Shown piece after piece: positions 1-64,000 of a DNA stretch of 64,000 bases. The DNA is from Nemertoderma westbladi. Lineage: Eukaryota > Animalia > Xenacoelomorpha. The notes beneath the pieces were generated by a model. That model made no database searches. It saw nothing but the letters and a program-made list of their open reading frames with translations, and was not told where the DNA came from. Position 1 is the first letter of the stretch. Each line of letters begins with the position of its first letter. A program made the position numbers and the translations under genes. The stretch lies in NCBI GenBank assembly GCA_032718475.1, contig JAUCBJ010007426.1, forward strand, positions 62,001-126,000. Direction: 5' to 3'.

Positions 1-213
1 TGCTGTGGACTTTTTACTTCATAACAAATATCAATTTTATTTGATTAAAGAAAATGAATGAATGGATACTAATGTTGTAAAGCCTAGACCCAGTGTCGGA
101 GAATCAATTACATTATCACAATAGAAGTATCAATTCGATAATGCGTCAAAGTAACAAATAGTGTGAAACCAAAATCCAATAAGTGAAGCAGTATATTATC
201 AGTCAGTACGTGG

Positions 214-462
214 CTACAATGGGTCGTCATTATGACGATCTAAGGACATAGGTAGATCACAGACACAGTCAACCACAATTTTGAATAATATTGGCGCAAG
301 TGTATCACCCTGGATGACTTCCCATAAAACTTCTAATTGATCTGTATCACCGTCGACAAAATGTCGTCGAACCATCGTATAGTGATCTTTTATTGATACA
401 AACCAGGTTCGAAATGATTGAGATTTAATGGGAATTTGAATGGTTCGAAAATCACTCTCCAT
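214..462 (-). pseudogene. Non-LTR retrotransposon (LINE, RTE-like) reverse transcriptase fragment
   Basis: Translation contains DGDTDQLEV..VIQGDTLAPILFKIVVD, resembling the GVxQGDxLAPxLF motif of LINE RTs. Short and degenerate. Confidence 0.65.
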
Positions 463-625
463 ATAAAGAAAGGTTAAATAAAAAAATACTGAAATAAATC
501 ACATCAGCGACTTGTGACACGTCAGATCTACTAGCCAATCGCAGCCGATTTTCAAAATTATGTTCGCTCGCTTACTTAAACCCGCCATTTCGACATTTTC
601 TTCATGTTTTTACATTAATACACAC

Positions 626-1778
626 TGTAAAAGCTTCTGTGGGATATAACTGGCCCTTTTGCTTCGCAATCCAGTTTCCCCCCTAGGCGCTGGAATACTC
701 TAAAAGGCTCTATAACTATATATATATTCCCCTCGCCCGCAAGGTACCGTTATAGGTGTTTTAACGGACATAAAAGTCATTCTGCTATATACGTGTTTTG
801 GCGGACATGGTAAGGCAAAAAACCTGCAATGCACCAAATACCTTTCACAGCTTAGCCGTGATGATTCATATTACGACATCTAACAGCTGGTTGCTGACAT
901 GGAAACAGCCATTGGCCACATGGTTCTTTGTTTAGCTTAAGCCAATCAGAGCGATTTTTTCTGTCGATGTGGAGCTTTTCGGCCGATCATACTAGAAATT
1001 ATAGAGCGTATAACTGTTATCAACTCACATATCTTATCTAATCATAACAACTGATCGCAATTCAGTTTTACATTATCGGTTCAATATACATTATTATACT
1101 GCTGTTTACTATTGTTTGGTTGAATATTATTTGGAGAACATTTATAAAGAACCCAAATTTCCCAATTTTCTTGATACACTACAGGTTAGAGAGGCGGGTT
1201 ATATATAGCGATTGCGATTTATATTATTGTGTATGTAGTGAATTTAATGCTATTTGATAAGCACTACATTGGTCCGTTGCTGTTCTCTTTATATATGATA
1301 AAAATCATTGACGGTCGGCAAATTAGTGAGCAGTATTGTATGTTACCGGTAGTGTGCATGATTGTGACTGATAACTAAGCATTTCCTAAAGAATGCGCCT
1401 CATACGTGAATCATAAGCCTTACCGACTTACCATTGTGATTAGTATAAGTCATATCTCTGTTTACCTAAATAGAGCGCCACGTCCTAAAGGAACTGTTAA
1501 TATTTCCCGAAAGTGAATAATATTAGTCAGAAATTAATTATTAACGATCAATCGAATAATACAGTACAGTAAGCTTACACTGCAATAATAATCTAAGCCC
1601 TCAGAATCCAGTCTCCCGGGAATATCCAGCGGGTGAATGGACGCGCACTAGGCTGGCTTCTGCTAATGTTGTGTTTATTGGTATTAAATATTTGTTATCT
1701 TCTAAAGTCTATTTATAAACCAAAAGACATATAAATTTTGGCAGGTTAAACTGCTAAAGGTCTTCAAAAGCGCGTACA
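626..1778 (+). repeat. E1 5' LTR
   Basis: TGTAAAAGC...GCGCGTACA. Near-identical to 16728-17880 (about 6 substitutions by eye). Confidence 0.97.
1010..1020 (+). promoter_or_regulatory. E1 putative self-primer motif ATAACTGTTAT
   Basis: Exact reverse complement of 1779-1789. A CCAAT box (GCCAATCAG, ~941-949) lies ~65 nt upstream. Confidence 0.75.
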
Positions 1779-1789
1779 ATAACAGTTAT
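1779..1789 (+). promoter_or_regulatory. E1 non-tRNA primer-binding site ATAACAGTTAT
   Basis: Abuts the 5' LTR end, has no TGG start, and is complementary to LTR 1010-1020. Confidence 0.75.
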
Positions 1790-1845
1790 TGACTTTATTG
1801 CAGTAAGCAATAAAGTTGAAAGTACCGGTCGACCGGTAAACCTGA

Positions 1846-1972
1846 ACCGGTACTTCTGTAGGTCAGTAGGCCCAACTGCCAGAACCGGTACTGCTGTAGG
1901 TCCGTAGGTCCAACTGCCAGAACCGGTACTTCTGTAGGTCCGTAGGCCCAACTGTCCTAACCGGTACTTCCA
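1846..1972 (+). repeat. ~37-bp tandem repeats in the E1 leader
   Basis: AACCGGTACT(T/G)CTGTAGGTCCGTAGGCCCAACTGCCAG about 3.5 times. Copy number is lower in E3. Confidence 0.85.
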
Positions 1973-2149
1973 GTATAAGTACATTAGTATTATTCGATTT
2001 TGATTATTGTATACCGGTAGGTCTCGATATTAAATCGGGGACGCCTGGTTTTTATTGGGATTTTACTTAGGTCTATTTCTGTCAGTTTTATTTCCTAGTA
2101 AGTTAATATTGAGCTGAAGACGTGTAAGTCTGCTCAGATTGTTCAGATA

Positions 2150-2720
2150 ACTGTAGGCCAGACTGTTGTCGGATTGTTGTTGAGTTTGGAGAGATTGCGG
2201 CGTGTGTAGAGTTTGTCCGATAGAGTGCCAGTTAGTAAGTTGGGGCAGCCATAGCTGTAAGGTCAATCCCCTCTTAAAGAATAAGTCGTACTACCGTGTT
2301 AGAACGCATACTAACTAACCATTTTGGAATCTGCACATACTGTAGTTTATTTAGGCTTGACAGTATTCTGCCAGCGTTTTGGCCTGTGTTTGTTTGTGTG
2401 GTCTGTTCAGGTACCGTAATAGTTATTACTCAGATACTTTGTAGGCTGGATTGTTGTCTAGCTATTATTAGGTCTGAAGAGATTGCTGCGTGTGTAGAGT
2501 TTGTCTGATAAAGTGCCAGTTAGTAAGTTGGGGCAGCCATAGCTGTAAGGTCAATCCCCTCTTAAAGAATAAGTCGTACTACCGTGTTAGAACGCATACT
2601 AACTAACAATTTTGGAATCTGCACATACAGTAGTTTATTTAGGCTTGGTGGTAGTCTGCCAGCGTTTGGTTTGTATTTTGTTTGAGTATTCTGTACGGGT
2701 AGCGTAATATTTATTATTCA
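2150..2720 (+). repeat. ~288-bp tandem duplication in the family A leader
   Basis: GCGTGTGTAGAGTTTGTC...TTTAGGCTTG occurs at 2200 and 2488. Also duplicated in E2 (~39690-40260) and E3 (~52010-52580). Confidence 0.9.
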
Positions 2721-4012
2721 GAGTTTATGCGATTATTCGCAACATTCATGTCCCCAAGTTTATTCCTACAGTAATTGTGTTTGTTATACATACCGTTATA
2801 GTTAAATTAACCCCGGTACTACACGGGCTGCTTGGCGTAGGAAAAGACTGGTGACTTTGTGCTCTGGTCACTCCAGCAGATGCCGTGGTTCTTTTAACTG
2901 TTCAAGTATATTTAACTACTGATTATTTGTTGTACCAGTACTTGTACCTAATTTAGGGTTTAGTGTACAGTGCTTCCCGAGGTAATTAGTGTGTAGGCAG
3001 TATATTTGTGTTGTAAAGTGGTTAATAGGCACGCTGGATCTGGTAGTCCGCGGTAATTAACTTCTAGGTAGGAACACTCCGTGATACATAACGTAGTACC
3101 TATAGCGATACGGTTATAGGTCGTCAGGCGGTGGTATTTTCCTATCTGGACAGTGCAATATATTTACTACTACTTATTATTTCAAATACCGTAGTACCCT
3201 GTCCGTTGTAATAACCAGAATTCTAACCCTTTGTTAGGCTGGTTTGTAGACTTCCTGTAAAATTACCCTAAAATTTCGTACATAATATTTTTGTTGTGTT
3301 TAATTAGAGAATTAATCTCACCCGTATCGTAATTTGTAGTATTAAGTAACTTAGGTAAATTAGAATTATCTGTTTTAGTGTCAAATAAATAGCACTTCAC
3401 TGAGAGCGCACAGCTTCTGTGTAGTGACTCCCCCAGAAATAATAATATTTATTTCAAATATTGACAAAACCCTTTTAAACGGGTATATATCTATTATAAA
3501 TCAACTCAAACGATTTATAAATAGTAGGCCTGCCATACAACAACTAGGTCTCAATATCAGTCAGTTGGACTACTGCTTAAATAACGGTAATAAAGTAAGT
3601 TAAAGTAACCAAGTAACCCTAAAAATATTCAGAAATTCAATTATTCTCAAATAATTGACATACCGGTATTTACCATAGGCTTATTATATTTATCTCTATA
3701 AATTTGTGCTGAAATCATACCGGTACTCTGTAATTAATTCTAGTTCATAATTATACTTATATATACTATCAGTGTAAGCTGTATACCGGTATTCACGATA
3801 GGCCTATTATATATTTATATATATTTGTGCTAAAATTATATACCAGTACTCTGTGACAAACCTAGTTTACAATACTTATATATACTATAAGTGTATACCG
3901 GTATTCTAATATACTGCAATAAATTACCGGTACTAGGCCAACGGTCATACTGAATTACTAGACTTGCTTTAACTGTAACTATAGCAGTAAGCATTCAACT
4001 GTATAGCTAAAC

Positions 4013-7000
4013 ATGTCTGACACTCAGCAAAACCTGTCAGACAGTCTAATCGATACAACCATCTGTGACACAGATAGGAGTGTGGAGCGATTAAGAAAGG
4101 AGTTCAGCTCACCTCCTACTGAAAGAAAGGTCATCCCTCCAGTAGAAGTATCAGACCCTAAGCTAATCCAACACCGTAGGTCTATCATCGGCACTAGGGC
4201 CCAAGTCAAACGGAACCAGGAAGCAGCTGTCCCACAGCAGCAACAGCCTAGTCAAGAAACTTGTTCCCAGCGATCCGATAGCTCCAGTAATTCGGATACT
4301 GTCGAGCTGACCCCCGAACGCGGATTGCAGATGGCGGCTAAAGCCTACTCGGACCCCCTTCTCACCCTTCCTGCCGCAGTGCTAACTACTATATTGATTG
4401 CGGTGGAGGAACATCAAGCCGATTGGGCGAGAAATAAGCGAGCGACCCAAGATAATTATGCGGGATACGCCATGGAAGAATTGATGTCTATTGTCGAGTC
4501 ACAATGGAACTTTCCCGGACCCGGACTCCCGTTAGATCTGTCCGAGGCTACTTGGGAAGATATACACAGGATGGGAGTGGCTAAAGATACGATGGATCCA
4601 GCTATTTGGAAGAGGTCGGCAGCAGGATATGTGCAGGGATTCTTCGGCTCCTTAGAGCGATTAGAAGAACAACTGTTTCGACAACCCCAAGGACCTCAAG
4701 AGCAGGAAGAACTGCTATATCAAGTACGCGAAAGAACCCTACGCATTCGAATAATCCTATCAGCTTTTGAGGAAACTTCCAAAAGAAGACAGGACACGTC
4801 GCTGCAGGTTGCTGTCAAAACTTGGTTCCAGCGGGTAGGTCTCAAAGTACAAAAAACAGACCAGTGGAAATCCCAGTTGTCTGAGAGACTAACCTATGAC
4901 GAACCAACCGATGTCACCCTTCCTCAAGTGGAAGGCGAAGAGACCGCAGAGAGACCACGAACGAGAGATGCCATCGACATATATCTGTCCGACTATCAGC
5001 GATTCCTAGGAGACGAAGAGTTGAGGAGACGGCTGTCTGGACTTTCCCCTAATAGTGAAGGAACCCAGCGTGTGTTAGACTCAATCGATGCTGAAATGTT
5101 AGCTGCTAACCAAGCTGAGTTTGATGAAAAACTCCGCCTCACTAGAGTCCAAGAAGAACTAGTAAAGAAAAAACGGATAGAGGACCGAAAGGCAGCTGCA
5201 GTAACAGCGGCAATGGCAGAAGTAGAAGCAGAAAGAAAGGCAGCGGCGGTAGAAGCAGAAGCAGAAAGAAAAGTAACAGCGGCAATGGCAGAAGTAGAAG
5301 CAGAAAGAAAGGCAGCGGCGGCAGAAGCAGAAGCAGAAAGAAAAGCAGCAAAGGCAGTAGCAGAAGCAGAACGGAGAGCGTCTGAGGAGACCACACAACT
5401 GGAGTTGGAAAATCTTCAAGAGACGCAAGACAACATAAATAAACAGTTAACTGCTAGTCACATGCAGATGATGAGAAGATCTACTCCCAAACGCCAGGGA
5501 TACACCTCATCAGAGGAAAGCGAAACCACCGATCCTGAAGGCGGAGGAAATAGATCTCGTCTAAGCAGGCGTAGAAAAACATCTCACCGTCACAAATTGC
5601 CTGATTTGCCCCCAGCGGTTAGAAGACAACTAGCTAGCCCAGACTTAGGTAGTATAGAACCTACAGACCAAATTATTAAGGTCAAAAGACTCCCTACAAT
5701 AGTTGATGAGCCTGAAATAATTGGGCCTGTCGTTCCCAAAGCCACTACTGTGCTAGAGACCCCTGTACTTCCAGAGCTTAACTCTAAATTCCCTTTACAC
5801 AGTACTACACTGCCTGTACCCGGTAGAACAGTCCATGAGAATATCCCTGTCCTGGAAGCTGAGAGAGAAATCAAAGATTTGTCTCCCGTCGTCCCACGTC
5901 AGCCCGCTACAATGTTGGCGACTCCCGCTTCGGCGGTCGAGTGGGTAGAGGAGGGACGGCGGGGGATGAATCTCCTGCTCGGACAGATGCAGGAGACTGT
6001 CTACCAACTTAAGGGAACAGTAAGGGAAGGTAGGGCAGAATTGCAAGAAGTGCAGCAAAGTATCGCGCTGGAACGCGACAAATTAGTCAATATACAAAAG
6101 GGTATACCAATACCCCCAGTAACATTGTGTCAACCTGTTAGGTCTGAAGTATTACATGCGCAAGGTGTGGAGCCTACACGCATCTATACTGCTAGTGAAG
6201 TAGAAACTCCTATAGCAAACCCTATTAAGGGTGATTATAAACCTGTTGTTAATGATATTCCCTATAGACCCGATAATGATCCGAGAAATTTATATACCGA
6301 TAATTCGATATTAAATAACACGATGGCCCAAGAAAGCTTTACGCGTCAGATGGCTAGAACAGAAGCCCGCCAAGCGGTCAAAGTGGGAGAGATCGTCAAA
6401 TTCAATGGAGATGAGATGAAATGGTTACCTTTCAACGAATATTACAAAGACAGTATACAGAACTCTGTGCTATCTAACGGAGAGAAACTTAGGTTCCTCA
6501 TCAAGTGTTTGGAAGGACCTCCCAAGTTAATGGCGTTAAAGTTTATTGGACATCCAGAAGGATTAAGACAAGTATGGGATACATTAAACATCAGGTATGG
6601 TAACAAGGATAACATAGCTAAGTATTTGTATGCAAAATTAGTAGCCCCCCGACACTTCCTTAGTAGCGGGATTATAGAGTTTTCCGATGAAATTCAGGAG
6701 ATCTGTAGACAATTGGACTGGTTAGGTAAGTCTCATGAACATCAGAGTTCCATGGTTATTGGAGCAGTAGTCTCTACTTTACCCAAGGGTGGAGTATGTA
6801 CACGTTGGGACAACAAAGTGTTGTACATGAATGAACAACAACGACGAAGCCCTACCATGACTGATCTCATGTCCTTCTTAGATGGTGAAGTAAAACTACA
6901 ACTCATCAAGCAGTCCAGAGAGAAAACATCGGAAAATAAGGTAAGTGAGAAACCCGCTTCTAGGAGAAGAGTAACACCGGTGTGTTACACTGACGACGGC

Positions 7001-7513
7001 GAAAGCCAAGCTTTTCAAGAAGAGGACAGCGGGAAAGACACTGAGAGATCTTACTACGTTGAAAAAACCTCAAAAGATGTAAGTAAATACAAGGCTCGAA
7101 ACAACGATAGGAGAGAACAGGTTGCCAAGACCCCTCCTCAGTCTCCTAACAGAATGCACCGAAGAAAACCCGAAGAAAAAACGAGAGTGCATCAAGTTAC
7201 CCAAGGTAAAGTGAGTAACATAAAACCTAACTGTGCGCTGTGCGACGGGACCCACCGTTTGAGTGCGTGTGCTGAATTTCTAAAGAAATCCCTTGTAGAC
7301 AGACGTGCAGTCGTGTGGGACAAGCGGTTATGCTATAATTGCCTCAGACCAGGACACCAACGGCGAACCTGTTACTCCGACATAAAGTGTGCAAAGTGTG
7401 GCGCGAAACATCACATCTTGTTACACAGTGAGTTCGAACGAGACAAACTGAGTCAGGTAAGTGAGCCCGAACTACATGTCCAATTCAGTGATGTAAACGA
7501 CACTGAACATTGA
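4013..7513 (+). CDS. gag: E1 Gag (BEL/Pao), cut off from pol by a deletion frameshift
   Basis: AEAERKA coiled-coil repeats, KFNGDEMKWLPF capsid-like region, and three Cys/His knuckles (CALCDGTHRLSAC, CYNCLRPGHQRRTC, CAKCGAKHHILLH) typical of BEL/Pao. Confidence 0.93.
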   Translation: MSDTQQNLSDSLIDTTICDTDRSVERLRKEFSSPPTERKVIPPVEVSDPKLIQHRRSIIGTRAQVKRNQEAAVPQQQQPSQETCSQRSDSSSNSDTVELTPERGLQMAAKAYSDPLLTLPAAVLTTILIAVEEHQADWARNKRATQDNYAGYAMEELMSIVESQWNFPGPGLPLDLSEATWEDIHRMGVAKDTMDPAIWKRSAAGYVQGFFGSLERLEEQLFRQPQGPQEQEELLYQVRERTLRIRIILSAFEETSKRRQDTSLQVAVKTWFQRVGLKVQKTDQWKSQLSERLTYDEPTDVTLPQVEGEETAERPRTRDAIDIYLSDYQRFLGDEELRRRLSGLSPNSEGTQRVLDSIDAEMLAANQAEFDEKLRLTRVQEELVKKKRIEDRKAAAVTAAMAEVEAERKAAAVEAEAERKVTAAMAEVEAERKAAAAEAEAERKAAKAVAEAERRASEETTQLELENLQETQDNINKQLTASHMQMMRRSTPKRQGYTSSEESETTDPEGGGNRSRLSRRRKTSHRHKLPDLPPAVRRQLASPDLGSIEPTDQIIKVKRLPTIVDEPEIIGPVVPKATTVLETPVLPELNSKFPLHSTTLPVPGRTVHENIPVLEAEREIKDLSPVVPRQPATMLATPASAVEWVEEGRRGMNLLLGQMQETVYQLKGTVREGRAELQEVQQSIALERDKLVNIQKGIPIPPVTLCQPVRSEVLHAQGVEPTRIYTASEVETPIANPIKGDYKPVVNDIPYRPDNDPRNLYTDNSILNNTMAQESFTRQMARTEARQAVKVGEIVKFNGDEMKWLPFNEYYKDSIQNSVLSNGEKLRFLIKCLEGPPKLMALKFIGHPEGLRQVWDTLNIRYGNKDNIAKYLYAKLVAPRHFLSSGIIEFSDEIQEICRQLDWLGKSHEHQSSMVIGAVVSTLPKGGVCTRWDNKVLYMNEQQRRSPTMTDLMSFLDGEVKLQLIKQSREKTSENKVSEKPASRRRVTPVCYTDDGESQAFQEEDSGKDTERSYYVEKTSKDVSKYKARNNDRREQVAKTPPQSPNRMHRRKPEEKTRVHQVTQGKVSNIKPNCALCDGTHRLSACAEFLKKSLVDRRAVVWDKRLCYNCLRPGHQRRTCYSDIKCAKCGAKHHILLHSEFERDKLSQVSEPELHVQFSDVNDTEH

Positions 7514-10017
7514 ACACTGAACCAACTTCCAACGTAGGAATCAGAGAATTTCCTGTAGTGCAGGTAAGAGTTCACGGTCTTAACAAAAGTTACATAGTGA
7601 ACGCCCTCCTTGACTCCGGCAGCACAGGAACATTCATCGATCAAGAACTAGCCGAAGATATCTTTGCTGGACAACCCAAGTTCCGGACTAAATTGAATAT
7701 GTCAGGAATTATGCAGGTTTGGAAATCTACCCTAACGGCAGATTACTATGTAGGTGTGTTGTCCACCCCCCAGGATAAGTTAGGAGCACAAGGTATAAGG
7801 TCGGTAAAAATGGTGGCTATAAAGAACTTCGCCACTACTCAAGCAGACCTTTATAATTGGGACGAGGATGAGAGCATCCAACATCTTAAGATACCTCGAT
7901 TCCAGACAGATTATCCTGGAGTGCAAATACTCATCGGCCAAAATGCGCACGAGGCGCTCGAAACATTAGAGAAACGGCCTGCTCAACCGCAGCCACTGCA
8001 AACCTATGCGGTAAGAACTAGAGTAGGTTGGTACTTTACTGGCCCTTCCCGCAGGACTCTCGAAGAGAGAAGGCCACAAGAACGAGTATACCAGGTGAGT
8101 GATTGGAGCGAGGAGAGCAGTGAGGTTGATGAACTAACTGAGGGAACACCATACTCCTCAGATAATGACGACATCTACCAACTCTTCGATGAAGAGAACA
8201 CAATCGACCTACTTACAGAAAACCAAACTTGGAAAAATCAGGTGAACCTATGTCAACTGATTCGCCCATCGGAACCCATCGCTTACAATGACGAACTAAA
8301 CGATGAGATAGAACGCTACAACGCTAGAACTCGGGACGAACTAGCCGTACGATTCTTTACTCAGGAACTGGTAGAGCCCAATTCATATGATAAGGCTCTA
8401 TCGATAGAAGAAGAAAGAGCCAAGCAAATCCAGGAAACAACTACACGTTTTTTAAAAGACCAAGGTAGGTATGAAATCGGCCTACCATTTCGAAAACGAG
8501 AACCTAGATTTATAAATAACAGACCCTTGGCAGAGAAAAGAATCGCTCAATTACATCGACGACTTACAGCTAATGCTGCAGCGAAAGAAATGTACCAAAC
8601 TCAGCTGAAGAAATTTATAACAAAGGGATACGCGGAGCGAGTACCGGAAGGAACACCAGTGACCGAGAGAACGTATTACTTAACACATCATTACGTTCCC
8701 AAACCCGGTAAACCCCATGAAGTACGAGTCGTATTCGATGGCTCTGCTCTATATATGGGCCAATCCCTCAATTCCGAGTTGTTACCAGGACCCAACTTAC
8801 TCCAATCTTTGTTGGGAATACTTTTGAGATTAAGACAATATTCCATCGCGTTCGCCTCCGATATAGAAGGAATGTTCTTACAAGTCAAGGCGCTGGATAG
8901 AGATAGAGACAGCCTGAGATTTCTGTGGTGGCCTGAAGGAGACCTCAATCAGAAACCGGTAGAATATTGGATGACCATCCAGGCTTTTGGAATCATATCA
9001 AGCCCTTCCAACGCCTGCTCCGTGGTGCGAACCACTGCGAATGACAACCGAGACTCCTTCTCAAAAGAAGTGATAGACAATATAAAACGCAATATATACA
9101 TGGACGACAATTTAAGGTCCCTTCCATCAGTAGAAGAAGCCAAAGCTGTCGCGAAAGGAACGGTAGAGTGTTTGAAGAGAGGTGGATTTCGACTGACGAA
9201 ATTCACTAGCAACTCCCGTGAGTTTCTGGAAGCCATACCGGTAGAAGACCGAGGAACGAAAGACCTAGACTTAATAAAGGACGATCTTCCTGAAACCAAG
9301 ACGCTAGGCTTGAAGTGGGACACTGAAAGAGACATCCTGTTTTTTCAGTTAAAACAGCGAGATAATCCAGTTCGGACCAAACGGATTTGTTTAAGCATCC
9401 TGAGCACTTATTTCGACCCATTGGGATTTATTAGCCCAGTTATATTGATTGCTCGGAGTTTAGTACAACAAATGTGGCTTGAAAACCACTCATGGGACGA
9501 TCCGCTTAAGGGAGAATTGTTAAAGACATGGATGAAATGGGAAGATTCTCTACCTGCCATCGAGAACTTTATAATTTCCCGTGCATATTTTGGCCATGTT
9601 CTTCCTACGTATTCCTATCAACTCCATGTGTTTGGAGATGCCAGCGACATGGGAATAGGTATAGTAGCATATCTGCGAGTCGAAACTCCGGATGGGATCA
9701 AAGTCGCCTTGGTTACCTCTAAGGCATTGATTAACAACAAGTTAAAGGTTCCTCGAGCGGAGTTAAAGGCAGCTTTATACGCTACAGCCATCGGCCGGAA
9801 CGTAACGGAACAAATCGACTATCCGCTGGAGAAAACGGTTTATTGGACCGACGCTTTACTCGTGTTGGAGTATCTAACCAATGAAGTCTGTCAGTTCAGC
9901 GTTTTAGTTACTAACCGAGTAGCTATTATTCTTAGTCGCACAAAGATAGATCAATGGAGACATTGCCCTGGTACGATTAATCCAGCCGATATCGCCTCCA
10001 GGGGAACAACTCCATAG
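7510..10017 (+). pseudogene. pol: E1 pol part 1: aspartic protease, RT, RNase H
   Basis: ALLDSGSTGTFI, FASDIEGMFLQV, YMDD, LHVFGDAS, VPRAELKAA. Ends at TAG where E2 has AAG. Confidence 0.93.
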
Positions 10018-11982
10018 GAACTGATAGATACTCCAGATTGGTTGGGTGGACCCGACTTCCTGAGCAAGGAAGAGGATGAATGGCCTCCTCACCTTACTAC
10101 GGCAGAGATTAGACAAGCCAAGGGAGCGGAGACAGTCAAACCTAAAACCCGGGCGAGTAAATCGAAGTTATTTAAACCGACTATCGATCTATCTGTATTA
10201 CATACTTCCGGGAATGATGCTTCGGATCCACAATCCCTCAACACAAATAAGTCTGTTGTGGAAATTAGAGATAGAGATTGGAAATCTGGAATACCAGACG
10301 TCTCGCAAGGAATCTCACCCATGCTGCAGAGAGCAATGCATCACTACAGTTCCTGGAATCGGCTCTGTAAAGCCGTCACATATTTAAGACGATGTTTTCA
10401 TCATCACTACTCCAGGACGAAGACCACTAGTGATACCGCTCCATTGACATCTGCACAAGTTCATGTTATTAAAAATTTACCCAAATATAAGACATCGGAT
10501 CGTTTTCTAAAGGAGAAAATTAGTCACCAGGAGCATGAAGAAACCAATAAGCAGATACTGAGACTCCTGCAATGCTATGAGGATTCCGAAAAGTATTTCC
10601 TGTTGTTGAGAAATCCGCAGATGCGCTTAAGGGATCGATTCTCGAGCACAATGATAGATGGGCTAATACGTGTTGGAGGAAGACTCACCAATGCGCCCTT
10701 ATCCTTTGACACTAAATTCCCCATACTCATTAGAAATCTTGAAGTACAAATCAAGATGATTGTAGATGTTCACAGCAAACTTTATCATGCTGGTAGAGAA
10801 CGAGTTCTTAGCGAAATTCGAACTCGCTATTATTTTGATAAACCCCGTAGAGCTCTGAACCAAGTTCTTAGGAACTGCATACCCTGTAGGAAAGCATTCA
10901 GTAGGCCTTTAACACAGCGAGAGGCAGAATTACCTAGGGAACGAGTAAGCTTCTATGAACCACCTTTTACTAATACTGGTGTAGATTTATTTGGCCCTAT
11001 TGAAGTATATCGTGCTAGGACTATAGTCAAGAGATGGTGTGTCATCTTCGTATGCATGACTTGTAGAGCCATCCATCTCGATATGGTGAACGATCTATCT
11101 ACCAACAGCTTCGTCTTAAGTTTACGCCGACAGATCGCTCGCTTCGGGACGAGTAATACCATGAGATCGGATAAGGGAACGAACTTCATTGGTGCCAACA
11201 ACGAAATACAGGCTTACGTGAAGGACTGGAACCAAAGACAGGTGGACGATCAGCTAAGGATAACAGCGTCTAGCTGGACCTTCAACGCCGCCGACGCCCC
11301 TTGGTGGGGAGGAAGTTGGGAGAGATTAATTAGAAGTGTCAAGACCGCATTTCACTTTATAGTGCCATGCCGCGCGTATCTCACCGACGAACTTTTGCGG
11401 ACGTTAATGGAGGAAATAGCTGCCTATCTCAACGAGAGACCGCTTATGCCAGTCTCATTGAGTCCCGATTCCCTGGAAGCGCTAACACCCGCGCACTTCC
11501 TACTGAAGAAACCTGTAGCCATGCTCCCACGATCGGAGATTACCGACGGAGACGAATACTGCCGTCGAACTTGGCAACTTATGCAGTTGCTATCCCGTCG
11601 TTTCGCTGACCATTTCGAGAAACATTATCTGCCCACGCTACAACTTCGAACTAAGTGGTTTGCGCAGCAAGAAAACGTCAGCGCCGGAGATATGGTGCTT
11701 ATTGTAGATCCAGACCTCCCACGTAAACGGTGGCAGACAGGTCGTATCATCGAGACTCACATCTCGGATGATGGTTTAGTACGCTCAGTAGAACTTGTCG
11801 TCATGCGGCGTAACTTCAAGAAGCCAGGCATAATCTTTGAGACGCAACAACTCAATCGCCCAGTTGGTCGTTTATGTTTACTGGAAAGAGACAGAGAACT
11901 CTCTGGAAACTATGGAAGGCAAGACACTCTTCCCACGACCACCTCCCTAATTCCTCAAACATCTAGGGACTCCCCAACGTGA
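10018..11982 (+). pseudogene. pol: E1 pol part 2: integrase (same frame, after the premature stop)
   Basis: HSKLYH...CIPC zinc-binding motif, GVDLFGP, SDKGTNF, WERLI (DDE core). Collinear with the E2 ORF. Confidence 0.93.
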
Positions 11983-13608
11983 TACGTCTGGAGTGGGTGT
12001 ATGACTATATTGTTTTATCTATTTTATTATATTTTTATATGCGAACTTTATTATGTACTTTATTATAATCGTTTTTATTCAATTTTATTTAGTAAAATGT
12101 TATTTTAGTGATTATTTAGTAGATTAGTGCAATATATTAGTGTTTATTACGTACGTAATTACTTATAATATATATTTAGTGCGACGGCGAGAAATAATTT
12201 TTTCTCTTTCCTTACTGTCCGTATCATATTATAAATACGTGACTACAGTAAGATGAAATGTCCGTACTTATTAAAGTACAATAAAGCTCCTACTATACTT
12301 AAGTATTATTGGTAGGCAGAGTATTAGGAATGCAAAGTTCAGATCCTCGTGTCTCGGCTAAACCAAGCTCTGGGTAGACCTTGGAAACGACTTGCCTCTT
12401 CACACTGACATTGCTTCGTGCGATATTGCTCTTCTACCTTATATTAAATAATACATATAGTAGCGTGATGTCCATATAACAGTAGCGTAAAACGCAAATA
12501 AATCTGTTAAACCCTTTGACCATCTGTAATTCTAGTCGATTAAGATATCGTGGCACCCACCGATATACTTGAAAGACAAATTCTAGAATCAATGGTTAAC
12601 GTCTCCAGACAAGTTCTGGAATAAATCGGTGCCCATCTTAAATATTAATTTAATATTTATTCAAATCTGTAAAATTCAGATCCTTTAAAATTTCTAGTCA
12701 ATTAAGATATCGCAGCACTTACCGATACTCTTAAAAGACAATTTTATAGAATTAAGGATCCTCAGTCCCCAGACATGCTCTGGAATAAAAATTGTGTCAA
12801 TTTTAACATCAAATAATAAAATTCACGGGAATAGATTTAAATTCATATTTTAAATGAATTTCATAAATTGTCATTTTGTGCAATTTATAACATTCCCAAA
12901 ATTCCATTAATTAATAGATCATGGGAGCGGAGATTCATCCTATTGAGTGTATTAGAGTGCGAGAATCTCCAACATATAGTCAATAGCCGATAAAATTAAT
13001 AAAATCATGCATAAAGAGGATATTGACAATTAAAGAATTATTATTAAATAGCATCCCAGATCTGTATGCATGAGAATTACCCTAATTCTACCGCTAGCAT
13101 TCCATAATGTCACCATAGCAACACCCACGCTAGAATTAGAAGCAAGTTAAGAGAACAATAGAAAGCTTGTCCCATTGCATAGCATAGAGAATACATAACA
13201 CACTGTTAGTATCCAAGGATACACAGTAATAACGTGACATTCTGGAATGCACTGACTAACGGACAAATGGCCTGTATGTGTACAATTGGTGACAGTTGTG
13301 TGGAATTTGTGCGTTTATAGGTGAATGTTACTGCTAAAGTATGTTTACAGTAGCTAGTCGCAATTGTGAAAGTAGCCCAACTCTCCTATAGAAAGAACCT
13401 AAAGTGGATTCAAGCCTTTGGGACGGACAGTGGAGTGACTTGTGCCGGTTATCGTTGTCGTGCTGTTGCTACATGTTGGCGTAAACACTGCGACGACGGT
13501 ACATCGGCGCTGAGAATCCCACTGTCCGGGGGCAAAGAGAGGTAGGCAGCGACGTCCGCTCGCCTAAACATAAACTCATTTCGATATTAATAAACTCAGA
13601 TAGCAGAT

Positions 13609-13986
13609 ATGACGGAGTTGATAGAAGATGATCTTGGTATCAGGGAGCGATATACTCTACCTTTACAAGCATTTGTGGATAGCTTGATACGCGGTGAAAC
13701 CGATCCAACCATTACGGAGGACGATGGTCGTTATATCGAGCCGCCGATGTCCCAAGAGCAACTTACGCGTGAATTGGACTATCGAAAATTCACCGCTCGC
13801 TATACGCATCGTAATAGTACGTATATGGACTTCCTAACTACCGGCCATCCTAGCGATTTGCATGATACGGACGATGTAGATACAGAGAGGGAAATGGTTC
13901 TATTTAAATATCATACCCAGCGGAGTCGTAACGATAAACCGAGAATGGAACACGAGAATTCTATTCGAAAACAACTCGAAAGATAG
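13609..13986 (+). pseudogene. E1 accessory ORF, N-terminal part (MTELIEDD...), truncated
   Basis: Homologous to E2 28624-27794 and E3 59679-60077. A TAG replaces Glu (E1 ER*NVEE vs E2 EREDVEE). Confidence 0.8.
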
Positions 13987-14873
13987 AATGTGGAAGAAAG
14001 CTTGTAAAGACAAATAGAGGAGAACACTGGAGAAGAGACATGGGTTAATGTCCAGGGTCCATGATGTGAATAGTTTTTCCCCGGGGCACGGGTGCTCGCG
14101 GGCAGTCTCCTTCGGGAGGCTGTAATTTCTCTTCCTTCATCGTTTTCCTGTAATTATTGTGATCAGTGTCACAATTAAAGGGCAAGAATGAATGATGATG
14201 TGACGGAAACATGTCCATTGTGGTATCTTATGGATACTACCATATATCCTCCCTCCTCTTTACTCCCTTTATCCCTCTATACATCGCTATTGAAAATACA
14301 ACATACTTCGTCCCACCTTCTCTTCCCAATGTGCTCGGAGCTTTGGGAGACGATCGACCAATCATTGCCGTATCGTGGTATGGATCATACCGCCTCCTAA
14401 TAAATCCCCCCACCCCTTACTGTTTATTTGTATGCTCATATTGGTGTCCGCACCTCTCGTCCATGTAACATTCCACATTCTGTTGATATTTATGATATCA
14501 ACTTCCACCCTCGCGTTGTTGATTAGAAAATCAACCACCAATAATTTCCTTAAGTCCGCAACCGTGATACAAACAAGGACTGAAAGGACACGAGGATAGT
14601 TTGTGAACAACTGGTACCATTATGTGTCATAAATCTGGTTGTTCACCTCCCTCAATGATTGGAGATATAAATCTTATGTAGAACAACTGAGACAAACATA
14701 TCCTTGAACGGGTATTTACCTCCTCGCTAGGGATAAATTCATTTAGAGATCGTCTTCGAACGATTGAATCTTCCTACTGAAGTCGTATTTCTGAATATTT
14801 CTGAATACGATATAAGTCTTCCTCTGCTCTCGATCATCAATGGCGGAAAACATATTAGTCATCCTAGGGGAAC

Positions 14874-16649
14874 ATGGAGAACATTCCATACCCTCTCGTT
14901 GATACTCAGCTGATTGCTCCCTGGGCAGAAGGTCGAGGTTTCTTCCGCACTATGTATGCTAATACGCCTAGCAACATTACCAAGGTGCAACGAACTTCCA
15001 TCGGACATCTTGCCTTTCAGGAATACGGATGGAATTTCAAAGTCGGAAATCCCATTAACTATCAACAAGTATACGGAGATCATTATTCTCGATTGTACTT
15101 TGATGGACCATTAACTGCACCTGGCGCCGTGTATAGCTTCATGAGTGTTCCACTCCGTCCCTCCTTAGCTATATACACGATCTTTGAAAACAGCGCACTT
15201 GCCGGTTGGCTAGCCGATGTGTGCAGTCGTACTATACGCGCCCATCCATTAATACTTGGGACCAAACTCGCTAAGCTAGATGAACATAATAAATTCATCC
15301 GTTTCGAATGTTTCCGGCGATTTTTAACCCCGTTCCGCAACGTGGATAGCCAATTTAAAGACTGCGCTTTGACCAAACTCAGCCTAAGAAACTCAGCTGC
15401 AGAGAAGTTGGATAGCGCTGGATTCGCCATTTTCAAAGAGATTTGTATATCGAACTTGCACTCCTCTGTTATACAAAGACCTCGAATCCCCACAGGTTAT
15501 TCTGTCGTGGAAATTCAGACAATAGGTCCACCTGAAGAGACAGACGCACCCACTTCAGCTATGCACTTGGAAGACGAACCAATATGTCTAGAATCTGAAG
15601 AGATTCAGCCTATCGCGCCCCGGAACAGCGACAACGATTACATCATAGAATGGTATCAAGGTCCACAGTGTCTCACTGCGTACGATTATCGACATGCCAA
15701 CTATGTTTCTAGGCAACGTTGTCGGTTATGCGCATTGAGAGACCACGATACGCCCATGGACACCAACGTCCGCTGTTCCTATTTCCAAGAACAACCGACT
15801 ATGGAAATTTATTGCGCATATTGCAGACTCAATAACTTGCATATCTTTGCGGTTTGCCCTCAATTTATGACTCAATGTCACCATTGTCAACTAAAGGGAC
15901 ATGCTAGTTTCGACTGCCCTTTTAATCACGATTTGGAAAGCGTAGATGAAATGATCACACTACGATACATCAGAGCTTGGGAAGCGAACGCTGATTTACA
16001 TTGTGATTCGCGCCATCGCTATTATCCCGGACGCGCTTATGAAGGAGTTTATGCGTTCCATCCTTATCTATTCGCTTCGGTTGAACAGAAATCACGCATA
16101 TCAAGTTACGAGCTACTGAAGCGTGTTGGAGAATGTATTTCAACCAAATTCGTACGCAAATTTCTCAGAAATGTTAATCCTAGCGACCTTCATTCCTATA
16201 ACTTAATCAATTATATCCGTCAGGATCCGGACTATGGAGACTTGTTTGTTAACTCACACCCCGAGTTACAGGAAGTATATCGACGGCCTTACGAATACCG
16301 AGCCCGCGAACGCGAGTTGGAAAGGACCATTAAACCCCGGAGGTTTCTAACTGCCTATGGTCCACCCACGGCCCTCGTTCAGACCACTCGTAAAGGACCC
16401 GTAAGAGCGGCTGTCTTGAAACGAGCTCTCAAAGCCGTTAGACCCCTCTCCCCGGACGTTGATGTCAATCAACCCGGTACTTCGACTGGCGGATACACCG
16501 ACCATAATCCTACACCCTCTGATGCAATCATATTGCACCCTTCACCCAGGAGTTATAGCCCTCCTTGTAAAGTGGCTCGCCCCAAAGAGAAAAGGACTCT
16601 GGCTAGCTTTAAGAAACTGCGTAAACGCCATCCGCGCAAGAAAGACTAA
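14874..16649 (+). CDS. E1 accessory ORF, C-terminal part: Cys/His zinc-knuckle-like protein with basic tail
   Basis: 591-aa ORF with CRLC..H..C, CAYC..H..C and CHHCQLKGHASFDC, ending KKLRKRHPRKKD. Remnants in E2 (27100-27260) and E3 (60048-60168). Confidence 0.8.
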   Translation: MENIPYPLVDTQLIAPWAEGRGFFRTMYANTPSNITKVQRTSIGHLAFQEYGWNFKVGNPINYQQVYGDHYSRLYFDGPLTAPGAVYSFMSVPLRPSLAIYTIFENSALAGWLADVCSRTIRAHPLILGTKLAKLDEHNKFIRFECFRRFLTPFRNVDSQFKDCALTKLSLRNSAAEKLDSAGFAIFKEICISNLHSSVIQRPRIPTGYSVVEIQTIGPPEETDAPTSAMHLEDEPICLESEEIQPIAPRNSDNDYIIEWYQGPQCLTAYDYRHANYVSRQRCRLCALRDHDTPMDTNVRCSYFQEQPTMEIYCAYCRLNNLHIFAVCPQFMTQCHHCQLKGHASFDCPFNHDLESVDEMITLRYIRAWEANADLHCDSRHRYYPGRAYEGVYAFHPYLFASVEQKSRISSYELLKRVGECISTKFVRKFLRNVNPSDLHSYNLINYIRQDPDYGDLFVNSHPELQEVYRRPYEYRARERELERTIKPRRFLTAYGPPTALVQTTRKGPVRAAVLKRALKAVRPLSPDVDVNQPGTSTGGYTDHNPTPSDAIILHPSPRSYSPPCKVARPKEKRTLASFKKLRKRHPRKKD

Positions 16650-16719
16650 CTGTTTAGAGTATTTACGTATATTAGAAACTGTGATTTTGTATATTTTATA
16701 GACTCAAATCCCATTTTCT

Positions 16720-16727
16720 GGGAGCGG
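16720..16727 (+). promoter_or_regulatory. E1 polypurine tract (short, GGGAGCGG)
   Basis: Directly precedes the 3' LTR. Identical in E2 (27019-27026, minus strand). Confidence 0.7.
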
Positions 16728-17880
16728 TGTAAAAGCTTCTGTAGGATATAACTCGCCCTTTTGCTTCGCAATCCAGTTTCCCCCCTAGGCGCTGGAATAC
16801 TCTAAAAGGCTCTATAACTATATATATATTCCCCTCGCCCGCAAGGTACCGTTATAGGTGTTTTAACGGACATAAAAGTCATTCTGCTATATACGTGTTT
16901 TGGCGGACATGGTAAGGCAAAAAACCTGCAATGCACCAAATACCTTTCACAGCTTAGCCGTGATGATTCATATTACGACATCTAACAGCTGGTTGCTGAC
17001 ATGGAAACAGCCATTGGCCACATGGTTCTTTGTTTAGCTTAAGCCAATCAGAGCGATTTTTTCTGTCGATGTGGAGCTTTTCGGCCGATCATACTAGAAA
17101 TTATAGAGCGTATAACTGTTATCAACTCACATATCTTATCTAATCATAACAACTGATTGCAATTCAGTTTTACATTATCGGTTCAATATACATTATTATA
17201 CTGCTGTTTACTATTGTTTGGTTGAATATTATTTGGAGAACATTTATAAAGAACCCAAATTTCCCAATTTTCTTGATACACTACAGGTTAGAGAGGCGGG
17301 TTATATATAGCGATTGCGACTTATATTATTGTGTATGTAGTGATTTTAATGCTATTTGATAAGCACTACATTGGTCCGTTGCTGTTCTCTTTATATATGA
17401 TAAAAATCATTGACGGTCGGCAAATTAGTGAGCAGTATTGTATGTTACCGGTAGTGTGCATGATTGTGACTGATAACTAAGCATTTCCTAAAGAATGCGC
17501 CTCATACGTGAATCATAAGCCTTACCGACTTACCGTTGTGATTAGTATAAGTCATATCTCTGTTTACCTAAATAGAGCGCCACGTCCTAAAGGAACTGTT
17601 AATATTTCCCGAAAGTGAATAATATTAGTCAGAAATTAATTATTAACGATCAATCGAATAATACAGTACAGTAAGCTTACACTGCAATAATAATCTAAGC
17701 CCTCAGAATCCAGTCTCCCGGGAATATCCAGCGGGTGAATGGACGCGCACTAGGCTGGCTTCTGCTAATGTTGTGTTTATTGGTATTAAATATTTGTTAT
17801 CTTCTAAAGTCTATTTATAAACCAAAAGACATATAAATTTTGGCAGGTTAAACTGCTAAAGGTCTTCAAAAGCGCGTACA
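16728..17880 (+). repeat. E1 3' LTR
   Basis: Direct repeat of 626-1778, followed by TSD CACAC. Confidence 0.97.
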
Positions 17881-19417
17881 CACACCCCGAACAGGTAGGG
17901 CACGTTGTTACCTCTTATTCACATGTTTCTAGCCAAATTTTATTTTGGCGCACCAACCCTATTGACCACGAGTGGAGAAAGAGATTTCGGCCCAAAATGA
18001 CAGCATGTGAAATAATGTTTTATTCATTGTTTTGGTTAGAAAACTGTAACCTACTAACCTACAGTACTCCTTTTCCTAAATGTTTTAAATTAAATGAACT
18101 TCTTTTTTAAACCAAATGAACACATATTGGTGTTGGCTGTCATTTTGTGCCATTAACTCAACCAACTAACATTATTATTCACCGTATACCGGTCGGCACA
18201 TTAATTTGACTTCCTATTCTACAAAAATGTACCCTCTGTAATCACCTCACCACCAATCATTTCAGCCCGCCCTTTCTATTTACAACAGCATTACTATTAT
18301 CTAGAAACCGAGCAACCGTTCCATTCAGGATTTGTAATTCGAACGGTGGTTCTGACTTATGAGGAATTTAATTGATAATTAATTGATGTATCTTAAGTGA
18401 CAATGATTTAATTAAGATTTAATTTTATTTTTTCAAAAATATTAAGAAGGATTAGAAAACTTTAAATTAATGATATGTTACTTTCTGTAAAAATTATCTG
18501 AAACTCGTAAAGGTTATCACTGGAAAAACCTTTGTTTGTTGTTTTACTGCAAGGTTTGCCCATTGAATGACGATATCGCATTTTATTCACATGTTCAGTA
18601 CCGGGGGAGGAAGGTTAGCGTTGTACGTAACATTTGTACGGAATATTTTCAGGAAGATGGGAAGCCATATGCTATTTAGGAGTAGTAAACATGCTTTTCC
18701 AATAAGAACTAACTAATTAAGACAGTCAGATAATTTTTCATTTGACTTTTGCAGAAGTGAGGCATATCTTAGTTAAAATTTTTTTTAGTTAATATTTCTT
18801 GAAAAATACATCCCCTAATTAAATTATTATTAGTTCTACTAAATTACACTTAATTGTACTACTGTACTTAATTGTAATATAAATAAATCAAATATCGATC
18901 ACTCAGAAACACTGAATCCGAATCCGAATTTCAATCCAAATACAATATAACCTGTCCTACTAACCTCTTTCTCACATATTTCTGGAACTTTCAATTGTAA
19001 CTTATATTGTAGTTAGTGATTTATTTAGCTACCAGTAGTAAATAACACGCTAGTTTTTTATTTTTTTTTTATCTCGTGTGTTTCATTAATTAGAAATCGT
19101 TGCTAAGCCTCATTTAAATATCATTGAATTGGGGTTGAATTAATTGGGGTGTGAATATTAAATTTTTTTTTGTTCAGGACTGGATGTCACTCGGGTTTGA
19201 ACCAACGCTGTATTGAGTACAGCACAGTTCCGGCTATTGTTCTGCTTTAGCAGCGCGCAAAGTTCAGCCACTGGTATATCCGTTTTCCAATCCATTTCGC
19301 ATAATTGATGTCGGAAGGTCCATTTCTATCTGTTAGGGTAATGAAGCGGCCCAATAGGCCGGTGCACTACTCTGATAGGGTGCACCCCCCCCCCCCCCCC
19401 CCCCCCTCCAAAAAAAA

Positions 19418-19962
19418 GTTTATACTAGCTAGTTTTTGTTACTTTTTTTTAAATGTTCTAGAACATATTGTCTATTCATTTTTTTATTAATTTCGTTCTC
19501 GAACAAATAATTGTTGTTCTAGAACAAAATTAATTAATTAGATATTTTTTAAGTTATCAAAGCTAGTTTTTCTTACTTTTTTTTTAATTTTCTAGAACAT
19601 ATCGTCTATTTATTTTTGTAAAAAGTAATGTTCTAGAATAAATATTTTTTGTTCTACAACATTCGAAAAAATTTTATTTTTGTTGTGTTTTTTTATTTGA
19701 TTAGGCCTAGTAAGCGTTAAAAATAATTACTAACAACTACAAATTTTCATTGTAGCTAGTGATTCTTATTAAAAATTTTATACAAAGATAACATACAATA
19801 AAAAATTAAAAAGATAAACAAATTAGCTAGTTTTTTACTATTTTATTTTCTAGAACAAAAAATATTTGTTCTAGAACAAAATTTTCATATTAAATGAATA
19901 GATTATACAGTATGTTTAAGAAATTTTTTTTTAAAAAGTAACAAAAACTAGCTAGTATAAAA
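19418..19962. repeat. AT-rich palindromic (foldback/MITE-like) element
   Basis: TATACTAGCTAGTTTTTGTTACTTTTT at ~19421 is inverted at ~19934-19959. Multiple GTTCTAGAAC subrepeats. Confidence 0.65.
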
Positions 19963-20042
19963 AATTTAATGGAAATTGAAAGAATTTGAACACCAAACAC
20001 ACTATACCCTGATAGGCTAGAGTTCTGTATAGCACGGCAGGC

Positions 20043-20168
20043 ATTACTATGTTACTATGTATGGGTACCCCCACTTCTTGACCAATTATTTTAATATGAA
20101 AATGACTTCTTTTATGATGTTCTTTATTCTACAATAGTACCAAAAGTGGGTACCCATAACATAGTAAT
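20043..20168. repeat. Short palindromic element
   Basis: Inverted arms ATTACTATGT..ATGGGTACCC.CACTT and AAGTGGGTACCCATAACATAGTAAT. Confidence 0.55.
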
Positions 20169-20659
20169 ATCTGACCACGTATCTTACGGCCACCAACCTC
20201 CAACCACCCCCCCCCCCCCTTATTTGTCAACAAAAAAATAGCTACTCAGGTTTATCTATAAAAAAAAGTTGACGATGTCATTTAGTGTAAGAGTTGGACG
20301 AATGTTTAAAATGAACTGGAATTTAAAATACCATCCTGGTTAGTGATCAATTTTTGAAAATGACATAAAAATGGAGTCACACATCATATTACACCACTTC
20401 CTGTAATATACAGTAGTGTCGTTATTCTGGTACAGTCCGCCCCCCCCCCCCCCCCTTCCCTAATTGTTTCTACAAATCTTAATGAGAATGCATCACATTT
20501 GAAACAGAGATAGTTTCATCTACCTCCTCTTTACTGGGTGAGCCAGAATTTTTATTTTCGCGTTCAATCTGTCGCTACACGCGTTTGAAAAAACTCTCTC
20601 CATCGATATAGCGCCAGTCGAACTGCAGTTATTCTTCAATCTTATAGCTACTGTAGTAC

Positions 20660-21244
20660 TGTGACGGGATCAAGCGATCCCGACCGGGTTATGTTGTACT
20701 CGTCACAGCAGGCCGATGGGAAAACGTTTGAGTTCGATGTTCCTTCGTTCCGATATATATAATAATATGCGTAGTGATAGCACAGTAAAATGATACGACT
20801 GGTAATAGCGATATAATATGACAGCATATAACAGCACTGTGATGACGGTAAGACAATAATGCCGGTCTGCACGGAAACTGACAATTTGGTAACTGAATAA
20901 TAAATCAGTATGTATGGGATAATATATGTGTGATTACTTCACCCATACATTACTTTGGCCTCCTACCTAGTGGATGCTCTCCTTCGCCCCTATTGGCTAA
21001 TAACCTACTTCACGCCTTTCCACTCTCTGGGAGTGTTTCCCCCATGTTGCTAGCCCCATGTTGCTAGCTCCGAGGTGGTTTGACTTATAACCTCCCTTTG
21101 TGTGTGGCTTCGGGGTTTGTACTGTCCCCGATGTTGGTTGTGATACGAGATTAGTTACTGCTAATCTCGTATCTCCAACATATTGCTGAAAATGCCACTA
21201 TCCCATTTTATGAGGGTAATGAGGCGGAATTGAATCCGCTTACA
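20660..21244 (-). repeat. E4 3' LTR (585 bp)
   Basis: Direct repeat of 46369-46959 with about a dozen differences. Preceded on the minus strand by a poly-G PPT (21245-21258). Confidence 0.95.
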
Positions 21245-21980
21245 CCCCCCCCCCCCCCATGCTATCTTACCGGTGAGAAGATAGCATTAACTACAAGTGC
21301 GCTTCAATTCCGCGGGAACCCGATCTACTATCGGGTGTGGGGTGGAGTTCTTTTCTAGGAGTCGACTTTCCAGGCCGCTCCCTCTGGGTATGATATTACT
21401 ACCCCTTCTTGGTGCAATCGCAACCTATGTTGCACCAAGACATCTGGCGTCTCAGTTCGAGACAATTGTGGACTCCTCTCACACATTTTTATATCTCCAC
21501 ACTCTGAACTGACTCTAACTTCACTTTAGCTCCACTCTAACTCCACTCTACTCTATCTTACTCGCTCCCCACACTTGAATTGCACTCCTCTCACTTTCTC
21601 TCATCGTGTCAACACCTCCTCTCCATTCCCCCCCCCCCCCCGATTCCCCATTCTCGTTTTCATTCCTTATACACTTATTGGGCCCCACACATGTGCGCAT
21701 CATGTTAGTGGGAGCCGTCTAAGTCCCGTCCTGTCGCCCTAGTCAATTAGTCCCCAGTCCCATTAGCTAATTGGAAAAAGGTTGTACTTGACTACGGTGC
21801 ATATTATACCTCCCTTTCTTCTTTCGTGCCAATATCCCCTAACTTTATTTTAGATTTTGTTTTATCTGTATTTTCCCCCTATTCTGTGCTATCATCGAAC
21901 CTACCTCTCTACTTGTTTCTTACCGTGTACTTACTACTATGGTATGGTATATCCATATACCATATTCTCTACCCTATGCT

Positions 21981-22540
21981 GCTAACTCTACTAACTCCAC
22001 TAACTCTACTAACTCCACTAACTCTACTAATTCTACTAACTCTACTAATTCCAACGGTACTATGTACCCTCCTACTACCCTCGTGGTATGTCTCTATACC
22101 ACACTCCCTGTTCTTCTAAATCTAACGGTACTATGTACCCTCTTACTCCCGTGGTATGTCTCTATACCACACTCCCTGATCTCTAACTTCTAACTCTCAC
22201 GGTACTATGTACCCTCCTACTCCCGTGGTATGTCTCTATACCACACCCCCTGATCTCTAACTTCTAACTCTCATGGTACTATGTACCCTCCTACTCCCGT
22301 GGTATGTCTCTATACCACACTCCCTATACTTCTAACTCTAACGGTACTATGTACCCTCTTACTCCCGTGGTATGTCTCTATACCACACTCCCTATACTTC
22401 TAACTCTAACGGTACTCTTACTAACTTCTACTAACTTTCCAACTTCTTACTTCTTACTAACTTCTACTAACTTTCTAACTACTACTAACTTCTGCTAACT
22501 TCCTAACTATTACTAACTTCTGCTAACTTTCTAACTATTA
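21981..22540. repeat. Tandem repeats in the E4 3' UTR: 9-bp CTAACTCTA array, ~70-bp unit x5.5, degenerate CTAACTT array
   Basis: ACGGTACTATGTACCCTCCTACTCCCGTGGTATGTCTCTATACCACACTCCCT repeated across 22053-22417. Confidence 0.9.
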
Positions 22541-22799
22541 CTTAGTGCTACATACTATCTACTACTATCACTTTCTGACTTTCTGCTTTCTCACTTTATT
22601 TTATTATTTTTATTTTTTTTATATTTTGTGTGGGAAGGGCGTCTCGCCCTCAATCCCACCCCCCTCAGTCCAACGCTTGGACAACTAAACTCTATGGTGC
22701 CCCTTCTAATAGGCATCACTATCCTACAGCCCTCCTGTAGGTCTTTCTATCTTTCACTCCTATCTTACCCCCTATCCGCACTTCCACCAATCGGACTCT

Positions 22800-25700
22800 T
22801 CCGTCCTCGTTGGGGTAAGTGTCTACTACTCTCGCTAGCCTTCACTGATTGTTGATGATTGTGTCGTCAGTGACGATCACTAAGTCACCTTTCTTTAACT
22901 CTCTAGTGGTATTTCTCCATTTGCTCCTCCTGTGTAATGTGGGTAGGTATTCCTCGACCCACCTCCTCCAATACTCGGCGCTTATCGCCTTGGCGACTTT
23001 CCAACTCTGTCGGGAGTGTATGTCATCTGGGTCTACACCCCGCATGTCGATGGTCGCCAGCCTTTCCATCAGAAAGTGGCTCGGTGTTAGCACGTCTAGT
23101 GATTCCGGGTCGTCATTCTCCGGGTATAGCGGTCTGCTATTAATGATTCCCTCACACTTATCTAGCACCGTTCTTAGAATGTCCTCTGTCACCATGTGGG
23201 TGTTCATCAACTTCGTCATCAGACGCTTGGAACTACCCACAAGCCTCTCGACGCATCCTAAAGTATGCGGCGCTTACGGTGTCCTCCTTTCCCACTTCAC
23301 CTGTCATCTCCTCATGGCTGCCCTGATCTCTTCACCTTCTAGGATGTCCAAGGCCTCTGCCAACTCGTTCTCTGCTCCCACAAAGTTGGTTCCATTGTTG
23401 GAATAGATCACTGCGATCGTTCCACCTTTGCGGTCTCTAAATCTCTCTAAGGCATTGATGAATGCCGATGCCGTGGCGTCTTGCGCGAGTTCTATTCCTA
23501 CCGCCCTTGTGTTGTTACATATGAAGATGATGCCGTATCGTTTCTCCGTGTGTCGCATCACCTTGATCTTAATCGGCCCGAACATGTCTACGCCGCAGTG
23601 CGTGAATGGCGGGTCGTGCTGTTTCACCCTACTGGCCGGTAATGGCGCCATCTCCTGTATGGCCCTCTCCTTTCTCGTCCGTCGGCAGGTCTGGCACTGC
23701 CCCACTACCGCCTTCACCTTCTTCCTTAGCTGCACGATCCAAAAGGTCCTCCGTATCTCTGGTTGGTGCCTCCGTGCAATATCGACTTGTGGGAGTCCCA
23801 AATGATCTGGTGGACTATCGGCGATCTGTTGGGGATGATAATGGGTTTTGGTGGGATGATAAGGCTGTTGTTATTCAGCACTCTGGAATTCATCACCAGA
23901 ATCCCGTCATCGTTGAGTTGTGGTGACAGCGTGATGAGCTCGCTGTCCCGACGAAGATGTTGTTGCTTGCTAACTCGATCCACTTCGTCGCTGTAGTTCT
24001 TTCTCTGTTCATACCGTATCACGGCCTTAGCCGCTCCCTCCAGATCGATGTTTGGTTTCCTCTTGGCGTCTTTGCCAACTCCCTTGAGGAAATCCCCGTA
24101 GGCCCTCCAGTACGCCACCAACTTCTTGGTCTTGTACCAGCTGGAGCTGGAGCTGTAGCTGAGTAACCTATCCGTCGGGTTGTCGCATGGCTCTTCTAAT
24201 TTCGGTTGCACCTCCTTGACTTCCCTCACCATCTGACTATATATCTCTTCTCCTTCTGAATCTTCTCCCTCATCTCCTGGTGCTACTTCCTCTGAGCCCG
24301 GGTCCACCTTCTTCATTGGTGGCCAGGCCAATCTATCGTTCACGAAGTGTGGCCCGTGCTGCCACAACACTTCCTTCTTTGAGAAAGTGTGGCGTGCCAC
24401 GCCCCTCGATAACAAGTCTGCTGGGTTCTCGTCTGTTGGGCAGTAGTGCCACCTTTCCAAGTCTGTCGTTGCCCTTATTTCGTCCACGCTATTTGCGACG
24501 AATATAGGGTATCTCGCCTTCTCGTTGTGCAGCCACCCGAGTACTACTATGGAGTCCATCCAATAGTGTGTCTCCACTATGTTGGGTATTGCGTCCATTA
24601 AGTAGGCTGTGGCCCTTATTCCTAATCTCGCAGCTGTCAACTCGAGTTTCGGGACTGACGCTGAATCTGGTGGCATCGACTTTGCTTTACTGAATGCAAG
24701 TCTGGGCTTATGAGCCCCCTTTGCTGTACCAGGTAGAGTGCCGCTCCGTATGCTTCCAATGATGCATCGGAGAACATGTGTAGGTCCAGATCCGTCATGT
24801 CCCCGTCCGGGAAATACACGCGTGGCATGCTGTACATCCCCATCTATTCTAAACTCCCCGTCCACCTACTCCATTGCTTGCTTATCTCTTCCGGGACCTC
24901 CGTATCCCAGTCGTCCTTTAGCTTATATACTTTCTTAAGTATCTGCTTCCCTGTGACTAACAATGGGGAGGCTAGGCCTAAGGGATCGTATATCCTTGCT
25001 ATGTACGACACATAGCCCCGTTTTGTGTGGATCTCCGCGCCCTCCTGGCTCAGTTGGTACTTGAACTCATCTGTCTCCCGGTTCCACACGATCCCCAGCA
25101 CCTTCTGCTGAGACTCTACTCTCTTGTCCGCCATGTCCTGTCCCTTGGCTGTTGTGGGGTTGTCCATGGTCGACTCTGGCCGCCTGTCCTCTATGGCTTT
25201 CATAAACTCCTCTGAGCTGGACTGGAACTTGGTCAGGTTAAATCCGGATCCTTTCAGGATGTCGTGAACCTCGTGCCCTGTCTCCAGTAATTCTTTAACC
25301 GTGTTTCCAGATTCCATCCTGTCGTCTACATAGAAGCTGCGTCGAATCATATCGATCACTTTGGCGCTATACTTCCCCTCTTTCCCCTCTACCGTATCTC
25401 TTACAGCCACAGTCGTCGTGAATGAGGACGACTTGGCCCCCATGTTCTGCACCACCATTTTGTACATCGGTATTGTCGACGGTTCCTCGTTGCCATTGTA
25501 CCATAGGAAGCGCTGGCTGTCACTGTCCTCCTCCGTCACACGGACTTGGTTGAACATGCCTTTGATGTCGCAGGTGAAGGCGTGTCTCCCTTTTCTAAAT
25601 CTCAACAAGACCTCAATCCCCAAGTTATAGATATTGGGGCCCTCCAGCAGATAGTCGGTTAGGCTCTTGCCATTGGTTTTAGCCGATGCGTCAACCACCA

Positions 25701-25861
25701 TCCGCAGTTTACCCTTCTTTGGGTCTAAAGCCACATGAAGTGGCAGGTAGTAGGTCCTGTCCGTGTTCGGTTTGTCGACCGGCAACTCCACGGGGCCCAT
25801 CCTTTCTCGACGTACTTCTTTATCGTCCTATGGATGTACTCAACCTTCTCGGGGCTCCGTT
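22800..25861 (-). pseudogene. pol: E4 pol (RT, RNase H, integrase), frameshifted
   Basis: FTCDIKGMFNQV, FYVDD, LHMFSDAS, VPKLELTAA, CQTC, GVDMFGP and SNNGTNF spread over several frames. Confidence 0.93.
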
Positions 25862-27018
25862 TGTTCGCGCTTTCAGACCTTTGGCAGTTTAACCCGCCAA
25901 ATTATGATGTCTTCTAGATAATAAATCACTTTTAGCCTATGACAAGTATTTAATTCACTACACTAGTCGAAACCAATCTGTGCGCGATCATTCACCCGCT
26001 GTATATACCCGGGAGATTGGGTTCGACGGCTTAATCTTATTGCTATGTAAGCCTAATGTATTATTCGACTGACAGTATTATATAATCTCTGACAATATTA
26101 TTCACCTTCGGGGAATATTAACAGTTCCTTTAGGACGTGGCGCTCTATCTATACAAACAGAGTTATGACTTAAACTACTCACAACGATATGGCTTAGTTA
26201 TAATTCACATATATGGCGCATTCTTTAGGAAATGCTTCGTTATCAGGCTCACTCATACACAATGCTGCACAATACTGCACACTGATCTGCCGATCTTCAC
26301 TGATTTTAGTTATATATAAAAGGAACACGGACCGACTCATGTAGGGTCTATCAAATAACATTAGATTCACTTCAAACCACTTTAACATAAGTCACAATCG
26401 TTATATGTAACCTTTCTCTCTTACCTTCGGTATATCAAGAATATTGGGTTTCGGGGTTATTTATCGTTATTCCAAATATAATAATTCATCAACCATATTA
26501 TGAAGAACTGACAGTAAATAGCAGTATAACAATATAAAAGTATGCACAGTGATTCAGTGTGGATTGTTTGGTTTGTTTTGCAATGGTTTGATAACGGATA
26601 TATGCCCTTTATAATTAAGCCTACTAGTGTTAGACTAAAACAGAAAAGCACAAAATATTTACAAGCCGTTCTCTCCTGGCTCAGGACAGAAAGACCAACA
26701 ACACTGAAAACTGATAAGAATAACCTTATTTACAAAGGCTTCCACCCAACACAGAGAAAGAGCATACAGATAGGAAAATTCAGTTCAGTAGATCTGTGAT
26801 AGGTCGAAATCAAAATCAACTCAAATCCTATTGGGAGATACTTTCCCAAGCTGGTTGGACAATCAAACGTAGCCCAGATCCCTTCGCACAGCAAATCAGC
26901 CAATCAGCCGGTAGCTTGCACTATTCGAGTTATAGATCCCCTTTTAGAGTATTCTAGCGCTTGGGGGGGAACTGTTTAGCAAGGCAAACAAATCAGTTAT
27001 CCCACAAAAGCTTTTACA
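25862..27018 (-). repeat. E2 3' LTR
   Basis: Direct repeat of 40610-41766. Confidence 0.97.
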
Positions 27019-27793
27019 CCGCTCCCAGAAAATGGGATTTAAGTCTATAAAATATACAAAATCACAATTTCTAATATACATAAATACTCTAAACAGTTAG
27101 TCTTTCTTACGCAGACGGCGTTTACGCAGTTTTTTGAGGCTAGCAAGAGTCCTTTTCTCTTTGGGGGGAGCCACTTTACTAGGAGGGCTATAAATCCTGG
27201 GTGAAGGGTGCAATATGATTGCATCAGAAGGTGTAGGATTATGGTCGGGGTATCCGCCGTTTCGATATGCTTCTCCTCGAGCTGATTTTCCTCCGCTCGT
27301 AGCTGGATACGTTCATCCAAAAACTCTCGCAGAGAATGGGGTTGTCTAAGTGCGATATCTTCTTAGAGATTCTGGATTTCACAATCGAACTGAGATAAAG
27401 ACAATTCGTTTATCGCTTGGACTTGCTGTTACAACTTACGTTTATCTGAACAAACGTAGGTTTCCTTTCTGATCTTTGTAGAATAGCGTTTAACTCGTTT
27501 AGTACAACGTTCTCCGCCACTCTGGTGACAGGTTATATCGTGTCAAGCCGGGATGATGGTAAGGGTTAAACGGCGATATTAAATGTCCGCGTCCCAATCC
27601 GGCTAGGTAGGATGGGCTAATATCTAAGAAACCCACAACTGGGGTGCCACCGACTAATCGTTCAGGTAACACTAGATCTTTGAGCAGTGAGTACAGCTAG
27701 GGAGGATCCGTCATACTAATAGGATCAAGAGTCTGAGGCCTCACTAGGGAATGAGGAGCTCTGATCGAGTATTCCGAAACTCTGATCATTGGT

Positions 27794-28624
27794 TTATTTA
27801 AGGATCGTCTGAGTCGAACGAGCGTAGGTGATACATTGAACAAACAAGTTTCGCTCGAAACTCCCGTAAGTATAGCGAGTAAAACCGTGTTTAAAGCAAC
27901 GTCTCCGCGGATGTTTATGTCTTTCCGTTTGTTGGTTGGGTCTTGGGCATTCATCGCAATAATACCCAAAAACGTACGTCTTGTAGGGGAAACGCGAGTG
28001 ATCTTTCTCCAGCTTACAATATTCCTCCATCCGTTCGAAGCTATTCGGTACAACAGGTAGCGGTCGATCGGCGGTAAGATACATCATAGGGGAATCGAGC
28101 CGTTTGAGTTCTACCATGCAGTCATGATGTATACCTTGAGGATATCGAGTTTCTAGATTTTGTTGACTGGCAATATTGAGATATGTTTCTATCAGGAATT
28201 CCAGATAATCGTTGAAGTCGCTGCGTTTATCCGGCTCCTCAACGTCTTCTCTTTCGATTCGGTTTCGCATAGAATTCTCATGTTCGATTCTCGGTTTATT
28301 GTTCCGCCTCCGCTGGGTATGATATTTAAATAGAACCATTTCCCTTTTGGTGTCTATATCGTTCATATCGTGTAAATCGATAGGATGACCAGTAGTTAAG
28401 AAGGCCATATACGTACCATTACGCTGCGTATATCGAGCAGCGAATTTTCTATAGTCCAACTCGCGCGCGAGCTGCTCTTGGGACATTGGCGGTTCGATAT
28501 AACGACCATCGTCCTCCGCAGCAGTTAGACTAACGTCGCCGCGTATTAAGCTATCAACAAACGCTTGTAAAAGTAGAGTATATCGCTCCCCGATACCAAG
28601 AACATCTTCTATCAACTCCGTCAT
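27794..28624 (-). CDS. E2 accessory ORF (MTELIEDV..., 276 aa), with degenerate continuation to ~27100
   Basis: Homologous N-terminus to the E1 and E3 accessory ORFs. Contains YCDEC...H...C. The downstream remnant rejoins the E1 ORF tail near 27260. Confidence 0.78.
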   Translation of the reverse strand: MTELIEDVLGIGERYTLLLQAFVDSLIRGDVSLTAAEDDGRYIEPPMSQEQLARELDYRKFAARYTQRNGTYMAFLTTGHPIDLHDMNDIDTKREMVLFKYHTQRRRNNKPRIEHENSMRNRIEREDVEEPDKRSDFNDYLEFLIETYLNIASQQNLETRYPQGIHHDCMVELKRLDSPMMYLTADRPLPVVPNSFERMEEYCKLEKDHSRFPYKTYVFGYYCDECPRPNQQTERHKHPRRRCFKHGFTRYTYGSFERNLFVQCITYARSTQTILK

Positions 28625-30271
28625 ATCTGCTATATATGAGTTTGTCCATATTATAATGAGTTTATATTTAGGCGAGCGGGCGTCGCTGCCTACCCTTCTT
28701 TGCCCCCCGGACAGTGCGAGATCCTCAGCGCCGATGTGTCGCCGCCGATGTACTTTCGCCAACGACGTAGCCGCACAACGACAACGACAACCGGCACAAG
28801 TCACTCGACTGTCCGTCCCAAAGGCTTAGATGTACTTCAGGTTTTCCTTGGAGAGTTAGGTTACTTTCACGATTGCGACTAGCTACTGTAAACACACTTT
28901 AGCAGTAACATTCACCTATAAACTCACAAATACCACACAACTGGTCACAACTACGCACATTCGGGTCATTTGTCCGTTAGTCAATGCCTTCCAGAATGTC
29001 ACTGTATTATTATGTATCCTTGGATACTAGTAGTGCGCTATTTATTCCCTATGCTATTCAATGGGACAAGCTTTCTATTGTTCTTTTAACTCAATTCTAA
29101 TTCTAGCGTGGTTGTTGCTATGGTGACATTATGCAAAGCTAGCGGTAGAATTAGGGTAATTCCAATGCATACAGATCTGGGATGTTATTTAATAGTATTC
29201 TTTAATAGTCAATGTTCTGTTTTATACATGACTTTATGAATTTTATCGGCTATTGACTATGTTTGGGAGACTTTCGCACACTCATATGCATAATAAGATA
29301 AATCTCCGCTCCCTTGACCTATTAATTAATGGAATTTTGGGAATGTTATAAATTGCGCAAAAAATGGCAATTTATTAAATTCATTAAAAGGCATGAATTT
29401 AAATTATTCCCTGAAATTTTATTATTTACTAATTAGATGGACATATTTTGATTCTAGAATATGTCTGGGGACACAAGATCCTTAATTCTATGACAATTGT
29501 CTTTTTAAGAATATCGGTAAATGCTACGATATCTTAATTGACTAGAATTGTTGAAGGATCTGAATTTTACAGATTTTGATTTATTAGATTTGCAAATATT
29601 AAATAATTAATATTTGAGATGGGCACCGATTTATTCCAGAACTTGTCCGGGGACGTTAACCACTGATTCTAGAATTTGTCTTTCAAGTATATCGGTGGGT
29701 GCCGCGATATCTTAATCGACTAGAATTACAGATGGTCAAAGGGTTTAACAGATTTATTTTGCGTTATACGCTACTGTTAAAGGGACATCACGCTACTATA
29801 TGTATTATTTAATATACGGTATGAGAGCAATATCGCACGAAGCAATGTCAGTGTGAAGAGGCAAGTCGTTTCCAAGGTCTACCCAGAGCTTGGTTTAGCC
29901 GAGACACGAGGATCTGAACTTTGCATTCCTAATACTCTGCCTACCAATAATACTTAAATATAGTAGTGGCTTTATTGTACTTTAATAAGTACGGACATTT
30001 CATCTTACTGTAGTTACGTACTTATAATATAATACGGACAGTAAGGAAAGAGAAAAAGAATTATTTCTCGCCGTCGCACTAAATATAATATAAGTAATTA
30101 CGTACGCAATGAACACGAACATATTGCACTATTCTACTAAATAATCACTAAATAATATTCTACTAAATTAAATAAAACGATTATAATAAAATTACATAAT
30201 AATACATACATAAATATAAAAATAATAAAATAATATAAAATAATAGAGTCACACGCCCACTCCGAACGATA

Positions 30272-33200
30272 TTAAGTTGGGGAGTCCCTAGATGTCGGTT
30301 GGATTAGGGAAGTGGTCGTGGGAAGAGTTTCTTGCCTTCCATAGTTTCCGGAGAGCTCTCTGTCTCTTTCCAGTAAACATAAACGACCCACTGGGCGATT
30401 GAGCTGTTGAGTCTCAAAGACTATCCCTGGTTTCTTAAAGTTACGTCGCATGACGACGAGTTCTACTGATCGCACCAAACCGTCGCTCGAGATATAAGTC
30501 TCGATGATACGTCCTGTTTGCCATCGCTTACGTGGGAGATCGGGGTCCACAATAAGCACCATGTCTCCAGCGCTGAAGTTTTCTTGCTGCGCAAACCACT
30601 TAGTTCGAAGTTGTAGAGTGGGCAGGTAATGTTTCTCGAAATGGTCAGCGAAACGACGGGATAGCAACTGCATAAGTTGCCAGGTTCGACGGCAGTACTC
30701 GTCTCCGTCTGTGATCTCCGATCGTGGGAGCATGGCTACGGGTTTCTTCAGTAGAAAGTGCGCGGGTGTTAGCGCTTCCAGGGAATCAGGATTTGAAGAG
30801 ACTGGCATAAGCGGTCTTTCGTTGAGATAGGCGGCGATTTCCTCCATTAACGTCCGCAATAGTTCGTCGGTGAGATAAGCGCGACAAGGCACAATAAAGT
30901 GGAACGCAGTTTTCACGCTTCTAATCAATCTCTCCCAACTTCCTCCCCACCAAGGGGCGTCGGCGGCGTTGAAGGTCCAGCTAGACGCTGTTATCTTTAG
31001 CTGATCGTCCACCTGTCTTTTGTTCCAGTCCTTTACGTAAGCTTGAATTTCGTTGTTGGCGCCAATGAAGTTCGTTCCCTTATCCGATCTCATCGTGTTA
31101 CTGGTTCCGAAACGAGCGATCTGTCGTCGTAAACTCAACACGAAGCTGTTGGTGGATAGATCGTTTACCATATCGAGATGGATAGCTCTACAAGTCATAC
31201 AAACGAAGATGACACACCATCTCTTGACTATAGTCCGGGCACGATATACTTCAATAGGGCCAAATAAATCCACACCGGTATTAGTAAAGGGTGGTTCATA
31301 GAAGCTTACTCTTTCCCTAGGTAATTCTGCCTCTCGCTGTGTTAAAGGCCTACTGAATGCTTTCCTACAGGGTATGCAGTTCCTAAGAACTTGGTTCAGA
31401 GCCTTACGGGGTTTATAAAAATAGTAGCGAGTTCGAATTTCGCTCAGAACTCGTTCTCTACCAGCATGGTACAGTTTGCTATGAACATCTACAATCATCT
31501 TGATTTGTATGTCAAGATTTCTAATGAGGATGGGAAACTTAGTGTCAAAGGATAATGGGGCGTTGGTCAGCCTACCTCCAACACGTATTAACCCATCTAT
31601 CATGGTACTAGAGAAGCGATCCCTTAAGCGCATCTGTGGATTTCTTAACAACAGGAAATACTTATCGGAATCCTCATAGCATTGTAGGAGTCTCAGCATC
31701 TGTTTGTTGATTTCATCATGCTCCTGGTAACTGATCTTCTCCTTTAGAAACCTGTCGGATATCTTGTATTTGGGGAGATCTTTAACAACATGGACTCGTG
31801 CAGATGTTGATGGAGCATCATCACTATTGGTCTTGGTCCCGGAGTAACGATGATGAAAACATCGTTTTAAATAGGTGACGGCTTTACAGAGCCGATTCCA
31901 GGAGCTGTAGTGACGAATCGCTCTCTGCAAGAGGGGTGAGAGTCCTTGCGCGATATCTGGTATTCCAGATTTCCAATCCTTGTCACGGATTTCCAAGACT
32001 TCTCTAGTCGTGGCGGTGGGTTTCTGATCCAAAGCATCCTCTCCGGAAGTAAATAATACAGATAGATCAACCGCAGGTTTAAACAACTTCGATTTACTCG
32101 CTCGAGTTTTGGGTTTAACTTTCTCCGCTCCCTTGGCCTGTCTGATCTCTGCTGTTGTGAGATGGGGAGGCCATTCTTCTTCTTCTCGGTAGAGAAAGTC
32201 GGGTCCACCTAACCATTCAGGAGTATTTACCAATTCCTTTGGAGTCGCTCCTCGGGAAGCGATGTCTGCTGGATTAATCGTTCCGGGGCAATGTCTCCAT
32301 TGGTCCATCGTCGTGCGACTAAGTATGATGGCTACTCTGTTGGTAACGAAGACGCTGAACTGACAGACTTCATTGGTTATATACTCTAACACGAGTAAAG
32401 CGTCGGTCCAATAGACAGTTTTCTCTAATGGATAGTCAATCTGTTCTGTTACATTCCGGCCGATGGCTGTAGCGTATAGAGCCGCCTTTAACTCCGCTCG
32501 AGGAACTTTCAACTTGTTGTTGATTAATGCCTTAGAAGTAACCAAGGCGACTTTGATTCCATCCGGAGTTTCCACCCTTAGATAGGCTACTATACCTATT
32601 CCCATATCGCTGGCGTCTCCAAACACATGGAGTTGATAGGAATACGTAGGGAGAACATGACCAAAATATGAACGGGAAATTATAAAATCCTCGATAGCTG
32701 GCAGAGAATCTTCCCATTTCATCCACTTCTTCAATAATTCTCCCTTAAGTGGATCGTCCCATGAGTGGTTTTCAAGCCACATTTGTTGTACCAAACTACG
32801 AGCAATCAATATAACTGGGCTAATAAATCCCAATGGATCGAAATAAGTGCTCAGTATACTTAAGCAAATCCGTTTGGTTCGAACTGGATTATCTCGCTGT
32901 TTTAGCTGGAAAAACAGGATATCTCGCTCTGTGTCCCATTTCAAGCCGAGTGTGTTGGTTTCTGGCAGATCATCTTTGATCAAATCGAGATCTTTCGCTC
33001 CTCGATCTTCCGCAGGGATCGACTCCAGAAACTCACGGGAGTTGCTGGTGAATTTCGTTAATCGAAACCCACCTCTTTTTAAGCACTCTACCGTTCCTTT
33101 AGCTACCTCAATGGCTTCCTCAACTGATGGAAGGGACTTCAGATTGTCGTCCATGTATATGTCTCTCTTGATGTTGTCGATCACTTCCTTAGAGAAGGCC

Positions 33201-36200
33201 TCTCGGTTGTCCTCTGCAGTGGTACGCACTACCGAACAGGCGTTGGAAGGGCTTGAGATTATCCCAAAGGCCTGGATGGTCATCCAGTACTCCACCGGTT
33301 TCTGGTTGAGGTCTCCTTCGGGCCACCACAGAAATCGTAGACTATCTCGATCCCTATCTAACACCTTGACTTGTAAGAACATGCCTTCTATATCGGAGGC
33401 GAAAGCAATCGAATATTGTCTCAATCTTAAAAGAATTCCCAACAAAGATTGAAGTAAGTTGGGTCCGGGTAACAATTCAGAGTTAAGGGATTGACCCATG
33501 TAAAGAGCGGAGCCATCAAACACTACTCTCACTTCATGTGGCTTACCGGGTTTAGGAATGTAATGGTGAGTTAAGTAATATGTTCTTTCAGTCACAGGTG
33601 TTTCTTCCGGTACTCTCTCCGCGTATCCCTTACTAATAAATTTCTCCAGCTGTGTTTGATACATTGCTTTAGCTGAAGAATTAGCCGTAAGGCGTCGATG
33701 GAGTTGCGCGATTCTTTTTTCCGCCAAGGGTCTGTTATTGATGAACTTCGGTTCTTTCTTGCGGAAAGGTAGACCGACTTCATACCTACCTTGATCTTTG
33801 AGGAAACGTGTAGTTGTCTCTTGGATCTGCTTGGCCCTTTCCTCTTCCACCGACAAGGCTTTATCGTAGGAATTGGGCTCTACCGCCTCTTGCGTAAAGA
33901 ATCGTACGGCATGTTCATCTCGAGTCTTGGCATTACAACGCTCAATGACGTCATTTAACTCGTCGTTATAAGCTTCTCGTTCGGTTGGATAAAGAAGTTG
34001 ACATAAGTTCACTTGGTTTTGCCAAGCCTCGTTTTCCTTAAGGAGGTCGATGGTATTCTCCTCATCAAAAAGCTGGTGAATGTCGTCGTTATCTGAGGAG
34101 TATGGGGTTCCCTTAGTTAAATTGTCTCCCTCACTAGTATCATCTTCCCATTCACTCACCTGGTAGACGCGCTCTTGCGGTAGTCTTTCTCTGAGTGTTC
34201 TACGGGAAGGGCCAGTAAAGTACCAACCTACTCTAGTTCTTACCGCATAGGTCTGTAGTGGCTGCGGTTGAGCAGGCCGTTTCTCTAATGTTTCCAGCGC
34301 CTCATGCGCGTTTTGGCCGATGAGTATTTGCACTCCAGGATAATCAGTCTGGAATCGAGGTATGTTAAGATGTTGGATGCTCTCATCCTCGTCCCAATTA
34401 TAAAGGTCTGCTTGAGTAGTAGCGAAGTTCTTTATAGCCACCATTTTCACTGACCTTATGCTATGTTCTCCTAGTTCGTCCTGGGGGGTGGACAACGCTC
34501 CTACATAATAATCCGCTGTTATTGTAGATTTCCAAACTTGCATAATGCCGGACATGTTGAGCTTAGTTTGGAACTTGGGTTGTCCAGCAAATATATCTTC
34601 GGCTAGCTCTTTGTCGATGAATGTTCCTGTACTACCGGAGTCAAGGAGGGCGTTCACTACATAACTCCTCTTAGGTCCGTGAACCCTTACTTGCACCACA
34701 GGAAACTCTCGGATCCCTACATTGGAAGATGGCTCTTTCCAAGACGGTTGTCGTTCAGAAGTGGTTAGAGTGAAGTCGCTGTCTGTATCCTTTTCATATG
34801 TGAGTGCTCGATACACTGCGGTATTTATCATGTAACAGGATTCGTTTTCGTCGGAGAACTCGTCTGTATAGAATCCTTCCATCTCAGATTGATCAGTGTC
34901 GTTCACATCACTGAATTGGACATGTAGCTCGGAATCACTTACCTGATTCGGACTATTTCGCTCGAATTCAGCGTGCAACAAGATATGATGTTTCGCACCA
35001 CACTTTGCACACCTTATGTCAGAGAAACAGGTACGCCGTTGGTGTCCTTGTCTGAGGCAATTATAACATAACCGCTTATCCCACATGACTTCGCGTCTCT
35101 CCGTTAATGACTTCTTCAGGAATTCATCACACATATTCAAATGGTGGGTCCCATCACACAGCGCACATTTCGGTTTGATGTTACTTACCTTATTTTGAGT
35201 CACATTGTGTACACTTGCCTTTTCTTCGGGCTTTCTCACCGGAATTCTCTTGGGAGACGTGGGAGGAGTTTTTCTTACCTGTTCTCTCCTGTCATTTGCT
35301 CGAGACTTGAATTTACTTACCTGATCTTTAGGCATTTTATTGACATAATAAGATCTCTCAGTGTCTTTCCCGCTATCTTCTCCTTGAGAAGTCTGGCTTT
35401 CGCCGTCGTCTGTATAACACACTGGTGTTACCTTTCTCCTAGAGACGGGTTTTTCACTTACCTTGTTTTCCGGTGTCTTCTCTCTGGACAGTTTCAGGAG
35501 CTGTAATTTCACTTCTCCATCTAGGAATGACATGAGATCAGCCATGGTAGGGTCTCGTCGTTGTTGTTCCATCATATATAACACTTTCTTATCCCAGCGT
35601 GTACCTACTCCACCCTTCGGTAAAGTAGAAGCCACTGCTCTAATAACCATAGCATTCTGATACTCCTGAGACTTACCTAGCCAATCTAATTGTCTACAGA
35701 TCTCCTGAATCTCATCGGAAAACTCGATAATTCCGCTGCTAATAAACTTTCGGGGCGCTACTAACTTTGCATACAAATACCCAGCGATGTTATTCCTATT
35801 ACCATACCTGATGTTTAGTGTATCCCAAACTTGTCTTAATCCGTCTGGATGTCCAATAAACTTCAACGCCATTAACTTGGGAGATCCTTCCAAGCACTCG
35901 ATGAGGTATCTAAGTTTTTCTCCATTAGATAGTACAGAGTTCTGTATGTTATCTTTGTAATATTCATTAAAAGGTAACCATTTCATCTCATCTCCATTGA
36001 ACTTGACGATCTCTCCCACCTTTACCGCTTGCCGGGCTTCGGTTCTAGCCATTTGACGCGTAAAACTTTCTTGGGCCATCGTGTTATTTAATATCGAGTT
36101 ATCGGTATATAAATTTCTCGGATTATGATCAGTTCTATAGGGAATGTCATTATCAACAGGTCTATAATTACCCTTAATAGGGTTCACTATAGGAGTTTCT

Positions 36201-36514
36201 ACTTCGCTAGCAGTATAGATGCGTGTAGGCTCCACACCTTGCGCATGCGATACTTCAGACCTAACAGGTTGACACATTGTTACAGAGGGTGGTGGTATAC
36301 CCCTTTGAGTATTTACTAATTTATCGCGTTCTAGCGCGATACTTTGCTGCACTTCTTGCAACTCAAGCCTACTTTCCCTTACTGTGCCCTTGAATTGCTG
36401 AACAGTCTCCTGCATCTGCCCGAGCAGGAGATCCATCCCCCGCTGTCTCTCGTCCACCCATTCGACCGCCGAAGCGGGAGTCGCCAACGTTGTAGCGGGC
36501 GGACGAGGGACCAC
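30272..36514 (-). CDS. pol: E2 Gag C-terminal half plus PR-RT-RH-IN polyprotein, uninterrupted (2080 aa)
   Basis: All BEL/Pao motifs are intact in one frame, showing that gag and pol are a single ORF in this family. Confidence 0.95.
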   Translation of the reverse strand: MVPRPPATTLATPASAVEWVDERQRGMDLLLGQMQETVQQFKGTVRESRLELQEVQQSIALERDKLVNTQRGIPPPSVTMCQPVRSEVSHAQGVEPTRIYTASEVETPIVNPIKGNYRPVDNDIPYRTDHNPRNLYTDNSILNNTMAQESFTRQMARTEARQAVKVGEIVKFNGDEMKWLPFNEYYKDNIQNSVLSNGEKLRYLIECLEGSPKLMALKFIGHPDGLRQVWDTLNIRYGNRNNIAGYLYAKLVAPRKFISSGIIEFSDEIQEICRQLDWLGKSQEYQNAMVIRAVASTLPKGGVGTRWDKKVLYMMEQQRRDPTMADLMSFLDGEVKLQLLKLSREKTPENKVSEKPVSRRKVTPVCYTDDGESQTSQGEDSGKDTERSYYVNKMPKDQVSKFKSRANDRREQVRKTPPTSPKRIPVRKPEEKASVHNVTQNKVSNIKPKCALCDGTHHLNMCDEFLKKSLTERREVMWDKRLCYNCLRQGHQRRTCFSDIRCAKCGAKHHILLHAEFERNSPNQVSDSELHVQFSDVNDTDQSEMEGFYTDEFSDENESCYMINTAVYRALTYEKDTDSDFTLTTSERQPSWKEPSSNVGIREFPVVQVRVHGPKRSYVVNALLDSGSTGTFIDKELAEDIFAGQPKFQTKLNMSGIMQVWKSTITADYYVGALSTPQDELGEHSIRSVKMVAIKNFATTQADLYNWDEDESIQHLNIPRFQTDYPGVQILIGQNAHEALETLEKRPAQPQPLQTYAVRTRVGWYFTGPSRRTLRERLPQERVYQVSEWEDDTSEGDNLTKGTPYSSDNDDIHQLFDEENTIDLLKENEAWQNQVNLCQLLYPTEREAYNDELNDVIERCNAKTRDEHAVRFFTQEAVEPNSYDKALSVEEERAKQIQETTTRFLKDQGRYEVGLPFRKKEPKFINNRPLAEKRIAQLHRRLTANSSAKAMYQTQLEKFISKGYAERVPEETPVTERTYYLTHHYIPKPGKPHEVRVVFDGSALYMGQSLNSELLPGPNLLQSLLGILLRLRQYSIAFASDIEGMFLQVKVLDRDRDSLRFLWWPEGDLNQKPVEYWMTIQAFGIISSPSNACSVVRTTAEDNREAFSKEVIDNIKRDIYMDDNLKSLPSVEEAIEVAKGTVECLKRGGFRLTKFTSNSREFLESIPAEDRGAKDLDLIKDDLPETNTLGLKWDTERDILFFQLKQRDNPVRTKRICLSILSTYFDPLGFISPVILIARSLVQQMWLENHSWDDPLKGELLKKWMKWEDSLPAIEDFIISRSYFGHVLPTYSYQLHVFGDASDMGIGIVAYLRVETPDGIKVALVTSKALINNKLKVPRAELKAALYATAIGRNVTEQIDYPLEKTVYWTDALLVLEYITNEVCQFSVFVTNRVAIILSRTTMDQWRHCPGTINPADIASRGATPKELVNTPEWLGGPDFLYREEEEWPPHLTTAEIRQAKGAEKVKPKTRASKSKLFKPAVDLSVLFTSGEDALDQKPTATTREVLEIRDKDWKSGIPDIAQGLSPLLQRAIRHYSSWNRLCKAVTYLKRCFHHRYSGTKTNSDDAPSTSARVHVVKDLPKYKISDRFLKEKISYQEHDEINKQMLRLLQCYEDSDKYFLLLRNPQMRLRDRFSSTMIDGLIRVGGRLTNAPLSFDTKFPILIRNLDIQIKMIVDVHSKLYHAGRERVLSEIRTRYYFYKPRKALNQVLRNCIPCRKAFSRPLTQREAELPRERVSFYEPPFTNTGVDLFGPIEVYRARTIVKRWCVIFVCMTCRAIHLDMVNDLSTNSFVLSLRRQIARFGTSNTMRSDKGTNFIGANNEIQAYVKDWNKRQVDDQLKITASSWTFNAADAPWWGGSWERLIRSVKTAFHFIVPCRAYLTDELLRTLMEEIAAYLNERPLMPVSSNPDSLEALTPAHFLLKKPVAMLPRSEITDGDEYCRRTWQLMQLLSRRFADHFEKHYLPTLQLRTKWFAQQENFSAGDMVLIVDPDLPRKRWQTGRIIETYISSDGLVRSVELVVMRRNFKKPGIVFETQQLNRPVGRLCLLERDRELSGNYGRQETLPTTTSLIQPTSRDSPT

Positions 36515-38375
36515 GCACGGGCGACAAATCAGGAATATTTCGCTCGGGGTCCAGGACCTGAACTGTCTCCTGGGCAGTTCTACGGGGCACAGGTAGCTTA
36601 GTGCTATGCAGAGGGAATTTAGAGGTAGTTTCAGGGAGCACAGGTGTGTCTATCACCGAAGGGGTGATTTCAAGAACAGGCCTAATTATTTCAGGCTCAT
36701 CTACTATAGTAGGGAGTCTTTCTATTTTAATTATTTGGTCTGTGGGCTCTGTACTACCTAAGTTGGTGTTATTTAGTTGCCTTCTAACAGCTGGAGGCAA
36801 ATCAGGCAATTTCTGACGGTGGAATGTTCTTTTACGTCTGCTTAGACGAGATCTATTTCCTTTGCCTTCAGTATCGGTGGTATCGCCTTCCTCAGATGAT
36901 GTGTATCCCTGTCTTTTGGGAGTAGATCGATTCATCATCTGCATATTACTAGCTGTTAACTGTTTATTTATGCAGTCTTGATTCTCCTGAATGTTTTCCA
37001 ATTCTAATTGGGTGGTTTCTTCGGAAGCTCTCCGTTCTGCTTCTGCTACTGCCTCGGCCGCTGTTACAGCCGCCTTTCTTTCTGCTTCGGCCGCTGCCGC
37101 TGCCACTTTTCTTTCGGCTTCTGCCTCTGCCTCTGCCGCTGCCACTGCCGCTTTTCTTTCTGCTTCTGCCGCTGCCACTGCTGCTGCCACTGCCGCTGTC
37201 TTTCTGTCTTCTATACGTTTTTTCTTTACTTGTTCTTCTTGGACTCGTGTCAGGCGGAGTTGTTCATCAAATTTAGCCTGATTCGCAGCCCTCATTTCCA
37301 CATCGATGGCATCCAACACAAGCTTGGTTCCTTCACTATTAGGGCTAAGTCCCTCTAACCTTCTCCTCAACTCGTCATCACCTAAAAAACGTTGATAGTC
37401 TGACAGATAGATGTCAATGGCATCCCTCTTATGCGGTTTCTCTGCCGTCGCTTCACTTTCCACTTGGGAAAAAGTAGCGTCTGTTGATTCTCCATGGGTT
37501 GAGCGCTCCTCCAGCTGAGCTTTCCACTGAGCTGTTCCTTGAACCTGGAGACTCACCCTTTGAAACCAGGTCTTTACGGCAACTTGCAACGACGTGTCTT
37601 GCCTTCGTTTAGAAGCCTCCTCAAAGGCTGATAAGATTAGCCTGATTCGTAGAATTCTTTCTCTCACTTGATAAAGCAGTTGTCCCTGCTCTTGAGGTCC
37701 TTGTGGTTGGTGAAACAGTTGTCCTTTTACTCGCTCCATAGAGCTGAAGAATCCCTGTGCGTATCCGGCTGCGGACCTCTTCCACACAGCGGGATCTATG
37801 GTTTCTTTGGCTACTCCCATCTGGTGTATGTCTTCCCAGGCAGCTTCTGATAAATCAAACGGGAGTCCGGGTCCGGGGAAGTTCCATTGCGACTCGACCA
37901 TGGACTTCAGTTCTTCCCTTGTGTATCCAGCATAACTATCTCTAGTTGAACGCTGGCTTCTCGCCCAATCGATCTGGTGTTCTTCCACAGCGATCAATAA
38001 CCTAGTGAGTACGGCTGCAGGAAGGATGAGAAGGGGATCTGAATAAGCCTCATCCGTCATCCTTGCTCCGCGTTCGGGTGTCAGTTCTACCGTATCTACA
38101 CTACTGGAGCTGTCGGGCCGTTGAGAAGTAAGTTCTTGGCTCGCGGGTTGTTGCTGTTCCGCTGCTTCTTGGTCCCGTTTGACCTGAGCTCGAGTGCCTA
38201 TGATAGACCTACGATGTTGGACCAGCCTAGGTTCTTTTATTACTACTGGAGGGATGACTTTCCTCACAGTGGGAGGTGAACTGAACTTACGACTAGAAGG
38301 TTCTACGCCTCTATCTGAGTCGCAGATAGTTACATCTAATAAACTGTCTGACAGGTTCTGCTTAGTATCAGACAT
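36515..38375 (-). pseudogene. gag: E2 Gag N-terminal half, separated by one small-insertion frameshift near 36515
   Basis: MSDTKQNLSDS... is homologous to E1 4013 onward. E2 reads CCCGTGCGTGGTCCCT vs E1 CCCGTCGTCCCA (4 extra nt). Confidence 0.9.
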
Positions 38376-40598
38376 GTTTATGCGTACAGTTGAGTGTCTA
38401 CTGCTGTATTACAGTCTGAGCAAGTCTAGTAACTCAGTATTAACTGCTAGCCTAGTAATTAATTACCGGTACTGCTACTCAGGGTAGCGTGATATATAAT
38501 ATATTAGAATACCGGTATGCTTATAGTATATATAACTATTATTACAGACTAGGTTTATCACAGAATACCGGTATAATTTTAGCACAAATATATATAAATA
38601 TATAATAGGCCTATCGGGAATACCGGTATACAGCTTACAGTTTTGTAGTATATAATTATAATTCTGGAATAGAATTAATTACAAGTACCGGTATAGTTTC
38701 AGCCTAAATTTATAGAAATAAATATAATAAGCCTATCGTAAATACCGGTATATCAATTATTTTAAATAATTGAATTTCTGAATTTTAGGGTTACTTTGTT
38801 ACTTTACTTACTTTATTACCATTATTTGAGCAGTAATCCAACTGATATTGAGACCTAATGGTTGTATGGTAGGCCTACTATTTATAAATCGCTAGATTTG
38901 ATTTATAATATATATATACCCGTTTTAATGGGTTTTGTCAATGTTTGAAATAAATGTTATTATTTCTGGGGAGTAATCACTACACAAAGCGGTGCGCTTT
39001 CAGTGAAGTGTTACTTATAGGACACTAAAACAAATAATGCTAATTTACCTAAGTTACTTAATACTACAAATTACGTACAATTCGGGTGAGATTACAATCT
39101 CTAAATAAACACAAAATTTACAAAAAAAAACACAAAATACGAATTTTCAGGGTAATTTTACAAGAAGTCTACAAACCAGCCTAACAAAGGGTTAGAAATC
39201 TGGTTATTACAACGGACAGGGTACTGCGGTATTTGAAAATAATACGTAGTAGTAAATACACTGCATTGTCCAGATAGGAAAATACCACCGCCTGACGACC
39301 TATAGCCGTATCGCTACAGGTACTACGTTATGTATCACGGAGTGTTCCTACCTAGAAGTTAATAGAGCTAATCGAACGTGCCTATCAACCACTTTACAAC
39401 ACAAATATAATGCCTACACTAATTACTTTCGGAAAGCACTGTACACTAAACCCTAAATTAGGTACGAGTACTTGTATAACATATAATCTGTAGTTAAATA
39501 TACTTGAACAGCTAAAAGAACCACGGCATCTGCTGGAGTGACCGATGCACAAAATCACCAGTCTTTACCTACGCCAAGCAGCCCGTGTAGTACCGGGGTT
39601 AATTTAACTATAGCGGTATGTATAACAAACACAATTATTGTAGGAACAAACTTGGGGAATGAATGTTGCGAATAATCGCATAAACTCTGAATAATAAATA
39701 TTACGCTACGCGTACAAACCACTCAAACAAAATGCAGACCGAATACTGACAGACTACTATCAAGCCTAAATAAACTACAGGACATGCAGACTCCGAAATG
39801 ATTAGGTAGTATGCGTTCTAACCCAGTAGTACGACTTATTCTTTAGTTGGAGGTTTACCTTACAGCATTCGCTGCCCCTACTTCCTAACCGTTCTTTATC
39901 GGACAGGCTCTACACACACTGCAATCCGTTCAGACCTAATAACAGCCAGACAACTATCCAGCCTACAAATTATCTAAATAAATATTATACGCTACCCGTA
40001 CAGACTTACACAAACAAAGTACAGACTCAACGATGGCAGACTACTCTCAAGCCTAAATAAACTACAGGACATGCAGACTCCGAAATGATTAGGTAGTATG
40101 CGTTCTAACCCAGTAGTACGACTTATTCTTTAGTTGGGGGTTTACCTTACAGCATTCGCTGCCCCTACTTCCTAAATGTTCTTTATCGGACAGGTGATCA
40201 GACTTAACAGCAATCAGACAACAGTTCAACCTACAAATTGTCTGCACAATCTGATCAGGCTTACACGCCTTCTGCTCAATACTGGCCTACAAATAAATAA
40301 AACTGACAGAAATAAGTAAGCTCCAAAAGAAACAAGGGGTGTACAGTCCCTAATTTCTTAAACAGCCCACCGGTATACAACAATCAAATCGAATAATACT
40401 AATGTACTTATACGGGAAGTACCGGTTAGGACAGTTAGGCCTACGGACCTACAGAAGTACCGGTTCTGTGCAGTTGGACCTACGGACCTACGGCAGTACC
40501 GGTTCTGGCGGTTGGGCCTACTGACCTACTGAAGTACCGTTCAGGTTTACCGGTTGACCGGTACTTTCAACTTTATTGCTTACTGCAATAAAGAAGCA

Positions 40599-40609
40599 AT
40601 ATCCGTTAT
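40599..40609 (-). promoter_or_regulatory. E2 non-tRNA PBS ATAACGGATAT
   Basis: Abuts the 5' LTR. Reverse complement of the LTR motif ATATCCGTTAT (41339-41349, minus strand). Confidence 0.78.
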
Positions 40610-41766
40610 TGTTCGCGCTTTCAGACCTTTGGCAGTTTAACCCGCCAAATTATGATGTCTTCTAGATAATAAATCACTTTTAGCCTATGACAAGTATTTA
40701 ATTCACTACACTAGTCGAAACCAATCTGTGCGCGATCATTCACCCGCTGGATATACCCGGGAGATTGGGTTCGACGGCTTAATCTTATTGCTATGTAAGC
40801 CTAATGTATTATTCGACTGACAGTATTATATAATCTCTGACAATATTATTCACCTTCGGGGAATATTAACAGTTCCTTTAGGACGTGGCGCTCTATCTAT
40901 ACAAACAGAGTTATGACTTAAACTACTCACAACGATATGGCTTAGTTATAATTCACATATATGGCGCATTCTTTAGGAAATGCTTCGTTATCAGGCTCAC
41001 TCATACACAATGCTGCACAATACTGCACACTGATCTGCCGATCTTCACTGATTTTAGTTATATATAAAAGGAACACGGACCGACTCATGTAGGGTCTATC
41101 AAATAACATTAGATTCACTTCAAACCACTTTAACATAAGTCACAATCGTTATATGTAACCTTTCTCTCTTACCTTCGGTATATCAAGAATATTGGGTTTC
41201 GGGGTTATTTATCGTTATTCCAAATATAATAATTCATCAACCATATTATGAAGAACTGACAGTAAATAGCAGTATAACAATATAAAAGTATGCACAGTGA
41301 TTCAGTGTGGATTGTTTGGTTTGTTTTGCAATGGTTTGATAACGGATATATGCCCTTTATAATTAAGCCTACTAGTGTTAGACTAAAACAGAAAAGCACA
41401 AAATATTTACAAGCCGTTCTCTCCTGGCTCAGGACAGAAAGACCAACAACACTGAAAACTGATAAGAATAACCTTATTTACAAAGGCTTCCACCCAACGC
41501 AGAGAAAGAGCATACAGATAGGAAAATTCAGTTCAGTAGATCTGTGATAGGTCGAAATCAAAATCAACTCAAATCCTATTGGGAGATACTTTCCCAAGCT
41601 GGTTGGACAATCAAACGTAGCCCAGATCCCTTCGCACAGCAAATCAGCCAATCAGCCGGTAGCTTGCACTATTCGAGTTATAGATCCCCTTTTAGAGTAT
41701 TCTAGCGCTTGGGGGGGAACTGTTTAGCAAGGCAAACGAATCAGTTATCCCACAAAAGCTTTTACA
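40610..41766 (-). repeat. E2 5' LTR
   Basis: TGTAAAAGCTTTTGTGG...GCGCGAACA on the minus strand. Confidence 0.97.
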
Positions 41767-41771
41767 CCGTT

Positions 41772-44700
41772 TATGCATTTGCTTGAGTTTGTGAAGCCTC
41801 GTGAGTACCATCCTCTTGTTGTCAGGCAACGGTAACTTCGGCTGTTTCCATACCATGCCTATGGTGTACCATCCCTCGTCGCATCTCATCGACTCCTTCA
41901 CACTCTGTACTGCCTGTTTATCCTCTACCAAGGTTCCGACCCCGGTCTCTTTCAGTCCTTAAAAATCCTGCCTCAACAGTCTCTTCAGCTGCTCCTCTGC
42001 TCCTTCATCTTCCATCTAACTCATGGTTCCCGCAAACATGCACCCCGATGTCTCCGACATCCTAAATGGAATTTTGGTTTTGATTGGGCCGCTTAGCGTC
42101 CATCCGAATGGTGTGAGAATTGCCATCGGATCACGCTGTCTGTCTTCCCCGAAGATCGTCTGTACTCTCTCGTGGGCCATCGGACAGTCCATCCCCACTA
42201 TGATGGATACCTTCCGGACGTCCACTTCCGGTATCGAGAAATCAATCTCGTCCAGGAATCTGTATTGCTCGACATCGATGTTAGTTGGTCGCCTGGCGTT
42301 TATGTTGATCGATTCTATTACCTGGATGGGGTCGATGGTCGCCCCATAGTCACATCCCGGTGCTATTGCTGATATTTCGCACCTTCCCGTCCTCATCTCC
42401 AGGACCTCATCCTTGCTGGAGATAGTAGTTACCGCCATCCTACTTGGCCTCGTCTGTAACCCCATCCACTCGGCTACCCAATTCTCCACCATTGTGAAGG
42501 CTGCTCCGCTGTCGACCAGCATCAAGGTGGTTACTGATCGTCCGCCCTCTCCTATTACCCTCACTGGTACCACCCCCAGTAGTACCGTTCCCCTTTTCTT
42601 CGCTCCTATGGTGCTTGTCGCCATTGTTCGACCTTTGCCTTGACCGAATCTTACTGGTGTCTCCTTACACTCTTCAACCTTGTGTCCTCCTACCATGCAT
42701 TGGTGAAAAACTCCATTCTTATCCGCATAGGCTTTCCGATCTTGTTCAGGTAACGCCTGCCAATGCTTACAGTCCATGGTCTTATGGGTTCCGTCTTTAT
42801 GCAACTGACATTTGTATTCTGGGTTGTAACGTTCCCTATATAGCCCAACACGTATTGCGCATAGGTTCACGTCTACCGGTTTAGTGTTTTGGTTATTTGG
42901 GTTTGGCCTACTGGGTGTGTTGGGATTATATTTGTTCATGTTGTTATTTTGTCCCTGTTCGTGCCACAGTCTGGCCCCACTCCCAGCTATCTGTGGACTT
43001 GCAGTCCCCTGTGTCGCCGCGTATGGTAGGGATTATCTTAATTTTGGCAACGCATTTGCCGCATTATGCTCTGGTTTCGGCCTGTTGTATACGGCCCTCG
43101 GCGCCTTCCCCAGACTATCTTCGCTGTAGACTGGGTCCGTGATCAACTCTGCTTGGTAGTTGAGGAAGTTCGACATTTCCTCTAGGCCCGGTTCCACACC
43201 TTTCTTCTCCCGGGTGGAGAAGGCGATCTTTCTCCATATATTGCGTAGCCAGATCGGCAGTGCCTGCGCTATCGTGGTGATATTATTAGATGCGTTGAGT
43301 TTGTATGGCGCGTCTAGCGTTTTCAGCACGATCAACGCCTTTTCGACCTTATTCGCGAAGGTATTTATGCTAACAGGGTTATCCTGTAGGCCACCCGATG
43401 TTATCCCCCTTAAGGTCTGCCGGATAATCTTGACAGGGTGTCCGTATTCCCTGTCTAGGGCCCGCCATGTAGTCGTGAAGCCACCCTCGATGCCCTGATA
43501 CTGCCTCACGATGTCATACGCTGGGCCTCCTGTGTATACCTGTAGATATTTTAGGCACTCCGCCTGCATCAGGTTCTTAGTTAATATCTCGTTGCTGTAC
43601 ATGCTTCGGAATTGCAGGTATTCTTCCGGTCTGCTTCTGTCGAATTTAAATGACTCTACTGGTGGTAATTCGATTCTGGTCTTGAGCGCATCGATAAGTG
43701 TTGCCATTCCCATTGCCTGTGCTTCCAATGGGTTCGAGGGATGCTGTACAGATTCTCCTGTTGGGTGCGGACCGCCCGTCGGGCCTGTTGACTTTCTTTG
43801 CGTCGGATATACCATTGGGGGTAATGGCCCCCTCCATATCTCCGTGTCGCAAGATCTGTTCTCGTCCAGGGGGTTCGATGTTCTTATTCCCGCTTGAGTG
43901 TATTGTTGATATTGTAATGAGGGAATGTCACCCTACCCCCCCCCCCCCCCCACCAGTATTATGTTTGGTACTGGGGTTGATGTTAATATATTGGGGCCCA
44001 TACACCTATCTGCAATAACTCTTCCCTCCCCTGGATATATGTTATGTCCCTGCATATTATAGTCATACTGCTGTGCTGGTACCGGTATAGGCCTTCCCAC
44101 TTCTTGCCTGCCTACTGGTATATACGCCGCGACTTCCGGATCTAATCCCGTCGTTCGCGATACCCTATCGCCTACACTATCTCTCCCAGCATGGCCTATA
44201 GTATGTGCAGTAAGGCCTACAGTATGTCCTGCAGTCTGTATATGTCCTTCCGGACCAAAGTTTAACCTTCTCGAATAATCCAAGAAGTCCTCCCCACGAC
44301 TACCAGCGATCGGCAGCTATATCCCGTCGGGAAGTTTCTCTTCAATCCCCTCTCCTGTTCTCGTCCCCGTACCGGTACATCCTGTACCCCTCTCCCGGCG
44401 CGGCGTATGATATATCTCGCCAGGCTGCGTCTTTCCGGGGCGACGGCAATCTCCCGGAGTTCGACCCCACTGACTCTCCAACTCCATCTCTACTACCGAC
44501 GGCTCGCTATCCGTCCTCGCTCTCCGGTCGCTTGTAGCGACGCTTCTTCTATTCTCTTCTCTTCTTCTCTCTTCACTGTAGCGTCCCCGCTCATGAGATC
44601 TCTCTTCGACCTCCCGGTTAAACTCCACTGTTCTTCTTCCGTCTTCCGACTGGGCTCGATGTCTCGTCACTCGCCCGCTCACGACGCCAGCCTCTCTCTC

Positions 44701-46312
44701 TCTAGCCGGTTGGACGCTGCTGGGGATATTCGTAATCCCCCTACTATTCTCCATCACCGGGTGCTGCGGTTCACCTAACTCGCCCCGCGCATTATCCGCC
44801 GACGCCTGTGGGACATTCTCTGCCCCCCCCCCCTCTCGCCACTAATCTCCTGTGGTGGGGCGCTCGTAGCCCCCCCCCCCCCCCCCCACTCACCACCTAT
44901 TGCTTCACTATCTCCTACTTCGCTTCTACGCCCCTCTCTAGTCGACGCACTATCCCTACTGCGGCTGGGTCTATTCACCCCCGCCTCTCCCTTTACCACT
45001 GCGTGGCCTTGCAGGCTCCTGTCGGGTTGACTCACCCCCGCTACTCCCTGCGTACTAACTACGTGGCCTTGCAGGCTCTCGCTGGTCGGACCACCTATGT
45101 CTGCTGCGTTCATATTAATAGCACCATTATCAACAATATTATTGCCTAAATTATTTAAATTATTTGAGTTATTCTGTTCGGAATTCGGATTATTATTATT
45201 ATTATTATTATTGCATAAGCCCCCTTAACCGGGCATGCATATCATCCCGCATACGATTTCCCGCCCTCTCTCTCTCTCTATCCTCCCGTAAACTCTGGTT
45301 CGCTAATTCTGCCTCCCTCGCCCCCCGCTCTTTGCGCTCGTTCTCTATTCTCGTCTCTCTCTCTTCACGCTCTCTACAGTTTCTCGCCACCCTCTCGGCC
45401 CTCTCTTTACACTCTCTCGCTAACTCTCTCTCTTTCTCTAATAACGCGGCTCCCTCCTCCAGTTATCTCTCCAACTCTTTCTGATCCAGCGCCACCATGT
45501 CTAGTTGACAGGCCAGATCTATCTCTAACACCCTTCTTGTTTTTGCGGAGGATGTAGCGGACTTATCGGTCGCGATGGACTCCCGTCGCCTCTCTGTCCT
45601 ACTAACTTTCCCCCGCTTTCTGGGGTTCTCACTAACCGACGAGACCGAATCCTCGGGGTTAACCTCGGGTTCGCCCTCGTGCGGATCCGCCCAACCCACT
45701 AAACTTAATTCCCCTGGCATCCACTAAATACGGCCCTACATACACTACTTCAGGCTCCATAACCCTGGATCGCCACAGTTCGAATAGTTCGGTGGCGACC
45801 CCCCTCGCTCTCTCACTCGCCAGTTCTCCCTGCCCAAAACGGACCAGATACCGAAAATGTTTGTTCGACTCACCTAGCCGTTGCTGTAACTTGGGCTGGT
45901 TTACCTTCTCTCCCTCTCTGGCCTCCTATAGCAGTTTCTTCGTGGCATTGTAGGCCCATTGTAGCCGATCGCTGGTCCCGACGTCCTCTTCGCCAACATC
46001 TCCTCCTCCTCTCCTGGTTCGGCGTTGTACCAGCGGCCCCACCGTCGCCGTTCCGGTGGGCCGTCCATCGCCCTCGGCCTGTGGCTGGCCGGCGACTTCG
46101 GTACTCCAACCGCCGTCGTTCATCGATTCGTCCCTCTCTCGTGGTTGATGGCCGCCCTCCGCTTGGGGTACCGGATCGTCCCTCGTCGGCGAATCCGGCA
46201 TCGCAGGTCGATACCATCTCATCGCGGCCTCGCGGATCGTTTGGTTGGTGTCGTCCGGGGTCCGCGGCGGCGTCCTCTCTCCCTCTGGATCTCGGGGCTC
46301 TCTATCACTCAT
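41772..46312 (-). pseudogene. gag: E4 gag-protease, multiply frameshifted
   Basis: Starts MSDREPRD at 46312. Contains an FKFDRSRPEEYLQF capsid-like region, a CQLHKDGTHKTMDC knuckle and an LMLVDSGA protease motif. Several breaks fall at poly-G runs. Confidence 0.88.
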
Positions 46313-46357
46313 CTTTGCTTTATCTCTTCCTGGCAGTCACAGTTTGTAGCAGTTGGG

Positions 46358-46368
46358 TATTGTCTTAC
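46358..46368 (-). promoter_or_regulatory. E4 non-tRNA PBS GTAAGACAATA
   Basis: Abuts the 5' LTR. Reverse complement of the LTR motif TATTGTCTTAC (46557-46567, minus strand). Confidence 0.78.
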
Positions 46369-46959
46369 TGTGACGGGATCAAGGGATCCCGACCGGGTTA
46401 TGTTGTACGCGTCACAGCAGGCCGATGGGAAAATGTTTGAGTTCGATGTTCCTTCGTTCCGATATATATAATAATATGCGTAGTGATAGCACAGTAAAAT
46501 GATAGGACCGGTAATAGCGATATAATATGACAGCATATAACAGCACTGTGATGACAGTAAGACAATAATGCCGGTCTGCACTGAAACTGACAATTTGGTA
46601 ACTGAATAATAAATCAGTATGTTTGGGATAATATATGTGTGATTACTTCACCCCTACATTACTTTGGCCTCCTACCTAGTGGATGCTCTCCTTCGCCCCT
46701 ATTGGCTAATAACCTACTTCACGCCTTTGCACTCTCTGGGAGTGTTTCCCCCATGTTGCTATCCCCTGCTAGCTGTCTCCCCTCCGAGGTGGTTTGACCT
46801 CTAACCTCCCTTTGTGTGTGGCTTCGGGGTTTGTACTGTCCCCCATGTTGGTTGTGATACGAGATTAGTTACTGCTAGTCTCGTATCTCCAACATATTGC
46901 TGAAAATGCCACTATCCACATTTTATGAGGGTAATGAGGCGGAATTGAATCCGCTTACA
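46369..46959 (-). repeat. E4 5' LTR (591 bp)
   Basis: TGTAAGCGG...CCCGTCACA on the minus strand. Confidence 0.95.
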
Positions 46960-47216
46960 AGTACCAATAGAAAGCTGTCCGTGCAAGGATTCCAAATATG
47001 TAAAAATATTTGAATTTGGTTGGGAAATAGCTGAGTTATGGGAATTTGAATGTTTCATGTATTTGCTTCCGCTTCAGGCCATTTACATAAATACACCATG
47101 TTCTAGAACAGTTTGTTTATCTCATAAGTAGCTGTGCAACAATGCATTGCCTATATGATAATAATAATTATAATATTTAATTAATAAAGATTAATTAAGA
47201 GTATATTGATATTCTA

Positions 47217-47692
47217 AGGCCCCCCTCACACGGAGCAACTTGTTTCCGCAACTTGTTTCTGAAACTTGTTGCTGGACCCCCTCACACACAGAAACTTGTT
47301 GCTGCAACTTGTTTCCGAAACTTGTTTCTGTGTGTGAAGACTCCAGCAACAAGTTTCTGCAACTTGTTTCCGCAACTTGTTTCTGTGTGTGAGGGAGTCC
47401 AGCAACAAGTTGCTGGAAGTTCTATTCCCAGCAACTTTTTGAAAAACTTTTATTACATTCCATTTTTTTGATACTAGCTATTATTAGATAATTTGAGTGA
47501 TGTGATATTATATATAAATGACTGGACTTGTTAGCTATTTATTTGCAAATAATTGTTATTTTCTTCAGCAACAAGTTTCTGTGTGTGAGGGGGTCCAGCA
47601 ACAAGTTGCAGCAACAAGTTTCTGTGTGTGACGGGGTCCAGCACCTTCAGACACAAGTTGCAGAAACAAGTTGCTCCGTGTGAGGGGGGCCT
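47217..47692. mobile_element. MITE (PIF/Harbinger-like termini)
   Basis: TIRs AGGCCCCCCTCACACGGAGCAACTTGTTTC and GAAACAAGTTGCTCCGTGTGAGGGGGGCCT flanked by TA. Internal GCAACTTGTTTC subrepeats. Confidence 0.85.
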
Positions 47693-48249
47693 TACATAAG
47701 CAAAATGTTCTAGAACATTGTGAATTTATTAAATAGAATAATTGGCGTGCAGCATTTGCAAATAAAGGCATCATTCGAATGCCCATATCTCATCTACTTC
47801 CCAACTAATTTCAAATATTTCTATTCCAAAATTGTAACATTACTCAACGCCGTTAGTATTAACAGCGAGTTGTTATTTAGCACTTTACAACTTTAGAGGA
47901 CATTACAGCATTGTATTAGCCTGTTCATTTAGTATTCTATTTGGTGTTATCAGTTAAGCCCCCTTAGTGGACATTACTTAACGCCGTCATTTGTTACCAC
48001 GTAAACAATATTTGCCTGACATCCAGATAGGCCTACTGCATTGCCTACCGGTATGCGGGGCATAGCTATTAATATCCAGTAGCTATATTATTAACATGGC
48101 TCCAAGCACCACCATAAATAAAAGCTAACTTATTTATAACATAATTTATGTCATATTTACATTTTTTTATACAGCAACTAATTTAATTTGTGCAGTTTCT
48201 ACCACTTATAATATATATACAATCATTTCGTAATATGATAATTTTGGAA

Positions 48250-48405
48250 TAAAACTACATGCATAATTGTTGCAAAGTACTTTACAGTGTTCTGATCCTC
48301 GTGGCTTTATTATCACTCACTCACTAACGTTCGATCGTGTAACAAAGCCACTCGGATCATCACACTCTAAAGTGCTACTTTACACACAAGTATGTAAATA
48401 GTTAT
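48250..48405. repeat. Short palindromic element
   Basis: TTTACAGTGTTCTGATCCTCGTGGCTTT is imperfectly inverted as AAAGCCACTCGGATCATCACACTCTAAA. Confidence 0.6.
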
Positions 48406-48957
48406 TACATATTTGTAATCTTTGCACGGTCAGCTTTCCATTGCTACCAACAAATTACTATAGGATTGAAGAATAACTGCAGTACGACTGGCGCAATATC
48501 GATGGTGACACTTTTTTCAAAGGCTTGTAGCGAAAATAAAAATTCTGGCTCACCCAGTAAAGAGGGGGTAGATGAAACTATCTCTGTTTAAAATTCACGC
48601 AATCTCATTAAGATTTGTAAAAAAAAAATTTTTTTTGGGGTGGGGGGGGGGGGGGGGTGGTCCTTGTCACTGAATTACGATACTTTATTCCAGGACACGG
48701 TGTATGCCATGGGTCGAAACGGTACAGAAAAGCGTTGGATAAACCTCTGTGACGTCAATCCACATTCACTTATGTAGAACCTTCTTCTATTCTGTGGATT
48801 CTAGTTTAAGGTTTGTGGTTTTTAGTGCCTAATTATTGGAGAAAAAATATAAAATTAGAATCTTTATTGATTCAAGTAGAATAAACTTTTATAAAACCTA
48901 ATTGTTATTTTTTTAAAAGGAATTTATCTTTTATATAGGGAAATTATAGTTTTAAGT

Positions 48958-50220
48958 ATGGATTTTTCTTCTCTGGGTGTAGAATTTAACAGTGATAGGT
49001 TGCCATTAATACGGCAAGAGTTTCCAGTTCCACGAGATGACATTCCTGTGAATCATGGTAGTTTAGGTTCTAGAAATGATCCGTTGCCAGGAGAGAAAAA
49101 CTACTATAGTTTATGTCTAGAAGACATTATATACAACAATTGGAAAACTGGTTCAGGAATACGAGACGCGATGTCAATTAACGATAAGCAACAATGGCGT
49201 TGCAAAAAGTTAGAAATAAGAACCACAACACATGAAGGAGAAGTTATAACTACAATTCAGAATGTCGTAGTAAAGGTTTGTGGCAAATTCCTTGAACAAT
49301 TTGGTACGAAAACAGTAACAAATAACTATTTCTATACTTATGCTTACATCAAAAACAAGTTATTTTGTTTACATATACTCTCCTCAGATGGAAGGTACAA
49401 GGTGGGAGAGACCCAGTTTACGGGAATGGCTTATCAACACAAACACGCATTGAAATTGAAAGTATTCGCGGAAGATGCCTACCGATGTAAACTATATGTT
49501 GTCTTCTATTTTCGGAATAAAGAAGATACTAATTCTATGGTGAACGTTTTAAAAGAACATCATTTACTAGAGTGGCGTTTCCTCATAAACCTTGAAGATA
49601 TTGGTGAAGCATTTCATAGAGGTATATTCGATGCAGCCATCGGGGGGCTCTATGGGACACTGGAGGACGAGTTAGTACGTAGTACTATTGCGGGTGCCCG
49701 AAAACAGCTGCACATTGCCGCTGGTAGTCTATTACCCAACTACTTTATAGCTTTGTTTCAGTGGGTGGAGACATTCTGTTTACATGACCAGAACATATAT
49801 GATATTTCTTATTTGGCACGGATTTTGAGCGACCGTACCTTTGCACGTACGATCACATATGTTACTCACAAGTTATTTGAAAAGGACGAACTTCCTTTCG
49901 GATCCGATACGCAGGATTATGTTATTCGCTGCTTCATACGCTTCAAGGCAAATTTAATATTCCGAAGTGTCCTGAAGATAAGCAACAGATATGTAAAGTG
50001 GGGCTTTACGCAAGCTTTACTCAAGTTGTTCCGGGATCATCTCCAAAAGGTAATGGAAGCTCAGATAATGTATTGCGGTGTTAACGCTCCTAATAATTTA
50101 CTACGAAACCTAGAATCCATCATGAGACGCGTCAACAAAGAAACAGGATGTATGGGTGGCTGTAGTGCGGAGTTTGTAAATATAATTACTGAATTACGGC
50201 GAAGTTTACCAACTGAATAA
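48958..50220 (+). CDS. Uncharacterised 420-aa protein, uninterrupted ORF
   Basis: Long ATG-to-TAA ORF with globular-protein composition. Upstream TGACGTCA (48750-48757) and downstream AATAAA. No motif recognised. Confidence 0.75.
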   Translation: MDFSSLGVEFNSDRLPLIRQEFPVPRDDIPVNHGSLGSRNDPLPGEKNYYSLCLEDIIYNNWKTGSGIRDAMSINDKQQWRCKKLEIRTTTHEGEVITTIQNVVVKVCGKFLEQFGTKTVTNNYFYTYAYIKNKLFCLHILSSDGRYKVGETQFTGMAYQHKHALKLKVFAEDAYRCKLYVVFYFRNKEDTNSMVNVLKEHHLLEWRFLINLEDIGEAFHRGIFDAAIGGLYGTLEDELVRSTIAGARKQLHIAAGSLLPNYFIALFQWVETFCLHDQNIYDISYLARILSDRTFARTITYVTHKLFEKDELPFGSDTQDYVIRCFIRFKANLIFRSVLKISNRYVKWGFTQALLKLFRDHLQKVMEAQIMYCGVNAPNNLLRNLESIMRRVNKETGCMGGCSAEFVNIITELRRSLPTE

Positions 50221-50541
50221 ATACCTATTTATCCCACTAGTACGTCTCAAAATTTTCCAACAATGATACTAACACAAACATACTAACTACTGTACTGTAC
50301 TATATTTCATATTCATTATTCACCCCCCCCCCCCCCCCCCATAAATAAATAAAGACCAATTTTAAGAAATTAATACGATTGCATGAAATTTAAAGCAAAG
50401 GAAGTTTCACCTCTCTCTTCACTGGGCGAGACAGAATTTACATTTTCGCTTAAATCTTTTTCATGTTTATGTTTTAAAAGTTGTTTTTACCAGATATACC
50501 GCAGTTATTCATATAACTTTATAAGTTTTGTTGGTACTGAT

Positions 50542-51731
50542 TGTAAAAGCTTTTGTGGGATAACTGATACGTTTGCCTTTGCTGGCCAGTTCCCCCCCAG
50601 TCGCTAGAATACTCTCAAAGGGATTTATAACTAAAATAGTGCAAGCTACCAGCTTATTGGCTGATGTGCTGTACGGAGATATCTGGGCTCAGTTTAATCG
50701 GCCAACTAGCTTAGAGAGGTTGCCTTAGCCTTGCTGTTCGTGTCGGCCAATAGAATTTGCGTAGGCGTTGATTTCGACCTATCCCAGCGCTACTGAACTG
50801 AATTTCCTATCTCTATGCTCATCCTCTGTGTTGAACGGGGCTTCGTGGAATAAGGGTTTTTGGTATACTCGTATAGTGGCAGTAGTCATATGATTTTATA
50901 TGATTCTGTTGTTGTGTTCCCATTTTCGCCATAACACCGGCTTTTTGGGAAGAACTCTAGTAAAACTGCTTAAATTATCGAAAGTATAAACTGTTATCTA
51001 ACTTAAATCAATCTAATCAATCAACCTACCTATTAATCATATTGTTTGTACTGTTATTTACCGTCAGTTATTAATTGTATCTATTTGTTGATGGAAATAT
51101 TGCTCTTTGGAGAATACTGATAAATCACCCAAATTTCCCAATTTTCTTGATACACTACAGGTTAGAGAGACAGGCTATATATAACAATTGCGATTTATAT
51201 TAATGTGGTGTGTATTGAATCTAATGTTATTTAGCAGACCCTACATGAGTCAATTACTGCTCTCTTTATGTGTGATCAAATATACTGACGGTCGGCAGAA
51301 TAGTGTGCATGATTGTGATTGGTAACAAAGCATTTCCTAAAGAATGCGCTTTATACTTTAATCATAAGCAGTATCGTTGCGTTTAGTATAAGTCCTAGTT
51401 CTGTTTAAATAGATAGAGCGCCACGTCCTAAAGGAACTGTTAATATTTCCCGAAAGCCAATAATATCTGTCAGAAATTAATTATTAACGATCTATCGAAT
51501 AATACAGTAAGTTTACACTGCAACCTTACACTGCAATAATAAAATTTAAGCATCCGAATTCAGCCTCCCGGGTGTAGATCCATCGGGTGAATGATCGCGC
51601 ATGGGCTGACTTCGGCTAATGTTTTGTGTATTAGCATAAAATATTGTCGTATGCTAAAGGTGTTTTAATTAACTAAAAGACATATAAATTTTGGCAGGTT
51701 AAACTGCTAAAGGTCTTCAAAAGCGCGAACA
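50542..51731 (+). repeat. E3 5' LTR (1190 bp)
   Basis: TGTAAAAGC...GCGCGAACA, homologous to the E1 and E2 LTRs. Confidence 0.95.
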
Positions 51732-51744
51732 GTAACAGTTTATA
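51732..51744 (+). promoter_or_regulatory. E3 non-tRNA PBS GTAACAGTTTATA
   Basis: Complementary to the LTR motif TATAAACTGTTAT (50985-50997), with 12 Watson-Crick pairs and a terminal G:U. Confidence 0.75.
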
Positions 51745-53898
51745 ATCTTATTGCAGTAGGCAATAAGGTTGCAAAATACCGTAGTAACCGGTATTTCTGT
51801 AGGTCGGTAGGCCCAACTTTCCTAACCGGTACTGCTGTATAAGTACATTAGTATTATTCGATCTTGATTATTGTATACCGGTAGGTCTCGATATTAAATC
51901 GGGGACGCCTGGTTTTTATTGGGATTATACTTAGGTCTATTTCTGTCAGTTTTATTTACTAGTAGGCTAATATTGAGCAGAAGGCGTGTGACCCTGCTCA
52001 GATTGTTCAGATAATTGTAGGCTGAGCTGCTGTCTGACTGTGTTGAGTTTGGAGAGATTACGGCGTGTGTAGAGTTTGTCTGATCAAGTGCCGTTAGTAA
52101 GTTGGGGCAGCCATATGCGGTAAGGTCAATCCCCTCTTAAAGAATAAGTCGTACTACCGTGTTAGAACGCATACTAACTAACAGTTTCAGAGTCTGCATA
52201 TACTGTAGTTTATTTAGGCTTGATCGTAGTCTGCCAGTGTTTTAGTCTGTGTTTGTTTGTGTGGTCTGTTCAGGTACCGTAATAGTTATTACTCAAATAT
52301 TTTGTAGGCTAGATTGTTGTCTAGCTATTCTTAGGCCTGAAGGGATTGCTGCGTGTGTAGAGTTGGTCTGATAAAGTGCCGTTAGTAAGTTGGGGCAGCC
52401 ATATGCGGTAAGGTCAATCCCCTCTTAAAGAGTAAGTCGTACTACCGTGTTAGAACGCATACTAACTAACAGTTTCAGAATCTGCACATACTGTAGTTTG
52501 TTTAGGCTTGATAGTAGTCTGCCAGCGTTTGGTTTGTATTTTTGTTTGAGTATTCTGTACGGGTAGCGTAATATTTATTATTCAGAGTTTATGCGATTAT
52601 TCGCAACATTCATGTCCCCAAGTTTATTCCTACAGTAATTGTGTTTGTTACACATACCGTTATAGTTAAATTAACCCCGGTACTACACGGGCTGCTTGGC
52701 GTAGGTAAAGACTGGTGACTTTGTGCTTCGGTCACTCCAGCAGATGCCGTGGTTCTTTTAACTGTTCAAGTATATTTAACTGCTGATTATTTGTTATACC
52801 AGTACTTGTACCTAATTTAGGGTTTAGTGTACAGTGCTTTCCGAAGTAATTAGTGTGTAGGCAGTATATTTGTGTTGTAAAGTGGTTGATAGGCACATTC
52901 GTTAGCTCTATTAACTTCTGGGTAGGAACAATCCGTGATACATAACGTAGTACCTATAGCGATACGGTTATAGGTCGTCAGGCGGTGGTATTTTCCTATC
53001 TGGACAACGCAGTGTATTTACTACTACTTATTATTTTCAAATACCGTAGTACCCTGTCCATTGTAATAACCAGAATTCTAACCCTTTGTTAGGCTGGTTT
53101 GTAGACTTCCTGTAAAATTACCCTAAAAAAAAATTCGTACGTAATATTTTCGTTGTGTTTAATTAGAGATTTAATCTCACCCGTATCGTAAGTAATTTGT
53201 AGTATTAAGTAACTTAGGTAAATTAGAATTATCTGTTTTAGTGTCCCCTAAATAGCACTTCACTGAGAGCGCACAGCTTCTGTGTAGTGACCCCCAGAAA
53301 TAATAACATTTATTTCAAATATTGACAAAACCCTTTTAAACGGGTATATATCTATTATAAATCAACTCAAACGATTATAAATAGTAGGCCTGCCATACAA
53401 CAACTAGGTCTCAATATCAGTTGGACTGCTGCTTAAATAACGGTAATAAAGTAAGTTAAAGTAACCAAGTAACCCTAAAATATTCAGAAATTCAATTATT
53501 CTAAAATAATTGACATACCGGTATTTACCATAGGCTTATTATATTTATTTCTATAAATTTGAGCTGAAATCATACCGGTATTCTGTAATTAATTCTAGTA
53601 ATAATTATACTTATATATACTATAAGTGTCAGCTGTATACCGGTATTCACGATAGGCCTATTATATATTTATATATATTTGTGCTAAAATTATATACCGG
53701 TACTCTGTGACAAATCTAGCCTGTAATAATACTTATATATATACTATAAGCATACCGGTATTCTAATATATTATATATATATCACGCTACACTGAGTAGC
53801 AGTATCGGTAATTAATTGTTAGGCTAACGGTGATACTGAATTGCTAGACTTACTTTGACTGTATTTATAGCCGTAGGCATTCAACTGTGTAAACAAAC

Positions 53899-56800
53899 AT
53901 GTCAGACGCAACCCAATCACTGTCAGATAGTCTCTTAGAAAGTGTTAGAATGAGTATTAGACTTAGACAGCGTATTAAAAGGATCTGTGACCAAGATCAA
54001 AGTATAGAACATCCCAGATCCAAGTCTAAGTCACCTACTATTGTAAGAAAGGCCACCCCTACAGTAGTAGTGTCAGACCCTAGGCTAGTAGAACAGCGTA
54101 GGTCTATCATCGGCACTTGCGCCCAAGTCAAGCGGGATCAAGAAGCAGCTGTCAAACCGCAGCAACATCCTAGCCAAGAACCTAGTTCTCAGCGTCCCGA
54201 TAGCTCCAGTAGTTCGGATACTGCTGAGCGGACACCCGAACGCGGAGCGAAGATGGCGGATACGGTTTATGATGAGCGGCCAACCTATGAAGAATCAGCC
54301 GACGCCACTTCTTCTCAAGTGGAAAGCGAAGTGGAAAGCGAATTAACGGCCGCAGAGAAGCTGCGAACTAGAGACGCCATTGACATATATCTGTCAGACT
54401 ATCAGCGATTCATAGGAGACGAAGAGTTGAGGAGACGACTGTCTGGACTTCGCCCTAATAGTGAAGGAACCAAGCTTGTGTTGGACGCAATCGATGCGGA
54501 AATGTTAGCTGCAGAACAAGCTAAATGTGATGAAAAACTCCGCCTCGTTAGAGTCCAAGAAGAACAAATAAAGAAAAAACAGATAGAGAACCGAAAGGCA
54601 GCAGCAGTAAAGGCGGCAGAAGCAGAAGCAGCAAAGGCGGCGGCAGAAGTAGAAGCAGAAAGAAAGGCAGCGGATGTAGAAGCAAAAGGAAAGGCAGCGG
54701 TAGCAGAAGCAGAAAGAAAGGCGGCAGCGGCAATGGCAAAGGCAGTGGCAGAAGCAGAACGGAGAGCGTCTGAGGAGACTGCCCAACTGGAGTTGGAAAA
54801 TCTGCAAGAGACGCAAGACTACATAAATAAACATCTAACTGCTAGTCGAATGCAGAGGATGAGACGATCTACTCCAAAACGCCAGGGATACACATCATCG
54901 GAGGAAAGCGAAACCACCGATCCTGAAGGCGGAGGAAATAGATCTCGTCTAAGCAGGCGTAGAAAAACATCTCACCGTCATAAACTGCCTGATTTGCCCC
55001 CAGCTGTCAGAAGACAACTAGCTAGCACAGACTTAGGTAGTACAGAACCTACAGCCCAAAGTATTAAGGTTCAAAGACTCCCTACAATAGTTGATGAGCC
55101 TGAGATAATTAGGCCTGTCGTTCCCAAAATCACTTCTGTGTTAGAGACCCCTGTACTTCCAGAGCTTAACTCTAAATTCCCTTTACATAGTACTACACTG
55201 CCTGTACCCGGTGGAGCAGTCCAAGAGAATATCCCTGTCCAGATAGCAGAGAGAGAAATCAAAAATTTGTCTCCCGTCGTCCCGCGTCAGCCCGCTACTA
55301 TGTTGGCGACTCCCGCTTCGGCGGTTAAGTGGGTGGAAGAGGGACGGCGGGGGATGAATCTCCTGCTAGGACAGATGCAGGAGACTGTCCACCAACTTAA
55401 GGGAACAGTGAGGGAAGGTAGAGCAGAGTTGCAAGAAGTGCAGCAAAGTATCGCGCTAGAACGCGACAAATTAGTCAATATACAAAAGGGCATACCAATA
55501 CCCCCTGTAACATTGTGTCAACCTGTTAGGTCTGAAGTATTACATGCGCAAGGTGTGGAGCCTACACGCATCTATACTGCTAGTGAAGTTGAAACTCCTA
55601 TAGCAAACCCTATTAAGGGTGATTATAGACCTGTTATTAATGATATTCCCTATAGACCTGATAATGATCCGAGAAATTTATATACCGATAATTCGATATT
55701 AAATAACACGATGGCCCAAGAAAGCTTCACGCGTCAGATGGCTAGAACAGAAGCCCGCCAAGCGGTCAAAGTGGGAGAGATCGTCAAATTCAATGGAGAT
55801 GAGATGAAATGGTTACCTTTCAACGAATATTACAAAGATAGCATACAGAACTCTGTACTATCTAACGGAGAGAAACTTAGATTCCTCATCAAGTGCTTGG
55901 AAGGACCTCCCAAGTTAATGGCGTTAAAGTTTATCGGACATCCAGAAGGATTAAGACAAGTTTGGGATACATTAAACATCAGGTATGGTAACAAGGATAA
56001 CATAGCTAAGTATTTATATGCAAAATTAGTAGCCCCCCGACACTTCCTTAGTAGCGGGATTATAGAGTTTTCCGATGAAATTCAAGAGATCTGTAGACAA
56101 CTGGACTGGTTAGGTAAGTCGCATGAATATCAGAGTTCCATGGTTATTGGAGCCGTAGTCTCTACTTTACCAAAGGGTGGAGTATGTACACGCTGGGACA
56201 AGAAAGTGTTGTACATGAATGAACAACAACGACGAAGCCCTACCATGGCTGATCTCATGTCTTTCTTAAATGGTGAAGTCAAACTACAACTCATCAAGCA
56301 GTCCAGAGAGAAAACATCGGAAAATAAGGTAAGTGAGAAACCCACTTCTAGGAGAAGAGTAACACCAGTGTGTTACACTGACGACGGCGAAAGCCAAGCT
56401 TCCCAAGAAGAGGACAGCGGGAAAGACACAGACCGATCTTATTATGTTGACAAGACCTCAAAGGACGTAAGTAAATACAAGGCTCGAAACAACGATAGGA
56501 GAGAACAGGTTGCCAAGACCCCTCCTCAGTCTCCTAAGAGAATTCACGGAAGAGAGCCCGAAGAAAGAACGAGAGTGCATAACGTTACCCAAGGTAAAGT
56601 GAGTAACATCAAACCAAAATGTGCGCTGTGCGACGGGCCCCACCGTTTGAGTGCGTGTGCTGAATTTCTAAAGAAATCCCCTGTAGACAGACGTACAGTC
56701 CTGTGGAATAAGCGGTTATGCTATAATTGCCTCAGATCAGGACACCAACGGCGAACCTGTTACTCCGACGTAAAGTGTGCAAAGTGTGGCGCGAAACATC

Positions 56801-57918
56801 ACATCTTGTTACACAGTGAGTTCGAACGAGACAACCCGAGTCAGGTAAGTGAGCCCAAATCACATGTCCAATTCAGTGATGTGAACGACACTGACCAAAG
56901 TTCTGAGTGGGAAGGATTCTATACAGACGAATTCTCCGATGCCAACGAATCCTGTTATCTAATAAATATCGCAGTGTATCGAGCACTTACGTACGAAAAA
57001 GACACCGACACGGAGTTCCCCCCAACCACCTTTGACAGACAACCATCTTGGAAAGCTCCAACCTCCCACGTAGGAATACGAGAATTTCCTGTGGTACAGG
57101 TAAGAGTTCACGGTCTTAACAAAAGCTACATAGTGAACGCCCTCCTTGACTCCGGCAGCACAGGAACATTCATCGATCAAGAACTAGCCGAAGATATCTT
57201 TGCTGGACAACCCAAGTTCCGGACTAAATTGAATATGTCAGGAATTATGCAGGTTTGGAAATCTACCCTAACGGCAGATTACTATATAGGTGCGTTGTCC
57301 ACCCCACAGGATAAATTAGGAGAACAAAGTATAAGGTCAGTAAAAATGGTAGCAATAAAGAACTTCGCTACTACCCAAGTAGCACCTTATAACTGGGACG
57401 AGGACGAGAGCATCCAACATCTTGAGATACCTCGATTCCAAACCGATTATCCTGGAGTACAAATCCTCATCGGCCAAAACGCGCACGAGGCGCTCGAGAC
57501 ATTAGAGAAACGGCCTGCTCAACCGCAGCCATTACAAACTTATGCGGTAAGAACTAGAGTAGGTTGGTACTTTACTGGCCCTTCCCGCAGAACTCTTGAA
57601 GAAAGATTGCCACAAGACCGGCTACTTCAAGTAAAGGATTGGGAAGAGGAGAGCAGTGAAGTGGACGAACCCACTGAGGGAACACCATACTCCTCAGATA
57701 ATGACGATATTAACTCCAATGTAGATCAATGGAGACATCGCCCCGAGATGATTAATCCAGCCGACATCGCTTCCAGAGGAGCAACTCCTCAAGAACGGAT
57801 AGATACTCCCGGCTGGTTAAGTGGACCCGACTCCCTAAGTAAAGAAGAAGATGAATGGCCTCCTCATCTTACCACGGCGGAGCGTAGACAGGCCAAGGGA
57901 GCGGAGGAAGTAACATGA
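53899..57918 (+). CDS. gag: E3 Gag-protease ORF (1339 aa) lacking RT, RNase H and integrase
   Basis: Near-identical to E1 Gag and PR. In-frame deletions at ~54265 and ~57715, and integrase removed at ~57915. Confidence 0.9.
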   Translation: MSDATQSLSDSLLESVRMSIRLRQRIKRICDQDQSIEHPRSKSKSPTIVRKATPTVVVSDPRLVEQRRSIIGTCAQVKRDQEAAVKPQQHPSQEPSSQRPDSSSSSDTAERTPERGAKMADTVYDERPTYEESADATSSQVESEVESELTAAEKLRTRDAIDIYLSDYQRFIGDEELRRRLSGLRPNSEGTKLVLDAIDAEMLAAEQAKCDEKLRLVRVQEEQIKKKQIENRKAAAVKAAEAEAAKAAAEVEAERKAADVEAKGKAAVAEAERKAAAAMAKAVAEAERRASEETAQLELENLQETQDYINKHLTASRMQRMRRSTPKRQGYTSSEESETTDPEGGGNRSRLSRRRKTSHRHKLPDLPPAVRRQLASTDLGSTEPTAQSIKVQRLPTIVDEPEIIRPVVPKITSVLETPVLPELNSKFPLHSTTLPVPGGAVQENIPVQIAEREIKNLSPVVPRQPATMLATPASAVKWVEEGRRGMNLLLGQMQETVHQLKGTVREGRAELQEVQQSIALERDKLVNIQKGIPIPPVTLCQPVRSEVLHAQGVEPTRIYTASEVETPIANPIKGDYRPVINDIPYRPDNDPRNLYTDNSILNNTMAQESFTRQMARTEARQAVKVGEIVKFNGDEMKWLPFNEYYKDSIQNSVLSNGEKLRFLIKCLEGPPKLMALKFIGHPEGLRQVWDTLNIRYGNKDNIAKYLYAKLVAPRHFLSSGIIEFSDEIQEICRQLDWLGKSHEYQSSMVIGAVVSTLPKGGVCTRWDKKVLYMNEQQRRSPTMADLMSFLNGEVKLQLIKQSREKTSENKVSEKPTSRRRVTPVCYTDDGESQASQEEDSGKDTDRSYYVDKTSKDVSKYKARNNDRREQVAKTPPQSPKRIHGREPEERTRVHNVTQGKVSNIKPKCALCDGPHRLSACAEFLKKSPVDRRTVLWNKRLCYNCLRSGHQRRTCYSDVKCAKCGAKHHILLHSEFERDNPSQVSEPKSHVQFSDVNDTDQSSEWEGFYTDEFSDANESCYLINIAVYRALTYEKDTDTEFPPTTFDRQPSWKAPTSHVGIREFPVVQVRVHGLNKSYIVNALLDSGSTGTFIDQELAEDIFAGQPKFRTKLNMSGIMQVWKSTLTADYYIGALSTPQDKLGEQSIRSVKMVAIKNFATTQVAPYNWDEDESIQHLEIPRFQTDYPGVQILIGQNAHEALETLEKRPAQPQPLQTYAVRTRVGWYFTGPSRRTLEERLPQDRLLQVKDWEEESSEVDEPTEGTPYSSDNDDINSNVDQWRHRPEMINPADIASRGATPQERIDTPGWLSGPDSLSKEEDEWPPHLTTAERRQAKGAEEVT

Positions 57919-59678
57919 CAGCCTAATCGCCCAGCTGGTCGCTTATGTTTACTGGAAAGAGACCAAAAACTGTCTGGAAACTATGGAAGGCAAGATACTC
58001 TTCCTACGACCACTTCCCTAATCCGACAAATATCTAGGGACTCCATAACGTAATAACATATGGAGTGGGCGTGTGACTATATCATTTTATATTTGTTTTT
58101 ATTTTATATTTATGTATGTATTATTATGTACTTTATTATAATCGTTTTTATTCAATTTTATTTAGTAGAATGTTATTTTAGTGATTATTTAGTAAGATTA
58201 GTGCAATATATTAGTGTTTATTACATACGTAATTACTTATAATATATTTAGTGCGACGGCAAGAAATAATTATTTCTCTTTCCTTACTGTCCGTATTATA
58301 TTATAAATGCGAGACTATAGTAAGATGACATGTCAGTACTTCTTAAAGTACAATAAAGCCACTACTATATTTAAGTATTATTAGTAGGCAGAGTATTAGG
58401 AATGCAAAGTTCAGATCCTCGTGTCTCGGCTAAACCAAGCTCTGGGTAGACCTTGGAAACGACTTGCCTCTTCACACTGACATTGCTTCGTGCGATATTG
58501 CTCTTCTACCTTATAACAAATAATACATATAGTAGCGAGATGTCCCTCTAACAGTAGCGTAAATCGCAAATAAATCTGTTAAATTTTTGACCATCTGTAA
58601 TTCTAGTCGATTAAGATATCGTGGCACCCACCGATATACTTGAAAGACAAATTCTAGAATCAGTGGTTAACGTCCCCAGACAAGTTCTGGAATAAATCGG
58701 TGCCCATCCTAAATATTAATTTAATATTTATAAAAATCTGTAAAATTCAGATCCGTTAACAATTCTAGTCGATTAAGATATCGTAGCACTTACCGATACT
58801 CTTAAAAGACAAATTTCATAGAATTAAGGATCCTATGTCCCCCAGACCTGCTCTGGAATCAAATTGTGTCAATTTTAACATCAAATAATAAAATTCACGG
58901 GAATAAATTTAAATTCATATTCGAATGAATTTCATAAATTGTCATTTTTGTGCAATTTACAACATTCCCAAAATTCCAGTAATTAATAGATCATGGGAGC
59001 GGAGATTCATATTAAGTGTACTAGAGTGCGAGAATCTCCAATATATAGTCAATAGCCGATAAAATTTATAAAATCAGGCATAAAGAGAAGATTGACAATT
59101 AAAGAATTACTATTAAATAACATCCCAGATCTGTATACATGAGAATTGCCCTAATTCTACCGCTAGTTTTCCATAATGTCACCATGGCAACACCCACGCT
59201 AGAATTAGAAGCAAGTTAAAGGAACAATAAAAAGCTTGCCCCATTGCGTAGCATAAGAGTATACATAACGCACTATTAGTATCCAAGGATACATAGTAAT
59301 AACGTGACATTCTGGAAGACACTGACTAACGGACAAATGGCATGCATGTGTGCAGTAAGTAATGATTGTATGGAATTTGTGCGTTTATAGGTGAATGTTA
59401 CTACTAAAGTGTGTTTACAGTAGCTAATCGCAATTGTAAAATAGCCCTAACTCTACCGAGATAACCTCAAGTGGATTCAAGCCTTTGGGGACGGACAGTG
59501 GTGGGACTTGTGCCGGTTATCGTTGTCGTGCTGTTGCTACATGTTGGCGTAAACACTGCGACAACGGTACATCGGCGCTGAGAAACCCACAGTCCGGGGG
59601 CAAAAGCCTAGTAGGCAGCGACGCCCGCTTGCCTAAAATATTAACTCATATTGATATTAATAAACTCAGATAGCAGAT

Positions 59679-60168
59679 ATGACGGAATTGATAGAAGATG
59701 ACCTTGGTATTAGAGAGCGATATACTCTACCTTTACAAGCGTTTGTGGATAGCTTGATACGCGGTGAAGCCGATCCGACTATTACGGAGGACGATGGTCG
59801 TTATATCGAACCGCCGATGTCCCAAGAGCAACTTACGCGTGAATTGGACTATCGAAAATTAACCGCTCGCTATACGCATCGTAATGGTACGTATATGGAC
59901 TTCTTAACTACCGGCCATCCTATCGATTTACATGATACGGACGATGTAGACACCGAAAGGGAAATGGTTCTATTTAAATATCATACCCAGCGGCGTCGTA
60001 ACGATAAACCGAGAATAGATCACGAAAATTCTATTCGTAACAGACTGGGAAGACGAACCAATATGTCTAGAATCTGAGGAGATTCAGCCTATCGCGCTCG
60101 GAACAGCGACAACGATTACATCCTAGAATGGTATCAAAGTCCACAGTGTCTCACTGCGTACAATTATC
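59679..60168 (+). pseudogene. E3 accessory ORF remnant
   Basis: The MTELIEDD... N-terminus is fused by deletion at ~60047 to sequence matching E1 15569-15690. Confidence 0.8.
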
Positions 60169-60176
60169 GCCTCTTT

Positions 60177-60810
60177 TATTGCTCTTTGGAGAATACTGAT
60201 AAATCACCCAAATTTCCCAATTTTCTTGATACACTACAGGTTAGAGAGACAGGCTATATATAACAATTGCGATTTATATTAATGTGGTGTGTATTGAATC
60301 TAATGTTATTTAGCAGACCCTACATGAGTCAATTACTGCTCTCTTTATGTGTGATCAAATATACTGACGGTCGGCAGAATAGTGTGCATGATTGTGATTG
60401 GTAACAAAGCATTTCCTAAAGAATGCGCTTTATACTTTAATCATAAGCAGTATCGTTGCGTTTAGTATAAGTCCTAGTTCTGTTTAAATAGATAGAGCGC
60501 CACGTCCTAAAGGAACTGTTAATATTTCCCGAAAGCCAATAATATCTGTCAGAAATTAATTATTAACGATCTATCGAATAATACAGTAAGTTTACACTGC
60601 AACCTTACACTGCAATAATAAAATTTAAGCATCCGAATTCAGCCTCCCGGGTGTAGATCCATCGGGTGAATGATCGCGCATGGGCTGACTTCGGCTAATG
60701 TTTTGTGTATTAGCATAAAATATTGTCGTATGCTAAAGTGGTTTTAATTAACTAAAAGACATATAAAATTTGGCAGGTTAAACTGCTAAAGGTCTTCAAA
60801 AGCGCGAACA
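60177..60810 (+). repeat. 5'-truncated 3' LTR of E3 type
   Basis: Matches 51098-51731 (634 bp) with two small differences near its end. Confidence 0.93.
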
Positions 60811-61090
60811 CACTGTATTCTATAACTGAACTCTAACTTACCACTGTATTCTATAACTGAACTTTAACTTACCACTGTATTCTAAAACTGAACTCCAACT
60901 TACCACTGTATTCTATAACTGAACTCTAACTTACCAATGTATTCAACTGAACTCTAACTTACCACTGTATTCAACTGAACTCTAATTACCACTGTATACA
61001 TTATAAACTCAACATAGCTGAACTCTAACTTACCACTGTAACTCTTTCTTACCACTGTATTCAACTGAACTCTAACTTACCACTGTATTC
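60811..61090. repeat. ~31-bp minisatellite
   Basis: CACTGTATTCTATAACTGAACTCTAACTTAC repeated about 9 times, degenerating. Confidence 0.9.
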
Positions 61091-61154
61091 ATTATGAGGA
61101 ACTACATTGATAACATCATCCTCGATATCCATCTTGAACCAGCGTGCTAAATGT
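61081..61154 (-). other. Candidate 74-bp host exon
   Basis: TATTTCAG| acceptor, |GTAAGT donor, and an open frame HLARWFKMDIEDDVINVVPHNEYS. Confidence 0.55.
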
Positions 61155-61596
61155 CTGAAATATCATAAAACTAAGCTTAATCAAGGTTTTGTAAACTAGT
61201 CAATTAGGATGAGACAATGAAAGACAACATTTTTAGCTCTACATTGATAGAATAGGCCTAACTCATGACAAAACTGAACTACATTAACGGCAGAGTACAT
61301 CATGGAATGTTCCAACATTTTGAAAACTTATGTACTGTAGATTCTGGAATCGGGCAACATAATTATGTATTGTGTGACTGTTGTACGTGAAGTATCTAAG
61401 GTCAAACTATCAGAGGCCGTTTACTAATCGTTATCAGCAGATTATCGACTACTACTCGCGGCCTACAAGGAACCCTCATGAGCTTTTAAATACCTAATAG
61501 GCCTACATTAAGACACATTTCTTAAAGCAAATCACTTGAACTAATTAAAAACTATAATGGAATAGGGTATGGGAATTATAGCTGTATAATGTTTTA

Positions 61597-61668
61597 GTGT
61601 TTTAATTAACTAAAAGACATATAAATTTTGGCAGGTTAAACTGCTAAAGGTCTTCAAAAGCGCGAACA
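61597..61668 (+). repeat. 72-bp LTR 3'-terminal fragment carrying the E3 TSD
   Basis: Matches the end of the E3 5' LTR and is followed by CTGAT. Confidence 0.9.
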
Positions 61669-62552
61669 CTGATGGATAACTGGCCATGCTAGCATTCCAA
61701 ATGTGAAACACAATCTGAATTTCGATAAAAAATGGCTGAGGGAGTATGGACGTTGGGAAGGTTGCTGCTGCGCGAGGGTGTTTAATTATATTTAATAAAT
61801 ACAGATTAATAATTCTGGAACATTTGTTTATCTCATAAGTAGCTTGGCAACAATGCAACACTATCTGATGGTTTCTGAGCAAAGATCGCAAACCACAATA
61901 TTGCCCCAATATAGAATCAGTAATTTTAGGACAGATCCATATTTTTTCGCAGGGCAGGTGAGAAAAAATTTATAAAAAATTAATGGAAAATTTAAAAAAT
62001 TAATTTAAAAAAATTAATAAGTATAAGATATTAGAAATAGAAACTAAATAATTAAGAGAGTTTATGTGTAATTAGAGTAATTTAACAATTTACACATTTG
62101 AAATAAATGATATTACTTTGGGGCTGGTCATTCAAACTACAAAAAAATATACATATAAACAAAGACAGTAAGTTCAAATAGCGCGAGTCATCAGGGCAAT
62201 AAAAAGAACAACAAAAAATTGTGTTAATTTTTATGTATAAACCTATTGTAGTATTGAATGTCGTTAAATTTATATACAACATTAATCAAAATTTAACACC
62301 AACACTTTCAGTTAGGTAATTACTTTCAGTTTAACATAACACAGGCCACGCATCTATAATTGTACGTAAATAGACGAACAAACAGTCCGCACCGTAGGAT
62401 AGAGATACTGTAGATAAATCGTGAAGGATGTCGGAAGTTGTCAGATTCGGCCATCAGCATCTTAATTAGTTTCTTTATGAACATATTGATGTTGATGTCT
62501 TGATGTGACTCTGTAGTTTCCCTTTTAAGGTGTAAACATTATTACAAAGTAT

Positions 62553-63635
62553 TCAATTGCACTTGACACCTTTATGAATGTTTTCCACGTGTTTCTTTAG
62601 ATGGCCTTTGTCACTAAATTGTTTGTCACAAGAAACGCAATTATACTTGGCACCTTTATGAACTGATTGAATGTGGGTCTTTAGATTTCCTTTCTGCGCC
62701 CACACTTTATCGCAATAATTGCAAGTAAACCTGATAGCTTTATGAATTGTTTCCACGTGTTTCTTTAGACGGCCTTTGTCACTAAATTGTTTGCCACAAG
62801 AAACGCAATTATACTTGACACCTTTATGAACTGATTGAATGTGGGTCTTTAGATATCCTTTCTGCGCGTACACTTTATCGCAATAATTGCAAGTAAACCT
62901 GATAGATTTATGAACTGATTCGATGTGGGTCTTTAGATTTCCTTTCTGCGCGCACACTTTATCGCAATAATTACAAGTAAACCTGATAGCTTTATGAACT
63001 GAATCGATGTGTCTTTTTAGATATCCTTTGTCACAAAATTGTTTGTCGCAAGAAACGCAATTATGCTTGACACCTTTATGAACTGATTCGATGTGTGTCT
63101 TTAGATTTCCTTTCTGCGCGCACACTTTATCGCAATAATTACAAGTAAACCTGATAGCTTTATGAACTGATTCGATGTGTCTTTTTAGATATCCTTTGTC
63201 ACAAAATTGTTTATCGCAAGAAACGCAATTATACTTGACGTTGACACCTTTATGAACTGATTGTATGTGATTCTTTAAACTCCCTTTCTGTGTGAACAGT
63301 TTAGTACCACAAATAGCTTCCGCTTCTGATTTAAAACTAACAACGTTTATACCGCTGTTTGTGTTGCTGATTTGATTATTAGAATATTGTTTATCTGTAC
63401 AGAACTCCTGTTTGATCCTTCGAGATTTATCTTCGGAAGTACCACAAATAGGTTCCGCTTCTGATTTGAAACTAATAATGTTTATACCGCTGTTTGTGTT
63501 GCCAATTTCTTTATTAACAGTTGGTGGAGCAACGCAGTTCTCTTGTTCCTCATCAGCGGACTGAGAATCACTTTCATCTGCCATGATACGATCCAGTAAA
63601 TCCCAAGCAGCGTCACTCAAAGTATTCGAAGACAT
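62553..63635 (-). CDS. Intronless tandem C2H2 zinc-finger protein (8 complete fingers)
   Basis: CxxC-x12-HxxxxH repeats (CVSCDKQF... and CNYCDKV...). First ATG at 63635. A further finger remnant follows the TGA. Confidence 0.88.
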   Translation of the reverse strand: MSSNTLSDAAWDLLDRIMADESDSQSADEEQENCVAPPTVNKEIGNTNSGINIISFKSEAEPICGTSEDKSRRIKQEFCTDKQYSNNQISNTNSGINVVSFKSEAEAICGTKLFTQKGSLKNHIQSVHKGVNVKYNCVSCDKQFCDKGYLKRHIESVHKAIRFTCNYCDKVCAQKGNLKTHIESVHKGVKHNCVSCDKQFCDKGYLKRHIDSVHKAIRFTCNYCDKVCAQKGNLKTHIESVHKSIRFTCNYCDKVYAQKGYLKTHIQSVHKGVKYNCVSCGKQFSDKGRLKKHVETIHKAIRFTCNYCDKVWAQKGNLKTHIQSVHKGAKYNCVSCDKQFSDKGHLKKHVENIHKGVKCN

Positions 63636-64000
63636 ATTTAATATACGACTATGAATATCGTATGTAGAAATATGACAATTTAAATAAAATACCAATATAA
63701 TTGGAAATAACTGGTTAACCGCACACTAGTTGGGGCCGTTTATAATCCCTGGGTTTGGCTAAATTTATTATTGAATGCAGCAGCTACAATGCTTAGGGGA
63801 GTGGAGCGCCTTATAAGTGGACGTGGGTATAGAATTCTGTACCAATTAGATCCACTATACAATAGATATAACAGACAACATCGGTAGCTACTAAGTACAT
63901 GGGGGGCCTCTGTCCCTTCCAGTAACGGAGGAAACTAAAACTATAGTTTTTGAGTTTGATTCAGGGAATACAAACTTACTGGAACTTCGGGTGTATCCCG

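Follow-up and report, generated by a model that had tools for sequence, protein, structure and literature searches.

Self-complementary primer-binding sites in two BEL/Pao families of Nemertoderma westbladi suggest priming by the elements' own RNA

In a stretch of 64,000 nucleotides of the Nemertoderma westbladi genome (GenBank assembly GCA_032718475.1, contig JAUCBJ010007426.1, positions 62,001 to 126,000, here called the window), all four elements examined, which belong to two distant BEL/Pao families, carry from the first base after the 5' LTR a short sequence complementary to a motif in their own LTR. Judged from the sequences compared, this signature is real, specific to each copy and part of a wider pattern among relatives. 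Its most probable reading, to which we give a probability of roughly 70%, is that reverse transcription is primed independently of tRNA by the element's own RNA acting in cis; if priming in trans by such an RNA is also counted, an element-derived primer becomes highly probable. A preliminary description of this DNA had proposed self-priming for the first of the two families, and at sequence level that proposal is well supported by the recurrence of the signature in the second family, by a predicted Tf1-like topology and by a split among relatives between TGG-starting and self-matching sites, while the mechanism is our interpretation of these patterns.

BEL/Pao elements in the window

Family A is present in the window as three copies, E1, E2 and E3, and the distantly related family B as a single copy, the pol of which is interrupted by E2; this nested insertion spans 20660-46959. 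LTR ends were set by LTR pairs together with 5-bp target-site duplications (TSDs). E1, on the plus strand, has a 5' LTR of 1153 nt with TG..CA ends (626-1778), a 3' LTR (16728-17880) just preceded by a short purine tract, and the TSD CACAC. E2, on the minus strand, has a 5' LTR of 1157 nt (40610-41766), a 3' LTR (25862-27018) and the TSD AACGG. Since the LTR pairs differ at only 6 of 1153 nt in E1 and 3 of 1157 nt in E2, both insertions are young. E3, on the plus strand, has a 5' LTR of 1190 nt (50542-51731) and the TSD CTGAT, located via a duplicated LTR end at 61668; its 3' end (60177-61668) begins with an LTR truncated by 556 nt at its start (60177-60810), continues with about 780 nt of inserted sequence and closes with the duplicated LTR end, after which comes the TSD. 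This insert, within 60811-61668, is flanked by two copies of the E3 LTR end that are identical over their 42 terminal nt, opens with tandem repeats of about 30 nt, and may be a rolling-circle or other non-autonomous element. The family B LTRs, on the minus strand (5' LTR of 591 nt at 46369-46959; 3' LTR at 20660-21244; TSD AGTAC), differ by 16 mismatches and 10 gap columns.

All copies are broken. The E1 gag-pol (4007-11982, plus strand) is split into three, the gag of E2 is interrupted close to its start, most of pol is missing from E3, and family B is fragmented. An open frame of 2125 codons in E2 (30272-36649, minus strand) covers the gag part, protease, RT, RNase H and integrase. Pfam recognises DUF1759, Peptidase_A17, Integrase_H2C2 and DUF5641 in family A, all of them in E1, and DUF1759, an aspartyl protease and Peptidase_A17 in family B, the RT/RNase H piece of which is 36% identical to that of E2. 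Traits of Belpaoviridae found here are a Pao-type polyprotein in PR-RT-RH-IN order, LTR lengths within 0.2-1.2 kb, target duplication and a purine tract before the 3' LTR; a chromodomain, the criterion for Ty3/gypsy chromoviruses, had no Pfam match among 14 ORFs. E1 measures 17.3 kb and E2 15.9 kb, with 3-5 kb separating pol from the 3' LTR (11983-16727 in E1; 27019-30271 in E2), and a Cys/His-rich ORF of 591 aa in E1 (14874-16649) gave no match in Pfam or Atlas.

Some further features were observed. The 5' leader of family A has a 288-nt tandem duplication (2143-2722, with homologues in E2 and E3) and its gag has Ala/Glu-rich repeats (about 5190-5390). An open frame of 441 codons without a Pfam match lies between family B and E3 (48895-50220), and an array of C2H2 zinc fingers on the minus strand (62553-63725), built of 84-nt repeats, is probably a host gene exon.

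Self-complementary sites after the 5' LTRs

All six motifs of E1-E3 were recovered where the preliminary description had placed them. In E1 the primer-binding site (PBS) at 1779-1789 is matched by an exact reverse complement, the candidate self-primer, at 1010-1020. In E2 (minus strand) the 11 nt directly after the 5' LTR (40599-40609) are the exact complement of 41339-41349, and two substitutions relative to E1 are mirrored in the PBS. In E3 the PBS comprises the 13 nt directly after the 5' LTR (51732-51744) and pairs with 50985-50997 through 12 Watson-Crick pairs and a terminal G.U. The pairing thus covers 11, 11 and 13 nt in E1, E2 and E3 and starts at base +1 after the terminal CA, leaving no spacer. 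As had been claimed, no TGG-type tRNA site is present: the first TGG lies at +268 in E1, +241 in E2 and +179 in E3, and a search of the window against Rfam and tRNA models found no match. The absence of an 18-nt tRNA PBS marks a variant of Belpaoviridae and is not grounds for exclusion, since membership rests on the pol domains.

Two statements about these motifs need qualification. The two substitutions and one insertion are indeed found in both partners, but the first pair of E3 is G.U, so that this change is unmirrored; and the homologous position of the motif in the three LTRs rests on short local anchors only, MAFFT having left the E1 motif unaligned with those of E2 and E3. The 60 nt on each side of the motif are 48-62% identical between copies. 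In general the E1 LTR is far more diverged from those of E2 and E3 upstream of and around the motif (726-1009) than in its last 600 nt, a distribution that resembles the mosaic U3 pattern outlined for Tf1/Tf2 and Tosmo elements in excerpts of PMC10085805. A spliced 16-bp extension of the E3 match was rejected because its splice sites are non-canonical.

An exact complement arose in 3 (E1), 5 (E2) and 2 (E3) of 3000 Markov-shuffled LTRs, and across the window such a match occurs at 20 of 2215 sites following any ACA, or about 1 in 100, a figure in which the true sites are counted. The E1 site is a near-palindrome and therefore weak evidence on its own. Duplex energy is lowest for the cognate motif and PBS in each of the four elements; within family A the values are -10.1, -12.0 and -12.6 kcal/mol for cognate duplexes, while cross pairs lie between -2.4 and -8.7. 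Once an 11-mer carries two changes, the probability is about 1 in 500 that two changes in its partner would by chance lie opposite them with the bases needed for pairing, and the co-variation among these three related copies amounts to about three independent change events. In the contigs of an independent run, X1, the E1 LTR-PBS junction is unchanged over 1745-1822, which excludes an assembly error at that point; PBS variants in the same run comprise one that is E3-like and one with a T-to-C change at 1787 (depth 3.55), possibly an error.

Beyond family A, to which the preliminary description had been confined, family B repeats the 11-nt self-complementary signature. Its PBS (46358-46368, minus strand) likewise has no spacer and no TGG, and its exact 11-nt complement lies at 46557-46567 (minus strand), a match that appeared in 0 of 3000 shuffles; the complement is also found in the 3' LTR (20848-20858). 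The first TGG is at +153, and in all four elements the 150 nt next to the LTR end are free of TGG.

Comparison with BEL/Pao relatives

A protein search gave 235 matches, of which the 120 listed are 31-42% identical, and an alignment of E2 with 38 relatives was used to fetch 70 metagenome loci and 39 loci from a genome collection. In 22 relatives the LTR end was fixed by two LTR copies (10 of 54 loci examined in one set and 12 of 30 in another); left out of this set were L007, whose LTR end had been placed from the match itself, and L091 and L109, whose repeats are not LTR-like. The sample is biased toward kin of family A.

In nine of the 22 a site beginning with TGG follows the LTR at a distance of 0-5 nt, and in none of these nine was a self-match found, while 11 of the 13 non-TGG relatives match themselves over 10-15 nt. 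One of the 11 is L075, where the 11-nt match is contiguous, the two LTRs are identical and a TSD is present. The other ten (L001, L009, L019, L024, L033, L034, L076, L079, L081 and L100) yield their 10-15 nt match only once a GT..AG intron of 67-480 nt within the LTR is taken out, with donors of GTAAG or GTGAG type where printed or checked; in shuffled controls such matches arose in 0 of 40, 0 of 30 or 0 of 10 trials, and for L079 in 2 of 30. The two remaining non-TGG relatives, L084 and L106, gave no clean self-match. When LTR ends were withheld, a blind splice test recovered the true end in all six splice-type metagenome loci and returned further matches in loci without a fixed LTR end. Between L076 (1000-1790) and L079 (1000-1880) the upstream exon ends in CAC or TAA and the PBS has GTG or TTA, two changes that are mirrored across the predicted splice junction. 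A complement made only by splicing must act in RNA, which argues against explanations at the DNA level.

Among ten relatives tested for contiguous matches, L007 alone was positive, a result counted against self-priming before splice junctions were tested, and a blind scan for contiguous matches in 54 loci returned mostly chance matches; a contiguous 10-mer in L015 was discarded as it rested on a wrongly placed LTR end. In IMG/VR, 0 of 111 candidates were relatives.

On trees, which hold unnamed loci only, the self-matching trait is clustered (0 of 500 shuffles), and the split between TGG-type and self-matching loci has an SH-aLRT support of 92 in a quick tree, and its support is 67/69 in a careful one. 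In the careful tree family A forms a long branch outside a well-supported self-matching group of 17 rows and family B a very long branch; this split support and these branches do not establish a single origin of self-matching.

Several of these loci come from records of prokaryotes. A record of 1.44 Mb that is titled as a Wolbachia chromosome contains two BEL/Pao elements with LTR pairs and TGG-type sites, L090 (7559-13538) and L107 (7608-13668), the latter with a 5-bp TSD and LTRs that are identical; their presence there could reflect a misassembly, Wolbachia DNA copied into a nuclear genome, or a genuine insertion. More generally, the 39 BEL/Pao-like pol loci from the prokaryote genome collection (L071-L109), most of them in MAG records, probably represent animal DNA that was binned together with symbionts; one of them, L081, has an LTR pair and a TSD and lies in a contig of 1.42 Mb.

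Predicted structure and transcription start

The terminal 9 nt of the family A LTRs can pair at 8 of 9 positions with a segment 130-142 nt before the LTR end (E1 1638-1646; E2 40730-40738, minus strand; E3 51592-51600; each within the 5' LTR), and within this predicted inner arm one pair is swapped, from A-U in E1 (1641/1775) to U-A in E2 and E3. In the minimum-energy folds of all three copies the inner arm is formed with the PBS kept open. For a predicted outer arm, the sequence following the PBS pairs best in all three copies with a segment 192-214 nt before the LTR end; in E1 the segment 1580-1588, complementary to 1795-1803, is the best-ranked partner of this flank. Both arms are the top-ranked partners at homologous places in three of three copies. 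By energy they are no better than arms in shuffled LTRs (17, 5, 5 and 1 of 60 for the inner arm; 4, 12, 23 and 33 of 60 for the outer). The outer arm is weak in family B, and in E1 it competes with an 11-bp hairpin after the PBS (1791-1817, -12.3 kcal/mol, retained in E2 and E3), which outcompetes it in E1 and E2. Tf1 requires a three-duplex "pretzel" in which the PBS is nested between two helices, as set out in excerpts of PMC10085805, and the nesting predicted for family A has this topology, though it is not significant on energy alone.

Transcription start sites can be suggested from promoter-like motifs. In family B a TATA-like and an initiator-like motif lie 32 nt apart upstream of the primer motif (46600-46635, minus strand); judged by their consensus, and presuming that such motifs function here, they would predict a start about 36 nt upstream of the primer motif. 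In family A TATA-like hexamers fall in or just before the motif (at -12 in E2 and 0 in E3) and initiator-like TCAGTY downstream of it (+52, +90 and +79 in E1-E3), none of either kind at a conserved place; if used, they would put the start past the motif. In the splice-type relatives the upstream exon contributes no more than 3-9 of the paired nt, which makes a longer 5' extension likely. The motif, placed by the preliminary description at or near the transcript 5' end, does not have to form the first bases of the element RNA. Self-primed Tf2 mostly initiates downstream of its primer (excerpts of PMC5341516), and a downstream start in bulk RNA would for this reason not be decisive against self-priming.

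Discussion

We propose that transcription starts at or upstream of the motif, that the LTR motif in the element RNA folds back to pair with the 11-13 nt immediately following the 5' LTR, and that helices on both sides may keep this site open, as in the Tf1 pretzel. A cut at the 3' edge of the motif, presumably made by the element's RNase H by analogy with Tf1, would then provide the starting end for minus-strand DNA, giving strong-stop products of about 758 nt in E1, 729 nt in E2, 734 nt in E3 and 188 nt in family B. Plus-strand synthesis would copy the primer into the new PBS, and motif and site could stay matched without second-site mutations. The preliminary description had called the co-variation compensatory; the changes are mirrored, but since plus-strand synthesis copies the primer into the PBS they may simply be templated. 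The unconverted G.U of E3 is a small point against strict templating.

The primer is contiguous in families A and B, whereas most of the relatives tested would need an LTR intron to be spliced. We lean slightly towards a broader scenario in which much of BEL/Pao gave up tRNA priming, most members splicing out an LTR intron to build a self-primer of 11-15 nt, which would tie the start of reverse transcription to host splicing; families A and B would then be an intron-free form with a primer that is internal and not at the cap, and with processing unlike that of Tf1.

An element-derived primer could also act in trans, supplied by a second RNA packaged alongside, by a short transcript of the LTR or by a small RNA derived from it, which accounts for the complement and its co-variation equally well. 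It would easily explain how the intron of splice-type elements is removed for the primer yet kept in both LTRs, and the 730-760 nt loop of family A is long. Against this, the predicted flanking helices are arranged as in systems that prime in cis, and strict copy specificity among the co-resident E1, E2 and E3 fits a source in cis, or in the same particle, better than a shared pool; we consider a trans primer unlikely.

Quite improbable is a reading in which the pairing is a structural or regulatory switch, in packaging, dimerisation or translation, and the primer is some host RNA such as a tRNA fragment. The competing hairpin after the PBS would suit such a switch, BEL/Pao is tRNA-primed in the ICTV profile (PMC8742986), and half-tRNA primers without a TGG are known in copia, as noted in excerpts of PMC6317226. 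One host RNA, however, cannot pair well with all three family A sites, given the gap between cross-pair and cognate energies; the pairing begins exactly where the 3' end of a primer must define the LTR end, and it is absent from all nine TGG-type relatives.

The motif might instead be a promoter element upstream of the start, never present in the 5' RNA, whose match is kept by an event at the DNA level such as fold-back of cDNA ends or conversion. The first bases of the E3 motif are indeed TATAAA, and E1-E3 have initiator-like motifs 52-90 nt further downstream; the motifs of E2 and family B are not TATA-like, and ten relatives possess the complement only in RNA from which the intron has been removed, which makes this account very improbable. 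Chance, or an assembly artefact in an AT-rich repeat, could draw on the background of about 1 in 100 matching sites and on the near-palindrome of E1, and is largely refuted by the presence of the signature in four of four elements, its rarity in shuffles (0-5 of 3000), the mirrored changes and the unchanged junction in run X1.

To our knowledge, proof of self-priming is limited to Tf1-type elements, with a prediction for one copia lineage. Some Cer elements of C. elegans have been proposed to encode their own primer RNA, a proposal for which the open full-text literature yielded no paper. In Tf1 the RNA's first 11 bases anneal to the PBS, and cleavage by RNase H falls between bases 11 and 12 (excerpts of PMC7175516). 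Self-priming is described for Tf1/sushi elements and predicted for Tcn1 and the copia TAR lineage in excerpts of PMC6317226, PMC4600332 and PMC2864245. With Tf1/Tf2 of S. pombe, Tj1, Tosmo1-3 and the Tf1/sushi and Tcn1 chromoviruses, families A and B share the lack of a tRNA site and the approximately 11 nt directly after the LTR that are complementary to their own LTR, and the two further duplexes that Tf1-type elements form between PBS-adjacent sequence and LTR have predicted counterparts in family A (excerpts of PMC7175516, PMC10085805 and PMC4600332). Unlike these Ty3/gypsy elements, the families described here have BEL/Pao domains and no chromodomain match; primer and PBS are 730-760 nt apart in family A, and the relatives form the primer at a splice junction. 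The Tf1 primer is the start of the RNA, whereas the place of the primer in families A and B is read from sequence. On present evidence they would work like Tf1, yet they are not members of Tf1/sushi. Outside Tf1/sushi, self-priming has likewise been predicted from sequence for the TAR lineage of Ty1/copia (Houba, Osr-1; excerpts of PMC6317226), which is a plant copia lineage with another pol order and no close RT relation to families A and B.

Like canonical Belpaoviridae (Semotivirus; Tas, Achilles), families A and B have DUF1759, Peptidase_A17, integrase and DUF5641 domains, TG..CA LTRs, a 5-bp TSD and a short purine tract. The ICTV profile agrees with the preliminary description that BEL/Pao elements are described as tRNA-primed, giving an 18-nt PBS for host tRNA and genomes of 4-10 kb, while calling BEL/Pao replication poorly understood (PMC8742986); Achilles, for example, has a tRNA-Tyr site (excerpts of PMC4580426). 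The elements of the window differ in having no tRNA site and, for E1 and E2, in exceeding this size range. No report of a self-primed BEL/Pao element was found in the open full-text literature, though Repbase, GyDB, subscription journals or supplements may hold one; the words primer, PBS, tRNA and self do not occur in a BEL/Pao survey (PMC3118150), nor do PBS, tRNA, self and priming in the paper on Sinbad (PMC554778).

Conclusions

The signature yields exact predictions for each copy, namely the primer sequence, the cut site and the length of strong-stop DNA. BEL/Pao is one of the three large superfamilies of LTR retrotransposons, and if self-priming holds, the definition of the BEL/Pao family would change and annotation tools based on tRNA sites would miss many elements. 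Such elements may also lie beyond control by host tRNA fragments that act at the PBS. Self-priming would then be present in all three LTR-retrotransposon superfamilies, and whether it is ancestral or was invented repeatedly would become testable.

Follow-up and report, generated by a model that had tools for sequence, protein, structure and literature searches.

A zinc-knuckle reading frame with a basic tail, located past pol and ahead of the 3′ LTR in a long BEL/Pao retrotransposon

The window, that is, the whole 64-kb stretch of DNA that was analysed, holds nested BEL/Pao LTR retrotransposons next to a host C2H2 zinc-finger gene. Three copies of one retrotransposon family (family A) lie within it, namely E1, E2, and E3, and the insertion site of E2 is inside an element of a second family (family B). 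The carrier elements and their main parts are:

626-17880, + strand: E1 element, 17255 bases
626..1778, + strand: 5′ LTR of E1, with TG...CA ends and 6 differences per 1153 bases from the 3′ LTR
1779..1789, + strand: primer-site position of E1, whose 11 bases can pair with LTR positions 385-395
4013..11982, + strand: gag-pol of E1, frame broken near 7510 and with a stop at 10015-10017
11983..13608, + strand: spacer of E1, 1.6 kb, non-coding, with an AG two bases before the following ATG
16728..17880, + strand: 3′ LTR of E1
25862..41766, - strand: E2 element, 15905 bases, its LTRs showing 3 differences per 1157 bases
starting at 50542, + strand: E3 element, internally deleted, with a shortened 3′ LTR

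The carrier belongs to BEL/Pao (Belpaoviridae), as identified by the set and order of its gag and pol domains. In E1 gag-pol, the domains follow one another as DUF1759, gag knuckles, protease (Asp_protease_2), RVT_1, Peptidase_A17/RNase H, Integrase_H2C2, and DUF5641, and the Pfam set of the family-A pol is that of nearly all 120 pol relatives listed. Among these listed matches, the closest pol shares 36-37% identity across the full query, and marine invertebrates and fish are the sources of those relatives that are named. The family-A LTRs (1153, 1157, and 1190 bases, with TG...CA ends) fit the range of 0.2-1.2 kb given for BEL/Pao (PMC8742986). At 17255 and 15905 bases, E1 and E2 exceed the typical total length of 4.2-10 kb (PMC8742986, PMC3118150), a range that does not override the pol evidence. 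A 5-base target duplication flanks E1 on both sides, and E2 is likewise flanked by a 5-base duplication. Both elements were probably mobilised in trans, since they were inserted recently and yet have broken gag-pol frames. Family A is strongly repeated, with a read depth of about 1e5-1e6 compared to 23-49 on the unique flank, depth not being equivalent to copy number.

Past pol and ahead of the 3′ LTR, where BEL/Pao elements may carry an env-like gene, the family-A copies contain the following features:

13609..13986, + strand: N-terminal part of the E1 extra ORF, 125 codons, acidic, common to the three copies, with a stop at 13984-13986
14000..14867, + strand: gap in E1 without coding signal, rich in indels relative to other copies, in which the frame cannot be set
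14868-16649, + strand: open frame in E1 of 593 codons, giving 591 aa from an ATG at 14874
15720..15917, + strand: three Cys/His clusters (CxxC-x-H) in that frame, starting at 15720, 15813, and 15876
16488..16649, + strand: shared tail in E1, 53 codons, common to E1 and E2
27794..28624, - strand: E2 extra ORF, 276 aa, comprising the shared N-terminus and the start of an E2-type middle with YCDEC
27097..27793, - strand: remaining, broken E2 middle and the shared tail, with a sharp join at 27258
59679..60077, + strand: E3 extra ORF, comprising the shared N-terminus and an out-of-frame join to 127 bases of E1-type middle, followed by the truncated 3′ LTR

A preliminary description of this DNA had placed a sense ORF starting with MTELIED about 1.6 kb past pol in all family-A copies, and such an ORF was found in each of the three, with start codons at 13609 (E1, + strand), 28624 (E2, - strand), and 59679 (E3, + strand). 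The pol stop and this ATG are 1627 bases apart in E1 and 1648 bases apart in E2, and the E3 start lies at the matching place. The interval 13609-16649, which had been treated as one unit in E1, does not form a single frame: the first frame ends at its stop codon at 13984-13986, and the gap of about 870 bases behind it contains 12, 18, and 14 stop codons, depending on the frame, against 16 in shuffled sequence, and lacks a codon signal. Most of this gap is about 10 times shallower in the read sets, again with the proviso that depth is not copy number. The 593-codon run that follows has a probability of about 4e-14 given the stop frequency of shuffled sequence; it opens with its own ATG, six bases past an AG, and the C-terminal end of the 591-aa frame reads KKLRKRHPRKKD. 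The 591-aa C-terminal portion with three Cys/His clusters that had been claimed for E1 is thus present, and it is possible, if rather doubtful, that E1-type copies hold two separate genes in this region.

In E2, the extra ORF ends after a frameshift near 27840, and the different middle portion with YCDEC that had been reported for this copy is present. No homology between the E1 and E2 middles was detected in DNA or protein, the best of 12 comparisons (p 0.02) not being significant after 12 tests. The fusion of N-terminus and E1-type middle claimed for E3 is real as a DNA join, but it is out of frame, and E3 retains only the 127 bases of that middle, with knuckles and tail absent. The region is broken somewhere in all three window copies. 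The knuckle array is confined to the E1 form, and E2-type copies have the tail without the array. Both middles are deep in three organism-A DNA runs from two samples, with the shared ends deeper still; in run X1, for instance, depth reaches about 1.4 million on the shared ends and 0.1-0.7 million on each middle, figures that do not measure copy number. The region therefore occurs in at least two abundant forms, which share a start and a tail and differ by unrelated middles.

One long ancestral ORF could have contained both middles, in which case E1, E2, and E3 would be complementary deletions of it; the sharp junctions in E2 and E3 are in line with such a history, as are the few bases that both sides of the E3 join have in common, and the E3 join is seen again in 8-13 contigs per run, indicating that internal deletions do spread. 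Against such an ancestor, no joint linking the E1 to the E2 middle occurs among the 15 joints shown of 189, an insensitive test in which the known E3 join appeared only as a loose end. In addition, the E2 middle also runs on into the tail in a contig from organism B with about 87% likeness, so that this arrangement is not private to E2, and the excess depth of the shared ends over each middle is what alternative forms would give. The single long ancestral protein of the preliminary description accounts for the two unrelated, abundant middles no better than swapped middles or two genes do, and the complementary-deletion model is regarded as rather unlikely. An architecture of swapped middles is tentatively proposed instead, at somewhat less than even odds.

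Selection is directly evident only at the shared start. Over its 125 codons, dN/dS is 0.26 (bootstrap interval 0.14-0.50), 0.15 (0.06-0.36), and 0.21 (0.11-0.39) for three pairs that are not independent, while off-frame controls gave 0.89 and 1.50; for comparison, the values are 0.05-0.10 in pol and 0.16-0.31 in gag. With ratios of 0.15-0.26 and all intervals below 1, instead of the value near 1 that would speak against a selected gene, the N-terminal 125 codons are shown to be under purifying selection. A high silent rate underlies the low ratio, since the N-terminal dN between E1 and E2 (0.105) is the same as the spacer divergence (0.101). In the tail, a dN/dS of 0.41 (0.11-1.83) is not significant, and a second open frame is present.

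For the remainder of the region, read variants and contigs of a second organism were considered. The best 40 of 552 and the best 40 of 922 read-variant rows yielded 21 distinct rows in three set frames, with the variants at 27640-27684 (n=5) excluded from the count, as the frame there is not set. Among these listed common variants, third positions hold 14/21 (p 0.002), and 13/21 are silent; the E1-specific middle accounts for five of those listed, three silent and two not. The short overlap between E1 and E3 shows no silent bias, 4/6 differences being at first or second positions. Three organism-B contigs that align to the 591-aa frame differ from it by 29, 38, and 11 substitutions, with 0 gaps, whereas the one such contig on the E1 gap has 12 gaps. 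Likewise, 6/12 indel rows shown at a 30% threshold fall in 14024-14569 and none in 14874-16649. Taken with the variant pattern, these observations make it likely that the knuckle frame is also under selection.

The third cluster of the 591-aa frame is a canonical CCHC knuckle of the form CX2CX4HX4C (residues 335-348, 15876-15917); the second has the form CX2CX5HX4C, and in the first, nine residues separate H from C. In shuffles of the 591 aa, one canonical knuckle appeared in 6/20000 and three clusters in 0/20000. The knuckle region aligns with zf-CCHC_3 at E 0.044, and its only sequence matches among solved structures are Air2, MLV NC, and copia Gag (4 rows, E 0.03-7.6), the best being yeast Air2 at E 0.031. 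Every knuckle profile match falls below curated thresholds, and the scores are weak but all point in one direction. The tail ends in a basic, NLS-like stretch with a net charge of +12 over the last 41 aa.

Judged by its Cys/His clusters, basic tail, and lack of a membrane segment, the product of the 591-aa frame is predicted not to be an envelope protein. The maximum 19-residue hydropathy is only 1.10 in the 591 aa, in agreement with the preliminary statement that no transmembrane segment is evident, and 1.08 in the E2 ORF. To judge from their charge and hydropathy, the N-termini are acidic or polar. Furin sites (R-x-K/R-R) number zero in each of these two sequences, N-glycosylation motifs one in each, and no Pfam glycoprotein profile matches the extra ORF region; resemblance to a known env was thus not found. 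In the E1 gap, a membrane segment may once have existed, since one of the three gap frames holds a hydrophobic stretch with a hydropathy of 2.43. A decayed env whose membrane parts formerly occupied that gap would nevertheless have to accommodate the low hydropathy of both ORFs, an acidic N-terminus, a C-terminus that is basic and not hydrophobic, and CCHC knuckles, which are intracellular motifs. Such an origin is extremely improbable, and for the 591 aa it is already largely refuted. A separate nested element is not indicated either, as 13400-16750 contains no internal repeat and no further copy of the middle, or other match to it, occurs elsewhere in the 64-kb window. These results support the view that the region is genuine coding sequence under selection, that it includes a zinc knuckle and a basic tail, and that it is neither env nor a separate nested element.

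Protein searches returned no relatives of this region. None of 3721 candidates among 5.8 billion proteins (325-1035 aa) was a relative of the 591 aa, nor was any found among 1.84 billion representatives; for the E2 ORF, the result was 0 of 298 among proteins of 151-483 aa. Viral contigs and metagenome contigs contained no relative of the extra ORF, and Pfam and PHROGs identified none beyond the weak zf-CCHC_3 match. These blank searches do not demonstrate deep novelty, because the lineage is unsampled, the nearest pol being only 36-37% identical. Single-sequence folds were poor (mean pLDDT 33 and 42), and Foldseek with a 215-aa model drawn from these low-pLDDT folds gave no match at E 0.001; its top rows, PsbP/DcrB-type folds at E 0.02, were not accepted as evidence. 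A capsid-like identity for the helical N-terminal half was also considered and found no support from the fold, Foldseek, or the gag comparison.

The knuckle ORF could be captured cargo, derived either from the gag of another retroelement or from an Air2/CNBP-type CCHC gene of the host. It would have been coding at the time of capture, may aid packaging or have no role at all, and would now be undergoing loss or exchange. Unrelated middles joined sharply to the same start and tail, a knuckle pair that matches Air2 best, an ATG of its own behind a non-coding gap, and the breakage of all three window copies would all suit such an acquisition. No donor was found, however, among 1.84 billion representatives or 120 BEL polyproteins; the element's own gag matches the knuckle region no better than E 0.14; the middle has no repeat or second copy in the window; and the frame is gap-free in the diverged organism-B contigs. 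Captured cargo is accordingly considered fairly unlikely.

The presumed soluble nature of the protein, its RNA-type knuckles, and its basic tail point to a nuclear location. The reading favoured here, with a probability of roughly 0.4, is that the zinc-knuckle product is a nuclear accessory protein that binds the full-length RNA of its element for export or stabilisation, in a manner resembling CERV or HIV Rev. It would be expressed from a spliced subgenomic RNA by way of the AG just ahead of each ATG. The basic tail would then direct nuclear import and the knuckles RNA binding, with the long conserved spacer or the 5′ leader as the bound site. The protein may act in trans, as suggested by the recent insertion of E1 and E2 though they are broken, and its effect on the bound full-length RNA, export or stabilisation, would parallel that of CERV on Cer1. 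The extra knuckles likely serve a step other than nucleocapsid function, because gag keeps its own knuckles and that work is already supplied. The combination of knuckles and basic tail fits several other jobs equally well.

Some properties of the non-coding parts are compatible with an RNA-level role. Spacer divergence between copies is 0.07-0.10, lower than at synonymous sites, and the 2.2-kb leader of family A is, like the 1.6-kb spacer, less diverged than silent sites. In spacer folding, three of eleven 150-base segments modestly beat shuffles in all three copies (z of -1.5 to -2.9, -1.9 to -2.6, and -1.9 to -2.9). An AG lies two bases ahead of the first ATG in all three copies, and a clear pyrimidine tract is absent; this AG may be regarded as splice-acceptor-like.

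The preliminary description had also offered an anti-silencing factor. Such a protein would attach, within the nucleus, to DNA of the element or to nascent RNA and would block piRNA or chromatin silencing, and the swapped middles would reflect an arms race. The basic tail and zinc ligands, the orphan status in searches, two abundant unrelated middles, and the high repetition of the family, as seen in read depth (not copy number), are all consistent with this proposal. On the other hand, CCHC knuckles typically bind single-stranded RNA, and the part of the region that could be compared gives no sign of positive selection, making this role quite improbable.

A further suggestion was that the extra ORF is linked to self-priming. 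Primer sites for tRNA begin with TGG. The primer-site position of E1 lacks this initial TGG and is complementary to the element's own LTR, and in BEL/Pao the primer site is described as 18 nt complementary to a host tRNA (PMC8742986). In all three family-A copies, the first 11-13 bases that follow the 5′ LTR are complementary to a stretch inside the copy's own LTR, with letters that differ by copy (shuffle p 0.026, 0.028, and 0.008). This recurrence despite differing sequences is what favours a role as an RNA chaperone in establishing self-primed reverse transcription. Family B, represented by one copy, shows an 11-base self-priming-like signature as well (p 0.001), but between its pol and 3′ LTR there are only tandem repeats and no ATG ORF >84 aa; on this one counter-example, the signature does not need the extra ORF, and the proposed link to self-priming is weakened. 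Since gag carries its own knuckles and a nuclear-import tail appears ill-suited to a step in cytoplasmic particles, the chaperone role is very improbable.

If the favoured role as a nuclear RNA-binding accessory protein is combined with the two-form structure, a broader scheme may be envisaged: a giant self-primed BEL/Pao lineage that is a complex retroelement, with the env slot as an exchangeable cassette in which a fixed start and a nuclear-import tail enclose swapped, unrelated middles, among which would be a novel zinc-knuckle family of RNA regulators that evolved independently of CERV and Rev. This scheme as a whole is distinctly unlikely. Two abundant forms and deletions without knuckles occur side by side in a single genome, which opens the role of the gene to comparative testing. 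For the present, the gain is limited, as expression and function are deduced from sequence features.

With respect to known systems, the extra ORFs of Tas and Cer7 are presumably env-like. BEL/Pao elements are characterised as carrying gag-pol, at times together with an env-like gene, in a length of 4-10 kb (PMC8742986). According to PMC13524379, such genes include the F-like protein of roo and the chuvirus/gB-like glycoprotein of mosquito elements. The family-A region has the same genomic position and orientation as these genes; unlike them, its 591 aa lack a membrane segment, furin site, and glycoprotein match and have knuckles and a basic tail. The statement that extra ORFs of BEL/Pao are envelope-like thus stands for roo and the mosquito elements but is too strong as a rule, given the non-env ORFs that the available texts report in other LTR groups, and the family-A case warns against calling every post-pol ORF env. 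As far as these texts extend, bdelloid LTR elements carry non-env ORF3s (PMC5408684), and plant elements, such as Grande with gene23, carry additional ORFs, some of them nuclear and mostly of unknown origin (PMC7264820). Family A shares with them a family-specific extra ORF past pol in long elements. In contrast, the bdelloid and plant carriers are gypsy-type, and their ORFs are GDSL, DEDDy, coiled-coil, membrane, or antisense, with no knuckle ORF named in the parts covered. The tandem knuckle spacing aligns with that of Air2 and of retroviral and copia nucleocapsids over about 40 residues; the likeness does not go beyond the Cys/His pattern (E 0.03 or weaker), and the other 500 residues match nothing. 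Among the listings of openly accessible literature that were covered, no BEL/Pao element with a zinc-knuckle ORF past pol was found.

The closest parallel is CERV of the C. elegans Ty3/gypsy element Cer1, described in the available text of PMC10309623 as an orphan env-position ORF that contains a candidate NLS together with a Cys finger, expressed from a spliced RNA and required for export of Cer1 genomic RNA. Like CERV, as that text presents it, the family-A region is a non-env ORF placed past pol and ahead of the 3′ LTR in an animal LTR element, has no relatives outside its lineage, encodes 500-600 aa, and combines a candidate basic NLS with a cysteine finger, a likeness at the motif level only. 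It differs, on the same partial account, in its BEL/Pao carrier and in having a CCHC knuckle array where CERV has a C4-type loop; CERV shares exons with gag and has a proven role, whereas the family-A protein is known from sequence alone. Family A has, moreover, two alternative middles, and no sequence link was found, protein searches with the 591 aa giving no CERV match. At best, therefore, the family-A protein may work like CERV, and it is not classed as a CERV member. Should this parallel be correct, family A would be the second animal LTR retrotransposon, after the one encoding CERV, to have its own regulator, in another superfamily and with an unrelated protein.

Over the shared tail, the 53 codons with a basic, NLS-like end common to two family-A BEL/Pao copies (E1 and E2), a second reading frame is also open, and it becomes hydrophobic toward its end.

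16489-16700, forward strand: second frame across the shared tail, running about 70 codons without a stop in E1 as well as in E2

This second frame is likely incidental, since its dN/dS is 0.99 (52 codons). Within the non-coding spacer between pol and the extra ORF (the zinc-knuckle coding region in the env position), 150 bases at 12275-12425 show 1-4 differences among E1, E2 and the third copy, E3. A search of these bases for a fold signal in the three copies found none, and the block is a candidate sequence-specific cis element. Within its extension, the family-A gag includes an alanine/glutamate repeat near 5200-5370 whose copy number varies between elements.

4013-7513: family-A gag with a very long N-terminal extension

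Two further open frames were delineated.

48895-50220, forward strand: open frame of 441 codons
62553-63725, reverse strand: host ORF for a C2H2 zinc-finger array, containing 84-base repeats

No match to the 441-codon frame was firm (Pfam B2 at E 0.075, PHROG at E 0.064), and the frame proved unrelated to the extra ORF when the two were compared. Inverted repeats flank it near 48529-48654 and 50323-50450, and frame and repeats together possibly make up a TIR element that encodes an uncharacterised protein.

By eye, all three family-A copies display an inverted repeat of about 10 bases with a five-base loop.

About 1791-1815 (E1), equivalent places in E2 and E3: inverted repeat directly 3′ of the primer-site position

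All four BEL/Pao 5′ LTRs in the window, representing two families, carry a self-priming-like signature: in each, 11-13 bases 3′ of the LTR are complementary to an internal site of the same LTR, with letters that differ per element.

1779-1789: E1 signature, pairing with window bases 1010-1020 inside the LTR
40609-40599, reverse strand: E2 signature
51732-51744: E3 signature
46368-46358, reverse strand: family-B signature

This signature is possibly more surprising than the extra ORF. Among the papers listed in literature searches, none was by its title an obvious case of a self-priming BEL/Pao element; the ICTV description of the family is of tRNA priming (PMC8742986).

Follow-up and report, generated by a model that had tools for sequence, protein, structure and literature searches.

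LTR retrotransposons of the Belpaoviridae are characterised by the ICTV as primed by host tRNA, through an 18-nt PBS for tRNA-Arg or tRNA-Gly, in elements of 4.2–10 kb (PMC8742986). A 64,000-nt stretch of Nemertoderma westbladi DNA (contig JAUCBJ010007426.1 of assembly GCA_032718475.1, positions 62,001–126,000, forward strand; hereafter the window) holds four LTR elements, E1, E2 and E3 of family A and E4 of family B, none of which shows TGG within the 30 nt that follow its LTR. What, then, primes their reverse transcription? The features that bear on this question, in window coordinates, are as follows.

626..17880, + strand: E1 (family A), TSD CACAC; motif 1010–1020, PBS 1779–1789.
25862..41766, − strand: E2 (family A), lying inside E4, TSD AACGG; motif 41349–41339, PBS 40609–40599.
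50542..60810, + strand: E3 (family A), with an internal deletion and a truncated 3′ LTR; motif 50985–50997, PBS 51732–51744.
46959–20660, − strand: E4 (family B), TSD GTACT.
46369..46959, − strand: E4 5′ LTR, 591 bp, TGT...ACA.
46557..46567, − strand: predicted self-primer motif of E4, TATTGTCTTAC, LTR positions 393–403.
46358..46368, − strand: E4 PBS, GTAAGACAATA, adjoining the LTR end, without TGG over the initial 30 nt.
46374..46391, − strand: predicted U5 terminal hairpin of E4, 7 bp with a 4-nt loop, from sequence and fold.
20660..21244, − strand: E4 3′ LTR, 585 bp; motif retained at 20858–20848, the next base being C, not T.
21245..21258, − strand: polypurine tract of E4, 14 G, immediately adjacent to the 3′ LTR.
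42016..46312, − strand: fragmented gag–protease region of E4, with DUF1759 and an aspartyl protease; the first ATG lies at 46312.
22700..25827, − strand: E4 RT–RNase H–integrase region, with several broken frames.
24844–25827 (left end approximate), − strand: E4 RT piece with YVDD.

By their Pao-type gag and pol domains, in gag-PR-RT-RH-IN order, E1–E4 belong to BEL/Pao (Belpaoviridae). Pieces of E4 match PF05380, PF03564, PF17921 and an aspartyl protease in Pfam, PF18701 is matched in E1 and E2, and PF05380 recurs on nearly all of 120 homologues of the E4 RT piece, among the matches listed. The structural marks of the family (TG..CA LTRs, PPT and 5-bp TSD) are present as well. Two things depart from the ICTV description: with no TGG in 30 nt the 18-nt tRNA PBS is missing from all four elements, whose membership by protein stands, and E1 and E2, at 16–17 kb, exceed the stated size range. 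The two LTRs differ at 6/1153 positions in E1, 3/1157 in E2 and 3/634 in E3 (shared part), compared with 15/581 aligned bases plus gaps in E4, which is the oldest of the four, its coding region decayed into pieces. In the part of E3 at 53893–60810, most of RT is missing through an internal deletion, and the 3′ LTR (60177–60810) is truncated at its 5′ side, so that the motif is lost there.

The first-pass annotation of this DNA had described an exact pairing between the 11-mer that follows the E4 LTR and a stretch within that LTR, and the description is accurate: GTAAGACAATA (46368–46358) matches, base for base, the reverse complement of TATTGTCTTAC (46567–46557), which begins at position 393 of the LTR, across a loop of 188 nt (put earlier at about 190) and within a 5′ LTR measured at 591 bp (earlier 590). 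The pairing is antiparallel, the 3′ base of the motif lying opposite the base that immediately follows the LTR, as the orientation of a primer requires. The reported extension of this pairing into the terminal ACA, by 3 nt, holds for the 5′ LTR of E4 and is not a trait of the family, as it hangs on the single base 46556, which is C in the E4 3′ LTR and in most of the contig depth (1147/1178, 1377/1421 and 3040/3084) of runs X1, X2 and X3, respectively (DNA contigs under one organism label, aligned to the region). Dinucleotide shuffling of the LTR recreates a complement of the E4 11-mer in 3 of 20,000 cases, and of 2,969 other 11-mers from the interior of E4 not one has a complement in the LTR. 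E4 was also rightly set apart from the other elements by its LTR and pol: local alignment of its LTR with those of E1–E3 scores 44, 42 and 29 against shuffled maxima of 40, 44 and 35, roughly shuffle level, and its RT is 36% identical to that of E2.

Family A repeats the arrangement. Its motifs begin at positions 385 (E1), 418 (E2) and 444 (E3) of the LTR, as first reported, with loops of 729–758 nt; the shuffled LTRs match in 22, 16 and 9 of 20,000 cases, respectively, and the pairing in E3 consists of 12 Watson–Crick pairs plus a G·U at position 1. What E4 and family A have in common is the architecture; the notion that they carry the same 11-nt PBS fails on the letters, which differ across all four PBSs. 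Between E1 and E2 the PBS differs at two positions and the motif changes accordingly, and between family A members the LTR of one and the PBS of another pair over only 6–9 nt. Within family B, two motif changes, G>A at 46561 and A>T at 46564, are found in about half of the depth of runs X1–X3, and a PBS variant with both compensating changes occurs in one contig each of X1 and X2, which are different samples. The doubly changed motif pairs with this PBS variant at 10 of 11 positions, the two sites being unphased, as none of the contigs listed spans both. Two hairpins are conserved with changed pairs in E1–E3, one in U5 near the LTR end and one of 9–12 bp in the leader, directly 3′ of the PBS (approximately 1791–1815, 40595–40573 and 51746–51770). 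An intron that would shorten the family A loop was considered and rejected, as its supposed acceptor sits in the conserved U5 hairpin and E2 is without the AG.

Complementarity of this length might be put down to chance in AT-rich LTRs. The PBS of E1 is nearly palindromic, and without a fixed LTR end contiguous 11-mers do occur by chance, several such matches lying in coding DNA. Against this, all four window elements pair, contiguous cross pairs number 0 of 536, and the shuffled and internal 11-mer controls of E4 are as given above; with the junction tests described below, these results refute chance, to which we assign next to no probability.

A precedent for such an arrangement is found in Tf1 and Tf2 of Schizosaccharomyces pombe and in Tf1/sushi elements (Tj1, Tcn1), in which an 11-nt LTR stretch is complementary to a PBS just past the 5′ LTR and there is no tRNA site. 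In Tf1, the RNA's initial 11 bases pair, and RNase H cleaves between bases 11 and 12 (PMC7175516). Published work describes self-priming in Tf1 and in the Tf1/sushi group and predicts it in Tcn1 and in the TAR lineage of copia (PMC7175516, PMC4600332, PMC10085805, PMC5341516, PMC6317226, PMC3601003). The TAR prediction (Houba, Osr-1) was likewise made from LTR–PBS complementarity, of at least 10 nt and 0–5 nt past the LTR; in contrast to our elements, TAR is a plant copia lineage, and the accessible part of that paper mentions no intron-built primer (PMC6317226). Unlike Tf1/sushi, which are Ty3/gypsy chromoviruses, E1–E4 between them carry Pao-type Peptidase_A17, DUF1759 and DUF5641 and give no chromodomain match. 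The pairing, its antiparallel geometry and position, the way it is kept while its letters change, and the lack of TGG together make it probable, in our judgement, that E1–E4 prime reverse transcription as Tf1 does, with a piece of their own RNA replacing the tRNA. Transcription would begin at the motif or upstream of it, within the 5′ LTR, and the RNA would fold its 5′ part back onto the PBS; the RNA would be cut just 3′ of the helix, by the element's own RNase H if the analogy with Tf1 holds, and RT would extend the new 3′-OH through U5–R. Plus-strand synthesis would then recopy the primer into the PBS, keeping motif and PBS in step as both mutate.

Alternatively, the helix could be a selected RNA structure that serves packaging, dimerisation, translation control or PBS shielding, while a host RNA such as a half-tRNA acts as the primer; half-tRNA priming without TGG does exist in Ty1/copia (PMC6317226). 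This reading is improbable given that the PBS letters vary by family and track the element's own LTR rather than a fixed host RNA, that the helix is located where a primer must be, and that it is absent from the TGG-type relatives described below (0/4).

Predicted RNA folding bears unevenly on the Tf1-like helix. In E4 its mean pair probability is 0.95–0.99 in ten of 12 folded windows and 0.55 and 0.04 in the other two, values that have no shuffled baseline and come from folds that include the private 3-nt extension of the 5′ LTR. The corresponding probability is 0.01 in E3, and 0.96, 0.90, 0.42, 0.05 and 0.02 in five relatives folded in spliced form. Support for the helix from folding models extends to E4, E1 and E2, is missing in E3 and is clear in two of the five spliced relatives. 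The self-priming RNA of Tf1 forms a three-duplex pretzel structure (PMC10085805). Candidates for its two extra duplexes in E4, of 7 bp each, are matched by 29/100 and 12/100 shuffles and so do not rise above chance; E1–E3 have the U5 and leader hairpins described above.

Promoter-like words in E1–E4 are ambiguous as to where this RNA would begin. TATA-like runs lie downstream of the motif at +190 to +193 in E1 and E3 and at +97/+99 in E4; in E2, TATAAA lies 12 nt upstream; and E4 has TATATTA at −68 and TCAGT at −38 from the motif, positions fitting a transcription start upstream of it. The downstream runs, the mere 12 nt between TATAAA and motif in E2 and the long loop of family A would suit a motif located in U3, or a primer supplied in trans from the RNA 3′ end, a second packaged copy or a short LTR transcript. 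In the established LTR cycle the R repeat is required for strand transfer, and a cut at the 3′ copy would remove it. Two relatives introduced below (L041 and L028) have a predicted intron in both LTR copies, so that a spliced copy could not be the template of a new LTR, and the two upstream words of E4 count on the same side. We consider a U3 or trans-acting motif unlikely, and retain the Tf1-like reading, in which the primer derives from the 5′ part of the same RNA.

A metagenome scan for relatives yielded 69 loci, from the best 80 of 545 confirmed stretches, and a viral contig scan yielded none among 146 pattern matches. In nine of the loci the LTR end is fixed by two copies (in L020 it was set where the copies start diverging); three of these have TGG within 8 nt of the LTR and six do not. 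No contiguous complement longer than 8 nt was found in any of the nine, an absence that seemed to refute a clade-wide trait and was overturned by matches across predicted splice junctions. In five of the six non-TGG loci, the complement was seen by eye to appear once a GTAAG..YAG segment is removed from the LTR. When all donor–acceptor pairs were tested, under splice-site rules fixed after these five matches had been seen, all six non-TGG loci gave a junction match (L003, 15 nt; L011, L028 and L041, 12 nt; L020, 11 nt; L039, 10 nt), each with 0/300 shuffles, compared with none of the three TGG loci. Eleven further loci, whose LTR ends were inferred after the match had been seen, comprise six with a junction match, three with a contiguous one (L010, L014 and L042), one with a junction match under a looser acceptor filter only, and one TGG locus. 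The tally beyond E1–E4 stands at 20 loci: 12 junction (10–15 nt), three contiguous and four TGG without a self match, plus L016, which the strict acceptor filter missed and which has an 11-nt junction match with the looser one. This tally omits the near-duplicates L018, L021 and L034 and scores L007 as TGG from the contig head, and 45 of the 69 loci were uncallable, true misses among them being inseparable from missing LTRs. When LTRs were paired with the PBS of an unrelated element, junction matches of at least 10 nt occurred in 1/536 pairs and contiguous matches of at least 11 nt in 0/536.

The matches resemble primer sites in their placement. The helix begins 0–4 nt past the LTR, the same range as for the TGG sites, except in L042, where a contiguous 12-bp helix at offset 6 is extended by 3–4 pairs beyond a one-base bulge (95–110, 278–295). 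The spacer between PPT and LTR correlates weakly with the offset between LTR and helix (rho 0.57, p 0.028, with spacers called by eye); exact equality of the two was abandoned, as only 7 of 15 are equal. All nine introns inspected start with GTAAG and end with YAG, and in five of the nine intron-bearing LTRs a TATA-like box lies 36–171 nt upstream of the donor, so that the predicted primer would usually be longer than the 11 nt of Tf1. Unlike in Tf1, where the primer is the 5′ end of the RNA, the motif of these relatives follows the TATA box at that distance and in most spans a predicted splice junction. L041 and L028 retain the predicted intron in each of their two LTRs, which means that the 3′ copy must usually escape splicing; our guess is that it does so through a cap-proximal advantage of the 5′ copy. 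One locus, L068, carried a tRNA-type label in the first tree until a longer intron limit gave an 11-nt junction match; a separate match in it was discarded, being located in coding DNA.

The clade-wide trait suggested in the first-pass annotation is supported as a widespread one, in that a self-complementary PBS recurs in BEL/Pao relatives of other animals, while those TGG-type relatives that were tested have none. The contiguous, intron-free form is represented by E4, by family A and by a few relatives, and most of the relatives tested need a predicted intron removed before they pair. The scan suggested at the same time, for the reverse complement of the first 11 internal nt within the LTR, would miss most relatives, whose match begins 0–4 nt past the LTR end and lies across a predicted junction.

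Trees built from unlabelled loci and database proteins suggest how this distribution arose. In a quick RT–RH tree of 91 rows (15 short loci dropped), E1, E2, E4 and all self-type loci fall into one 64-row group (SH-aLRT 96) that excludes the TGG loci and insect elements. A more careful tree of 40 rows recovers a core of 14 self-type loci (100/99) and a TGG group (82/84), and leaves E4 (branch 2.09), E1/E2 and L011/L050 without firm placement; E1, E2 and E4 as one clade are neither shown nor rejected (p-AU 0.312). Self-type versus tRNA-type priming needs one change on the tree, so that the trait looks inherited, and the self-type PBS was likely passed down rather than independently invented. 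Contiguous versus spliced form needs four, and there look to have been several switches between intron-bearing and intron-free forms, in one direction or the other. One such switch is seen directly: L014 aligns with the joined exons of L016 across the junction, without the 168-nt intron, and the two are sister elements (100/99), with the intron absent and present at the same site by loss or gain. The earlier description of E4 as an independent replication can be kept in the statistical sense, for a separate case with an unrelated LTR and different letters, and is to be dropped in the sense of an independent origin, given the single change on the tree.

The PBS is recopied from the primer in each round of the LTR cycle, and complementarity to an exon–exon junction is therefore the trace expected of a spliced RNA primer; in the intron-bearing relatives, host splicing of the predicted LTR intron would build that primer. 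We lean, at somewhat better than even chances, towards a broader reading in which self-priming replaced tRNA priming in a large BEL/Pao lineage of aquatic animals. In its main form the host spliceosome would join two exons of the 5′ LTR into the primer, splicing thereby licensing reverse transcription, and E4, family A, L010, L014 and L042 would be intron-free versions that arose several times by fixation of a spliced LTR.

No report of self-priming or splice-built primers in BEL/Pao was found in the open literature; subscription journals and Repbase reports lie beyond that search, and a prior mention is possible. No PBS analysis came up in term look-ups of the main texts of the Sinbad paper, the BEL/Pao survey, the mollusc survey, the Daphnia paper and the Atlas virus paper. 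If confirmed, BEL/Pao would be the third LTR superfamily with self-priming, across many animals. Self-primed elements would be free of host tRNA, so that tRNA-fragment control at the PBS would presumably not apply to them, and annotation that relies on the PBS would mis-score them. A primer built by splicing, if true, would couple the opening step of reverse transcription with host splicing, for which we found no description. The LTR–PBS pairs offer specific predictions of RNA and cDNA ends.

Several further features accompany the elements in the window. E1 and E2 have extra ORFs between pol and the 3′ LTR (E1, 14868–16649, + strand, 593 aa; E2, 27794–28825, − strand, 343 aa), which contain Cys/His clusters, have no Pfam match at E up to 1 and lie outside the E1–E2 DNA alignment. 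Tandem repeats occur in the 3′ region of E4 (74-nt unit, 22036–22416), in the family A leader (288-nt unit, 2190–2722) and beside the 3′ LTR of E3 (31-nt unit, 60811–61090), and a 75-bp piece of a family A LTR end is found at 61594–61668, 858 bp past E3. An Rfam search of 40000–52500 gave no match, and ARAGORN found no tRNA gene in the window. The insertion site of E4 is a host repeat (20467–20659 and 46960–47000) with an inverted copy nearby (48458–48623) and many matching contigs; close to it are a MITE-like palindromic element (47218–47690) composed of 13-nt and 55–56-nt units and an ORF of 441 aa (48895–50220, + strand) with no Pfam match above cut-off. A C2H2 zinc-finger gene with 84-nt repeats lies at 62553–63725 on the − strand.
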